This document shows, in pieces, positions 1 through 64,000 of a stretch of 64,000 nt of DNA. A program made the position numbers and the translations under genes. Below the pieces are notes generated by a model, which did no database searches, was not told where the DNA came from, and saw only the letters and a list, made by a program, of their open reading frames with translations. The DNA comes from Vitrella brassicaformis CCMP3155 (Eukaryota > Protista > Chromerida), in NCBI GenBank assembly GCA_001179505.1, contig CDMY01000367.1, positions 1 through 64,000 on the forward strand. Direction: 5' to 3'. Within the stretch, counting starts at the first letter, position 1; every line of letters starts with the position of its first letter.

Positions 1-871
1 GCACCCACCCAGACCAGCCCTTCGACCCGTCCATCCACCGCCTTCAGATGCACACGGCCATTCACGAGGGGAAGAGGCGGGCGTACGCACAGGCCAAGGA
101 GCGCTTCGACGACGGTATCGCCCGCCTTCCCCCAGGACGCCAACGAGCTGCTCGGCGCGCGCAGGAGGCCAAGATGCACGCGTGGCTCACGGCCATGCCG
201 TCGTGCAGCGATCAGACCGACCTCAGCGGCGATGCTTTTCGGGACGGCCTGGCGGTTCGCTACGGGTACCGCCCACCCAACCTCCCCTCCAGCTGCCCAG
301 GGTGTGGTTCCGCCTTCACCCTCACCCTGCCCTGGACTGCGCGAAGGGCGGGCTGATGATACAGCGGCACAACGAGCTGCGGGACGTGATCGGCGACGTC
401 GGCAGGATGGCCTTTGGGGCAGGGAGCGTCCACAAGGAGGTGGTGTTGAAGGAGGGGGATGGGCAGGGGAGGGAGGGGGTCAGGACGGACCTGGTGATTC
501 GAGGTGTGTGGGACCGCCAGAGGGATGCATCGTTCGACGTGTGCGTTACTAACGCTGATGCTCCCTCTTACGGCAACCGCCCCACGCGATCCATCCTGGC
601 GACGCACGAGCGCAGAAAGAAGAACAAGCATGTGCGCGTCTGCGAGGACCTGTCCATGACCTTCACCCCTCTGGTCGTCACCGTCGATGGGGTGTGGGGG
701 AGGGAGGCGGAGCACTTCTTCACCCGCTTGACTGAGCAGCTGTTGACGAGGCAGGGGTGGTCAGATAGGGGGCGAGGGCGGGTGCATGGGTGGCTGCGTG
801 CTCGTTTGTCTGTTGCATTGGTGCGGGCTGCTAGCCTGGACGGGGCTGGGGTGTTCTCATCGGATGAGTGA
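1..871 (+). pseudogene. Frameshifted C-terminus of the retrotransposon ORF (zinc knuckle plus RLE)
   Basis: Restoring one A between 327 and 328 (ACC C[A]T GCC = T-H-A) joins the two frames and restores the His of the CCHC knuckle. The upstream frame is open from the window edge. Confidence 0.75.
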
Positions 872-1273
872 GCGTGCCCTTTGTGCATAGACATATCTGG
901 ATAGATTCATGGAGGCGATTTGGACAAGCGAGTGCATGGATGCCATCTGTCAATTATCTCTTCCCTCGCTGCTGTACGAACAGCATGTCTTAGATCAGTG
1001 GGCGCTCGACGTCGAGCTCTCTGACTAGCCTGTGGGTGTCGTGCCTATGTCTGGCTGTCATTCTCGTATATCGCAACCGGTGTCGACAGCGATCTTTCTG
1101 ACCATCATAGGGTGGCACGTGCGTGTCGAGTGGGTGGGTGGGTGGGATGGGGAGACAGGCCGTGTGCATGCTTCTGTGCATGTGCATGCTGCTAGTTTAG
1201 TGCGTGACCTGGACAGGATCCCCTCGGGGTTACAGACACGAGTCTCGTTAAACACAATAACCAACCAACCAAC
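1..1273 (+). mobile_element. 3' portion of a CRE-like non-LTR retrotransposon (restriction-like endonuclease clade); continues upstream of the window; 3' end position tentative
   Basis: ORFs 48..356 and 182..871 join into WLTAMP...LSGDAFRDGLAVRYG...CPGCGSAFTLT(H)ALDCAKGG..RHNELRD (CCHC knuckle), then RTDLVIRGVW...FDVCVT and FTPLVVTVDGVWG (PD-(D/E)xK-type RLE). The 3' end is placed at an (AACC)n tract, 1259-1273. Confidence 0.8.
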
Positions 1274-1286
1274 TGCACAACGCGCG

Positions 1287-2117
1287 GCAGCACCATGGTC
1301 TTTTCTTTGCGCCTCCTGCTTGGTTTCTCTGTGTTGTGTGTGCAGCTACTTGGACTCAGACTTGAAGCAGCAGAATCAGCTGACGGTGTTATACTATGTG
1401 TGGCCGCCGCTCATGCAGGTGCAGCTCCAGACCGACTGCCGTGTCCGGGCCAAGCCATATGACCAAGACAATGACGCCGACTCAGTGTCCTTCCTGATTG
1501 AGAAGGACAAGGACGGCCGACTGATAGCCGAATACCCGAGGAAGCTGTGGGTGCTGGTCGGCGATGACTCGGACGTGAAGCCGGAGGAGGCCCTCAGGTT
1601 GCGCCTCGAGAAGCAGGTTGGTGGCGCCACGCCAGAGGGGTGACAGACGACGCGTTCTTCCTCTATGTGTGTGTGTGTGTTTATGTGTGTGAGCAGGCCT
1701 TGAGACACGGCTGCGCAGTGGACAACTTCGATCGCTGGCACTTCTACAAGTACGACAACAAGACGTACGACAAGGCCGGCGAACTGGTGCACGTCAAGAC
1801 ACTCGAACTGAAGGATGAGTCGCAGGCGATAGTGGACTCCATTATGGAGCTGCTTCATCGAGATGACACACGACTGCCGCTCCAGCGGTGGGACGACGCC
1901 TTGTATCACAACTTCGGTGTGTACCCAGGCACACTCACACACGCGCACATACACACACGAGTGCATCACACACACATTGGGTTCTTCTGGTCTGCTGCTG
2001 TCAATCCATTCCTGCCCAGATGAGGACGATGAAGAGGCATGAATGTCATATTGTGTATACCGAGAGGAAGGCGTCGACTTTTTCGTTGGGCGAAGGGCTT
2101 CTACCATGTGAGGCGGC
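1287..2117 (+). repeat. Direct duplication with 30970..31806 (introns retained)
   Basis: Homology starts at GCAGCACCATGGTCTTTTC and ends at ACCATGTGAGGCGGC in both copies. Confidence 0.9.
1346..2042 (+). CDS. Hypothetical protein, copy 1 (exons 2-4 only; exon 1 not seen); paralog of 30773..31730
   Basis: Exon YLDSDLKQQNQ...LRLRLEKQ, intron, ALRHGCAVDNF...LYHNF, intron, DEDDEEA*. Exons and introns are near-identical to 30970..31806. No domain recognised. Confidence 0.55.
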
Positions 2118-2536
2118 GGATGAATGACGATCGACGATAATGACAACGGCACAGGTCGGTAAGCGGGTGATTGTGGGGCACATGAGGACTGCGGCAAAAA
2201 TGTGTTGACTCTTAATGTGTGCGTGCACGTGTGTCAGATTAGCAGCTGCTGGTGGCGGTGAGGCGGTGCAGCTCATCGATCCAGCAGCCAGGCAGCCAGC
2301 CGCAGATCCAGGAGGGGAGGGAAAGAGGGGGGGAGGGGCAGACAAACCGTTTGAGAGGGGGGAGGATGGGGATGGGGATGGATGGAGCATATCACACACA
2401 TCACATGGGACGGGCGGCGGGGGTGCGTGTGCATACTCATGATTATTGGTTGGTTGAGGGAACTGCTATGTCTCTGTGGAGGGGATGGATGGCCCGGCCT
2501 GTGCAGACAGCCAGACAGTGCAGAGGTGGTGACCAT

Positions 2537-4700
2537 CCGTGCTGCTGTGACTCCTGCTTGGACTGACTGCATCCATGTGTGTCCATCAAATGTAACGAAA
2601 ACATCTCTGTCTGTCGTCTTGATTACCTATCGCGCACACGAGACTGCCCGTCCGTCACGTCTCACTGAGATGCATCAATCAGAGTCTGTCGCACACGGCC
2701 CTTTCTGTACAGACAACCCTACACACGAGTACGGCCACAGACGCTCCATCGGGAGTGTATATCAAAGAATTAGCAGCGCCCCATCTCACCGCACTCCAGC
2801 AAAGCTAAGCAGCATGGCCTTCACCCCCGCCGACAGCCCTAAAAACATTCATATCGCTACACAGAGGTGTCTGTCTGTCTGTCTGTCTCACTCCTGACTA
2901 ATGGCCGATACGATCCCATGAGGCGTGTGTGGACACGCTCACCACAGAAATAAAGATAAATAGACAGTGCGATGTGCGTATGGACACCGATCTGTCGCTG
3001 TACAGTACATAAAGTTGCTGGCTGTGTGTCATTCGCCCTGCCGGCTGATGGCCCGGCGGATGAACGACTTGACGAAGGCCATCTCAGATATGCCCATAAA
3101 GATGGCCTCCCTTGCCGCATCAATCAGTGCCGCCTCCACTTTCCCCTCATCAGACCCATCGCTGTCCTGGGGCGGCTCCACCAGCAGTGACATGCTCACG
3201 CCGGATATCCCAAACTGCACACGACACACACAGACACGGACGAAACTCATGTGCCGTGTGGCAGATGTTGCGTGTTTAGTCACCTCTTTGATTTTGTCGA
3301 TGACGTGTTGTAGTTTGTTGCCGTGCCGCTCCTTCTTGTCGGCCGCCATCATGCCCATCTCATGCTCGATGGCCGACACCAGACGACCTGAGTCCCACGA
3401 CTGACTCGCAGCCACGCCTCCCTCACGACCCCTCCCACCATCCCCACGGGGCCACCGGACGGCCCCCCGCCGCTTGAGTGACCGCAGGAAGCGCCGCAGC
3501 TGCGATATGATGACGAGTGCAATGCCCTTTGGCAGGCCGAGGTCGCGGCCGATGTCCTCACACGCCGCCACACTGTCGATGTCGTCCAACATGTCCAACA
3601 AACTCACTGCCGACCCGATGTCAAGCGACTGCACACACCGACATGACAACACACACTCTCATCCCGACTTCACACATGTGTGTTGCTCGTTGCTGACCAT
3701 GATTCTGTCGGCTACGTGTCGCATGTCGGGTGATGCGTCGGCCTTGAGCAGCTCCACCAGCTGAGCCTTCGTCAACTCATCGAACGGAATCACCTCCCCC
3801 TCGCCATTGCCGTCGCCACGGGCACCACCCCGCCCCTCGCCATCCACCGTGCGATTGGCCGTGGTCCGATCTCCGGCATCAGGTGCGTGTGGGTCATTGA
3901 CTGGTGGACGGGGCGGTGGCATCGTGACATTGATGTGGGCTGGCTCGTCGCCAGCAGGTAGCTGCTCGTCGTCTGCCGCCTTGAGTCGCTTGGGCGTGGG
4001 TGGTGTGGTGTGCTGCTGGCCGAGCTGATGAATGAATCGGTTGGCGGCCTCCCTGATGTCCTCGCCGTCACGCTGCCCCACCATGGCCGGCAGCTCATGC
4101 CGCACAAACGACTCGACGGATGCAAAGCTCAGAGAGGGGACGGCAGCCAACATCGCCCCAATATTGTCACCCACTTGACCATACAGACGGCAGAGGGCCA
4201 TCCGCTGGGCGTGTGTCATGGGCTGCTGATCCTGAGTGCCGTCGGAGTCTATCTCCTGCTGGCGGCATGCCCATGCCGCATCGATGGCCGCCCCCATGGC
4301 GTCCCTGGTGGCCGCTGAGAGGGGCACCGACTGCACTGGCGTCCCGGGCAGGACCACCTCGACGGCCAGCTGGGTCAGCGCAGACCCACTCCTGAACTGC
4401 AGACAGAGGGGGGTATCGGGGTGGGCTCTGCCGAGTGCCTCCAGCTGCTGGTAGAAGTGGCGAATGAGGTCCCCCTGCTGCACCGGCGTCACACGAGGGC
4501 CACGATTGGGCGTACGATGGATCGGCGTAGCCGGGGGGTCATTCCGTAGCCAAATGGGAGCCTCGATGTCAGGCGAAGGATTGCGGTCAAGGCGATTGTC
4601 CCTTCGGGGCCGCGGCTGCTTGGCATGCCGGGCATTGGGAGTGGCAGGCCGCCTGCCACGCACACCTCCGTCATGCAGCTGTACGGCCGTGCGCTGCGTC
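2537..4700 (+). repeat. Direct duplication with about 57590..59860 (3' end and 3' flank of the AP2 paralogs)
   Basis: Shared coding, intronic and downstream non-coding sequence, for example GAATTAGCAGCGCCCCATCTCACCGCAC at about 2767 and 57827. Confidence 0.9.
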
Positions 4701-7700
4701 GGCAGCGTGGCTTGAGGGTCCTGCTGCAGCCGACTGGAGGTCTCGATGTCAGGCATGAGATTGCGGTCGAGTCGGCTGGGATGCCGCGGTGGGCTGGTGT
4801 CATGGCGGTCAGCATTGGGTCTGTTCTTGACCACTGCCCACCCGCTGCGCTCCATCTCACGACGGTGCTGCTCGGCCAACGCCTGATAGAGCCAGAAGCA
4901 AAGAGCAGCGGATGAAGGGACTGTTCCTCCTTCTTGCCTTCTGTACCTTTGCTTTGTCGAACCCGCGATTTGTGACGGAGAAGGACTTCCTCTGCTGCTG
5001 CTTGGAGTCGCCGCCCGCCTCATACCAAGATGCAATCCAGCATTTATTAAGCCGATTCCAGTAGACGCCCCTCACATCAGACTGATGCTCGGCAGGCTTG
5101 CGGCCGACGATCTTGCCCTTGGCATTGGCCGCGTTGCTGCCCCTATGCTTCAATGGCCTCTCGATGGCCGATGGGCTGCTGGTGGCGGATGGGTCTCTGC
5201 GGCGATGCTTCTGGGGTGGGCTGCGGTCGTCCGACTCGTCACGCACCGAGCCCTCAGGCCCCTCCCGGCCGCCCCCCTGCTGTCGATCGAGCCATGAGAG
5301 GTCGATGGCCGTGGCCTGGTCACCCAGACGTGACTGGTGCACTGCGTTACGGTACTCGGCGGCTTGGCGCAGAGCCTCAAGGATGCTGTCAAGGGAGGTG
5401 ATGTCACTGATGGCGAAGGATTGACGGTCGAGATGTGTGCAATGGCCGCCGGAGAAGTAGGCGATGTAGTAGTACCTGTCCTTGCCCTTCTTGTGCAGGC
5501 TAATCCCGATCCTATGAAGGAAAGGAGAAATGCGCGTCGCTCCTCGCCCCATCTGGTGGTGTGCTTAGCTGACCCTCCATTCCCTTGCGGGCAGAAGTCA
5601 CTCGACTGCTCCTGGATCAGTCGCTCGAGCATGGCCCTGGCAAGCTCCTCACCTCCCAGCCCAGTCAGATCCCGCCTGTCGCGCGGCCGCTTGGGGTCAA
5701 CGCCGAGCCGCTTGCGGCGGGGGCGAGGGGGACGACGCGGGTCGGGACCGAGATCACCTCCGTCAGCACCAGACGACAGTAACGATGAAGAGTGCCGCCA
5801 TTGTGACGCATCAGATGGCGTGGCCACGTTGATGCTGCGGCGACCAGGACGCTGATCGGGTGAAGGACCCTGCCGATCTGGCGTATCATCCCCGTCGTCA
5901 TCCCTCATAGCCTCGCCCTCTGATGTGTGGTGCCTCAGCTCCATGGCACGCTTGTGGGATATGGCAGCCTGTTTCGCCTCCTCGTAGCCCAGCTGCTTGA
6001 CGGAGAAGAACTTGGTCTTCTCTTTGCCGTTCGCCTTCCAGCGGGCTTCCCATGAGTTACTGGTCTTGTTGTAGGTGACGCATTTGACACCGCTCTGGTG
6101 CTCAGATCTCTGCTTGATTGCCGCCCGACCGCTGCGCTCCATCTCGAGACGATGCTGCTCGGCCAACGCCTGACGCACACGTGAGAAAAAAAAGAGGATG
6201 AGATGGAGGCAGGGTGCTGCGATGCGAAGTCGGTACCTTTGCTTTGTCAAAGCCATGCTCCTTGACATAGAAGGTCTTGCGCTCCTCGTTGCCGCTGCTC
6301 TTCTCGTACCACTTCGCTATCCACGCCTGATGCTGTTCAGACCAGTAAACGCCACTCACGGCTGACTGATGCTGAGCCCTCGGGACAACGGTCCTTTGGT
6401 TGCCCTTGGCAGCCTTACGCCTCGGCTGTCCGTCGGACGAGGAGACGTCGCCCCGCCGATCCATGTCGTCATCACCAATGCCGTTCACATCCGACGCGCC
6501 ATTGTCATAATGCATCGACCGCCCGGACGCCGCACCAGCAGTCGAGTCTGGTTGCAGGTTGATCCGCCGCATGTCGATCATGATTGCCCCGGAGTCCGCC
6601 ATGGCGTTGCAATGCTGCGCTGCTTGGGTGAAGGCACGCAGAATGAGCCGGGATGAGGTGATGTCAGACACACGAAAGACACGCTGCCCGGGCCCTTCTC
6701 CGCCCTCTGGTCGATAGGCCACGAAACTCGCCTCCTCAGCATGCCACTCGAGACCAACACTGGATAGAACAAAAAATGAAAATGTGACTGATTCATTCCA
6801 ATGTCCATGCTTTCGGCCCACCTGCCGGTATTGTCCTTGGTGTTCCCGACCTGCTGTCGTGCGTCGCTCACCAGCCGCTCCGCCAGGGCATGGCCAGCCC
6901 CTTCACTCAGCCTGGGCCACACAAACCGGTCCCTCCCGCCGCCCGACTGGTCGCGACCTGGTCGATCGATGGGCATCTCGCCCGCATAACCGTCCGAGCC
7001 GACCACCCTATGTGACGGCCTGCCCCTGCGGCGCTGAGCCTGAATGGGGGGCGGGATGCGGTCATGGCCGTCGAGTGGGTGGATGTCACGGTCGTCAAGC
7101 AGTAGGGGTGGCGGCATGGACATGCGCCTCGCTCCGCGGCCGTGGCGCTCGAGAGGTCGGTTATCATCCCCTGCTGCCTCCCTCGTAGCTTCCTCGAGCC
7201 ATGACAGGTCGATGAGAACCGCCTGGTCGCCCAGACGTGACTCGTGGAGTGTATTGCGATACTCGACGGCTCGTCGGAAGGCCGTGAAGATGGCAGCACG
7301 GGAAGTGACGTTCTGACCCGCACTGAACTGGCGGGGGTCGACACTGGTTGCAGCCTGGCCGTCCCAGAAGTAGCTCTCGAAGACGTACGTCGCGCGCCAC
7401 GTGATGCCGATACTGACACACACACAAGACACAAAGGGAGAAACACCCTATCGCATCTGTCCGTTCCTCGTGGGAGTCGTTCTCGCTTACCCTCCGTTGC
7501 CGAGGCAGAGTGAGTATAGATTTGGCTGCTCCTCATGCAAGCGCCGTAACAGGCCACGTGCCAACGCATCACCCGTCATGCCGCCACCTTCCAGCCCTCC
7601 CATGTCCACCTCGGCGCCTCGACGGCCCTCTCGTGATGACAAGCGGGGGGGCGTGGGACCACTGCCAGCGTCGCGACCACCCTGACCGTCATCCCTCATG

Positions 7701-10697
7701 GCCTCGCCCTCTGATGTGTGGTGCCTCAGCTCCATGGCACGTCTGTGGGATATGGCGGCCTGTTTGGCCTCCTCGTAGCCCAGCTCTTTGACGGAGAAGG
7801 ACTTGAACTTTCGCTTGCCGCCCTCACTCCAGCTGGCTTCCCATGCGTTGGCTCCCTTGTTGTAGTGGACGCCCCTCACGCCGCTCTGGTGCTCCGATCG
7901 CTTTTGCATCGACGCCTGGCCAGTGCGCTCCATCTCCTGACGATGCCGCTCGGCCAACGCCTGACGCAGATGACACACAGGAGAAGAGCTTGACAAGCGC
8001 CGCTGGCGATCTTGTTGTCAGTCAATACCTTTGCTTTGTGGACGCCGTGCTCTTTGGCCGAGAAGTGCTTGAACTTGCGACCGCTCTTCTCGTACCACGA
8101 CACCTGCCAGACCCCATCGTAAGGACGCCAGTGGACGCCGCGCACATTCGACTGATACATGCCCTCGCTGGTGTTGGGCTGCTCATCCGCTGGGGGGCTC
8201 CTGCCGAGTGGACGTGTGAGGCGATGCTCCAGGGACGGGCTGCGGTCGACGGCCTCCTCGATGGTGGGGCGTGCCGGCTGCGTCACTTCCCCCGCTCTCG
8301 CAGTGGATCGTGGCTTGTGACCGTCACGAGGCTTCCTGCGTGACGCCTTCTTGGCTGACAGACCTGAGAAAAACAATACAGAGAGCCACAGTCAGTGGAT
8401 GGGCGCCGGTCGATTATTCGAGTGCGGCTCTTGTCGCATCCAACGTGCGTACATTTGTCGTCGTGTGGTCCGTCGTGAGATGCATCAGCCGCCCCACCAG
8501 CGACAGGGGGCGTGTACGAGTGGTAGGCTGCATCGGCGGGCGGCGCATCGTTGGCGCGGCCAGGGAAGCTGCTCTCCCCTGCACGCACAACAGCACGCAC
8601 ACAACGATCTGCATCATGCCCTCAAGTGTCTTCCTCCCCCGCCGGTCTTACTTGCAGGTTTCCACTGTATGAGGGTCCGCTCGACGCCATCGATGACATC
8701 CGACACGCTCTCGAACCGATCGTCAGTGTCTGCTGTGCCGTTGCGGACGGCCACCAGCAGGTCGCTCAGCATACTCGTGTCCCATCCCCTCACCACATCG
8801 TCACGAGCGACAACCGCTCGCACCCACACCGGCGGCCGGTCGGTCCCTCCCCCCTCCCCCCACCATGCCGTCACCACATACGGCAGCCCGTCGCCCTCGC
8901 CGGCCACACTGAACTGCACACCCTCATACTCAGCCGAGTACTTGCGGTGGCCGGGGATGCCCTTGTTGAGCAACACATCCGCCAAGGGGATCGGCCGGCG
9001 GCTTGACGTCCGCTCCCTGCTGTGGGAGGGTGCAAGAGGCCCCTCGCGCTCACGTGACCCGCCGACATCTTTGCTCTTCGGATCGCGTGGCTCGTGATGG
9101 TGATGGGCCGACGACACGTGCTGTCCTGCTGTGCTGGTGTTGCCGTGTGCTGCTGGTGGTGGAGCTGGTGAGTCTGCGGGGGGTGGGTAGGGCTGGTCGT
9201 CTGTCGTCTGTGCACAGGCTGGCTTGCGCTTGTCGTCTTGGGCAGCCGCTGCTGCACTACCCTGACCCACACACGGCTGACTTGCCGATGGATCAACATG
9301 CGATTGGGAGCCGGCATCCAACTGCTGTCCGAGGCGCCCCGAGGCCGAGTGGTACGGCTGATTCGGTAGAGACGACTGGTGGTGTTGGGTGAGGTGCAGG
9401 CTGTGTGGGGCGGGGGCCCGGTGCGTCAGAGCGTCAGTCGCCTGCAGCGGTCCCACAACTGCCAGAGGTCCCGATGACGCGCCCGCAGAGTGACGCTTCC
9501 CGTGCTCCAGAAACCTCGGCGGGGGAGGGACGGCGAGGAACTGCTCAGAGAACGAACCTGCCACCACAACACAGCCAATCGAGGCGGTAGGATTTATCAG
9601 GCGATGTGGCGTGGTGTGCTTGCCTTCTTCTCACCTGGTTCTGTGGGGCCAGGTGGCATTGGCCGGGACTGCAGGAACCGTCTCGCCCTGCCCTCATGAT
9701 GGCCCACGACCACTTCAAACGGCTCATCCTCCCTGAGGTCCCCTCCCTGCCTCGCGCGCTTCAGCAAACGCGTCACAGCCCCCAGCCGCCACCCCTTGTC
9801 AGCATCTTGACGAACGAAGGGGAGCCTCACATACAGCTCCTGCCCCTCACCGTCATGCAACGGCCCCGCCGTCACACCGCACAGGCCGCAAGAGGCATCG
9901 ACACCATACACGTTGAAGTCAACCCCTTGGTAGGCCGCATGGTACATGCCCTGGTTGCTGGGGTCGCCACGCTTCTGCAGCATCTCCCGCAGTGAGTTGA
10001 GAAGGTCCCCAGGCTGCGAGGGAGGGGCGGGTGGAGTGTGTGCAGTGGGATGGCCAGAGTGGGAGGCACCAGGTGGAGAGAGTGCTGGCGCATGCTTGTT
10101 CTCCCGCACGCGAGATGCTGTGTTGTTGGCTCCAGAGCTTCCCTCTCGCTCGTCTTCCCCAGCTGCAGCCCTGCCGGTATGGGCTTGACACGACTGGCTT
10201 GCAGATGCCGCATGCGACTGAGGTCCAGCAACCAGCCGCTGTGCAGCGCGCTCTGAGTATGGATGAGGCGCCTCAGGGGGAACAGACGGATAGCCATACT
10301 GGTGCCTCTCCACTGGATCCGTCTGATGGGGCGCGGCAGTGGGATCAACAGACGGATGGTTGTGTTGATACATGCCCAGTGCTGGTGCGCCATCCGAAGA
10401 CGGACCAGGAGCCGACGAGGCCGCCTGCATTGCTGGCGTGGTGGTGGCCCCAGGATTGGCTTGGAAAGTCGCCGCGGCACCACTAGCAGATGTGTAAGAG
10501 CCCGACTGAAGCGGCTGGATAGAAACAGATGAGTGGTTGTCCTGATACATCTCCAAGGCTGATGCGGCCACGCCGGCAGCATGTGACGACGACGCATGAG
10601 TCGCCGAGGCCGCCTGCACGATGGCTGCCAGAGCCCGATAGCCGTCCTCAGCTGACGATGGTGAGCTGTCAGCAGGATGGGTGGGCTGACTCGCCAT
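2805..10697 (-). CDS. Multi-AP2 (ApiAP2-type) protein A: two N-terminal repeat domains, 5 AP2 domains, 3-4 AP2-like X modules, C-terminal SAM-like domain; about 13 exons
   Basis: AP2 motifs such as HQSGVRGVHYNKGANAWEASWSEGGKRKFKSFSVKELGYEEAKQAAISHRR at about 8160-7935, 7890-7735, 6372-6140, 6102-5940 and 5088-4850. Phase-compatible GT-AG junctions link ORFs 9597..10697, 8614..9567, 8283..8600, 7876..8376 and the downstream ORFs. Last exon (K)AVGGGEGHAA* is inferred from synonymous differences with paralog B. Confidence 0.85.
3481..3790 (-). other. SAM-like domain within AP2 protein A (split by one intron)
   Basis: Spliced IPFDELTKAQLVELLKA..MRHVADRIM|SLDIGSAVSLLDML...EDIGRDLGLPKGIALVIISQLRRF follows the SAM pattern (..V..WL....A..F....IDG..LL.L....L..LG+..G...I). 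Recognised by eye only. Confidence 0.6.
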
Positions 10698-11857
10698 CGT
10701 CTCTCTCTGGCAGATCTCGCTACGGCTGACTTACAGACAGCGCCACACCGCCGTCAGATGTGAAGCACAGATGACATCGGTGATAAGAGATCTGCGATGA
10801 ATGCGGGGCAGCGGATCACCAGATCTGGGTCTGCCCGATGAAGAGACGCCGCAGAAGGTTGTCGTCATTGCGCCGCATAGGTCCAGAATGCCGCTCTGTC
10901 GGTCCCGCCAGCCAGATCGGCTCAATTCTTTCAATTGTGTGTCATACAGAGCAGCGCAGCGACAAGTCTACTAAACGGGCTCAGAAAGCCTCTCGCGATA
11001 CCCAGCAGGAAGGCGTGCAGACATTTAATGAACGAGCTACGGTGAAGACGATGGCGGCACGAACGATCCGATCCGCGCATCTCCATTGCGCGCTTGATCT
11101 TGAAAAGAGGAGGAATGTGTGCCTCTATGAAGGATAAATTCATGAATCATAAAGGGCACAGAGTCACGCAGGACGGTCACTTGCAGTTGCATGCACTGGT
11201 TTGCAATGAGCCCAATCAATCAGGATAGATCATCAGGATAGAGAAGGACCACGTCTGATTTGTCACCACCAGTTGCGAGGCCGCGCTGCCGAGATCTGTC
11301 ATGCTGTGCTGTTGAAGCTTGCCTTGACAATGCGGCGATGCGTTGTCGATGCCGGCTTCAACACCAGAGCTCAACAGAGGCCCGAGGGAGGCGGCCAGTG
11401 CAACACGAAACAGAGCGAAAACATGTGACGGTGACGTGTAGGACACGAAAAATCACTTTCTTCCGAGGGCAACACGCACCCCTTCCACCTCACCTATGCA
11501 GTCGTGCGTGCACACACACGAGAAACGTACATAAATAGAGACAGACAGACAGGCTGTCCGCATCGCATACACACATCACATCTGTACAGACAAAAGCCCC
11601 CGAATAAAACAAACCGTGCAGTGCACACCTCACGCAACCCACCAACCACATATAATATATAGTCCGTGCACGGGAGCAACCTGTCCTCTTCCTTCTTCTT
11701 TTCCTTCCTCACAGAGCAGGAAAGCCGTCCTTAATCTGTCTGCCTGCCTGGTCTACACAACACAAATACACACACGTAATTGCCCCCTCCCTCCCCACAC
11801 CCTCATGTCGTCCGGTCCGCGAATCATGAAGGGTCAGTCAAGCCACACCCCCCCACA

Positions 11858-14800
11858 CTAAAAATAACGCCCCTGCACCGGGCCCTGGTTCATGATAGGC
11901 CAGAAGCCCTGCTGGTGCTGGGGGATCACTGCACGCGCCCCTCTGCCCTGGTAGTCGACCCCCTGGACCACTTGGGGCGGCTGGGGCCCGTAGCCATAGC
12001 CGAATGCCGGGCCGCAGGGGGCTGGAGCTGGCGAGGGAACGGGTGCGTTGCGCATGTCGCGGAGGTGGGCGAGGATGCGCTCGAAGGATGGCCGCTGCGA
12101 TGGTTCGTGCGCCCAACACAGCTCCATCAACCGCCTGACAGTACAGTGACACACACGCACACGCAGCGACGTATGTGCATACATGTGTCGTGTCCTCCTT
12201 CACGCCATGCGATGCGATGCGATGCGTGTCTGTGTGTCTATCTGATCTGTATCACTCACTCACCGCATCTCGTGTGGGCAGTCCCTGCCGATGAGTCTGA
12301 GGTCCGGCCGTCTGCCCTTTGCCACGGCCAGCCCCACCCCCACCGGCGGTAGCCCCAACTCCTCGTAAGGAATCCGACGCGCGAACAGCTCATAGAGCAC
12401 GATGCCGTACGAGAAGACATCCACCGCCGCGCCGTAGGGCCGCCCCTCCAGCACCTCTGGCGCCATCCAGTGGTAGGTACCCGCGGCGCCCGTCATGACG
12501 GCGTTCTTGCTCGTGGCGGCGGGGAAGGATGGCGCGCCGAAGAGGCGGGAGAGGCCGAAGTCGCTGACCTTGACGGTCGGCAGGTCGCTGGGGGAGACGA
12601 GCTGCTCGGACAGCAGGAGGTTGAGGGACTTGAGGTCCCTGTGGACGATCGGCGGATTGCACGTGTGCAGGAAGGTCATCCCCTGATTGATTGAGGCACA
12701 CACACGGGGGGCAACAGACACAGTGAGAATGAATCGGACGTTCAACGCAACGCTCGTGTCCTCTCCTCTCCCCCTCAGCTCGCTCACCTTTGCAACGTCG
12801 ATGGCGATCTTGAGCTTCTGCTGCCACGAGAGAGTGGTGTTGGGGTGGTTGTGCAGCAGGTCGAACAGTGTCCCGCCGGCACAGTACTCGGTGATGACAC
12901 ACAGGGGCGGCCGCTTGGTGACCATGCCCATGAACAGCACCAGGTTGGGATGCCGCAATCGCCGCATGATCTGCAGCTCCCGCAGGAACTCCTGCAGCGC
13001 CCTCTGCTGGCCGCCGCCCCCCTCTGCCATCCGCCGCAGGTCGTCCAGTGACAGGAAAGTGCTGAGCCGCTTGATGGCCACCTCTGTGCCGCGCCACATG
13101 CCTCGGTAGACCTCGCTCGTCGCTCCGCTGCCCACGCGCTCGCCGAAGGTGAGCTCGTGCGGCGGCACCTCCCACTCGGCCGTGGGGGCCCCGTCGCTAG
13201 ACTCACTGGGGCTGTCCCTATCCCTCGCCGCCTTGCCGGCGGGATGCCGCTCCCTGTCCCTTTCCCTGTCTCGATCTCTCCGTTTGTGTGCTCTCTTCCT
13301 GGCGACCGTCTGGAGCGTGGCGTCTAGCTCCTGCAGGGCTCTGGACCGGTCGATGCTGGCCTGGGACTGGTCGTTGGAGGAGGAAGAGGGCTGGGTGTCC
13401 TGGAAACGCACCCACTCTGTCGGCGTGGGTGGTGTGGCAGCAGCGGGAGGGGTGTGAGGGGGGGAGGGGCTTGCAGGCGGCTGTGGCTGTGGCTGTCTGT
13501 CCGTGTCCCCATGGCGGCTCCTCTCCATTGCCTTGGACGACTGATTGGACGGAGGGCCGGACACCGCTTCATGCGACGGGTGTGACGGCCGGGCGGGCGG
13601 TGCTGGTGGTCTGAAGTTGGGTTTGATGAACTCCATGCCTTCATGCTCACGCTTGGCCCGACCCTGCCACCCCATCCGCGGCTCGCGGCCGCCCAAATAC
13701 GCCGACCGGGCCTCGTTCTCGGCCACCACCGCCCTGTGCAGCTCATTCGTGTTGAGATCGAACGGATTGCGGCCGCCAGTGACGGCTGATGGGGGAGGGG
13801 TGAGGCTCCTCGCTGGCTCCTGTGGTGGGGCCTTGGATGCATCGCTGATGGGTTGGTTGTCGGCGGCCTTCGGTGACGACTCCGTCTGGTTGTGCTGCAT
13901 GTGTGTGATGGCGCCAGGAGCGCTGAGTGGACCGGTCTTGTCAGTCGACCGACTTGGTGGTTTGCGGGGCGCGGGGAGGGGCGAGAAGAGGTCCACACAC
14001 GCCACGGGGATGGTGCGCTTGTCGCTCCGCCTCCTCGCCACCCGCATATGCAGCGGTCTGCCGGGCAGGATCTTGACGCCCTCCCCAGTCCCATCTCTGC
14101 CAACGGGTGTCGGCGGGCTGGATGGGGGCGCTGCGGGTGGAGATGATGGCTCAGGTGGTGTGACGGGAGGCGGAGGGGGCGAGGGGGGGAATCGCGCTGA
14201 TGTGGAGGCGAGCAGCAGCTCGTCATCGTCGTCGATCAGCTTGGCGACGGCATCCTTCAGCTCGGCCGACTGCTGTTTGCCGAGGCTTCTTTTGTCGTCT
14301 GATACTGTTGCCGCGCTGATGTCCGACCCCTGCATGCTGCCCTGCCGGTGCATGAAGGTCTCGAACGACTCGTCCAGCAGCTTGAGGGCACAAGACGTCT
14401 CGAAGGCATCTTGGAAGGGCTTCGAGGGCTCGGGCGAGCCGGGAGATGCCGGTTGTGGCGGCGGCGATGCTGACGATAGCTCGTCTGCCTCCTGCACGTC
14501 CTTGAACTCATCGTCGTCCACTTCAGCGGTGACGGCGGCAGGAGGAGCAGGCTGGCTCTCTTGCAGTTCCTCCTCAGGCCCTTCGTCGTCGCTGTCACGC
14601 TCTGACTCGAAGGGGCAGAAGTCCAGCGACGAACGCCCGCTCTCGCTGAGCTGCTCGCGCCTCTCGTCGCCCTTCTGCTCACCATCCTCTCCTTCCCCCT
14701 CTCCCTCTTCCTGGCTGCTGTCCTCACTGGGAGTCCAGTCAGCCACCCAATCCGGCGCATTGATGTTGTAATGCGGGAGGTCCGCCACCGCCCCAAAGTC

Positions 14801-17800
14801 ACTCGGCCACCCCATGTCTGTGGCGCCTTCAGCCAGGAAGGGCACATGAGTCGGCCGGGGCTGGCCACCATCTTGCTGCTCCTTGAGAGGGGTGAGGAAG
14901 GGGGACGGGGTCCTCTCCTGGTGTGAACCGAATTGCGTCCACCCTGCAGGTGACCCTGACCCGCACGACGACACGGGCGACCCCCCATCGTCGTCTCGCT
15001 TTCTCTGCCTCCTCAGCAGCAGAGGCTGACACGGGTGGCTCTGACACAGAAACGGGTCAGGCTCGGGGCTGCCCGGCAGCTGCACCGCCGCCACGCTCTC
15101 AAGCACTCGTGTGAGCTTTGGCGGGAGGTCGATGGATGGCTCGAATGCCGGATGCTGTTCCTGTGGCTGTGGCTGTTGCTGAGGTGGGGGTGTGGGGGTG
15201 GTCGGCGTGGTTGGGTTGGACTCTGCGGACGAGTAGTTGCCGGTGCGTGTGGAGTCGGTGCCACTGCTGTTAAACGGAGGGAGGCCGTCGAAGAGGTCGA
15301 CAAGCAGAGGAGGGGGCGGGTCGAGACGATACAGGCCCGGGTACAGCGGCCGCAGAGACGACAGCAAACCTGACAGGCACACACACATACATACAAGAAT
15401 CCATCCATGGCAGGTCAGGTACCGTCCCACCACCCAACCCAACGTACCTGTGATGTTGTGGAGTACAGTGACGAACTCCACATACTTGCCTCTCAGCCCC
15501 GTCAGCCCCTCCGCAAGCTCACGCCGCCTCACCTCTCTCTGTCCCTTTTCCCCTTCCTCTTCCCCACCACCACAGCCACAACCATCCTTGCCGCGGCTCT
15601 GCGCATGGTACTTGAGCACTAGCGCGCCGGCAAGGTGTGTGACGGTGCCCAGAAGCCCCTGCAGCTCGTCAAGCAGCGGCTGCAGCGCGCTGATGAGCAG
15701 GGCGGTGGAGGGGGAGGCGGAGGGCGATACCGGCTCCATCGGCAGGCACTGCAGCAGGAAGGCCGTGAGCGCGTACACGGGTTTGGCGAAGTGCAGGAGG
15801 CTGTCGACCATTGATGGCGTGACAGGCGATGAGTCGGGTTCCAGCTCGGCCGCACGATCGAGGTCCAGATCGTAACGTGACAGGTAGTGCTCCAACGACC
15901 AGTTTCCTACAGACACACACAGCACATTCACGTTAGTTAACATGGACGGACCATGACCATGACAGGCCCTCTCCTCTCTGATTGATGTGTCCGGCTGACC
16001 TTGGAAGAAGTGCGGCCCCTTCTGGTGTGTGGTCATCTTCAGCAGCAGCAACTCACAGTAGTCGGTCATGGCCGCCAGCGACACGGCCGACGTGTCGTCA
16101 TCATCGTCAGTGTCATAGCCGTCACCCTCGAGGACGTCCTTCTTGCGCTTCTCGTCGCGCAAGCCCTTCTGCGGGAGCCAAGCTGAGTGCAGCTTCTGGA
16201 GCAGCTCTCTGATGGACGGCTGGGCGGTGATGGTGGTGGGCCCCTGCTGCATGGCACGGTGCAGCACTATCAGCGCCTTGAAGGCCACCACACGGTCGGT
16301 GAGCACGGGGCGCTCCTACATGGAATCAGACACGACACAGGCGCACAATTTAGCCGTGCCGTCAGTGTGTTGTGTCGGTGTCTTGTGCTGTTTTGTTCTC
16401 TCTCAGGTACCTCGATGCATTTGGCCAGGTGGGCGGTGCCGTTTGGCATCGTCCACAAGTCCAGCACAATACGCTGGAGGGCCACTAAATCCGCAGCAGA
16501 CACGCAACTGACAACAAGGGACACAACAGGGTACACACAATGCGAGCCAAAGCGTCTCGTCGATGTGTGGCTCGTGCGCTGTGTCGCGTACCTCTCTGTG
16601 GCTTTGGCGACCGATCGCAGCTGCATGGAGGCCACCATGGGCTTGTCCCCCTCGACCTGCGCCTCGCTCTCCTCACTACTCGTGTCGCTGCTGCACTCCG
16701 GTCGCCACGCGAAGCTGCAGCCCCAACCGTCCTCTGTCACCTGCTTCTCCTCTTGAACACCCCTCACGCCACCGGCAACAGCAGACGAATCCACTTGCCT
16801 CTCAACATCCACAGCGACATCGGCCACCTCTTTGTGCTGGGGAGACGACTCGTGCAGGGGAGACTCATTACCGGTGTCGTCAGTGGTGACCGGCGCTGGG
16901 TCGGTCTCCACCCCTGCCGGCCGCCGGAGCCTCCCACCCCAGCCACAAGTGCCACTGATGGCCTCGTCCATGACCGAGCCATTGAACTTGAGCTCATCCC
17001 GCACATACTTATGCGGAGACCGGATGGTCAGCGCCGAAGAGTGACACCGCCGCAGACGGTGAGCTGCCGGCAGGGGTGGCAGACTGAGGTCCTGCTCTGT
17101 GCGCCACCTCGGCGCCCGCCTCACTGGGCTGGAGTCGTCCTCCCACGCCAAAGGGTTGGCCGTGGCCGTCTGGGAGCTGACAGAGATGTTGCGGGTGATC
17201 CAGTCGAACGACATGGCTGTGTCAGAATCGTCGGACGGCATGCGGATGGGCACCGACTTGGATGAGGACGGCAGGGGGATGGTGGTGCTGCTGCTGCGGC
17301 GCTCCCGCAGGTGGGCCAGGTGCGCTCTGATCTCTGGTAGTGCCGGTCTGCGTGTGGGCAGTGGGTGTGTGAGGGATCTGAGGAGGTCGTGCAGGGCCTG
17401 GGAGTAGAGGGACGACGGGGGGATGCGGAGGCGGGCGAAGGAGGTGTCCTTGAGCGACGAGTCGTGCGATGAGGGGGAGCTCTCCGGGATGATACAACCA
17501 TGCCTCTGCCTGCACTCACACACACACACACACGGAGAAGATTGCAGACAGCGCTTCCTTCCGCTTGTCATTGTCCTGGTGCGAAGTGACCTCTCCTTCG
17601 CTGTTGGCTGTGCGGCTGAGGGCTTCTTGTTTGTCCTCTTGTCGTGTGCGGGCTCGTGTGCGAGTGCCTTCTTGAAGCAGACGTCATACATGAGACAGGT
17701 CAGCTGTGAGAGGTCACGAGAGACGCCATCCTCGCGAGAAACTTCTGGCAATCCACACCTGTGTGTGTCATACACACACAGCAAACAAACGCCCACAACC

Positions 17801-18941
17801 GTCACAGCCAGCACGCTTCCTCCGTCGACGTATTTATGCTCATTCACTCACCTTCTAAAATAGTCGTAGTAGGTGGCCTTGGTGGCCGCTGCAGCCCTCT
17901 CGTCACTCTCCACCTGTGCCTCCACCCCCACCACTCCCGCCCGCTTCTTCAGCAGCCCGTGGTGCATCTCCTCCATCTCGATCTCGCCACCCCTGACCGC
18001 ACCACCACTCCCCCTCTCACCCCCACCGCTTGCAGCACGCTTCATGCGCTTCATCCGATCGGTTGGCCGTCTGCGCATGTGCGCCCCGCGAGAGACGGAA
18101 TGCCTGGGTCGGTAGAATGAGGGTGAGCCGTCCGGCGGCATGCGTGCTGCCCTGGTGAAGGTCTTGAGGCGAGGGGTGCCATCGGTGTCCAGCCACACAT
18201 CGCTCAGTGACAGACGGCCCATGCAGATGTCCTGAAGACACACACCACACGGAGGATGATGCGATGCGACTACACAGAGAGCAGAGAGAGGGAGGGGTTT
18301 GCCTTTGCTGTGCACTGCACTGCACCTGTGTGTGGAGGAAGTCGACAGCGTCGCAAATGTGGGCAAAGAGCCGCGTGACATCATCTTCGTGCAGGTAGGG
18401 CCTGGTTACGGCCTCCCCAGCGCGACGAGTTGGCGGCGTCAGACCCATCACCCAGCGAAACGGACCATCACTCCGCTCCAAACACTGAACGAACGAGCAC
18501 AACACAACACACGGTCACCGTCCCAGCCAACGGCCGGTTGTCACTCTGCTTGTTGTGTGTTCCTACCTGTTTGAGTGTGCCGACGGGCCAGTAGGCGAAG
18601 AGCGTGACAGCACGCACTCCTCCGTCAGGCAGGGCGTCCACCCGACCGCCACACACTCCCAGACTCCCCTTCCCGCCCTTGGCCTCAATGACCCGCACCA
18701 CCTCCATCTCAGCGGCCGATGCCTCCAGCCGCCTCCTGCCCTCCCTCTTACCATCATGGCCATCCGTCGGCTGCTGTGGAACGATCTGGACACTCCGCAG
18801 GGCCACAGGGTCGCCGGATTGCTCAACCTTGCCTCGGAAGACGGCGACGTGGCGGGTTTCTTCAAAGACGTCTCGCAGCCGGACCTTGCCCTGAGCACCC
18901 ACCTCGATGGGCGCATCAGGGACGCTTGAGCAAGTGCCCAT
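11858..18941 (-). CDS. NAK-like pseudokinase + ANTH/ENTH domain + Pro-rich linker + C-terminal tyrosine-kinase-like (MLK/RAF-like) kinase
   Basis: C-terminal kinase has GSGATSEVYRG, VAIK, HRDLKSLN, DFG and GTYHWMAPE. ANTH-like VAKAT...DRVVAFKALIVLHRAMQQGP at about 16640-16250. N-terminal degenerate kinase (LHEDDVTRLFAHICDAVDFLH; YSQALHDLLRSLTHPLPTRRP). Start MGTCSS. Junctions checked are phase-compatible. Confidence 0.8.
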
Positions 18942-19339
18942 AAGATGTTAACAGACGGTGGGTGGGGATCTGTCTGCTGACCTCCCCGTCAGCTGTTGTT
19001 CTGACAGAGTCTCGAGTTTGTCATCGCCAGATGGGACAGATGAAGCAAAAGAAAAGGGGTCACATGGCTGCGCGAGAGCACCTCATTCACCACGCTTGTG
19101 TGTTGGGGGGGGAAGTAGAAAGGAAAATCAGTTGTCAACATTTGCGAGCTTGAGACGAACTGGGGGGCGAGTTTCTCGCCCCCACCTCCCTTTTTGCATG
19201 CGGAGGATTTCTTCCACGTCACATATCGTGCGGACCGAGGACCATGTGCACAACACGAGGAAACCATTGACCACAGCGTTTCTTGACCCCGTTGTCTCAC
19301 ACGCACACGTCTACACTGAGTGTCTCTGCCTCACTCCGC

Positions 19340-22300
19340 TCAGCCACTCGCCAGCTTAGTTATCACAAACACATTGATGGGCGCCAGCAAAGCCCACAGC
19401 ACGCCCACGAACCCCACCCTCACCCAGCCGCCCTCATGCCCATGCCACCCCGTCCACACCACTACCTGCGGCAAAGCGATCTCGCACACCTCCACCACCA
19501 CCAGCCCCACGGACGCGCCCACACCCAGCGCCACAGCAGCCGTCAGCAGCCACTGGCCACGCTGCTCGATGTCCGTCCCATGGTCCTGCGGGCCGCCCTT
19601 CATGCGGCTCTCCAGCGAGGGGTGGCACCTCCACCCCAAAGATATGCCTCTTCCGCCGCGCTTGGTCGTCTTCTTGGCCCGTGCTGGCTTGGGAATCAGA
19701 GGTTTGCCGCCCCTCGCGCGTGGCGGCCGGCCCTTATCGGCTGCCGTGAGTGATGCCGAGCCGAAGGATGCCAGTCTGGCCGCCTCCATCAGCTCCGGCT
19801 CACGCAACACCACAGACGGGCTGGCTGTGGTGGCCGCGTATTTCTTGCCTGCTGAGGCCTTGCCGCCGTTGGGCAGCTTAAGTGGTTTGGGTGCCGCCGA
19901 CCTGGCGCTGTGTGAGGCGGATTTGGGTGAGGGCGGGGGCTGCTTCCGGTTGATGACCGAGAATGCGACACAGAGACACCCCCACAGTGCGAGCACCAGG
20001 CAGCAGAGGATGGCTGCGTTGACGAGAGGGTAGTACCGCCCCGGCTCAACGAAATTGACCACCTCTGCCAGCAGACACACTGTCCCACCGTTCTCAGTCT
20101 CGCAGCAGCAGGACCATGTGAGCAGGCCCCATGAAGGCAGCAAAGCCACCAGGGGGGTCAGCAGGTCCAGAAAGATGCCCCGCAGCCCCAGCTGGAAGGT
20201 ATATCGGCGTGGCGGGGGCTGCTGTCTGTTCTCGGCTCGCTGCTGGCAGAGGTAGAGCAGGGCGAAGTCGATTACGAGTGCCGGTACGGCCGCGCCGACG
20301 GCATAGACGAGGTGCATCCAGATGTAGAAGGAGTCTGGCTCGCATCGCAGCGGGGTGGGGGTGGACAGGTGGGACATAGACGAGAAGATGCCCGCCCAGT
20401 CGTCGTCGCCATGATGGAAGGAGCTCACACCCAACACAGCACTGCGAATCGCCTACATGTAATGAGAACGAGCGAATGCAGAGACGGCCAGGCGTGTATC
20501 GGTGTTTGTTGATGTGATGTATGCAGGGGTTGTTTGCCACATGCTATGCTTACCATGGCAACAAAGAAGGCCGACACGGCTCCGCTCACAAAGGTGGCGG
20601 CCCGCCATGCAACCCCAGTGGACGCCGACATGGCCCCAATGCCTGTCCTCCTCCTGGCGCTCCTGCTGCCCCCACCCTGACTGGCATGGTGCTCGTTCCC
20701 ATCCACGTCGGGGTTGGTCTCTGTCGCACCATCCGTCTCTGTCAGGCCATCCACCACCACCACCGACGGGCCGCTCTCGAATGCCTCCTCCTCTGGGCGG
20801 TAGTCGTATGTGGCCTTGCGGAGTGCTCTCCTTGGGCAGGATTGGCCAATGATGCGCTTTGGTGGGGGGATGGGGATGGATGGGCAGAGGGGCAGGAGGG
20901 CCAGGAAGGCCCGGTAGATGAGGATGAGAACGGACGCGGCGGCGAAGATGAAGGCGACTAGGGCGATGGTCAGCCAGGGGCTGTGCCAGTGAGCTACCAG
21001 CCACACCTGAACAAAAATGACGAACAGTGATCGCGGCGCATCGTCCCTTTGAAGTGTTTTTCTCTCCGTCTTTCCTTGACAGCGCCAATCGCATCAATGA
21101 GGGCTAGTGCGGTAGGGGGTGATGTCATGAGTGTCCATGGCCAGGCCCACGAGAGGGGCAGGAACGGCGAAAGGCAGCTCAAGACACACCACACACCGGC
21201 ATGAAGACCACGCAATCGGGCAGACTCCTGCAATCGATTAAGATCAGTCAGTTAGTTGCTGAGAGGGGGATGGATGCACTGCGGTCGTTCACCTTTGGGC
21301 TGGATGTGCCGCCCATCATGTCGATGAAGGTGTCAAAACCCCACGCCCACACTACAGCCTGACAGAACACGTCGACGAAGAGATCATTCTTCCACCATGC
21401 ACTCTCTCTCTCTCTCTCGTGTCGGACGCACCAGCAGCACAGTCACACTGAGACAGATGGTCTTGAGCGTGTGAACCTTCTCCTTCCCAGCCGCCGCCAC
21501 CCTTGAACCCTGCCCCCGCTCCTCCCGACTCGACCCGCTACTCAGCGTCTCCTCCATACGACGCCCGTCCCCCGATATCTGCCGCTTGGCACCGCCGCCG
21601 CCCTCCGGAAACGGCACATTGGACGCAGTGGGTGTGAGGTCAGCCCCGCAACCGTGGGATGGGTGGCCGTCTGACACGCCACCACTTGCAGACTGGCTGG
21701 CAGATGGCGCAGGCGACGGCCGCTCGGTCTTGACGGCGACGCTCGTATGCCACTGCCGCCCGACGGGTGGGCTATCCAGAGCGGCGTCTCCACCCTCTTG
21801 TGACGCCACTGTCGGTGGTGGCCTCTCGCCTTGCTGAAGGCCTGATGCAGGGGGACTCTCAGCCGCCGCCTTGCGTACAGCATCGAGCAACAGGGAGCGG
21901 CGGAACGACCGGCTGCTGCCCCCCGCAGCCATGTCGATCTTCATGCTCGCCCTCTCTAGCAGGAACTGATGCCGCGACGCGTGGGCCAAGGATGAGTGTG
22001 GGTATGGTGACAGGGTGCAGAGGAGCTTGGACGTCCCGAGCACCCAGACCTCGGCCGTCTGCTCGTCAGCGGTGAAAAAGTCGTAGGAGCGTGTGGGCGT
22101 GAGGAGGGAGAAGGCGCAGTAGGGCGGGATGGCGGACGGCAGCACGCGCCACAGGCATGGGTTGGCTTGCAGGCCGAAGATCAGCGCCTGGACGGTCGAG
22201 AGGGAGACGGACTTGTGCTTCTGCTGCCTCGTCGCCGATGGCGTCTGGGGCTTGGCTGTGTCCCTCCGCCAGCAAAGGCGCCACTCGCGCCGGTCGCCAT

Positions 22301-24872
22301 CGCACTGCAGCCATGCGAACTGCTCACGACAGCGATGAGGGGCCTTCGACGTGACCTGGAGGGAATACACGACCATCATCAGCCGGGATGCTTTCCCTTG
22401 GTTGGCCGTTCCACACAGCCATGCCAGCCAGCATACCTTGGTGAGGGCGGTTCCTTTCATGAGGACTTTGAGCTCTTTCAGCGGTGCCTCGCGCGATGCT
22501 GCACGGCGCGACAGGCGGCGCTGCCTGACCTGCTCGAGGGCCAGCGAGGTGCGGCTGAGGTCAGACTGCAGGGCCTCCCTGGCCTTCTCGCTCGCCTCCA
22601 GTGAGCCTTGCAGATAGGCCTCACCACGCTCCTGCACCCAGGAGACAGACACTCAGATTAACGTCAGTCAGAGGGTGTCTGTCTCCCGGCACTTACCCAT
22701 TTTTCACGCGCCTCGGTTTCCTCTCGTAGTCTGTTCTCGATCTCTTCCCGCTCTTGCTCCTGCAATGCAATGCACACAGAGAGGCGCAAATAAGTCATAG
22801 ACAGACACTTTGTGGATCGGTCAGCGTCGACCGAACAGACAGACCTGCAGCTGCATCTGCAGCCTGAGGGATGCCAGCTCGGCCTCCACCCTCTCCAGCC
22901 CTCCCCCACTGCCCACCGCCTCCAATGCCGCCCGGCCTTGCTCCTCCCTCTCACGCACCTCACGCACATACTCCTCCTGCTGCGCCAGCTCCTGGGTCAG
23001 CTCGCCCAGCAGACTCTCACTCAGCGAATGATACCTGGCCAATGTGCCCTCCGATCGGACCAGCAGGCCCTTAAGCTTCTCGTTCTCCTCTTCCAGACCC
23101 CTGGTTGCCTCTTCGTTGTCTTGGCTTGCCCTCAACATAGCCGCTGCAGACTCCTCCCCTTGCTCATCAGCCACAGGGACAGGGGCTGGCCCTGTGTCTC
23201 CCTTTCTCTCGTCGAGACCAACGCTCGCACTGCTCAGCATTGGTGGCGGGCTGGGGTCGGCGTTAGTGTGGCTGGGGATGGGTCTGTCCCTCTCGGGAGG
23301 AGAGAAGCCCACAGGGTCGATCTCCTCAAATGGGGGCGACCGCGGGCGAGTGCGAGAGGGGCTGTCGGTGCCTTTGGGGATGGAGGAGAGGGGGAGGGGC
23401 GGCACCTGTCCCTGCGGGGGTGGAGAGGGAGGGGGAGGCTTGGATGGGGAGGGCGGATGGGACAGCTGCAAGGCTTCAATCGAGCCCTGCAGCTCACACA
23501 GCTTCTCGTCCAAAGTCAACGACCGGAGCGGCCTGCACGATAGACCAAAAGAACAAGAGACATGAATGGAGTGTGTGCTGGTGCTGCTCTGTGTCTGCTG
23601 CCCTTTACTTGTCTTGCTTACACTCGCTGGCTGATAGGTGTCCAGCTCCTCTGCACGGATGCCCCGTCGTCCATGTCAGCACCGTCATCCCCTTCCCCCA
23701 CCGATTCCTCTGTGGGGGGAGCGGCGATGCGTGGGAGAGCAGGGGGGCTCTCGTCCATACGTGTCGCCCCACGCCTGTTTCCAGGTGTCTTTGGCTGGTC
23801 CTGCACTGCAGCTGGCGATGGTGCAGCAAATGGAGCAGAAGGAGCCGTGTCGTCCCTCGCCATCCTCTCCTCCTCGGGCTCCTTCTGGCTGCGTGAAGTG
23901 GCGCTCTTCAGGTGGGGCGACGTGATGTCCGAGTGCATGGACGATGAGCCGGCCTCGAATGACGGTTCCTCCAGATCGACGCCCATCTGCTGGGGTGGTG
24001 ACCTGACGCCGGCTGACACCCTGGACTCCGATGGGGCCCTCGCATCCCACTGGTCGCTGGCAGACGCAGAGGGGCGGAGGGAGGCAGCGACACGCGCAGC
24101 CTTGGCCAGACTGCTGCTGTCTTCTTTCGCCGACCCAAAGGGTAATGCAGAGCCGCCTTTCTTCTCATCCTCGGGCTGTTGCTCCCTCTCCGCCCCCATC
24201 GCCACCACCCAGATCGCTCCGTCACTCTCATCGCCTGACCCCCTGTCGAAGGATGGCGCCGCAAAGAGGGCCTTCTCACGGGGCTCAGCAGCTCCGGCGT
24301 CCACCTGAGAAGCGCCGGGGGGCCTTGGCGGCAGACAAAGCACAACGGTGCTGTGCTGAAGCGGCCTGTCAGATCCGTCGGGAGGGCTGGAAAAAGTGGG
24401 CGTGTCGGGGGCCTGCCGGGCGTCCTCCTGATTGTCCTGTTGCTCCTTCAGATCAAGAAGTGGCCGAGGCCGCCCGGCCCTCGAGGCCCCATCATCCGTC
24501 CCCCCGCCTCTGTTGATCCTTCCCCGACCTCGTGGTGCGCCTCCTGCTTGAGCCGGCCGGCCCCTTTGAGTCATCGACGATGGCCGTGTCTGCCCAAGTC
24601 CGGCCGAGGGCGTCCTCTGTGGCTTTCGTGTCCCTCTGCGCAGCTGGGCAGCACCGCTCACGGCCATAGACGCAGACGAGATGCGAAGATTGCGAGGCGG
24701 ACGGGAGGCGTCTTTGTGAGGTCCGGCGAGGCTGGCGGCTTCATCAGACTCTGCTGTCGTGTTGGTGCGATGAGTAGCGGTGCGGCGGGCTCTGAACACA
24801 GTGAACAGCAGCGGCAAAATCAGATGAGGTTCGATGGTTTTCCTCGTCCTACCTTTCTTCCTGGGCCGCCAT
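19340..24872 (-). CDS. Hypothetical protein: disordered N-terminus, coiled coil, PLC/PRAF-type PH domain, about 9-10 transmembrane segments
   Basis: PH-like LMKGTALTK...SVSLSTVQALIFG...FSLLTPTRSYDFFTADEQTAEVWVLGTSKLL (about 22450-22020). Glu/Leu-rich coiled coil at about 23100-22540. Phase-0 junctions join it to hydrophobic exons 21358-21289, 21228-21083, 21006-20556 and 20452-19340. Confidence 0.6.
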
Positions 24873-25207
24873 GAACTGTTCTCTGAAGTGCTTGGTGCGC
24901 TCAGCCAATTCGTGGTGCCGCCGCAGGCATTCAATGGCCTCTGAAGCACCGCAGATGGACGCATTGATGGATGGACACAACCAAGACGATCCAAGACGGA
25001 CAGATCTGCGTTGTTCTCACCTTGCCTCAGATGTAGTTCGTACGCTTTTGTGGACTCTGCCATACTCCAACGGCAGAAAAAGAGCGGCGCACTCCTTTGG
25101 CCCCCAAAACCCGCGCACCGCGCTGGGGGCAGATCTTGAGAGGGAACATCAGCGGAACTTACGACGCCACATCCTTTCCTCACGAGCCCTCCACTCGGTA
25201 TAGCAGC

Positions 25208-26147
25208 ATGCAACTCTTTCATGCAGCGAAGTCAGCCATCTTCGCAAAGCGAGAAACCTCTGCGACTTTTGAGAAGACCCAGCCGCCTCATCGCTCAGTA
25301 ACAGAGGGCTTTTCTACATCACGACCATCTGCATTGCACGCGAATGAGGTCAGCACATTGGTGGTTGCAACGGCACCGGATGACCCGACGCAAGTCGTCG
25401 TGCATCGTGTGGAAATCGGACCGACAGCCGACTCGCCCGGGGCAGCTGACATCGCAACAGAGGAGGTCATTCAGCGGAGGCGGAGCACGCCCACAGCCGA
25501 GCCAAGCCCTCTCATTATTGATTCGCAGCTGTCACGGTCAGCCCCCCGTCTGTTCGCCTCAGCAACAGGCCCTGTTATGGTTCGAGACACGGCGAAAGAG
25601 CACGCAGAAAGGAAGGAGCGGAGCCCTCCAGGCAGCAATAGCGTGATGGAATCCCCCGGCGTCCTCGAGCCTGCAGTGCCGCCGCCCTATGACACACAGC
25701 TGTCGGCCTACACGACCCTCTCCTTCGAGCGCGGCCCTCCCCCAACTCGCATGACCACGACAGCCCACCGAGGAAGCGACATGAGGGGCTCCCCGGCTGT
25801 CTCAACATTCACTACACCCAAAGGCGCGTATCATCCCAAGCTGAGCGTCTCGCGGTTTCGGGAATCGCAGGAGGAACTGTTGGACACAGCAGTACCTGCT
25901 GGGAAGGGCGAGAATACGCCATTCGTGCAGACGGAGGAGAAGGAAGATGATGAAGTGGTGAAGAGTTTCGAGCTGGCCAAGACAAGTGGGGAGAGGGTCA
26001 AGGTGCTGATGGGCCGCGACGAGATTACCTTCCAGGAGATGCCCACTGACGCCACACAAACGAAGAAGTGAGATACCAGAAAGATGTCGTCTTGAACTAT
26101 CTGCTCGCCTTTGGTCGTGTTTCAGATTGGTTTGCTGCTGCGCGTGA
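25208..26147 (+). CDS. Hypothetical low-complexity protein, probably ending in KKLVCCCA* (prenylation/palmitoylation-type tail)
   Basis: Long ORF 25097..26071. A GT-AG intron at 26068..26125 would give a final exon reading LVCCCA-stop. No domain recognised. Confidence 0.45.
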
Positions 26148-26826
26148 CCCCCCGAGGTGACGAGGAGTTTGCCGTGGCGGCAGACAAGCCGCCGGAGCCG
26201 TTTTACAAACATCTTCTTCCCCAGGACATCGATACGAGTCAGCCAGAATTCGACGATGATCAGCCGCCGAGACAGTGCAGCAAGTGTACGTGTAATGCAC
26301 TCAGAGAACACGAAGCGCGTGTGGGTGATCGTTTTCTGTCTCTGGCTAGGTGTGTGCTGTCAGCAGCAGCAGTGGCCCTTGAAGCCAAAGCCGGCATCGC
26401 TGGCCCATGTTACGAAGAGCCGGCCCCTGCTCTATTGGTCGAATTGGTTCTGAATAACGAGAGACAACACCTCCACGGACCGACCATTGATTCGTTCATT
26501 GACGTGCATGGAATACATGCAGGGCCAAGGTCGGTCGACTGTATGTCCCTCGCTGGCCAGGCCACCCGAATTAGGAGGCATTAAACATGACAAATCACAT
26601 ACATACCAGCCCAGCCCAGCCCAGCCCATTAATAGCGATGCCACCCCACCCTCTGCCCATGCATATCGATCGTCATCATCACTGAGTTGGCTGCAACAAA
26701 TACCTCACTCACTACGTACCCTACCCGCCCCGCCCCACACGCCCCTCCCTCCTACCTCGCTAGACAAATGAAATCAACAGTGTCCGTCCGTCCGTCCTTC
26801 CTCGCTGCCCCCATGCATCGATCGCA

Positions 26827-28050
26827 TCATGCCGACACGTACACGCCGCGTGTGGCGGTGCGGCCGTCCTGTGCCGCGTCGGGCAGCAGATGCCGCTTGA
26901 GAAAGTCGAGCATCCTATCCACAATGATGTTGTCGTAGTTTGGCGTCTGACAAAGCGCACACACCGCACACAGAGACAGAGTGCGGGGATGGACGGTCCG
27001 TGATCTGGTCTCTCTCACCTCGAGCTCAAAGTGCCCGATGTTGTTGATGAGGTATTTCTCCTTCGGACCGACACACCTGCAAATGTCACACACACACAAT
27101 GGGTGGGGGCAGTGGCAGTGGCAATCCCGCCTGCCGACCTGTCGAAGTATTTATCGAAGGTCCGGACAGATGTGAATCCGTCTGCCGTGCCCATGATAAA
27201 GAGTTTCGGCCTATCCACACGCAGAATCGGCTCGTAGTGGCCCCTGAACAGACAAGAAGCAGACAGACAGACAGGCCAAGGAATGAGGATGAGCATGGGG
27301 CTCTCGGTGCGGGCCTGGGTGACCTCACCCGAACAGAATGGAGGCGAACCAGCCGAACGTATAGCCAATGCCTACATACCCACGAACCATCGGCAGCCGC
27401 TCGACGGCAGTCCCTGTCAGGCACACGACACAACACAACGCAGCGCAACGCAGACAGGGAGGGCACACTCCTGCAATGAACCGTCATGTTGCTTGCCTGC
27501 GATAGGTGCGCCAGCTGAGGAGCCGACCAGGAGGATATTGGTTGCGTTGAGGTGCTTGGCGGCCCACTCACATGCGGCCACCACATCAGCCACCTCAGAC
27601 ATGCCCGTCACTGTTGACCTGCCAAACACAACACAGCACACGCAGCACCGACACATCCTTCTGGAAGAGAATCAGCGACTTCATCTTTGCCTGACCCACC
27701 AGCCTGAAGATCTGTTGACCCCTCGCATGTCGAATGTCAAGGCGGGGAAGCCCCTGTCAACGGTCAAAGCCGCCATGCCCTCCATCAGCTGCGAACACCC
27801 GCCCATCTGACACACAGCACGACAGACACCACACCGACACGCTGATGAGGGGGATGCAACAACGAGATCTGGCCTTGTTTTGTGCAGCTAGGCGTGTGAA
27901 CGTGCTCACCTTGCTGTACTGATGGACGAAGACAACAAGGGGCATCTGGCCCAGCGTCGGCAGCTTCTCCTCGCTGGTTGACCAGAACTTGCCGCTGATG
28001 ACGACTCGCCCTTCGGAAACCGTCTCAAACCGTGTGATGGCGCCCCGCAT
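26827..28050 (-). CDS. Alpha/beta hydrolase fold protein
   Basis: PLVVFVHQYSK, FPALTFDMRG, EVADVVAACEWA, nucleophile elbow LLVGSSAGAPIA, PKLFIMGTADGFTS (Asp), INNIGHFELE (His). Confidence 0.85.
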
Positions 28051-29138
28051 TCGTAACGATGAAGAGAGGATGAGGCGCTCGCAATGGGAAGAACGAACGA
28101 ACGCAATGAAATGAGCTCGCACTTGAGTGGATCGCATTCAGGAGCAGAGCATGAAAATCAGCATGGTTTGACCATCACCACGTATGCATGCATACACGCA
28201 GGTGTGATGTCTGTACAGTTGCACTCACTGCTCTTGATGGATGGATGGCCAGACGGCAAAAACACACACACGCCCAAGCACACGCCAACCGGCCAGCCAC
28301 GGAGACAGTCATCGATCGACTCACATGCACCAGCACGGACATCACATCGTGTATGTATGTACATAAAGGCCTGCAGTCACACACACTGCCGCATACACGG
28401 ACGATTTATGTATGCACACACGCATGCAGGTGGGTGACCACAACACAAGCAAGGCAGCCAGACCGGCGTACTCTCTCGCGCTTGGAGCCTCAACCACAAG
28501 ACCAAAACGAGGCCAACAAAACCAATAGAGAGATCCATCCATCCATCCATCCACCCAGCCAGCCAGCCATCCATCCGGCCAGCCGACCAGCCGATGTTGA
28601 ATACCTCATCCCTCTAAATGCGGCGGGTGCTCTCAGGGCAGGATGCCATCCTATCGAACGACACACGTCCATACATGTTTGCTTGTGTATCAATTTGTCT
28701 TAAATACGCGGTATGCATACGTACACACACACACAGACACACACACACACACACACGTGTATACGTGCCACGGTTCCCGTGTCATGGTGATTTATAAAAC
28801 AGCCAGCCACCAATCACCTCAGCACACAGACACACACAGCTGCACACCACACCACACCAGACTGCCATCGACGCCCGCCCCGTCAAAAAATGTGTGTACC
28901 AAGGGACGAAGGAAAAAACAGCCGAGCCATGCAGTCGACTGATGATTGCGTTCGTGTCCACACAGATAATGACACGTGCACCCGGCCACCAGCCACTCGT
29001 TCAAAACTCCCAGCCAGCCCCGAAGGCAGGCAGGCAATCCAACCGTCCGTCCACCCATCATCCATATATCACACTCCCCCCTCCCCGCCCTCACACACAA
29101 CTACGGCAACCATAAGCACTGTCGTGTTGGTCGGCGAG

Positions 29139-29909
29139 TCAGTCTTGGTAGACCGCCTTGGCCGCCGCGCCGTTGAGGATGCTCTCGAGCAGCGCGTCGC
29201 CGTATTTCATCCGCACCTCCGCGACGCCCACGTGTGGACAGGGCAGCAGCCGGGTCTCCCGCCACTCGTGAGTGTCTGCGCTGCCGATCATGACGGGCAG
29301 GTAGCCAAGGGACCGGTACTTGGCGTACTCGGCGGGCTCAAGGGGGCTGGGCGGAGATGGGCAGAGGTTGACCATCTCCAGCCCGTCGCCAGGCAGGTTG
29401 GAGAAGGCCTCGAGCTTGCGGGTGTGCGGGCCGCTCAGGACCCAGCCGATGACCACGTGGCCGCCACACGCGATGTGGGTGACGTAGATCAGGGTGCTCT
29501 CGTCGATACACGTCCCTCCCAGCCCCACAGTGGCTTCGGTGGTGCGGAAGAAGGCCTCGAATGGCTCCATCTCGGGCGTGACGACGGGAGGAGGGCCGTA
29601 CGATGTGCAGTTGGTGACCTGCGTGAACAACAGGATCATGGCGCCTGCTGTAGCGGGCTGAGGAGGGTCATACTCACCTTCTCGACAGGGTCATCGGCAG
29701 GTGGTACATGCACGGCGTCCAACGACTGAAGGCCATCCCCAAAACGTCCTGATGGACACAGTCACACAGACAACCACACATGGCTTCGCAGGTGGTGGGT
29801 GTGGTCGGTGTGCTGCACACTCTGTCGCATATGCGAGTGTACCAGTAGGTGTGGCGTCGGGCTTGATCTCTGGCGACGAGTCGTCCTTTGTCGAGGCCTC
29901 AGACATCAT
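29139..29909 (-). CDS. Hypothetical protein (lineage-specific)
   Basis: 166-aa protein-like last-exon ORF 29139..29639 with short upstream exons starting MMSEASTKDD. No domain recognised. Confidence 0.5.
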
Positions 29910-30392
29910 GCTGCTTGTGCACAGATCACACCACGCCACACACCACCACACACTTGATGTTTGACGGGAGCACGCAGGATGTCTTTTCCTTTCCATCCTA
30001 CCTTATCTTTCGGAGTTTCTTTTTGTCTTTGGAGGCGCGGCGCTTCTTGGCGGCCTTCGACTGACTGGCCTGATGGGCAAACCAATGTCACACAAACACA
30101 CACAGACACCGATGGTGATGAGAAGATGCTGACGCATCCATCCGTGTCGGCATGCACGGTCTCCCCCTGTCCGCGGGTGTGGTGTGGATCCCCTCCCTCA
30201 GCACATGTGTGCCCCCTGTGCGCACCTTGTCATCGCCGGACGGGTGCTTCTGGGGCGCGGGTGACGGTGCCGTCACGTCATGCGCTGCATCTGTGTCAGC
30301 GAGCGGCATCATCCTCTTCTCCACCCAGCGACAAAAGGCGGCAATGCTTTGTTTCCCGAGAGCAAGACGGGCGCGTTGAACGGGCACCTGCC

Positions 30393-30414
30393 AAACCCTG
30401 AAACCCGAACCCTG
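30393..30414 (+). promoter_or_regulatory. Telomere-like/telo-box-like cluster AAACCCTG-AAACCCG-AACCCTG in a divergent intergenic region
   Basis: Sequence seen directly. Similar clusters at 31911, 48993 and 55979. Regulatory role inferred from position only. Confidence 0.4.
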
Positions 30415-30772
30415 AGAGGAATTGTGTGCCGTTCTTGAATTGTGCGTCCCGCATCAATGGATCTTCACGTGTTTGTGCCTCCCTTTGGCCACCAGACCAC
30501 ACTGACGTCGCGCCGGGCGCTTCGGACAGCCGCAGGAAAGGTGCGCGAGCAGCGCTGACAAGGATGACGGCTGCATCGCACCACGGAGATCTTTGCGTCT
30601 TCCCTCTCTTCAGAGTGTGCCGACGGCGACGGTGACGTCAGCACCTGTGCCGTCGAAGCAGCCAGACGGTGTGCCACCAGGTAGGATTGCATTTTCGTAG
30701 TGCATGCACTGAAAGATCCGGGCCTACACAGATATATATATATGCACATCCGTATGCTGTATCCATGCGTGG

Positions 30773-31730
30773 GTGTCGGGGGCTTCAGGCACTCCCGTTG
30801 GTGATGTGTATGGGCGTGGTGCTGAGGAGGTCCGGCAGGGCCTGCCAGCGCTGCCCAGGATCACACTCCTTGACGAATTTGTCAACAGACACACGCTGCC
30901 TGGCATGATCGAAGAGTACGTCACAGACCAACACACGCAGGCAGACCAACATGGGAGGGAGGGAGAGGCAGCCAGCACCATGGTCTTTTCTTCCCGCCTC
31001 CTGCCTGGTTTCTCTGTGTTGTGTGTGCAGCTACTTGGACTCAGACTTGAAGCAGCAGAATCAGCTGACGGTGTCATACTATGTGTGGCCGCTGCTTATG
31101 CAGATGCAGCTCCAGACCGACTGCCGTGTTCGGGCCAAGCCATATGACCAAGACAATATTAAGGCCACCTCAGTGTCCTTCCTGATTGAGAAGGACAAGG
31201 ACGGCCGACTGATAGCCGAATACCCGAGGAAGCTGTGGGTGCTGGTCGGCGATGACTCGGACGTGAAGCCGGAGGAGGCCCTCAGGTTGCGCCTCGAGAA
31301 GCAGGTTGGTGGCGCCACGCCAGAGGGGTGAAAGACGACTCGTTCTTGCTCTATGTGTGTGTGTGTGTGTGTGTGTGTGAGCAAACTTTGAGATACGGCT
31401 GCGCAGTGGACACCTTCCGTCGCTGGCACTTCTACAAGTACGACAACAAGACGTACGACAAGGCCGGCGAACTGGTGCACGTCAAGACACTCAAACTGGA
31501 GGATGAGTCGCAGGCGATAGTGGACTCCATTATGGAGCTGCTTCATCGAGATGACACACGACTGCCGCTCCAGCAGTGGGACGACGCCTTGTATCACAAC
31601 TTCGGTGTGTACCCAGGCACACTCACACACGCGCACATACACACACGAGTGCATCACACACACATTGGGTTCTTCTGGTCTGCTGCTGTCAATCCATTCC
31701 TGCGCAGATGAGGACGATGAAGAGGCATGA
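30773..31730 (+). CDS. Hypothetical protein, copy 2 (apparently complete, 4 exons)
   Basis: MSGASGTPVG...PGMIE, intron, DYLDSDLKQQ... Paralog of 1346..2042. The exon-3 acceptor CAG of copy 1 is CAA here; an adjacent in-frame GAG acceptor is available. Confidence 0.6.
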
Positions 31731-31910
31731 ATGTCATATTGTGTATACCGAGAGGAAGGCGTCGACTTTTTCGTTGTGGGAAGGGCTTCTACCATGTGAG
31801 GCGGCTGTCAATAAGTATCGATATGGGATCGCCAGCAGTCAGGCAGACGCGCAGGCCTGTGTACATACGTTTTGAATCTCTTATGTGATCACCGTGAAGG
31901 CGGACGCAGA

Positions 31911-31934
31911 GGGTTTCAGGGTTTCAAAACCCTG
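31911..31934. promoter_or_regulatory. Telomere-like cluster GGGTTTCA-GGGTTTCA-AAACCCTG upstream of the GH10 gene
   Basis: Two reverse units followed by one forward unit, about 330 bp before the ATG. Confidence 0.4.
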
Positions 31935-32261
31935 CGAGCTTTTTTGAGAGCTGATGACGCGCGGTGACGTGACGCCGCCGCTGTTCTGAAGCCTCTATCG
32001 CAGTCATCGCAGCGACCAGCATCGCCTTTTTCGTCGATCGCATCTTCGTACTTTTCTTGACCTTCTCAGCCGCTCACTCATCGCAGCCGCCTTGGAGTCA
32101 TCCCTCCTGCCTGCTGCCGCCGTCCAGCCATCGCCACACTATCTATCACCATGCAGAGGAACCGGCCCGATTCCGGTGGCGGTAACTGCCCTCTTTCTTC
32201 TGTTACCGTTACTGCTAACGCCTGGCAGTGGTGCGACATCTATCGGCCACGGCAGCGGCTG

Positions 32262-34704
32262 ATGCGTGCACTCTGTCTTCTTGGTGCGGTGGCTGCCTGC
32301 TGCCCGTCACACGGGAGGTGCGACGGCCCGCCGCTGCGAAGGCGGCTGGGTGTAGGTGTGCATGATGGGAACGGTACGGGCATTCTCAATGCGACTGATG
32401 AGAGGAGAGCCCTGCAGATCAAGAACAATCTAATGGACGGTAAGCAGCGGAACGACAGACCAGGGACGGCTCCGGTGACCCATCGCCTCTCTGTCCTGCT
32501 TGTTGGCTCCATGCAGCCTGTTATCATCCTGGGTGGGACTACTGGGGCCATGACCTGCTGTCTGCCAAGGAAATCGGCTCGGCCGAGGAGTGCCAGACAC
32601 GCTGTCAGGCGCACCGTGGGTCTCCGCCATGTGCTGTCTTCACCTACCGCACCCAAGAGAGACAGTGCTGGCTCAAGAGCGAGATGGCCCTGGCAGAGCC
32701 ACCTAGGGAGGACACAAACGCCATATCGGGACCGAGGTTCTGTGTCACAGGTGGGAAGGGCAGGCAGACAGACAGATGACTGTGCTCACCTCCCTCACCT
32801 CACCTGTCTGTGTGTCTTTCCTTGCGTTCCTTTTGTCAGGTTGCTTGTCGGAGGGTTCGAAGCTCACCAGTTCCCCCGTCGGCAGCACAGACACCTCCAC
32901 GGTGGAGGAGTGCCGGTCCCTCTGCGCCCGCTACCCAAGATGTCGCGCCTACACCTTCATCCCCTCCTCCCAGCGATGCGAGCTGCACGCAAGCCTCCTC
33001 TGCGTGGGTGGCATCGGAGGCCGCAGTCCCCCCTCCGGCAGCTCTGAAGACGAGAAGCCCAGGCCCCACCCGGAGTCCACCCCCAAGCCCGCCGACCGAC
33101 CGCGATTCGGTGGCGAGTTTTCCAACTTCCACCGCACCAATCGCAAGTCCTTCCAGGACTCCCACACGGGCAGGTCACAGCAAGGTGGGGACAGGACAGA
33201 GGGGTGGATGGGATGGGGAGGACGGGTGGTGAGGCCACCCATGTGGTTTGTCGGTGGTGCGATTGATAATGCGTGCCATGCAGGGACACTGCGTGCGCTG
33301 GCTGACCGTCACAATCTGTACATCGGTGCTGCGATGAACATAGCCCAGATGAACGACGCCAGGTACCTTCGGACGGTGAGGGACCAGTACAGCATGGTCG
33401 TGGCCGAGTGGGAGTGCAAGATGGCCGCCATCGCACCCTCACCCAACAACCGAAACTGGTCACTTTGCGACAGGTGCGACGTGACTGAAAGGAGGAAAGA
33501 CCAAGAAGCCACCCACCCCGCCCCACCTCGCTCTCTCTCCCTCTGTGTCACTTCACTTGTCGTCCATCCTAGGATCGCGGACTTTGCGCGTCAGCAGGGG
33601 CTTCACTTTCGCTTCCACACCTTTGCGTGGCACAACTCGCTGCCCGGCTGGTACAAGAACCAGTCGCCCCAGGCCAAGCGGAGCATGCTGGACCGTTATA
33701 TCGGCCAGGTGGTGGACAGGTACGGCGACCGATCCTTCTGGTGGGACGTCGTCAACGAAGGTACGCATCTGAATGGATGGATGAAGAGACGCTGATACGC
33801 ACATCTGCTGTCCCCTCCCCGTGTGTATGTGGCTTGTTCAGCCTTATCTGACAACCAGGTTGGTCAGGGCCACAACGTCCGCTGGCGCGACAGCCCGCTG
33901 TACCCCGCCATGAGGGACTGGGTGTCCTACTCGTTCAAGATGGCCCAAAAGCACATGAAGCAGAAGAAGCCCGGCACGCCATACAAGTTCTACTACAACG
34001 ACTACGGCGTCGCATCACTTGTAAGAAACATCACAAACATGCCCCCCTCCCCCCTCACATAATATCTCGACCACACAATAAATCTATACGTCCCCATATC
34101 TCCCTCTCCCTCTCCGTGTCATTATCTGTGGCTCTGTGGCTCGTCAGGACGGGTGGTCTCGTCCGAAGTCCAACGCCATGTACACGATGGTGCGTCAGCT
34201 GGTCGACGACCGCAACGTGCACATCGATGGGGTGGGCTTCCAGCTGCACGTCAACACCAAATTCAGCATGTTCGAGGGCGTGCGGAAGAATGTGCGGCGT
34301 TACGCCAAGCTGGGCCTGGAGGTGCAGTTCACCGAGGTGGACGTCGGGTGCGGTGAGTGGCGGGGGGCCAACTGGCACAACTGCAACAACTGGGGACCCG
34401 ATCAGGCGCGGAAACAGGTCAGAGAGCCAGGGACAGGCGGGCAAAGGGAGGAAGGGAGGCATGACGCACTCGTGAGTTGATCTGTGCTCTGTGTGTGTGT
34501 GTGTGTATGTGCCAGGCTGATATCTACTCAGGGCTTCTGAGAATCTGTCTTGAAGAGCCCAACTGCACCGGCTACGTGATGTGGGGCGTCAGCGACAGGG
34601 CCACCTGGCTGCGGGGGGCATACCCACTCATCTACGACGGCAACTTCCAGCCCAAGCCGGCGTACTGGGCCATGAGGGACACTCTGCAGAAGTTCGGCAA
34701 CTGA
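32262..34704 (+). CDS. Secreted-type protein with two PAN/Apple domains and a GH10 (endo-1,4-beta-xylanase-like) catalytic domain
   Basis: Hydrophobic N-terminus MRALCLLGAVAACC. PAN1 is CYHPGWDYWGHDL...EECQTRC...CAVFTY...CWLKS...ISGPRFC. PAN2 is CLSEG...EECRSLC...CRAYTF...CEL. GH10 motifs: RFHTFAWH, WDVVNE (acid/base), YYNDY, IDGVGFQLH, FTEVDV (nucleophile), MWGVSD, PKPAY. Confidence 0.9.
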
Positions 34705-35618
34705 TTGAGTGGGAATACCAGACAGGGAGGGAGGGGGGGAAGGAATGGCTGGCTGACCGATCGCATCAGAGTGACCTAGTGCACCACAGCGTCGTATCTG
34801 CTTTTTTTCGTCCAGTGAATGTTGTAGTGCTGTCTGTGTCGCGATGCGGAGCGCCCTAGCTGCTAGTCTCCCTGTATGTAGTATTGTCGCATCGCCAGAC
34901 GATAGTGCAGATAGATATTGGTTATAGTGGGAGAGGAGGGAGGGAGAGGATCTGTGTGTTTTTCGTCCACACGCACGAGGAGGAAGGAGGTCGGCCGTAC
35001 ATCTGGTTCACTTTTGTCGCTTTTTTCGTATCCCTCTCTGTCTGTCAGTCGTGTGTGTGTCTGTGGATGTGTACAGCTGTCTGTCTGTGATTTGGTGGTG
35101 TAGGCCAGCCAGTCAGTCAGTCAGTCAGTCAGACTGCCCCCCGGCTCTGCTCCGTATCGGCCGATACGAGAGGCACAAGGGCGGGCCCGCCCCCCTGGCT
35201 GCGCTGCGCTGCGTGGCTGGCGTTCCTTTTTCATTCAATTCAGACCTTTTGCCCCTCTGTGTGTGTGTGTACCTGTCATGTGTGTGTGATTGATTGCATG
35301 TGTGCGTGAGCAAAGGTTACTAGCAGGTAGGTAGGGTAGATTCATTCGCCCGGCACGCATGCCGGCAGCGTTTAGGAGTTTATTGTGATTGGTTGGCGGG
35401 CAAAGACAGGGGACATAGGTGGGCGGGGCGGTGGGCGGGGCGGTATGTATTTGTGCCTGCTTGAGCGACTGTGCGTGGATTGAGGGGGATGTTTGGGTGC
35501 GTGCCTTGCCTGTCGTGCGGTGTGATTTATCCCGACAAGCCGCCGAGCTAGCTGCCGCCGCGTCGCGTAAAGACGAGACGAGTGATAGACAGCTCACCGG
35601 CTTGCTGTGCTGGGACAT

Positions 35619-35646
35619 CTGATGGATGGATGGATGGATGGATGGA
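35619..35646. repeat. (GATG)n microsatellite, representative of many intronic and intergenic (GT)n, (GACA)n, (GTCA)n and (GGAT)n tracts
   Basis: Direct sequence. Others include (GTCA)n 35110-35131, (GACA)n 40510-40545 and (GT)n 31355-31379. Confidence 0.9.
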
Positions 35647-36065
35647 CACGCCGATGTCTCTCTGTGGATTGCTGACTACTCTATGCGCATCTTGATGTGT
35701 GTCTGTGCATTTGCACGCTCCTCAAAGTGAGACTTTTGAGTGCCTTCCTTCCTGCGTGCTGCTGGCCTGACTGCAACATCTCCTTCAATGCGAACACGTC
35801 CGTCCGTTAGTTACCCATTTCGGCACGCAGTCGAGTCCGTCCCGTCCGTCAGTCGATCCACAGACATACAGACAGACAGACAGACAGACAGACATACAGA
35901 CACACACGCACACACGCACACACAGGCAGATAGATAGATGTGTGTATGTACACGTGTAAAAGTGTCTGGGCTGGTCAGCTGGCCGCGACGTTCACTGTGT
36001 CTCCCTCCTGGCATGGCATGGCCTAGGCTAGCTGGGCGACTCCGAAACTGCAAATAAAACAGGGA

Positions 36066-37657
36066 TCACGGCTGCTTCTTGACCTCGACGGAAAGTCTGC
36101 CACGCCAGCAAACATGCATGTCCCTCCTTCACTGGCTGCCTGGCTGGCACGGCCATTCAGCCCTCCCCTCCCTGTCTGCCTCCTCTGCCTCTATGTGTGA
36201 GTGTGTGGTCACCTGAGTATTTTGAGGCATGTGTAGAATTTGTCCCGGGCGTCCTCCTCGGGAATGAGGAAAAACAACTTGACCCTGTCGGGCTTGGTCT
36301 CCATACCTACGCACACACACACACACACACATGGATGGATGGATGGATGGGGGACATGACTGATGGGCGTCTCTCTCACCGACACAGTGTGGTGCGTCTT
36401 CGGGATAGGGGAAGGCGGGGTTCTTCTTCATGATCTTGGTGCCCCTGTACACACTCTCGATCTGGGCACACACACATGCACAGGCACCCACAGGGGCAGA
36501 GACAGCAGGCAGGACAACCAATCTGTCTGTCTCCCTGTCTCCCTGTGTGTGTTGCATCCATCGCGTCTCGTCTCGTCTCGCACCCCTTTCATCTCGATCT
36601 TCTTCATGTGTTCTGGCACTTCATCGCCGCTCTCCCCCTCACCCTCGCCCTTGACCGGCTCCAACGTGAAGTGCTACGGACGGACAGGCCACCGCACACA
36701 CAACAGTGACTGCAGTGGGGTTGTGAGCTGTGCAGTGCTGTGCTGTGGCTGGCTTACCTGGAGGTAGTTGTCCATTTGGAAGAGGGTCCTGAACTTCCTC
36801 CCTGCACACTCATCCAGAGGGTGAACTTTGGACACTCCTGGGCGGGCCTGTGCCTGTGTACCGTCGAGGTCTATGACGGTCATCTCCATGCCCTTGACGG
36901 CATCCTGACCCACACACAAAGAGACAAACACAGGACGACGAGACACACGTAGGCCTGATTGTGCAATGACCTCTTCGCACACACGAATGCGTGACAGTCA
37001 GTCAGTCAGTCAGTACCTTTGCGAAGTCCTTGACAACCCGCTGCAGACGAGCCTTCTCATTCTCCTGCCCGCCCACAACAGACACACAGTCACACCACAC
37101 ACGTACACACGTACGGGACCGTACGTATAGATACCACTTACCTTCTCCTCAGCGGTGAGTTTGCTGCCTTTGGCCGGCCCTCCTGTCCTCCTGCCGCCCT
37201 CATTGTCGTCCGCCTCGCCGCCCTCGGCATCTTCACCAGGGAGCACCACCTGAATGTGACTCCCGGGCCCGCCTGGCGACGACTCATCGCCAAGTGGTGG
37301 ATTTGCGGCTCCGAGTGGCGGGCTCTGCTCGGGGCCTGGCTCAGACACGCCATTGTATCCAGTCAGCTGACCCTTCCCCAGGGTCACCTGACCCGGATCG
37401 GGGCCGACTGCAGTGACAGACAGACACGAGAGGAAAAGAAGATACCGACACTGCCACTGCATTTGGCTTCTCTCTTTGAAGCCCTTCTTTCGTCCACGGT
37501 TGATTGCGTGTGTGTGCCTTCTCGCAGCCAAAACCTCACGTGAGATGCCGACTTTGTGTCCCTTTGGGCCCGCCATGAGCTGCGTTGACTCCTCCGCCCG
37601 CGCCTCCTCGGTAGGTGTGCAACACGAGCAAAAGAAGCTATGAAAGAGTCCCGCCAT
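36066..37657 (-). CDS. IMC sub-compartment protein (ISP)-like PH-fold protein with N-terminal cysteine cluster
   Basis: MAGLFHSFFCSCCTP (palmitoylation-type). Core EKARLQRVVKDFAK|DAVKGMEMTVID...IESVYRG...HCVG...ARDKFYTCLKILRLSVE resembles the apicomplexan ISP1/ISP3 C-terminal PH domain. Confidence 0.7.
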
Positions 37658-37866
37658 GGCGATGAGTGATACACGGCGGCGAGAGGACTTCAGATGGGGG
37701 ACGCCAGTGGGGGCTGAGACTGCAGTTGCGAGCTTGGCTGTAGACCCCCAGATCTTCCGTCCTGAGCCTCCTGTCACTCCCTGAAGCTGCTCGGGTCACA
37801 CTTGACAGCGGGCGTTCATTGCCGGCTTCTTTCACCTCCTCGAGATTCATCCGGGAGTGTTCACCA

Positions 37867-40031
37867 ATGCGGAAGAAGGTTCCTGTGACCATCGTCACGG
37901 GCTTCCTGGGTAGGCATGAAGCACAGAAGCACACCGACACGACGGCAACAGTCATGATCTGCTGCTGTCCTTTTGGGCTCGGCGCAGGTGCTGGGAAAAC
38001 GACGCTGCTCAGGTGCTCATCTCATCCATGCGAATGTGGAGAGATCGATCACGGCAAAGATGCGACGGTCTGTTTGTTGGATGGATTGGGGTTTGTTCAT
38101 TCTTTGATGTATGCTGACAGGTACATATTGCGTCAGCCGCACGGCAAGCGCATAGCAGTGGTACAGAATGAGTTCTCGGAGGAGATGGGCATCGAGAGCC
38201 CCGTCATCGTCGACGACAAAGGGGAGGTCTACAAGGAGATATACGAGCTCCCAAACGGATGTAAGCCTCGGCAGACAGACAGACTCAACTCTCACGCATT
38301 AATCACTCGGATGTGATGTGATGTGATGTGATGTGTGTATGTTAACAATGTGCCATGGCATGCAGGCATCTGTTGTTCGGTGCGTGACGACTTGGTGGCG
38401 ACGTTGGACAATTTGCTGGAGCACCAGGACCGGTTCGACTACATTCTGGTGGAGACCACGGGTGTGGCCGACCCTGAGCCCGTCACCGCCGCATTCTGGG
38501 TGGACGCTAACCTCGACTCACGCCTCTACCTCGACGGCATCGTCACACTCGTCGATGCCAAGAACGTCCTGCGGTGAGTGAGGCCACACATGTGGGCACA
38601 GATTATCGCTGGCTGGCTGCATCGAGTGCAGGTCGGCTTGGGTCTGTGTGTTGTGTGCAGGTGTTTGGGTCACGAGAACTCGTCGAGCCCTCCGTCGGAG
38701 CAAGCGAATGGGCGCGCTGGACAGGGAAAGGGAGAGGGGGATGGCGAGGGGGAGAACGTCGACTGGCTGGAGAGGGTTCGGCAGATGAGGACCGACCACA
38801 AGTCTGCAGAGGCGTCGGCGGGTAGGAAATGGGCTCGTCGCGAGGGACTCCCCACAGACACGTATGGACATGTATACATGTGTGCGCTCACGTGGTGTGC
38901 ATGTGACTCAGGTCTAGAGGTAGAGGCAGCCAAGCAGATTGCCTTTGCCGACTGCATCCTGGTCAACAAACAGGTCAGGGGAACTAGATCCACGACGCAC
39001 ACACAGGCTGAGGCAACGGCGCGTGTGCTGTGTGTTTCAGGATTTGCTTGCCGAGTCGTCGGACAGCGAGCGTCTTGAGGAGATCATCACCTCCATCAAC
39101 CCATACGCACGAATCGTCAGGTGCAGACAGACACACATACACACACATGCACAGATACACACACGTCCATCAGCTGAGCTGACCGTCCTCTGGCCATCCC
39201 ATCCCCCCATCTGTCTGTCAGGTGCACCCGCTCGGAGGCCCCCCTGGACTCCCTCCTCCACCTGAGAGCTCTCGAGACAGCCGAGACGCAGCCACAAGCA
39301 TTCATGCTCGCACAGCCGCCAAACAGCCGACAAAACAACCACAACCACCATGACGACCACCACAACCACAATCACGAGCATCAGCATGATCATGATGAGC
39401 ACCACGAGCTTGAGCACCCACCCAAGCACAGCCACGTGGGCGCCCCCTCCCATGCGCACTCACATGGCCACCCCCTGGTGGACAGCGTCCTGCTCACAAG
39501 ACCGACGGCCGCCAGCGGCAGGGCGGGGGGAGGCCAAGGGCGGGTGCTCAGCTGGGATGCCGTCAATCGGTGGATAGCCAGGATGCTCTGGGAAGCTGCC
39601 GCCGGCAAGATATACAGGTCGGTGACTTAGTAAGTCAGTGAGTCAGTGCAGCCGACGCACGCAGCACATGTGTGTGAGAGATCCCATGTGTGTGTGTGTT
39701 CAGGTGTAAAGGCATCTTCACGGCCATCGGAGGTGACGAGGAAGATGACAGTGACATGCCCGGCGCAGAAGACGACGACGAAGCCCCCGCACTGCAACCG
39801 TCACCGTCGCCAGCAGCAGCAGCAGCAGCAGCAGAGACGACCGATGTCCCCCGGCTGTTCGCCCTGCAGGGTGTCGGAGAGCTGTTTGAGATCGAGCGGG
39901 TGAGGGACAACAACGGCAGTGGCGGCGATGGCGAGGGTGCGTTTCAGTCCAAGTTCCTCTTCATCGGTCGGCATTTGGACCGTGAGCAGCTGGACAAGGG
40001 GCTCGAGCAGTGCTGGGCTGAGGCTGCCTGA
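37867..40031 (+). CDS. CobW/COG0523 (ZNG1/CBWD-type) Zn-regulated GTPase with His-rich insert
   Basis: VPVTIVTGFLG|AGKTTLL, AVVQNEF, ELPNG|CICCSVRDDL, ILVETTGVADP, QIAFADCILVNK. His-rich tract at about 39340-39470. CobW_C ends in FLFIGRHLD. Confidence 0.93.
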
Positions 40032-40317
40032 TCTGCAGATGGCCAGCCAATACAATCAATACATGGACGGGTTGATTGTTGATGGAGTTAGTTGTGCCTT
40101 CACTCACTCACTGCTGAGTGAGTGACTAGGTAGGTAGGACAGTCATTGAATGGTGCAATGGATGGATGGATGTGATTCGACATACACACATTCGACATGA
40201 CAGATAGACAGACAGCCACCCAGGTGTGTGCGCTAAGTTAAAATGGATGGATCATATATCGAATCGAAGAGGGTCTGGGCCGGGTCAGAGTAGAGAGAGT
40301 GTCACGTCACATCACGT

Positions 40318-40352
40318 ATTGGTGACACCAACTTGGTGTTGGTGTCACCAAT
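40318..40352. repeat. Perfect 14-bp inverted repeat with 7-nt loop, built from TTGGTG/CACCAA units
   Basis: ATTGGTGACACCAA-CTTGGTG-TTGGTGTCACCAAT, located between the convergent 3' ends of the CobW and MON1 genes. Confidence 0.9.
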
Positions 40353-40818
40353 CAATCCATATGTAGGTAGGCATCTTGCTTGGTATATATGTATGTACAG
40401 CGGATCGAATACGGAATCAAAGACGCCGTCAAGCCGTCGCATCAATGAATGAACCCGGACAGACAGACAGGCAGACCCCACAGAGATAAAACGCACGCCC
40501 TTCAGACTAACAGACAGACAGACAGACAGACAGACAGATAGACAGACGGACATTCGTCCCTCCAGCAGGCAGGCAGGGGGGCGGGCAGCTGCTTGATTGT
40601 GTTGCTGTGTGGCTTGTCGTGCGTTACCCTACTACGTGAGGAGGGGCATGTCATGGCATGATGTCCGTCCATTCATCGCAGCCCGCCCCGCCTCACGAGA
40701 TGGCCCCACTCCACAAGGCAAGCAGCAACGCGCTCATTCGACACTCAGTGAATAGGATAAGACGGACGGACGCACTGAGAACACGCCTGTCTCGCCGGCT
40801 GGCTGTCTGGTTGGCCGG

Positions 40819-43800
40819 TTATAGCGTGGGTATGTTGGATATGAACAGGAAGCTCTCCTGCGTCTTGAGCCACTGCACCAGCTGAGTCAACGAATGGGTG
40901 CTCAACTCTGACACAACACAAACAGACAGACACACAGACAGACGTCAGCAGAGCAGAAGCCGAAGAGACAGAGAGAGAGAGAGAGAGAGGCAAATGCATG
41001 GATTGGATACGATGAGCGGTGTGCGGTTGCGTGCCTGCAGGTATGTGCGTATTCACCTACCTGTCCATCTGGGTGCGCAACAGTAGAGGTGGTACTCGGC
41101 CGTCTGCCACACGAAGAACGACTCGTGCTGAAACAAAGAACCAACGAACCATACAAGGACACAATAAGGCCAGTGGATGGATGGATGGATGGATGGATGG
41201 CCCTCTCTCCCTCACTGTCCTCACCCTTCGCTTGTAGAAGAGCTGACACGGCAACTTGGCTTTGGTCTTGGCCAGCAATGTCTTGCAGCAGTGATACACA
41301 CTAAACAACCTGCACACACACCACACACCACACACGAAACAAGTCCTGCCGCCCATCGGGTCGTAGGTGGGGCAGCTCACTCACTGTTGCTCCCTTGCAG
41401 GTTCCTGGTAGTCTCTGCTGAATGCCGACCCGAAGTACTGCTGGAGGGAGGGGAGGAAGTAGCCCACGTGGATGAACGGCACACCCAAGGTGCTCAGCAA
41501 ACTGTTGGCTGGACGTGACGTTGGTTGGGATGGACACGACAACACATGCAGGACATGACGCACACGCACGCACTGATGTGGATGGGATGGAGGCGTGCCG
41601 TGCCGTACAGCACTTTGTGTGTGTATGTGTAATTAATGTACAGACACCACACCACTTAGCTTACGGAGTGCGTATGGGCAGTATGCGATGGAGGTGCGGA
41701 TGGCGTCAAGGCACCCACTGCTCGACAAGGCCTGAGCCAAGAATGAAGAATGAAGAATGACGCCACGCCACAACCGTGAGACAGACAGACAGACACATCG
41801 GTTCCTATCTGTCTGTCTGTCTGTCTGGTCAACCTACTTTCTCCCTCCCTCCCTACCTCCATCATCCTGTGGAAGTGCTGTGACAGCGCATAGAACTGGT
41901 CGCCGTCCGACGTGGATGACAGCACCACCAGACCCAAATCGCGACCAGAGAAGTTGACGTACGCATACAAAAACGCGCTGCACACAGACAGACAAACAGC
42001 GGCACATGCCGCGATGCTTCCCTCCCTCCCTCTCTCCCTCTCGTTCTCTGTCTCTGGTGTGGGTCACGCCTCGCCCCGCCCACCTGTCGTTGTAGTGTGG
42101 GAGGCAGACAGGTGTCCATGACTCTGACTGCCGCAGGGCCGACGACCGAACCAAATTGATCAGAATCACCAAATCTGACCATACATGCCAATCCATACAA
42201 TATGTGAACACATACACACACACAGGCAGACAAATAGTTCGCCACTCACTCACTTAACCCATGAATCGCGCCTCCCTCTGTCTGTCCGAGTGTACCCACC
42301 TGTGGGGTGCAGTTGGTTCTTGATGACGCGTGACACGGCCATGGTGACCACCCGGTGGTGCGCCAGTAGAATGGCCGCCAGCACGTGGGGCTGCGGATTC
42401 ACACCACTCCCAACCGCCCTAAAGTCCTTCAACGCGTTGGTGGCGATGACCCGCATCGGGGGCGCCAGGGGCAGCGGCTCGAAGCTGTCAACCAGGGCGA
42501 ACATGTCCCTCCCCGACCACTCGATCAGGTTATTCAGCACGGCATCCGTGCCGCCCAGCAGCGCCCTCACGTCATAGGAGGGGCGGGCCTTGAGTGTCTT
42601 GTCGATGCCGCGGGTGAGGATGCATATGAGCTGCTGGTGGATCCGATCCAGCAGCTCCGCCAGCATGCTGTAGGTGTGGATGCGCTGGTGGTGATGCTGG
42701 GGATAGACGGTGGGGCCGTCAGAGGGGTGTGGGGCTGTGGCTGTGGGTGGGGTAACGGGGCAGGAGGGTGCAGTGGACGGGACAGAGAACGACTGGAGGG
42801 CGTCGATGGACTCCTGCCATTTGTTGCGTCCCCTGACGCCCCGCGATATGCTGACCAGCCAGAGTGGGCCCCGCTCCATGAAGGCGAAAATGTGGTCGCC
42901 CGCCTTGATGTACCGCAGTGAGTCGGTGCCCTTGGAGTGCACAAACAGCGACGCCATCTTGGACACAATCGCCGACAGCGTGCCAGTGAAGGCGCTGAGG
43001 CGGTCTTCGCTGCCGTATCGGCTCCACACGGGCTTGCCCGAGTAGGTGAAGATGAGCACGTGGTCGTCATGCTTGTACCATTCAGGCACCGAGTCGTCTT
43101 CGTCCACACACTTGCTGGCCAAGTCGTAGGAGCTGTGGATCTCATCCACCGACTTGCGCAGAGCGAAGGACCGGTTCCGCGCCGGCCGGCCGTCGGGCAG
43201 ACCCGGCGGCCTCCTCGTTTCGCTATCGCCCTCGGGCTGCTCCCCTCCCTTGTCGCCGCGCCCTTCTCGCCTCTCCGCCAGCACCACCTCGCCATTGTCT
43301 GTCGTCGCCTGCTCGGGCTCTGCCTGAATCTCCTTGGCTGGTGCCTCTGCTGGCTGCGAGGGCTCCAGCGATATGCCCTCGAGAGGGCTGCCCTCGTTGC
43401 TGGTGGGGGATGACTCGCCGGATGAGCCTTCATCGTAGCGCAGGGGGACTGATGGGAGGGGAGGGGAAGTGCCCCACTTGACGCCATTGGGAAGGTCTTC
43501 GGCGGAGGCTGCAAAGGGCTCAGATGGCCGCTGGATGTCGTCGCCCTTGCTGCCGGCATCAGGCTCATCAACTCGCTCCTGGTCTGTTGCTGCAGCGCTC
43601 GCTGGCTGAGTTGTGTCCTGGGTGCCGTAGAAGTCGTCACATGAAGCATCTTGTTCACTCTCGAGCAGGATATCCTCCAAACCAACACGTGGCGCCGGCT
43701 CCTCGGCGTCTTCTGCACCCTCTGTCACGCTGAGGAACGCACCCGACATCACTGGCGGATGGACCCGCTCCCGGTCTTCTGCCGCTGCCGCCGTCCGCAT

Positions 43801-44085
43801 GCCTCTTGCCGTCCGCAGGGGCGAGCCCTCTTGGGCATAGTCAGACCAGTCAGCTCCAGCAGCATCCTCTTCGTCGGCCTCATCCTGAATGACCAGCAGA
43901 GATCTGTCCCGCGGCACTGTCGCATCCTCATCTGCTGCTGAAGCTGCTGCTGCTGTTGATGGCTCCTCTGTGATCTCCTCCTCGCCCGTATCAGCAAAGC
44001 CGCCGGGCACGCCAGCCACACGTGCCGCGTGTGAATCGGCTTCGCTGTCCACAGGAAGTGGCGTACCCTCATTTGCTTGAGCCAT
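40819..44085 (-). CDS. MON1: Vacuolar fusion protein MON1/SAND (Rab7 GEF subunit) with long acidic N-terminus
   Basis: HVLIFTYSGKPVWSRYG, LLDRIHQQLICILT, PSYDVRALLGGT, DLVILINLV, ESWTPVCLPHYND|AFLYAYV, C-terminal LVQWLKTQESFLFI. Start set at MAQANEG (44085); the in-frame ATG at 44226 is possible but leaves only about 60 bp to the divergent gene. Confidence 0.9.
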
Positions 44086-44286
44086 GCTGAGATCTTCCGC
44101 CACAAAAGCTGCTGCGTTTTGATTCTTCTTTGCAAGCGAAGCGCGCAGAAGGATCGGGCTTCCTGAAACCGATGCTAATCGGGAGGAGGAAGGGACTCGG
44201 ATGGCTTTCCCATATTCGCGCATCACAAGAGCTCCCTCCGCCCGTTCCAGCGAAGTCTGACTGGTCCCTTCCTTCTTGTGACGAGC

Positions 44287-45915
44287 ATGACAACAAAGAA
44301 GAGGTGAGGGATGCGTTCAAGATCTACACAGACGTATGTAGACGCACATCCATGATGATTTTGTTTCCTCGCTTCAGTTCCACATCAGGTGATGTTCTCC
44401 TTGGCTTCGTCGGGCCACCCCTGAGTGCATCGGAAGCAACTGACCCATCGGTGTCACGGATTGGAGGCAAACCGGTACGCCACATCAACGATAGATAGGA
44501 AACGATTTTGCTGATGCATGCTGTTCACATGGATTCTCTTGCGTGAGTCGCAGGCCTGGTTGGGTGAGGCACCACTTGAGTCTTCGCTGCGCTGCGGCAT
44601 CTGTGTGGGAGATCTGACATTCGTCGCCCAAATGTAAGCGACCGTGGCGACACTTTAGGGCCCGTCCACTCACTCACTCACTCATTCACTCACTGTGTTG
44701 GTCGTTGGCTCTGTCGATGTCTTCACGGTTAGGGACACCACTTACGAGTCTTCGCACCACCGTGTGCTGTACCTGTTCACGTGCCTCCATCACCTGGACA
44801 CAGCCGCATCGGCCGCATTCCCAAAACCATGCTGCCTCTACACGCAGGGCTGGAAGGCCATCCGCGTCAAACGAACGGCGGCACTACAGGCGACCACACC
44901 ACCGGTGGAAGAAAGGAAGACTGACCCACCTGGGTCAGGTGGGACAACGGGGTCTGCTTCTGAGAACGTGGCGGCGGATATCGTGTCCTATGATGATTGG
45001 GGTGCCAACGTTGACGATGAGCTTGAGGCTCTGATTGACAAGGTCACCAACTGGCAGCCCTCAGCGGCAAGCACCACCCAGGAGAAGCAGCAAACAGCGG
45101 CATCGCAGGCTTCGGCATCCGCTGCTCATGCGACACCCACCGACGAGCCAACATCGTCTCTACCGGTCTACGGCTACTCGCTCTCGGTGGACGAGGAGCC
45201 CTACCACCCTGGCGACCAGGGCGCCAAGAGCCCTGAGGAAGAGAGCGATGAAGACGAGCTGGAGGACGACGACAAGGCCGCTGCGTCCGACGCACACGTC
45301 ATGCAACTCTACAAACGGTACTGCAACGATTCCAGCCAGCAGCCGCCGCCGCCGCCGCCGCAGCAGGCCAGCAAGACCGCAGACACGAAGCGGCCAGAGA
45401 GGCGAGGCAGCACGTCATCATTCGACGACAACGAAGGCAACGAGCGCGACGGTTCAGAGGTCATGGGCGAGGAGCCGTACGAGGCCGACGACCCCGACGT
45501 AAGGGCTCTCCGCGCCTTCCAGCTGCGCGTTGCCCGCAGCCCACAGCAGGTCGTCCGCTACTCATTCGGCGGCACGCCGCTCTGGCTCAAAGCGCGTGAC
45601 AAGGAGCCCGGTGGCGGGGACGGGGAGCGGTGCGGGGCGTGTGGCGGCCGTCGTGTGTTTGAGATGCAGCTGCTGCCCACCCTCCTGACGCAGCTGCAGT
45701 CGCGACTTGGCCATCTGCTGGCCGAGGAGAGGAAGAGAGAGGCAGGCGGCGATGGTGGCGAGACGGCTGAGGGTGTTAGGTCGTGTATGTGGGATTTGAG
45801 TCGTGTGGCGTCTGGGGAGTGGGGCACTGTGGTGGTGATGTCTTGTGAGGCTGACTGCGGGGGGGATGGGGATGGGCGGGTGGAGGAGGGGGTGGTCGTG
45901 CAGGAAGAGGCCTGA
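44287..45915 (+). CDS. PDCD2L: PDCD2-like (PDCD2L/TSR4-type) ribosomal protein uS5 chaperone
   Basis: DVLLGF...SRIGGKP|AWL...CGIC...FVAQ, HRVLYLFTC, and PDCD2_C FQLRVARSPQQVVRY...CGACGGRRVFEMQLLP...WGTVVVMSC..EEGVVVQ. No MYND finger seen. Confidence 0.85.
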
Positions 45916-46524
45916 CATACATGACTGACAGGGTCTGTCTGATCGCATACAAGGCACTTGTCTGCTTGAAGAGGGATGTCTGTTGGCTGCATGTGGTGTG
46001 GATTATGACTTGAATGAATGACTTGAAGTGCAATTGCGATTCAGCTCAAAGCATTCAACTGCTCAGAATGATTGTCTTGTATAATCGATCAATGTTCGTG
46101 GCCACGTCTCGATCTCTTGTCTGCAGTGCTCGGTGTCTAGGATAAGAAGGTGAGGTCGTGTACACCTTCTTTCTTGGCCTGGACACCAAAGAGTGCAGAC
46201 AAGAGATCGAGACGCAACACATGACGCAATCAGAATGATGCCCGTGGCTAAAACCCTCACAACTAAATGCATAGCGAGCCGGCCACTTCAGGAAAAAACC
46301 CGCGCGCTCACATTCGTCAACACAGCGGACCCGAAGCCACGCGTGCAACACCCGCCATGCAGAGACGCACTCACACAAACACGCACCATCCAGAAAAAAA
46401 CGTCTGGGGGACTCTCTCGTTTGGCACGACGAGGAAAAAACCAAACCCATTCAGACGTACCTTCTTGGGTCGACCTGCCCACCCGCGTCACGTACCCAGC
46501 CACCAAAAAAAAAACAGTGGTCAC

Positions 46525-48925
46525 TCACATGAAGATGGCCGTCTCCTTGTTAGATGTTGCGCCGTCTGTAGGGTGGCAGTGCCCCGTCTGCCACTCGATG
46601 CACTCCCTGAAGACCCGCAGAGATGCGGCGGGCGATGACATCGGCACCATGTGGGACGCGTTGTAGACCCGCAGGAAGGACAGCTTGTCCACCCACTTGT
46701 ACGCGCCATACTGGTGGCCGTCGACCACCCACTCCACAAACTGCACACAACAGAACAGAGAAGGGTGGGCGGTCAGGTGGTGTTCGTATGTGGGTGTGTG
46801 TGTGAGTGTGTGTGGCTGTGGGGTGCGTCGTCATGCACTGCTCACCGGTGAGGCTCTGAATGACTCGGCGTGGTCCCATTCAAGCTGCTTGGCCATCTCC
46901 AGGCCGCCCATCCAGTTACACATGAAATCTTGGTCACCATAATAAAGCAGCACACGCACACCCGCATCGATGACATACGACAGCTCAGGGCCCGAGCTGC
47001 ACACAGAAGCATCCACGCAGACACAGGGATGGGGGATGACACGCCTGTGTAGCGAGTGGAGGTATTATGGCGATTGGTTCTTCACCTCTTGATCGAGTCG
47101 GTGCGCAGATTCTTGTGCAGCTGCATGAACACATACACACACAGCATGGCTGCACTTGGCGTTCGTCGGTGCGGTGTGTCTGTCGCCCTTCCTGGGCAGT
47201 GCTTCCCCCCCTCCCTCCCTCCGTCCCTCCCTGCGTCCCTTGCTGACCTCATTGCTGCAGGAAGTCCAGTCTTGGCTGACGTGCAGGGCCTCCTTGACCT
47301 CCTTCTGGTTGAAAAACGACACGATGCCATCCATGTCGTGACAATAGGGCGGCAACTGCAGCCAGCCATCACAAAATGAATGAACAAACGCACATCAATC
47401 AGAGCCATTCACTCCAATGCGTTGCGCCATTCCCTCTATCTGTGTGTGTCAGTTACCTCGCACTGTTCGCGTATGTCATATGGGCTGGTGCTGCCGAGCA
47501 GACGCGTGGTCAGGGGATAGCACGTCGCATCCACTGCATCCCACTTGCCACTCCGCAGTGCCTCCTCACACAGACCATAACCTACACATAACACACCACG
47601 CACAACCGAATCTGTGGAGTGCGTCTGGCTTCGGCCTGTCTGTCTGTCGCGTTGCCCACCTAACCTACCCAGCTTTGCCTCTGCAAACGTGGCATCGTCG
47701 ATCATCTCGTTAGCGTAGGCGAAGGCCGCAAAGGAGGGGAACTGGACGAATGGGTTCGTCCACCCATTGCCGATCGCGATCCCTGCATGGCATGGGTGAA
47801 CGAACAAGAGGGCGGTGAGTGACATGGTTCCATGCGCTCCAAGTAAGTCAAGGGCACCCACCCACCCTTGAAGTTGAGGCCGTCGATGGGGCTGTCTACG
47901 AGATGTTTGGCAATGTGGGGGATGTAGTGGCCGGCGTACGACTCTCCCGCAAGCACAAACGGACTGCACATGACACGACACACAACAACCACTTGGACAG
48001 CGCAGGTCCATTCAGAAACGATAGAGCTACACGTCACGCACCGGTCGTGAAAGTCAGGAAAGAGTGAGAGAAAGCCCTCCAGGAAAGCCCCCATGTCTGA
48101 GAGAATAACGAATATGTGGGTACATGATTACGACAGACAGCCGTGCAAGGAAGGACACATTCAGCTCACCAGAGGCGATATCCTCCTCGGTGGCTGGGTA
48201 GCCGTCAGGTCCCTTGGTGTGCGACCAACCAACACCAAGCGACAGGTCAACGAACAGCATGTTCGCAGCGGCCGTCCTGACCAGACCAGACCAGCACACA
48301 CCAGGACAGTTCCTTCAAGGTGCAAGCGTGTTTGCGGGCGAATACCATGAGTATTCGTTGAGTGCGAGAGTGCCGTTCGGCAGCACAGTAAAAGGGCCGT
48401 TCTCAGCTATCCACCCAAGCTCACTGGAACATCCAGGACCTACAGACAGACGCACACAGGCGCAGACAATGCAAGTACTGCTCAAAAACGGCCTTGTAGA
48501 CATCACACTCTTCCCCATCGCACCGCACCTTGCAGCCCCATGTCTGGAAGGTCCCCCCCGGTCAGCCACATCGTCAGCGCATCGTGGCTGGCGTTGCCTC
48601 GTGAGGGGAAAAAGACGAAGAACATGGATCCGCCACCGATGGGCACCCGGCCTGCATTGCATGCATCACACCAACACACAGCACGACATCAGACAGCAAT
48701 CACCCACACTCATGCCATCCATCATGCCCTCCCTTGTGACTCACTCGTGCATGCTGTGCGTTCTGGCTGACCTGTGTACATCTTTTCGTTGAAGAAGATG
48801 CTGCTTTTGACTTCGTTCTTGGTTGGCAGGCCGCAGCTGTGTTGGTCTCTTCTGGTGCAGGCAGGCCGCGCAAACGAGCATGACAGCACCTCCCAGAGCG
48901 CCAGGACAGCCACCGCTGCCTTCAT
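46525..48925 (-). CDS. Serine carboxypeptidase (peptidase S10) with signal peptide
   Basis: MKAAVAVLALW, WLTGG|PGCSS, ENGPF, catalytic GESYAGHY (Ser), IGNGW, YGDQDFMCN (Asp), YNASHMVP (His). Confidence 0.93.
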
Positions 48926-48992
48926 GATGATAGATCTGTGTTGGATCTTTCGAATGGAGAGCAGCCCACTCCGCTACCTTTTCTTAGCTCGC

Positions 48993-49015
48993 AAAACCCT
49001 AAACCCTGAACCCTT
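48993..49015 (+). promoter_or_regulatory. Telomere-like cluster AAAACCCT-AAACCCTG-AACCCTT in a divergent intergenic region
   Basis: Lies between the carboxypeptidase ATG (48925) and the GT32 ATG (49164). Confidence 0.4.
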
Positions 49016-49163
49016 GCGGGCAAGAAAAGCCCAAGAAGGCAGGCACACGTCCGCAGCTCATTAATTGTCTTTTTTCTCCTGCAATTCTGCCAGGCTATGT
49101 GCTGCGGGATACTCATCGGATGCAGTGAGGAGACCTGGGAGCACAGGGATCATCTGCGCTTGC

Positions 49164-50477
49164 ATGCGCATGCGGCCGCCTTCTCTGATGAGTCCCCTCA
49201 CCGCCGACAAGACAGCCGACGCCGCCACTCCTCCACGGGGCTTTTGTGTTCTTCTGGGCCTGGTGGTGGTTTCGTCAGCCTTGTCTATCACTCTGATGAC
49301 CCTGACGCACAGCTACACCAGCTTGCACGGCCTCGCGGCGGGCTGGATGAGGCGGTCGCGTCATCTGCACGGGATACAATGGCGGGCAGAGTGCCTGAGG
49401 CGGAGAGAGCAAGACCCCAGTATGCCCTCATGCACTGACGGGCAGACAAGTTTGCATTCTTGATGGACTCCTCGTGCTGACGCGCTTTCCGTTAATCCCG
49501 TGGCCGACGGGCAGACAAGAAGGAGGAGGAATGTGACCTTCCCCCGTGTGATCCACCAGACGTGGAAGCATCGCCGGCTGCCTGTTCGGTTCAAGGCGTG
49601 GATGAGGAGCTGCCGTGACGTCAACCATGAGACGCGGCACCATTTCTACACCGACTTCTCGCTGCTTCAGCTGGTCATGCGGCACTTCCCCGAATGGCGA
49701 AGGCCGTGGAGCGACTTACCCGGCATCATCCGTGCGGACCTGGGCAGGCTGCTCATTCTGTGGCTGTACGGCGGGATTTATCTCGATGTCGACTACGAAT
49801 GCCTGCAGCCATTTGAGGCACTACTGAGGCAAGCTGAGGCTCAGGGGAATGACCTGATTGTCGGAGAAAAGCATCTGGTGCACGTTTATCTGCTCGAGCA
49901 TGTGAATGACAGCATGAGGCCCTTCGTCTCAAACGCAGCCATGATATCGACCCCATTCCATCCACTTATCGGCGCCTTCCTCAACCAGACTCTTCACAAT
50001 GCGTCAGCGGCCTTGGTCGATTGCAAGGACGCCGTGCAATGCACTGGCCCAAGGCCGCTCACGAGGCTGGTGCACCAGGCTCTTCAGCTGGAGGACCAGA
50101 TGCGGCTTGCCAGCCGCTCGTGTGAGGTGACGCCTCCACTGGGCTCTGTTATGGTGACCGACTTCGATGTGCTATACCCGGAGCTGGCGCATTGGAATGT
50201 CGATGGTGCGATGCGCGACAAGTGCCAGAGACACCCTCGGACACGCCGCATCACGGCCACACCGACGGATGCATTCGCCAACCGCTCGCACGTCCACAAG
50301 GGTTGTGCGCTTCTTGCCGAGACGCAGGACAACGCTACGAGGTATGTGTCGAGTGAGAGGAGCGTGGCTGTGCACCACTGGCGGTGCAGCTCGTGCAGGA
50401 AGAGCCCCATGGTGAGGCTGCGGGGCAGTCTGGCGTTTGACGTTGTGCGGGAGATTCCTGAGCTGATTGTACAGTAA
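49164..50477 (+). CDS. Glycosyltransferase family 32 (DXD, OCH1/CSH1/SUR1-like), type II membrane; in-frame TGA at 49461 must be spliced out or is a lesion
   Basis: TM segment GFCVLLGLVVVSSALSITLMTL. Catalytic FPRVIHQTWK...RADLGRLLILWLYGGIYLDVDYECL...VSNAAMISTPFHP...TGP. Confidence 0.8.
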
Positions 50478-51092
50478 AAGTGGGTGGGGATATGGTCTGG
50501 GATATTTGTCGACAGGCTCGGTCGGTCTCCATCCTCACAGATAGATTGTCATAGAGGGGAAGGAGAAAGAGATGGAAACAAACAAAGGAGCGCCATGGGC
50601 GTTCAGAAAGAGACGCTCGTGTTGTTCGTAGCACTCTGGCTGACCTGACAGCCCTCTGTGTGTGTGAATTGCATGTGAGTCGAGTCGGCTGCTGTAGTGT
50701 GTTCCTTGTTTGTCGCTGTAGGCTGTGTTGTCTTGGCTGCTGACTGAGTAGTTTGCATGCCATGCGTGACCCATGACGACGTAGGTAGGGCTGGCTGCAC
50801 ACGCTGTATACGATTAAACTCGGATTAAATGTCAGTCAGTCAGTCGCATGAGTTGAGTACACACAAATCGCATCGCATCGCATCGCACCCACTGACCAAC
50901 AATCTAATCTATATGTGGGTGTGTCTCGTCTCGCATACACTACATCGCCGGCCGGCCACAGATAAACGCCCATCCTCCATCTATCCATCCATCCAGCCCT
51001 CCATCCGCCCGCGGCACACATATGAACAAGTCAGTGACCCTCCATCCATCCAACCAGCCAGCCAACAAACCGACACACCAACACAACCTCTT

Positions 51093-54000
51093 TCATCTGA
51101 GCGGCCTCGCGGGATGCAGCGGCCGCGTCCTCCTGAACTGTCTTATATCATCATGCGTCCGCAGAACCACCCCCCCATCACCCGCAGCAGCCGCCTCGCC
51201 CGCCTTCTTGTCACCGGCCTGTTGTGCATGTGCCTCTGCTGTCTTGTCGTGGCTCTCTCGGTGTGGGATCGACCAGAAGTGGGACGCCAGCAGCCGACGG
51301 GAGGGGGCGGTCTTGGCTATGTGCTCGTCAAACAGCGCCAGCAGCCGCTTCTGAGGGAGGCAGGACATAGAAGGGGGAAAAACAGATGGATGTGTGTGTG
51401 TGTGTGGAGGGGGAAGGGCGCGTATGCGGTCCGGTCCGAACATACCTTGCTGATTTTGGTGTTGTCTTGGAGCACTGCCGCCTCCCTCTCCTTGCGATCG
51501 AACACAAACTGGCGCAGGGAGATCTCACGCCACATACGGGAGCTCTCCTCAGCCAACCTGTACACAGCCACAGACGACACACACATACACATGACCACGG
51601 TCATGCCCAACGGGCCTCTGTGTGTGTGCGTGTGTGTGTGTTACCGTTTGTCTCGCTGTGTCTTCTTGGCCAGCAGGCCGTTGACGCTGTTGAGGAACTC
51701 CTGGTCGCTCATGTCGACCACCTCCTGCCGCAGTTTGACCAGCCAGCCCTCGATGTGCTGCTCCAGGGCCAGGGGGTCGGCCACGGTGGACTGCACACGC
51801 ACGGAGAAACCTCTCGTGCCGTACAGCGACCGGACCATCGTGTCCACAATGTATCCGAGCTGGAGTTCGGTGCGCAGGCGATTGAAGGCCGACCTGCGTC
51901 GCATCAGACAAGGGAGATGGATGAGCGGACAGAGGATATGGATGGTGCACGGCAGGGCAGGGGGGGCGTGAGGAGTGTGTGTGTATATATGGTACGGTAC
52001 CGGTATGCGATCTGGTCAAGCAAGTCCAGCAAGAGGTCCCTCTCGAAGCTCAGATCCTCCAAACCAACCTGCACACACACACACACGCATGCAGACTAGA
52101 CTCACACCCATCCCTCCCTTCCTCCATCCCTCCGTCCCTCCCTTGACCTTCATTCCATCTATGTATGGTCCACTCCACTGACCTGGAAGTGCACCTCGAC
52201 GGCCGAGTTGGGCTGGTTGGCGTCGACACTTGTCTTCTCGACGACCACTCCCCTGCCGCCCGGTGTGCCGCTCGCCAACGGCAGCTCCACGCACCGGTTG
52301 ACGGGCTCCTCGCCCTCGAGCAGCGGGTCGATCCGCAGGACATCAGCGGCCTGCCTGGCGGTGTCCTCTGCCTCTTCGCGGTGGAAGTTGCCCGAGACGA
52401 AACAGGTGATGTCGCCCCTCGCCAGGGACTCCTGCACGTTGCGGGCCATCTCCTCGGGGTTGCACTGGCGCGGATTGGACAGGAAAGAGATGTGCTGGTC
52501 CCACGAGTAGCCTCGGGGATTCAACACCTCGTTGACAGACCGGCTGCAACCAACCACATACTAACAGGTGTGTCAATGGGACGGGACGGTGGGGTGGCCT
52601 GACATACCTACCTTGCGAGATGGTACGACTCGGCGAATCTGCTGTTTTCGTATCTCCTCTTCTCCTTCTGTCTCACGGTCTCAAATCTCTCGAGCAGCTT
52701 CTGCTTCCTCGCTTGACCCTTGGTCAACCCCTCCTAGAACAAACAAACACATTCATGCATATCATATACATACATCACACACGCGGGTGAGGTGATACCG
52801 ACCGTCTGTGTACTTTGCACACATCCCGTTCCTCCCCGTCTCGTCTCACCTGTATGTCGTCATCGTCTTCCCACCGGTCGTCATCCTCTTCTTCCCTACT
52901 CGACTCGGGCGGCGGCAAATGGACGTTCTTGTACTCGGTCAGCAGGCTCTGCATGGCCTGCAGCACCCGGGTCATGAGCAAAGGCAGCTTCTCGCTGAAG
53001 CCCCCCACGCTGATGGTGATGTCGCCGCGGCTGTAGAAGTCCATCTGGCACCCCATTCCCGCCTGAGAGGCGTCGTACAGCAGCGGGTTGAGCTCCTCCC
53101 CCAACAGCTGCATGAAGATGTCGTTGAGCAGGTACGATGCGGGGTTCTGCTGACTGGATGGGACCGTCAGCTGCAGATAAAGATGGCCCTTCGGCACCCG
53201 GAACTTGCGATCCATCTTGTGTAGGATCTCGACGGTCCTCTCGCCGCTCTCGCCAGGGGTGGACACCCGGAATCGCTGCGGGAAGTCGTCCTCACCACCA
53301 CCACCACCACCACGATCCTCATCCAGCCGCCTCGCTGACACCTGCACCATCGCCTCGCCTGGCCCCCCATCAGTCGCCGCCCGCTCGGCGTCGGCCGGGG
53401 GACTCTCCTGGTCGCATCTCAGGGAGAAATCGACGGGAACAAGGTCGTTTGGCGGCGGGAGGGTGAGTTTGGAGTGGATGGATGAGGGATGGGCCCAGTC
53501 CCGGAGTTTCTTGGGGTCGATGTTGACCTCCCGGTGCAGCGTGCCGTACCACTTCTCTTTTTTCCACCCGTCGGGCCGCTGACAGACAGGGAGGGATGAA
53601 GAGAAAGACATTCATCGGATGGATGGATGGATAGATGGGCGGTTGTGTGTGCGCGTACCTCCTGAGCGTGTTTCTCGAATTCCTTTGAGATGATGGTGAA
53701 GATGCAGTTGCGTGGGATGAGGTAGTGGTCAAGCAGCTCGTGGATGTCCTCCGGTGCCCACTTGGTCAGCAGCGCTGGCCCACTCAACACACGGGGCGGC
53801 TCGAAGTCAAAGAGGTTCCGCGACACCAGCGTCGCAAAGGACTGCACAGAGAGATACAACAGAGGCAATGTGCATCTCGCCTGCCCTTGCGCGTGTGTGT
53901 GGCGTGCTCACCGCTGGGTCGATCTTCTCTGAGAATCGGAATTTCATGGACCTGAGTTTGGCGATCTGGTCGAAGAGCGCCTGCGAGGGCGGGGCGTTGC

Positions 54001-55110
54001 TGATGAGGGCCAGGTACTGGAAGGTCAGCGATGTGATCTCCTCCAGGTGCTGCAGACCCTCGTGGGTCAGGTCGATGCTTATCCTGCACACACAATGGAT
54101 GGCGATGTCCTAGTGTGCTGTGCTATGTGGTGTGGTGTGGTGTGTCAATGGCATGGCTCACCTGAAGATGTTGAAGTCAGTGGCCTCAAAGTATGGGGCG
54201 GCGTTGAGCTCCTCTGCCCAGCCCTTCTCCACCAGCAGCTTTCGCAGACTGCCGGCGCCCTGCACAGACAGACAGACAGACAGACAGCACCGCCATGCAG
54301 ACAGACACGCTGCCGCCATGGCCCCCCGTCTGGCTGCCTTCGTACCTCGTATCCGAGAATGTATGACAGATACATATCCGGCTTGGTCTCCCTGACAACG
54401 AGACAACACACATCAAAACACGGCCACAACACAAGGGTGAGTGAGTTGGTGTGGATGGTAACCCTCACTTGAAGTCCTCGAAGTGCGGGTAGGGGAATGA
54501 GAAGACGATCCTCTTGATGTCGCGGATGGGCACCACTTGGTACTTCTTGCCCAGCGACTGGTATGAGAAGGGCTCCACGGGGTACTCGAACACCGTCGGC
54601 CTGTCGTTGTTGACGATAGGCGAAAACATCTGGTCAATACAGCACACGCACACGCTCTCTTCAGTGAATGTAGGCCTTGGGTGGTGGCTGGCTATTGGCT
54701 CGCTGACCTCCTGCACCCATTTCTCGAGCTGCTCGACGTCGTCTCGGCCCACCACACAGAGCTTCATGGCGTTGCCCGAATAATACGCCTCATGGAACTG
54801 CTTCAGAGCAGCACGGACGTCACGGCCCTGGTCCACACACACAGAGATATACACACACCTTGCGTGGCAGGGTTTGTGGTGCAGGCCAGCTGACCTTATG
54901 CGGCTCATTTGAGAGTGTTTGGAGGTTGCCGGTGGCGAACTTTGAGAAGGGGTGTTTGGGGTGTGCCATGGTCTTGGTGAGCATCCACAGGCGGCGCTGG
55001 TCGGACTGGACGTTCTTGTAGAACTCGCTGTCCACCGCATTCACCTCACGGTCTGTGGCGTCCTCGTTGAACAGCGGAGATATGAAGAACTGAGAGAACC
55101 TGCACATACA

Positions 55111-55142
<32 letters not shown>

Positions 55143-55928
55143 CCAACCCATCTTCGGACTGGTCCCTCAGCTGTGGCATGGCGCATACCTACCTGTCGAG
55201 GGCGCCGTGCAGGTGGTCGTAGGCCACCTTGAAGTAGTAGTTTGTGGTCTCGGTCCATGTGACGGCGTTGCTGCGGCCGCCATGGCGGTTGAGATACCGC
55301 TTGTACTCGCCCTCGACAGGAAACTTCTCAGTCCCCAGAAACAACATGTGCCTGCACACGCACACACACATCCCATGAGTGGCAGGGCAGAGTGCCTCTG
55401 ACTGACGCCACGCCAGACCCCGGTCGCTCACTCGTGGAAGTGCGCCAGGCCCGCGAATTCCTCGGGGTCTTGGAAGTGGCCGACCTTGACGTGCAGGGAC
55501 GCAGCGGCCATGTCTGCAGTGGGGTCGCTCACCAGCACGGCCTGCACCCCATTGCCCAGCCAGATGGTCCGATAGGTCCGGTCGTCCACGTCCGCCTTGT
55601 CCATGCCATCCACTCGACGCACTATCGCACCACCCGACTTGGCCTTGCCGCCCTCCTCCTCGCTGCCCACACTCGCGTCTGTGGCGATGAGTCCCACAGC
55701 CCCGCCGCTGGCCGCCGCTGTCGTCAAGGCGATGTGGCGGGCTCGATGGTGCGGCCTCCCGATGAAGCAGTGCCATAGGCGACTGGTGAAGTTCTTGCCT
55801 TGCGGGAGTCGGCAGTACGCCAACGAGCGGATGGTGCGACGGTAGGGGCTGTACGCTTGCGTCAGCACCACATAGCACAGGAGCGGCTTCCACTGATGAT
55901 GCAGATCTGACAAGGGCGGGAGGCGCAT
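51093..55928 (-). CDS. Insulysin/pitrilysin-like metallopeptidase (M16A), multi-exon, with basic N-terminal extension
   Basis: [26 protein letters not shown], inverted zinc motif GLAHFHE|[16 protein letters not shown]|[44 protein letters not shown]. Confidence 0.95.
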
Positions 55929-55978
55929 CGCGCGCTCAAAAACTCACCAGATCTGCGCTGATAGATACATGTGCTTCT

Positions 55979-55999
55979 GGGTTTGGGTTTCAGGGTTTT
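55979..55999 (-). promoter_or_regulatory. Telomere-like cluster GGGTTT-GGGTTTCA-GGGTTTT in a divergent intergenic region
   Basis: Lies in the roughly 110-bp gap between the insulysin ATG (55928) and the ATG at 56038. Confidence 0.4.
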
Positions 56000-56037
56000 G
56001 GCGCGCAGGTCGTGGTCCGGCGGAGAAGCGTCTCATA

Positions 56038-57450
56038 ATGGGGAACAATGTGCCGAGGACGAGCAGCCAGCAGGACTGGCCTGCCATCCGCAACCAAAGC
56101 CTCGACGTCATTCATCGAGAGGGCAGGGATGAACTGCACAAGATCAAGGAGGTCGGCAACCTCAGAATCAGCGCCCGGTTCCTCTCGCGCGTCGACTTCG
56201 AGCCGGCTGTCCTCCGCCGCCGCCTCCGCCGCGCCCTGCACGACACCCAACTCGCCGACGGGACGCCGCTGGATGCCGTGGTGACGTTCGACGTAGACAA
56301 TCTCGGGAGCAAGCTGCTGCTGCAGGTGCGGGAGCCCTGCACACGTGGGATGGATGGATGGATACTCTGTGTGTGTGTGTGTGTGTGCAGGCCTGGTGGC
56401 TGGTGGAGCACCAGCAGTGGGACGAGGCGGCCGACGCACTGCGGCTGGCCCACCAGCTGACCTACTGTGAGCTGCCGGTCATCGTCACACAGCAAGATTT
56501 AGAGAAACACCGTAGCAAACAGGTCGGTGGGCTGATGGGGAAGGGGACGGATGGCACTCATCTCTCTGTGTGTGTGTGTGATGTGACGGATGTGTGTGAC
56601 GTCAGGCGTATTTGGCTGAGCCGCGTGTGGTCGCGCTGTGGAAGATGCTCGGCCGCCACGTCAACTTCGGCGACGAGTTGGGCAGATTTGAGCTGTTCGA
56701 CGACGGCAATGGCGACCTGCGGGCCATCAAGGACGAGCCCGAGCACCGCCTCGATCTGACCCCCCTGCCCCTCGCCCACGCCTACCACCCACACACCAGC
56801 CCCCAGGACCCCCCAGTCAGACACCACATCGCCGGCTACGACGACGAGAAACACGGCTGGGACACTGGTGGCCCATTCACCGAGGCGTCATTTTCCTCCT
56901 TCCTTGTGGGCACCATCGTGCTGCCCACCTATGCCGACATGGATCTCACTGAGGAATTCATAGACCGGTCGGCCAGTTGGGACGGCCCACGACATTCCCC
57001 ATCCTCATTGATGCTTCATTGGGTTGGCTGTGTGTGTCTGCAGTGATGCGCGTGGCGGCGTGTTGAGGGGCCTGCTCGATCAGTCGGTCCACCAGCCGAT
57101 TGAGGGCACCACGGCTGTCACGGCGTTTATCCTTGCCAACGACTCATCATGCAAGTGGCTGCTGCTGACGCCGTTTGACCACCCCTTCATCGCATTCATC
57201 GACATCGAAGACTGGGGGGATGATGGAGAAGGCAAGCTACAGACGACAGAGGGTCACTCAGACAGACAGCCCGCTCATTCCCCTGTGCTGTGTGTCTGCA
57301 GTGTCTGTGAGGGTGTTGACAACCGAGCCGCCGGCAGCTGGTGTGTCTGCTGATGCGCCCTTCAAGCAGCGCTTCCCCCGCACCACCGCCATGGCGCGAC
57401 CAGTGCTGGGACAGATCGCACCCGTAGTGTTCGACGGCGAGGCGGCGTAG
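56038..57450 (+). CDS. Hypothetical protein (lineage-specific, multi-exon, MG start)
   Basis: Protein-like ORFs 55969..56460, 56358.., 56612..57046, 57024.. and 57175..57450 separated by GT-AG introns rich in microsatellites. Confidence 0.6.
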
Positions 57451-57865
57451 CTCGTGTTGGAGCAGGGGGAGTGGGGTAGACAAACAAGAGGGAACGAGAT
57501 GAGAGAGGCATGAGGGACACCACATCTCAGACACGGGGCGAGACGTGTGTGTGTGGATGGATGGCCTGTGTGTACGTGGTGAATGGCCATCCCTGCTGTG
57601 AGTGACTCCTGACTGACTGAACACATCCATGCGTGTGTGCATCAAACGTTATGATGAAATCACGTCTGTTGTCTTCCATTATCGCACACACGAGACTGCC
57701 CGTCCATCCGTCACGTCTCACTTTACTGAGATGCGTCAGAGTCTGTCACACACTGCCCTCTCTGCCCAGACAACCCTACACATACACGAGTACGGCCACA
57801 GACGCTCCACCGGGATTGTATATCAAGGAATTAGCAGCGCCCCATCTCACCGCACACCAGCAAAG

Positions 57866-60800
57866 CTAAGCAGCGTGGCCTTCGCCCCCGCCGACAGCTC
57901 TCAAAACATTTATATCGACACATCGTCAAGCTGTCTATCTGTCTGTCTGTCTCTCTCTCTGTCTCAAAAAGGCCAAGGTCCTCTCTCTGTCTGTCTGACT
58001 GCCTGATGGCTGAGTAACCGCCACGGGCGATAGACAGCATGAGGCGAAAGCGCGTGTGTGGACACGCTCACCACAGAAACAAAGATAGATAGACAGGGTG
58101 CGATGTGCATATGGACACCGAGCTACTGCTGCACAGTACAGTACATGAAGTTGCTGGCTGTGTGTCATTCGTCCTGCCGGCTAATGCCCGGCGGATGAAC
58201 GACTTCACCAAGGCCATATCAGATATGCCCATGAAGATGGCCTCCCTCGCCGCATCGATCAGTGCCGCCTCCAGTCTCCCCTTATCAGACCCATCGCTGT
58301 CTTGGGGCGGCTCCACCAGCAGTGACATGCTCATGCCTGATATCCCATACTGCACACACACGAATGGAATCCATGTGCCGCATTCTGTGTGCTGTGTGTT
58401 GTGTGTTGACTGACCTCTTTGATTTTGTCGATGACGTGCTGCAGTTTGCCGCCGTGCCGCTGCCTCTTGTCCTCGGCCATCATGCCCATCTCACGCTCAA
58501 TGGCCGACACCAGACGACCTGCGTCCCACGACTGGCCGGCAGCCAGGCCTTCTCCGTCCCCCCTCACACCATCCCCAGGTGGCCACTGGACGGCCCCCCG
58601 CCGCTTGAGTGACTGCAGGAAGCGCCGCAGCTGCGCTATGATGACGAGTGCGATGCCCTTGTGGAGGCCGAGGTCGCGGCCGATGTCCTCACACGCCGCC
58701 ACACTGTCGATGTCATCCAAGATGTCCAACAAACTCACCGCCAAACCGATCTCCGTCTGACCCGACATGACAACACACCGACATGACAACACACACATTC
58801 ATCCCGACTTCACTCATGTGTGTTGCTCGTTGCTGACCATGATTCTGTCGGCTACGCGTTGCATGTCGGGTGACGGGTTGGCCTTGAGCAGCTCCACCAG
58901 CTGACCATTCGTCAGCTCATCGAACGGAATCATCTCGCCCTCCCTCTCGCCATCCCCGTCGCCACGTCCACCGTCCCGCCCTTCGTGCGTCGGCCCATCC
59001 ACCATGCGAAGGGCAGCGGCCGGATCTCGTGTGTGCGGGCCATTGGCTGGCGAGGGGGACTGCGTCTGCGGGACCACATCGGCCGCGTCTCGACTCATGG
59101 GCTGCGGACGGGGCGGTGGCCGCATCGTCAGGGCGATGTTGGGTGCCTCATCGCCAGCTGGAAGCTGCTCGTCGTCCGCCGCCTTGAGCTGCTTGGGCCT
59201 GGGTGGTGTGGCGTGCGCCTGACGGGGGTGCTGGCCGAGCTGTTTGATGAATCGGTTGGCGGCCTCCTTGACGCCCTCGCCGTCACGCTGCCCCACCATG
59301 GCCGGCAGCTTATGACGCACAAACGAGTCGACGGACGCAAAGCTCAGAGCTGGGACGGCCGCCAGCATCGCCCCAATGTTGTGACCCACTTGGCCGTACA
59401 CGCGACAGAGGACCATCCGCTGGGCGTGTGTCATGGGCTGCTGGTCCTCAGTGCCGTCGGTGTCCATCTCCCGCTGGCGGCATGCCCAAGCGGCATCGAT
59501 GGCCGCCCCCATGGCCTCCCTGGTGGCCGCTGAGAGGGGCACCGACTGCACTGGGGTGCCGGGCAGGACCACCTCGACGGCCAGCTGTGTCAGCGCAGAC
59601 CCACTCCTGAACCGCAGACAGAGGGGCATGTCGGGATGGGCTCGGCCGAGTGCCTCCAGCTGCTGGTAGAAGTGACGAATCAGGTCCCCCTGCTGGACCG
59701 GCGTCACACGAGGGCCGCAACCGGCCGTGCGATTCGTCGGCGGTTCAGGCGGAGCGTCTTGCTGTAGCCGACTGGGAGTCTTGCTCTTGAGGATAGGATT
59801 GCGGTCGAGTCTTCCGTCTCTGCGGCGCCGTGGCTTGGTGTCACGGCGAGCAGTAGGGTCCAGAGGCACACCGGCTCTCACACCAGCCTGACGGAGCTGA
59901 GGCGCCTGTCGCTGTTTGCCAGGCAGAGGATCGTCGCCATCGTCGGCACTTCTTGCATCAGCCGGGTCGCCATCCAGCACCGCCGCACGCTCGGACGTGT
60001 GGGACTGCCTCTTCAAGATGGCCCGTAGGTGGCTGATGGCGGCGCCTTTGGCCTCTTCGTAGCCCAGCTGCTTGACGGAGAAGCTTTTGGTCTTCTCCTG
60101 ACCGCTCGCCTTCCAGCGGGCTTCCCATGTGTTGTGTGTCTTGTCGAACCTCACGCGCTTGACGCCGCTCTGGTGCTCAGATCTCCGCTTCATTGCCGCC
60201 CGACCGGTGCGGTCCATCTCGAGACGATGCTCCTCGGCCAACGCCTGACGCACACGTGAGAAGAATAGAGGGTGAGATGGAGGCAGGGTGCTGCGATGCG
60301 ATGTCGGTACCTTTGCTTTGTCGAATCCGTGGTGCTTGACATAGAAGGTCTTGCGCTTCTCCTTGCCGCTGCTCTTCTCGTACCACTGCGCTATCCACGC
60401 CTGGTCCCTCGCAGACCACGAGACGCCCGACACGTGCGACTGGTGTTCGGCAGCCTTTCGTGTGACGGCCTCGCCCTTATCCCTGGCTGTCGTGTTGGTC
60501 TGTGGCCTCGGCTGCCTCTCGATGGATGGTTTGCTGCTGCTGGCGAGAGCCGTATCTCTGCGGCGTTGCTTTCGAGAGGGGCTGTGGTCGGATGACTCGT
60601 CATGCAGCGAAGCCTCTGGCCCCACCGCACCCCCCCCCCCTGCTGCTGCCGGTCGAGCCATGAGAGGTCGATGACGCTCGCATGATCGCCGAGTTGGTCA
60701 CGGTGGATGGTGTTGCGGTACGCCACACACAGGCGAAGAGCCTCGAGGATGCTGTCACGGGAGTTGGGGTCGTCGATGACGAACTTGCGGAAGCCAAGGT

Positions 60801-63800
60801 ACTTGCCCTGTTTGTAGAAGTAGGCACCGAAACGTCTCGGTGAAGCCATACAGACGCCCACCCTGACGGGACGCCAAAGATAGGATGCGAAGATATGTCG
60901 CTCCCCCTTGTCGTGTGTGTTGCTCACCCTCCATCGGCGGGCGGACAGGCGTCGTTGAACCGTCGTACCAGTCGGTCCACCAGGGCCGTGGCAAGGAAAG
61001 CCCCAGTCAGCCCATCCAGGTTGGGGTCGTCGCGGACTCTCTTGCGGCCGACGGCGTTCCGCTTGCCGGCGTGACGACATGCCGGGCCATCCCCCTCCTG
61101 AGCTCTCCCGCGACGCATGAGAGGGTCCGCCCTCTGTGCCCTTTTGCTGTGCCTGCATTCCGGGCAGAACCACTGGCCCTCCGGAACAGCCGTGAGGTTG
61201 ATGCAGTAGGTGTGGTAGGCGGCAGAGCAACGCCGGTTGTCACACAGGAGGAGAAACTTCTCGTTGTCGCCCTTGCCGCACTTCCAGCACCGCACTGACT
61301 CATCCGAGCCACTCCTCGCCTCATCCATCTCGCCGCTCTGCGCCTTTGCCGCCTCACCGCCGCCCACGCCACTCAGGTCATTCCCCTCGAGCGGCTGTTT
61401 GTGGCAGTGACTGCTCCGTTTGGGGAGGGGGTGGGGCGGTGGGCGCGGGCGGCGGCTGTCATGGGACTCGCTCTCACGTCCGTCACCACAGAACGACGAT
61501 GAAGAGCCCCGCCGCTCTGAGTCTGAGGATGAGGCCATGGCGGCGTCGCGGCTGGGCGGACTGGGTAGTGGCGTGCGGCTGCGATGTCCGACGGCAGGGT
61601 GGACGTCGCCATGAGAGGCTGCCGTTACCCCTGCATTGGCCCGTCGGTATGCTATGGCCGCACTCATCGCATCCTCGTAGCCGAGCTGCTTGACGGAGAA
61701 GGACTTGAAGTTCTTCTTGCCGCCGGTCCGCCAGTCGTCGGTCCACGCATTGCTTCTTTTGTGGTAGTAGACGCCCTTGACGCCGCTCTGGTGCTCAGAT
61801 CGTTTCCTGACGGTCGCTCGTCCGATGCTCTCCATGTGCCTCCTGTCGATACTGGGGCTCGTGACGTCTGCCACATCACCACTGTGGCGCTCCACCGACG
61901 GGCCGTCGGTTGCCCTATTGCCGACGAGGCGGGTGAACAGGGGAAGGCTCTCGTCGTCGAATGACTCATCGCGATGGCCGTCGTATGGAGAATGACCCCT
62001 GGCAACTCCCTTGCTTGGACGCTTCGAGACCGATATGCCGACGCTGCTGTCGCGCATGTGGGTATCGGAGCCCTGTGCTGTGTGGCGCGACGACTGAGGG
62101 CGACAGGCAGAGTGGACGGAGTGGACGCTTCCCTCAGATGTGTAGTGCCGCTGCAACATGGCACATCTGTGGTTGATAGCGGCATTCTTGGCGCCCTCAT
62201 AGCCCAACTCAGCCACTGAGAAGGACTTGCGCTGCTTCCTGCCGCCCACATGCCAACAGGCGATCCACAGGTTGGTCGCCTTGGCGTAGTGGACGCCTCG
62301 CACGCCGCTCTGATGCTTCGATCTCTTTTGCAACGACGCCTGGCCGGTGCGCTCCATCTCGAGACGATGCCGCTCGGCCAACGCCTGAAAGAAACAAGCA
62401 GAGCAAGAGAGGTTCTGGCTTGGGTGTGCTTCCTTCTTGCTTGTTGCACCTTTGCTTTGTCGTAGCCATGCTCCTTGACGTAGAACCGCTTGCGCTCCCT
62501 CTTGCCGCTGCTCTTCTCGGACCACTGCGCTTGCCACGCCTGATGCTGTTCAGACCATGAGACGCCCCTCACGGCTGACTGATGCTCGGCAGGCTTGCGG
62601 GCGGCGGTCTTGCTCTTGCTGGCCCTTGGCCTCGATCGGCCGTCGGGTGAGGTAACGTCGCCATATCCATCCATCTCACTATGACTCGACTCATCACCAT
62701 CGTCGCCACTGGCACGAGCACTCGCCCGGCTGCCGACTGCGTGGTTGTGCAGCTCCTGTGGCTGTAGGCTGACCCGCTGGACGTAGATGGTCGCTGCAGT
62801 GTCGCCGTGGTGGGCATGGCGGATGATGTTGAGGTGGTGGGCCGCTTGCGCAAACGACTGAAAGATGCGCCGTGAAGACGTCACGTCAGACACCCGAAAG
62901 ACACGCTCGTCGTGCATGGCCTCTCCGTCTGGTCGATAGGCCGCAAAGCTGGCCTCCTCGGCGCGCCACTCGAGACCAAAGCTGCATGGCACACACATCA
63001 ACGAAAGGTCAATGGGTAGCCCATTCCACCAACCAGAGTGCATGCCTTGCGCCCACCTGGCGGTACCTTCCTGGTTTACGTCCACGAGCTGCCGCCTTGC
63101 CTGCTCCACCAGGCTGGCCGCCAGCGCATGGCCGCCCGCCTCACTCAGCTTCGCCGACAAACACCGCTCCTTCCCACCGCCCGACTCGTCGCGATGGCGC
63201 TTGGCCGCTGGTCGGTCGATGAGCATCTCGCTCTCAGAGCACGACGAGTCGGCTACTGGCCGCTCACTGACACGATGCGACGACCTGCCTCGGTGACGGC
63301 GCCGGGGCCGAATGTGGGGTGGCATGGGGACGTCGGTGCCCAGTGGACGGTCACTGGGACTCTGAGACACAGGCCGTAGCGGCATGGGTTTGCGCCTCGC
63401 TCTCCTGCTGCGGCGCATCTGAGGGCCAGCGGAGCCGTGGGAGCTGATGTCATCGAGCCAGCTGAGGTCCAGGGGGACGGCGGCCTCTCCCTCACTAGCC
63501 GTGCTCAGACGGTTGAGCTCCTCGACGGCTCGGCGAAAAGCGTCCATGACGGCCGAACGGGAGTCGAGGTCGACCACCGGCACATCGACAATGCGCTCAG
63601 TCGCACCCTCCCCGACAGAGGACGGCACACGGACACGGAAGCTGCCCTTCTGCCAACACAACCCGCATGACCTGCCCGAAAGATCCGACCCCACACACAC
63701 ACCACACACGTGACAAATCTGGCCCTTCCTGTCTTCCCTTGTCTTGTCTTACCCGTCGCTGCTGAGGACCTCAACGAGGGCAGCAGCCAGGTCGCCGCCC

Positions 63801-64000
63801 TCCATCCCACTTACACCTGGCCTGCTGCTGGGGGGGCCGTGGCGGGGCGCCGAGTGAATCGCATCATCATCTTTGGGGGGACTGCGGGAAAGGCTCTCAT
63901 CTCTCGTCGCCCCTGCCTCTGAAGTATGGCGCCGCTGCTCCATCTCCCGTCTGTGTGCGATGGCCGCCTGTTTGGCCTCCTCGTAGCCCAGCTGCTTGAC
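57866..64000 (-). CDS. Multi-AP2 protein B (5' end outside window): at least 6 AP2 domains, X modules, PHD finger, SAM-like domain; apparent frameshift at a G11 run
   Basis: AP2 domains at about 63940-64000 (partial), 62585-62355, 62315-62160, 61795-61640, 60445-60210 and 60178-60025. The C-terminal region is closely similar to protein A. Frame change at 60630-60640. Confidence 0.8.
61155..61289 (-). other. PHD finger (C4HC3) within AP2 protein B
   Basis: CWKCGKGDNEKFLLLCDNRRCSAAYHTYCINLTAVPEGQWFCPEC. Confidence 0.92.

What the first reader, a model, noticed from the sequence alone, without database searches (positions are those of the whole stretch)
2805..10697. Candidate system: shuffled AP2-array transcription factors with a conserved SAM effector end (KRAB-ZNF-like logic)
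Seen: two paralogs, A here and B at 57866..>64000, share a closely similar C-terminal block (Y module + SAM-like domain + tail). Their upstream arrays differ in number and order. A = Z-Z-AP2-AP2-X-X-AP2-AP2-X-AP2-Y-SAM. B = ...AP2-X-X-AP2-AP2-AP2-PHD-X-AP2-AP2-Y-SAM. The beta-sheet segments vary strongly (GVHWRPYDGVWQVSW, GVHYNKGANAWEASW, CVTYNKTSNSWEARW, GVYWNRLNKCWIASW, GVYYHKRSNAWTDDW, RVRFDKTHNTWEARW) while the helix is stereotyped (GYEEAKQAAI / GFDKAK|ALAE.HR.EMER). Established: AP2 domains read DNA through the beta-sheet; SAM domains can polymerise (e.g. Polyhomeotic); typical ApiAP2 proteins have 1-4 AP2 domains. Inference: a rapidly diversifying family with re-programmable DNA specificity and a fixed chromatin effector, possibly targeting repeats or transposons.
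Basis: partly seen in the sequence, partly recalled or inferred. Interest (0 to 1): 0.82.

Follow-up and report, generated by a model that had tools for sequence, protein, structure and literature searches.

The report
Fast-evolving multi-AP2 gene family, Vitrella
The alga Vitrella has a species-only family of giant DNA-binding proteins whose DNA-reading units are gained, lost and swapped between copies and change fastest at the DNA-touching residues, while both protein ends stay constant; this resembles how vertebrate zinc-finger repressors evolve, but nothing yet shows what these proteins bind.

Summary
Observation confirmed. The genome is Vitrella brassicaformis. Gene A (window 10697-3029, minus strand, 12 exons, 2296 aa) is intact and spliced in RNA; paralog B has the stated array but three frameshifts and a stop. 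About 11 copies carry the same tail. Y holds a Myb/SANT-like domain, the SAM call has moderate structural support (Z 5-6.6, low-confidence model, no Pfam hit), and X is a divergent AP2-like unit. AP2 DNA-contact positions evolve at dN/dS about 1-1.3 against 0.2-0.4 elsewhere. Tree-based tests suggest positive selection; tree-free tests do not exceed 1 significantly. Corrections: long arrays are mostly deletions and duplications of one template with some cassette exchange, not free shuffling; the N-terminal Z block is as constant as the tail; many relatives lack the SAM tail; most copies examined are broken or span scaffold gaps. Transposon targeting is untested, and Vitrella is transposon-poor. 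The ApiAP2 expansion in Vitrella is published (Woo 2015), and this scan noted the family before on other contigs; I found no paper on the architecture or the contact-site signal.

The parts
3029..10697 (-). Gene A, 12 exons, 2296 aa (P0011). Exons 10697-9635, 9557-8652, 8578-8453, 8363-8029, 7960-7491, 7412-6822, 6759-6237, 6169-5574, 5511-4947, 4882-3698, 3628-3284, 3214-3029
   Evidence: Exon chain equals P0011; introns 2-6 and 8 seen as RNA joints, introns 7 and 9 as matching loose ends
9663..10007 (-). Z1 module, fold unknown
   Evidence: no convincing Pfam hit
8656..8985 (-). Z2 module, N-terminal constant block of the family, fold unknown
   Evidence: 18 matches in the genome, about 16 separate Z2 places; dN/dS 0.31
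7925..8160 (-). AP2 type a no. 1, helix split by phase-0 intron 7961-8028
7727..7894 (-). AP2 type b no. 1, intron-free
   Evidence: Pfam PF00847 E 5e-16
7193..7585 (-). Xa: capping helix, phase-2 intron, divergent AP2-like core
   Evidence: hhalign X vs AP2 E 3.2e-4 over 54 columns
6567..6910 (-). Xb module
6134..6374 (-). AP2 type a no. 2; its intron matches B's position-4 intron (cassette exchange)
5936..6103 (-). AP2 type b no. 2
   Evidence: Pfam E 2.5e-14
5286..5671 (-). Xc module
   Evidence: RNA joint 5510/5573 in two studies
4847..5090 (-). AP2 type a no. 3
4238..4495 (-). Y1: helix-3 strands-helix, same topology as X; family not assigned
   Evidence: model of paralog P0006; weak dsRBD/HPF-like hits only; no profile match to X; dN/dS 0.16
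4016..4237 (-). Y2: degenerate Myb/SANT-like domain
   Evidence: paralog model: Reb1 Z 8.0, Bdp1 SANT 7.3, CoREST SANT2 6.1; Pfam Myb E 0.0013, under cut-off, in P0006
3461..3793 (-). SAM-like five-helix domain, split by intron 3629-3697
   Evidence: paralog model: all eight rows covering it are SAM-domain proteins, Z 5.2-6.6; Atlas feature leads; no Pfam SAM hit
3032..3400 (-). Helical C-terminal tail, unassigned
58068..64000 (-). Paralog B (P0002, runs on to contig position 65327): Z-a-b-Xd-Xb-a-b-b-PHD-Xc-a-b-Y-SAM; lesioned
61146..61301 (-). PHD finger of B, closest single-domain matches BAZ2B, ATXR5, BAZ2A, KDM5A
   Evidence: Pfam PF00628 over cut-off
60631..60641 (-). Poly-G run with frame break in B
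58173..59707 (-). Y-SAM-tail block of B

Best explanation
A Vitrella-only, birth-and-death family of giant ApiAP2 chromatin-binding transcription regulators. Each gene has a constant N-terminal Z block and, in one subfamily of about 11 copies, a constant C-terminal block (Y1, SANT-like, SAM-like, helical tail). Between them lies an array of canonical AP2 pairs, AP2-like X units and an optional PHD. Arrays derive from one template by unequal crossing-over and gene conversion between homologous AP2 cassettes; same-phase introns keep the frame. SHOWN: anatomy, splicing of A, array variation, cassette exchange, fast change at DNA-contact positions. INFERRED: each copy reads a different set of DNA motifs multivalently, and the SANT/SAM end (plus an unmethylated-H3K4-type PHD where present) oligomerises or recruits a shared, most likely repressive, chromatin partner. 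The targets are unknown.
For: Family size: 11 SAM-exon and 24 Y matches, all protein relatives from Vitrella where named. Arrays differ, yet 7 of 11 gap-free stretches follow one template better than shuffles. Same-position AP2 domains have pS 0.28-0.50 against 0.15 for Y and 0.14 for SAM; the closest AP2 relatives and intron types cross positions. Contact sites: dN/dS 0.79 (type b) and 1.13 (type a) against helix 0.18 and 0.10. In 22 close pairs, 51% of contact residues differ against 18-21% elsewhere (Fisher p below 1e-11), and 61 distinct four-residue codes occur among 64 domains. M8 vs M8a LRT 12.2 and 13.2, omega 2.0 and 1.7, above all 16 recombining null simulations (maximum 6.7). Folds. 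RNA joints.
Against: Tree-free dN/dS at contact sites is 0.9-1.3 and not significantly above 1. The SAM exon also gives a significant M8 test through toggling sites, a sign of recombination artefact. The SAM model has pLDDT 46-64, and a first model found no SAM. At least 6 of 9 fetched tail-bearing copies show lesions. No RNA contig spans A end to end. No binding, localisation or partner data exist.
Confidence: 0.62

Rival explanations
1. Genome-defence version (true KRAB-ZNF analogue): the arrays track transposons, viruses or repeats in an arms race, and the constant tail silences them.
For: Clustered, species-specific, high turnover, many pseudogenes and contact-site acceleration match the KZNF pattern described in PMC7655104. 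A young multicopy element family exists, with copies 94-98% identical.
Against: No target data. Vitrella has only about 1.5 Mb of transposons, Chromera about 30 Mb (PMC4501334), and no Chromera relative was found. Positive selection is not established tree-free.
Confidence: 0.18
2. Relaxed, largely neutral expansion: a recombination-prone gene family is decaying. Fold residues stay constrained, but the specificity of any one AP2 in a redundant array is free to drift.
For: Contact-site dN/dS is indistinguishable from 1 in pairs; many lesions; tails lost or swapped for SHP/UBX.
Against: Site-model LRTs exceed the recombining nulls; A is intact over 2296 codons and spliced; every other module is under purifying selection, dN/dS 0.11-0.42.
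Confidence: 0.2
3. RNA-binding or non-chromatin scaffold: the AP2 units are repurposed for RNA, as in the Toxoplasma mitoribosome, and SAM or Y1 bind RNA.
For: Best solved-structure matches are AP2IX-6 and AP2VIIb-2 chains of large multi-chain entries, which I take to be mitoribosomes (PMC11742926 abstract); Y1 weakly resembles dsRBDs.
Against: Fusion with PHD and SANT-like domains; variation sits at the positions known to contact DNA; the dsRBD hits are not significant.
Confidence: 0.06
4. The array variation is mostly an assembly artefact.
For: Arrays on C269 and C290 span 300-N gaps with identical modules on both sides or on two contigs.
Against: A, B, the C348 copy and several other stretches are gap-free and differ; A-specific joints are in RNA; almost all AP2 domains are unique sequences.
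Confidence: 0.05

Closest known systems
ApiAP2 transcription factors, Vitrella paralog expansion (Woo et al. 2015, PMC4501334)
   Same: PF00847 domains over cut-off; the paper reports one cluster of 50 homologous Vitrella apiAP2 genes made by duplication, probably this wider family (not checked gene by gene).
   Different: The passages read give no architecture. Here there are 5-7 canonical AP2 plus 3 AP2-like units per gene (four in the C. parvum multidomain example, PMC4117751), fused Z, SANT-like, SAM-like and PHD modules, and hypervariable contact residues, whereas these are conserved among PF14_0633 orthologs (PMC10728482).
KRAB-ZNF and ZAD-ZNF families
   Same: Clustered lineage-specific paralogs, variable DNA-reading array, constant terminal domain, rapid turnover, accelerated contact residues.
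   Different: No KRAB, ZAD or C2H2 domain; unrelated fold; readers are spaced by long linkers, not head to tail; tens of copies, not hundreds; no corepressor or transposon binding shown. Analogy only.
SAM-bearing chromatin proteins (Polyhomeotic, Scm, L3MBTL3, SAMD1, TEL)
   Same: SAM-like five-helix domain near the C-terminus of a chromatin-type protein; L3MBTL3 SAM Z 5.0, Scm Z 4.4.
   Different: No sequence-level SAM match; the best structural hits are signalling SAMs (SARM1, Hyphen); polymerisation untested.
PRDM9 (from memory, not tested)
   Same: DNA-contact residues diversified by conversion within a repeat array, attached to a fixed chromatin module.
   Different: Single-gene minisatellite with a SET domain; here a multigene family with no catalytic domain found.

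Membership tests
ApiAP2 | AP2 domain (PF00847) over the curated cut-off | tested here: met
ApiAP2 | Alignable to the DNA-bound PF14_0633 domain with its four contact positions | tested here: met
   3IGM E 2.9e-4 with the family profile; alignment; N72, R74, R88, S90 from PMC10728482
ApiAP2 | Sequence-specific DNA binding | not testable with these tools
   needs PBM or DAP-seq
KRAB-ZNF | KRAB domain and C2H2 finger array | tested here: not met
   no such Pfam hit at E up to 1
KRAB-ZNF-like logic | Clustered paralogs with variable reader arrays and a constant terminal domain | tested here: met
   the tail is constant only in a subfamily
KRAB-ZNF-like logic | Positive selection on DNA-contact residues | tested here: inconclusive
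   M8 significant and above 16 recombining nulls; pairwise dN/dS 0.9-1.3, not above 1
KRAB-ZNF-like logic | Binding to transposons and recruitment of a corepressor | not testable with these tools
   no binding or interaction data
SAM domain | Five-helix SAM fold | tested here: met
   five helices; rows covering residues 238-335 are SAM-domain proteins, Z 5.2-6.6, rmsd 2.7-3.7. Moderate: paralog model, low pLDDT, first model negative
SAM domain | Sequence match to Pfam SAM families | tested here: not met
SAM domain | Head-to-tail polymerisation | not testable with these tools
   needs biochemistry
Myb/SANT (Y2) | Three-helix Myb/SANT fold | tested here: met
   Z 8.0 Reb1, 7.3 Bdp1, 6.1 CoREST; Pfam E 0.0013, under cut-off
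AP2-like (X) | Homology to AP2 over strands and helix | tested here: inconclusive
   hhalign E 3.2e-4 but probability 39%; no Pfam or PDB hit; not folded
PHD finger | Cys4-His-Cys3 match over the Pfam cut-off | tested here: met
   B and four paralogs; absent from A

The most novel reading that the evidence does not exclude
A protist has independently evolved a KRAB-ZNF-like genome-defence system from AP2 domains: recombining arrays are re-targeted by positive selection to mobile elements, and a shared SANT-SAM tail polymerises and silences them.
Probability: 0.18. Interest if true: 0.85.

Novelty: new variant of a known kind. Interest (0 to 1): 0.58.

Why it matters
Arrays of DNA readers that are re-targeted quickly and tied to a constant effector are known mainly from animal zinc-finger proteins. 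The same evolutionary pattern in AP2 domains, in the closest free-living kin of apicomplexans, would be a case of convergence. It also shows, while it is happening, the duplication and turnover that Woo et al. proposed for the ApiAP2 repertoire. The 64 closely related AP2 domains with nearly all-different contact residues are a natural library for working out an AP2 recognition code, which is directly testable in vitro. Limits: no function is shown, many copies are broken, and the organism has few genetic tools.

Tried and rejected
Pfam and PDB sequence searches for SAM, Z, Y1, X and the tail gave nothing useful. The first structure model (SAM plus tail, pLDDT 47) gave no meaningful match. Foldseek and Atlas structure searches of the second model were uninformative; the Atlas feature search for Y was blank. 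An ACDC identity for Y2, my first guess, was dropped for Myb/SANT. Y1 as an X-type module was not supported by profile comparison. 'Free shuffling' was rejected for the long arrays; that template was drawn from the same data, so its p-values are optimistic. X modules as variable readers: no selection signal, pN 0.07-0.18. Two Z-type or two SAM-type ends: only one SAM-like domain per tail was found. The gene as cargo of a mobile element: flank homology ends at different distances, with no common terminus. Paper searches found no description of this architecture. My own spliced model was not sent to any search: searches used exon references or database protein ids, and the join was made only inside a script to compare with P0011.
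Full report
Source. The genome has 72,700,666 bases in 1064 contigs, the figures published for Vitrella brassicaformis (PMC4501334), and database relatives carry that name. That paper reports one cluster of 50 homologous apiAP2 genes in Vitrella, made by duplication. The expansion is therefore known; the passages I read do not describe its architecture.

Observation. Gene A runs from 10697 to 3029 on the minus strand. Twelve exons with GT..AG introns translate exactly to the annotated 2296-aa protein P0011. Contigs of two runs from different studies show joints at introns 2-6 and 8, and loose ends match introns 7 and 9. The joints in the middle of A are A-specific; those in the Z2 region could come from B, which is 91-97% identical there. 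Introns 1, 10 and 11 were not shown for A, but paralog transcripts contain the joined SAM and tail (P0007). No contig spans the whole gene. B reads Z-a-b-Xd-Xb-a-b-b-PHD-Xc-a-b-Y-SAM. It has lost Z1 by a deletion of about 1.2 kb and carries a frameshift plus stop in Z2, a frame break at a poly-G run and a 3' frameshift. I could not check these lesions against reads.

Modules. Canonical AP2 domains come in two types: a, with a phase-0 intron in the helix, and b, intron-free; they usually occur as an a-b pair. X is a capping helix, a phase-2 intron and a core that aligns to AP2 over 54 columns (E 3.2e-4, probability 39%). In a model of the divergent paralog P0006, the second half of Y matches Myb/SANT domains (Reb1 Z 8.0, Bdp1 7.3, CoREST SANT2 6.1). 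All eight rows that cover the last domain are SAM-domain proteins (SARM1 Z 6.6, Hyphen 5.9 and 5.6, BFAR 5.6, DGK-delta 5.5). Language-model neighbours include three SAM families, as leads only. This support is moderate: pLDDT is 46-64 there, Pfam has no SAM hit, and a first model failed. B's PHD is closest to BAZ2A/B, ATXR5 and KDM5 fingers; from my own knowledge most of these read unmethylated H3K4. Z, Y1 and the tail remain unassigned.

Family. The SAM exon has 11 matches on 6 contigs and Y has 24, clustered on C290 and C269. X has about 57 good matches on 13 contigs and Z has 18, many on contigs without Y or SAM. The tail is thus fixed only in a subfamily; one copy has an SHP/UBX tail instead. 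No relative outside Vitrella was named in four protein searches (one unnamed JGI fragment). At least 6 of 9 fetched tail-bearing copies have frame breaks, stops or deletions, and several span 300-N scaffold gaps with duplicated modules beside them, so their full arrays are unreliable.

How the arrays vary. Against the template Z-ab-Y-Xa-ab-Xd-Xb-ab-Xe-PHD-Xc-ab-Y-SAM, A keeps 11 of 12 modules in order and B 13 of 14; 7 of 11 gap-free stretches beat shuffled orders (the template comes from the same data). Variation is mostly presence, absence and duplication. Real exchange also occurs: AP2 domains at the same position are only slightly more alike than those at different positions (0.276 vs 0.315; 0.261 vs 0.284), their pS is 0.28-0.50 against 0.15 for Y, well-supported sister pairs cross positions, and A's third-position intron matches B's fourth-position intron in a 93% identical window. 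A and B are about 90% alike at both ends and 65-80% in between. Unequal crossing-over and conversion between homologous cassettes explain this (inference).

Selection. I fixed the contact set beforehand from PF14_0633 (N72, R74, R88, S90; PMC10728482) plus three positions recalled from AtERF1 (memory). On 64 domains, dN/dS at these sites is 0.79 (b) and 1.13 (a), against 0.24-0.31 for the rest of the sheet and 0.10-0.18 for the helix. In 22 close pairs, analysed without a tree, 51% of contact residues differ against 18-21% elsewhere; dN/dS is 0.9-1.3 and not significantly above 1; nearly every domain has its own contact code. Site models give omega 2.0 and 1.7 with M8-M8a LRT 12.2 and 13.2; most flagged sites lie in strands 1-3 and the first turn. 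Recombining null simulations were nominally significant in 5 of 16 runs but never passed 6.7. The SAM exon also tests positive through toggling sites, which warns against over-reading. These models are my own scripts, GC3 is about 0.8, and broken copies are included. Verdict: release from constraint at contact sites is certain; diversifying selection is likely but not proven.

Mechanism. Most likely each intact copy binds its own combination of DNA motifs through several AP2 pairs and brings a shared SANT/SAM end, probably repressive, to chromatin (0.62; binding and repression inferred). Transposon defence is one version of this (0.18). It fits the KZNF pattern (PMC7655104), but Vitrella holds only about 1.5 Mb of transposons and no target is known. 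Neutral drift in a redundant, decaying family is the main rival (0.2).

Standing. It is a member of ApiAP2, not of KRAB-ZNF; it evolves like the latter. The scan had noted this family on other contigs.

Noticed in passing
window 1-900 (+): Frameshifted 3' part of a multicopy element; 84 matches at E below 1e-20, several 94-98% identical. By eye it looks like the zinc knuckle plus restriction-like endonuclease of a non-LTR retrotransposon; no Pfam or PDB hit.
   Followed up: partly
window 1288-2117 and 30973-31805: 830-bp duplication, 96% identical.
   Followed up: no
window 12260-16306 (-): ANTH-domain plus protein kinase gene directly upstream of A. One 4.8-kb RNA-run contig reaches from A's second exon far upstream, which does not show a single transcript.
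   Followed up: no
G000:C290:110303-110407 (L011): First SAM exon followed by an SHP/UBX-type tail instead of the rest of the SAM (P0016).
   Followed up: partly
G000:C850:143900-152100 (P0006): Divergent paralog with ten X units and only two canonical AP2; keeps Z1-Z2 like A, so Z1-Z2 may be ancestral. DNA not fetched.
   Followed up: partly
G000:C290:25792 and 33455; C269:96108 and C290:132124: Identical modules beside 300-N gaps or a contig end: probable scaffolding redundancy.
   Followed up: partly
G000:C708, C781, C640: Closely spaced tandem AP2 arrays, about 200 bp apart, without X, Y or Z hits: a separate AP2 array family.
   Followed up: no
G000:C677:40410-40673 (probably P0008): The SANT-like Y2 module occurs alone in an unrelated 542-aa protein, a possible source or recipient of the module.
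   Followed up: no
window 52000-56000 (-): Multi-exon gene that reads like an insulinase-type (M16) peptidase, by eye from ORF translations.
   Followed up: no
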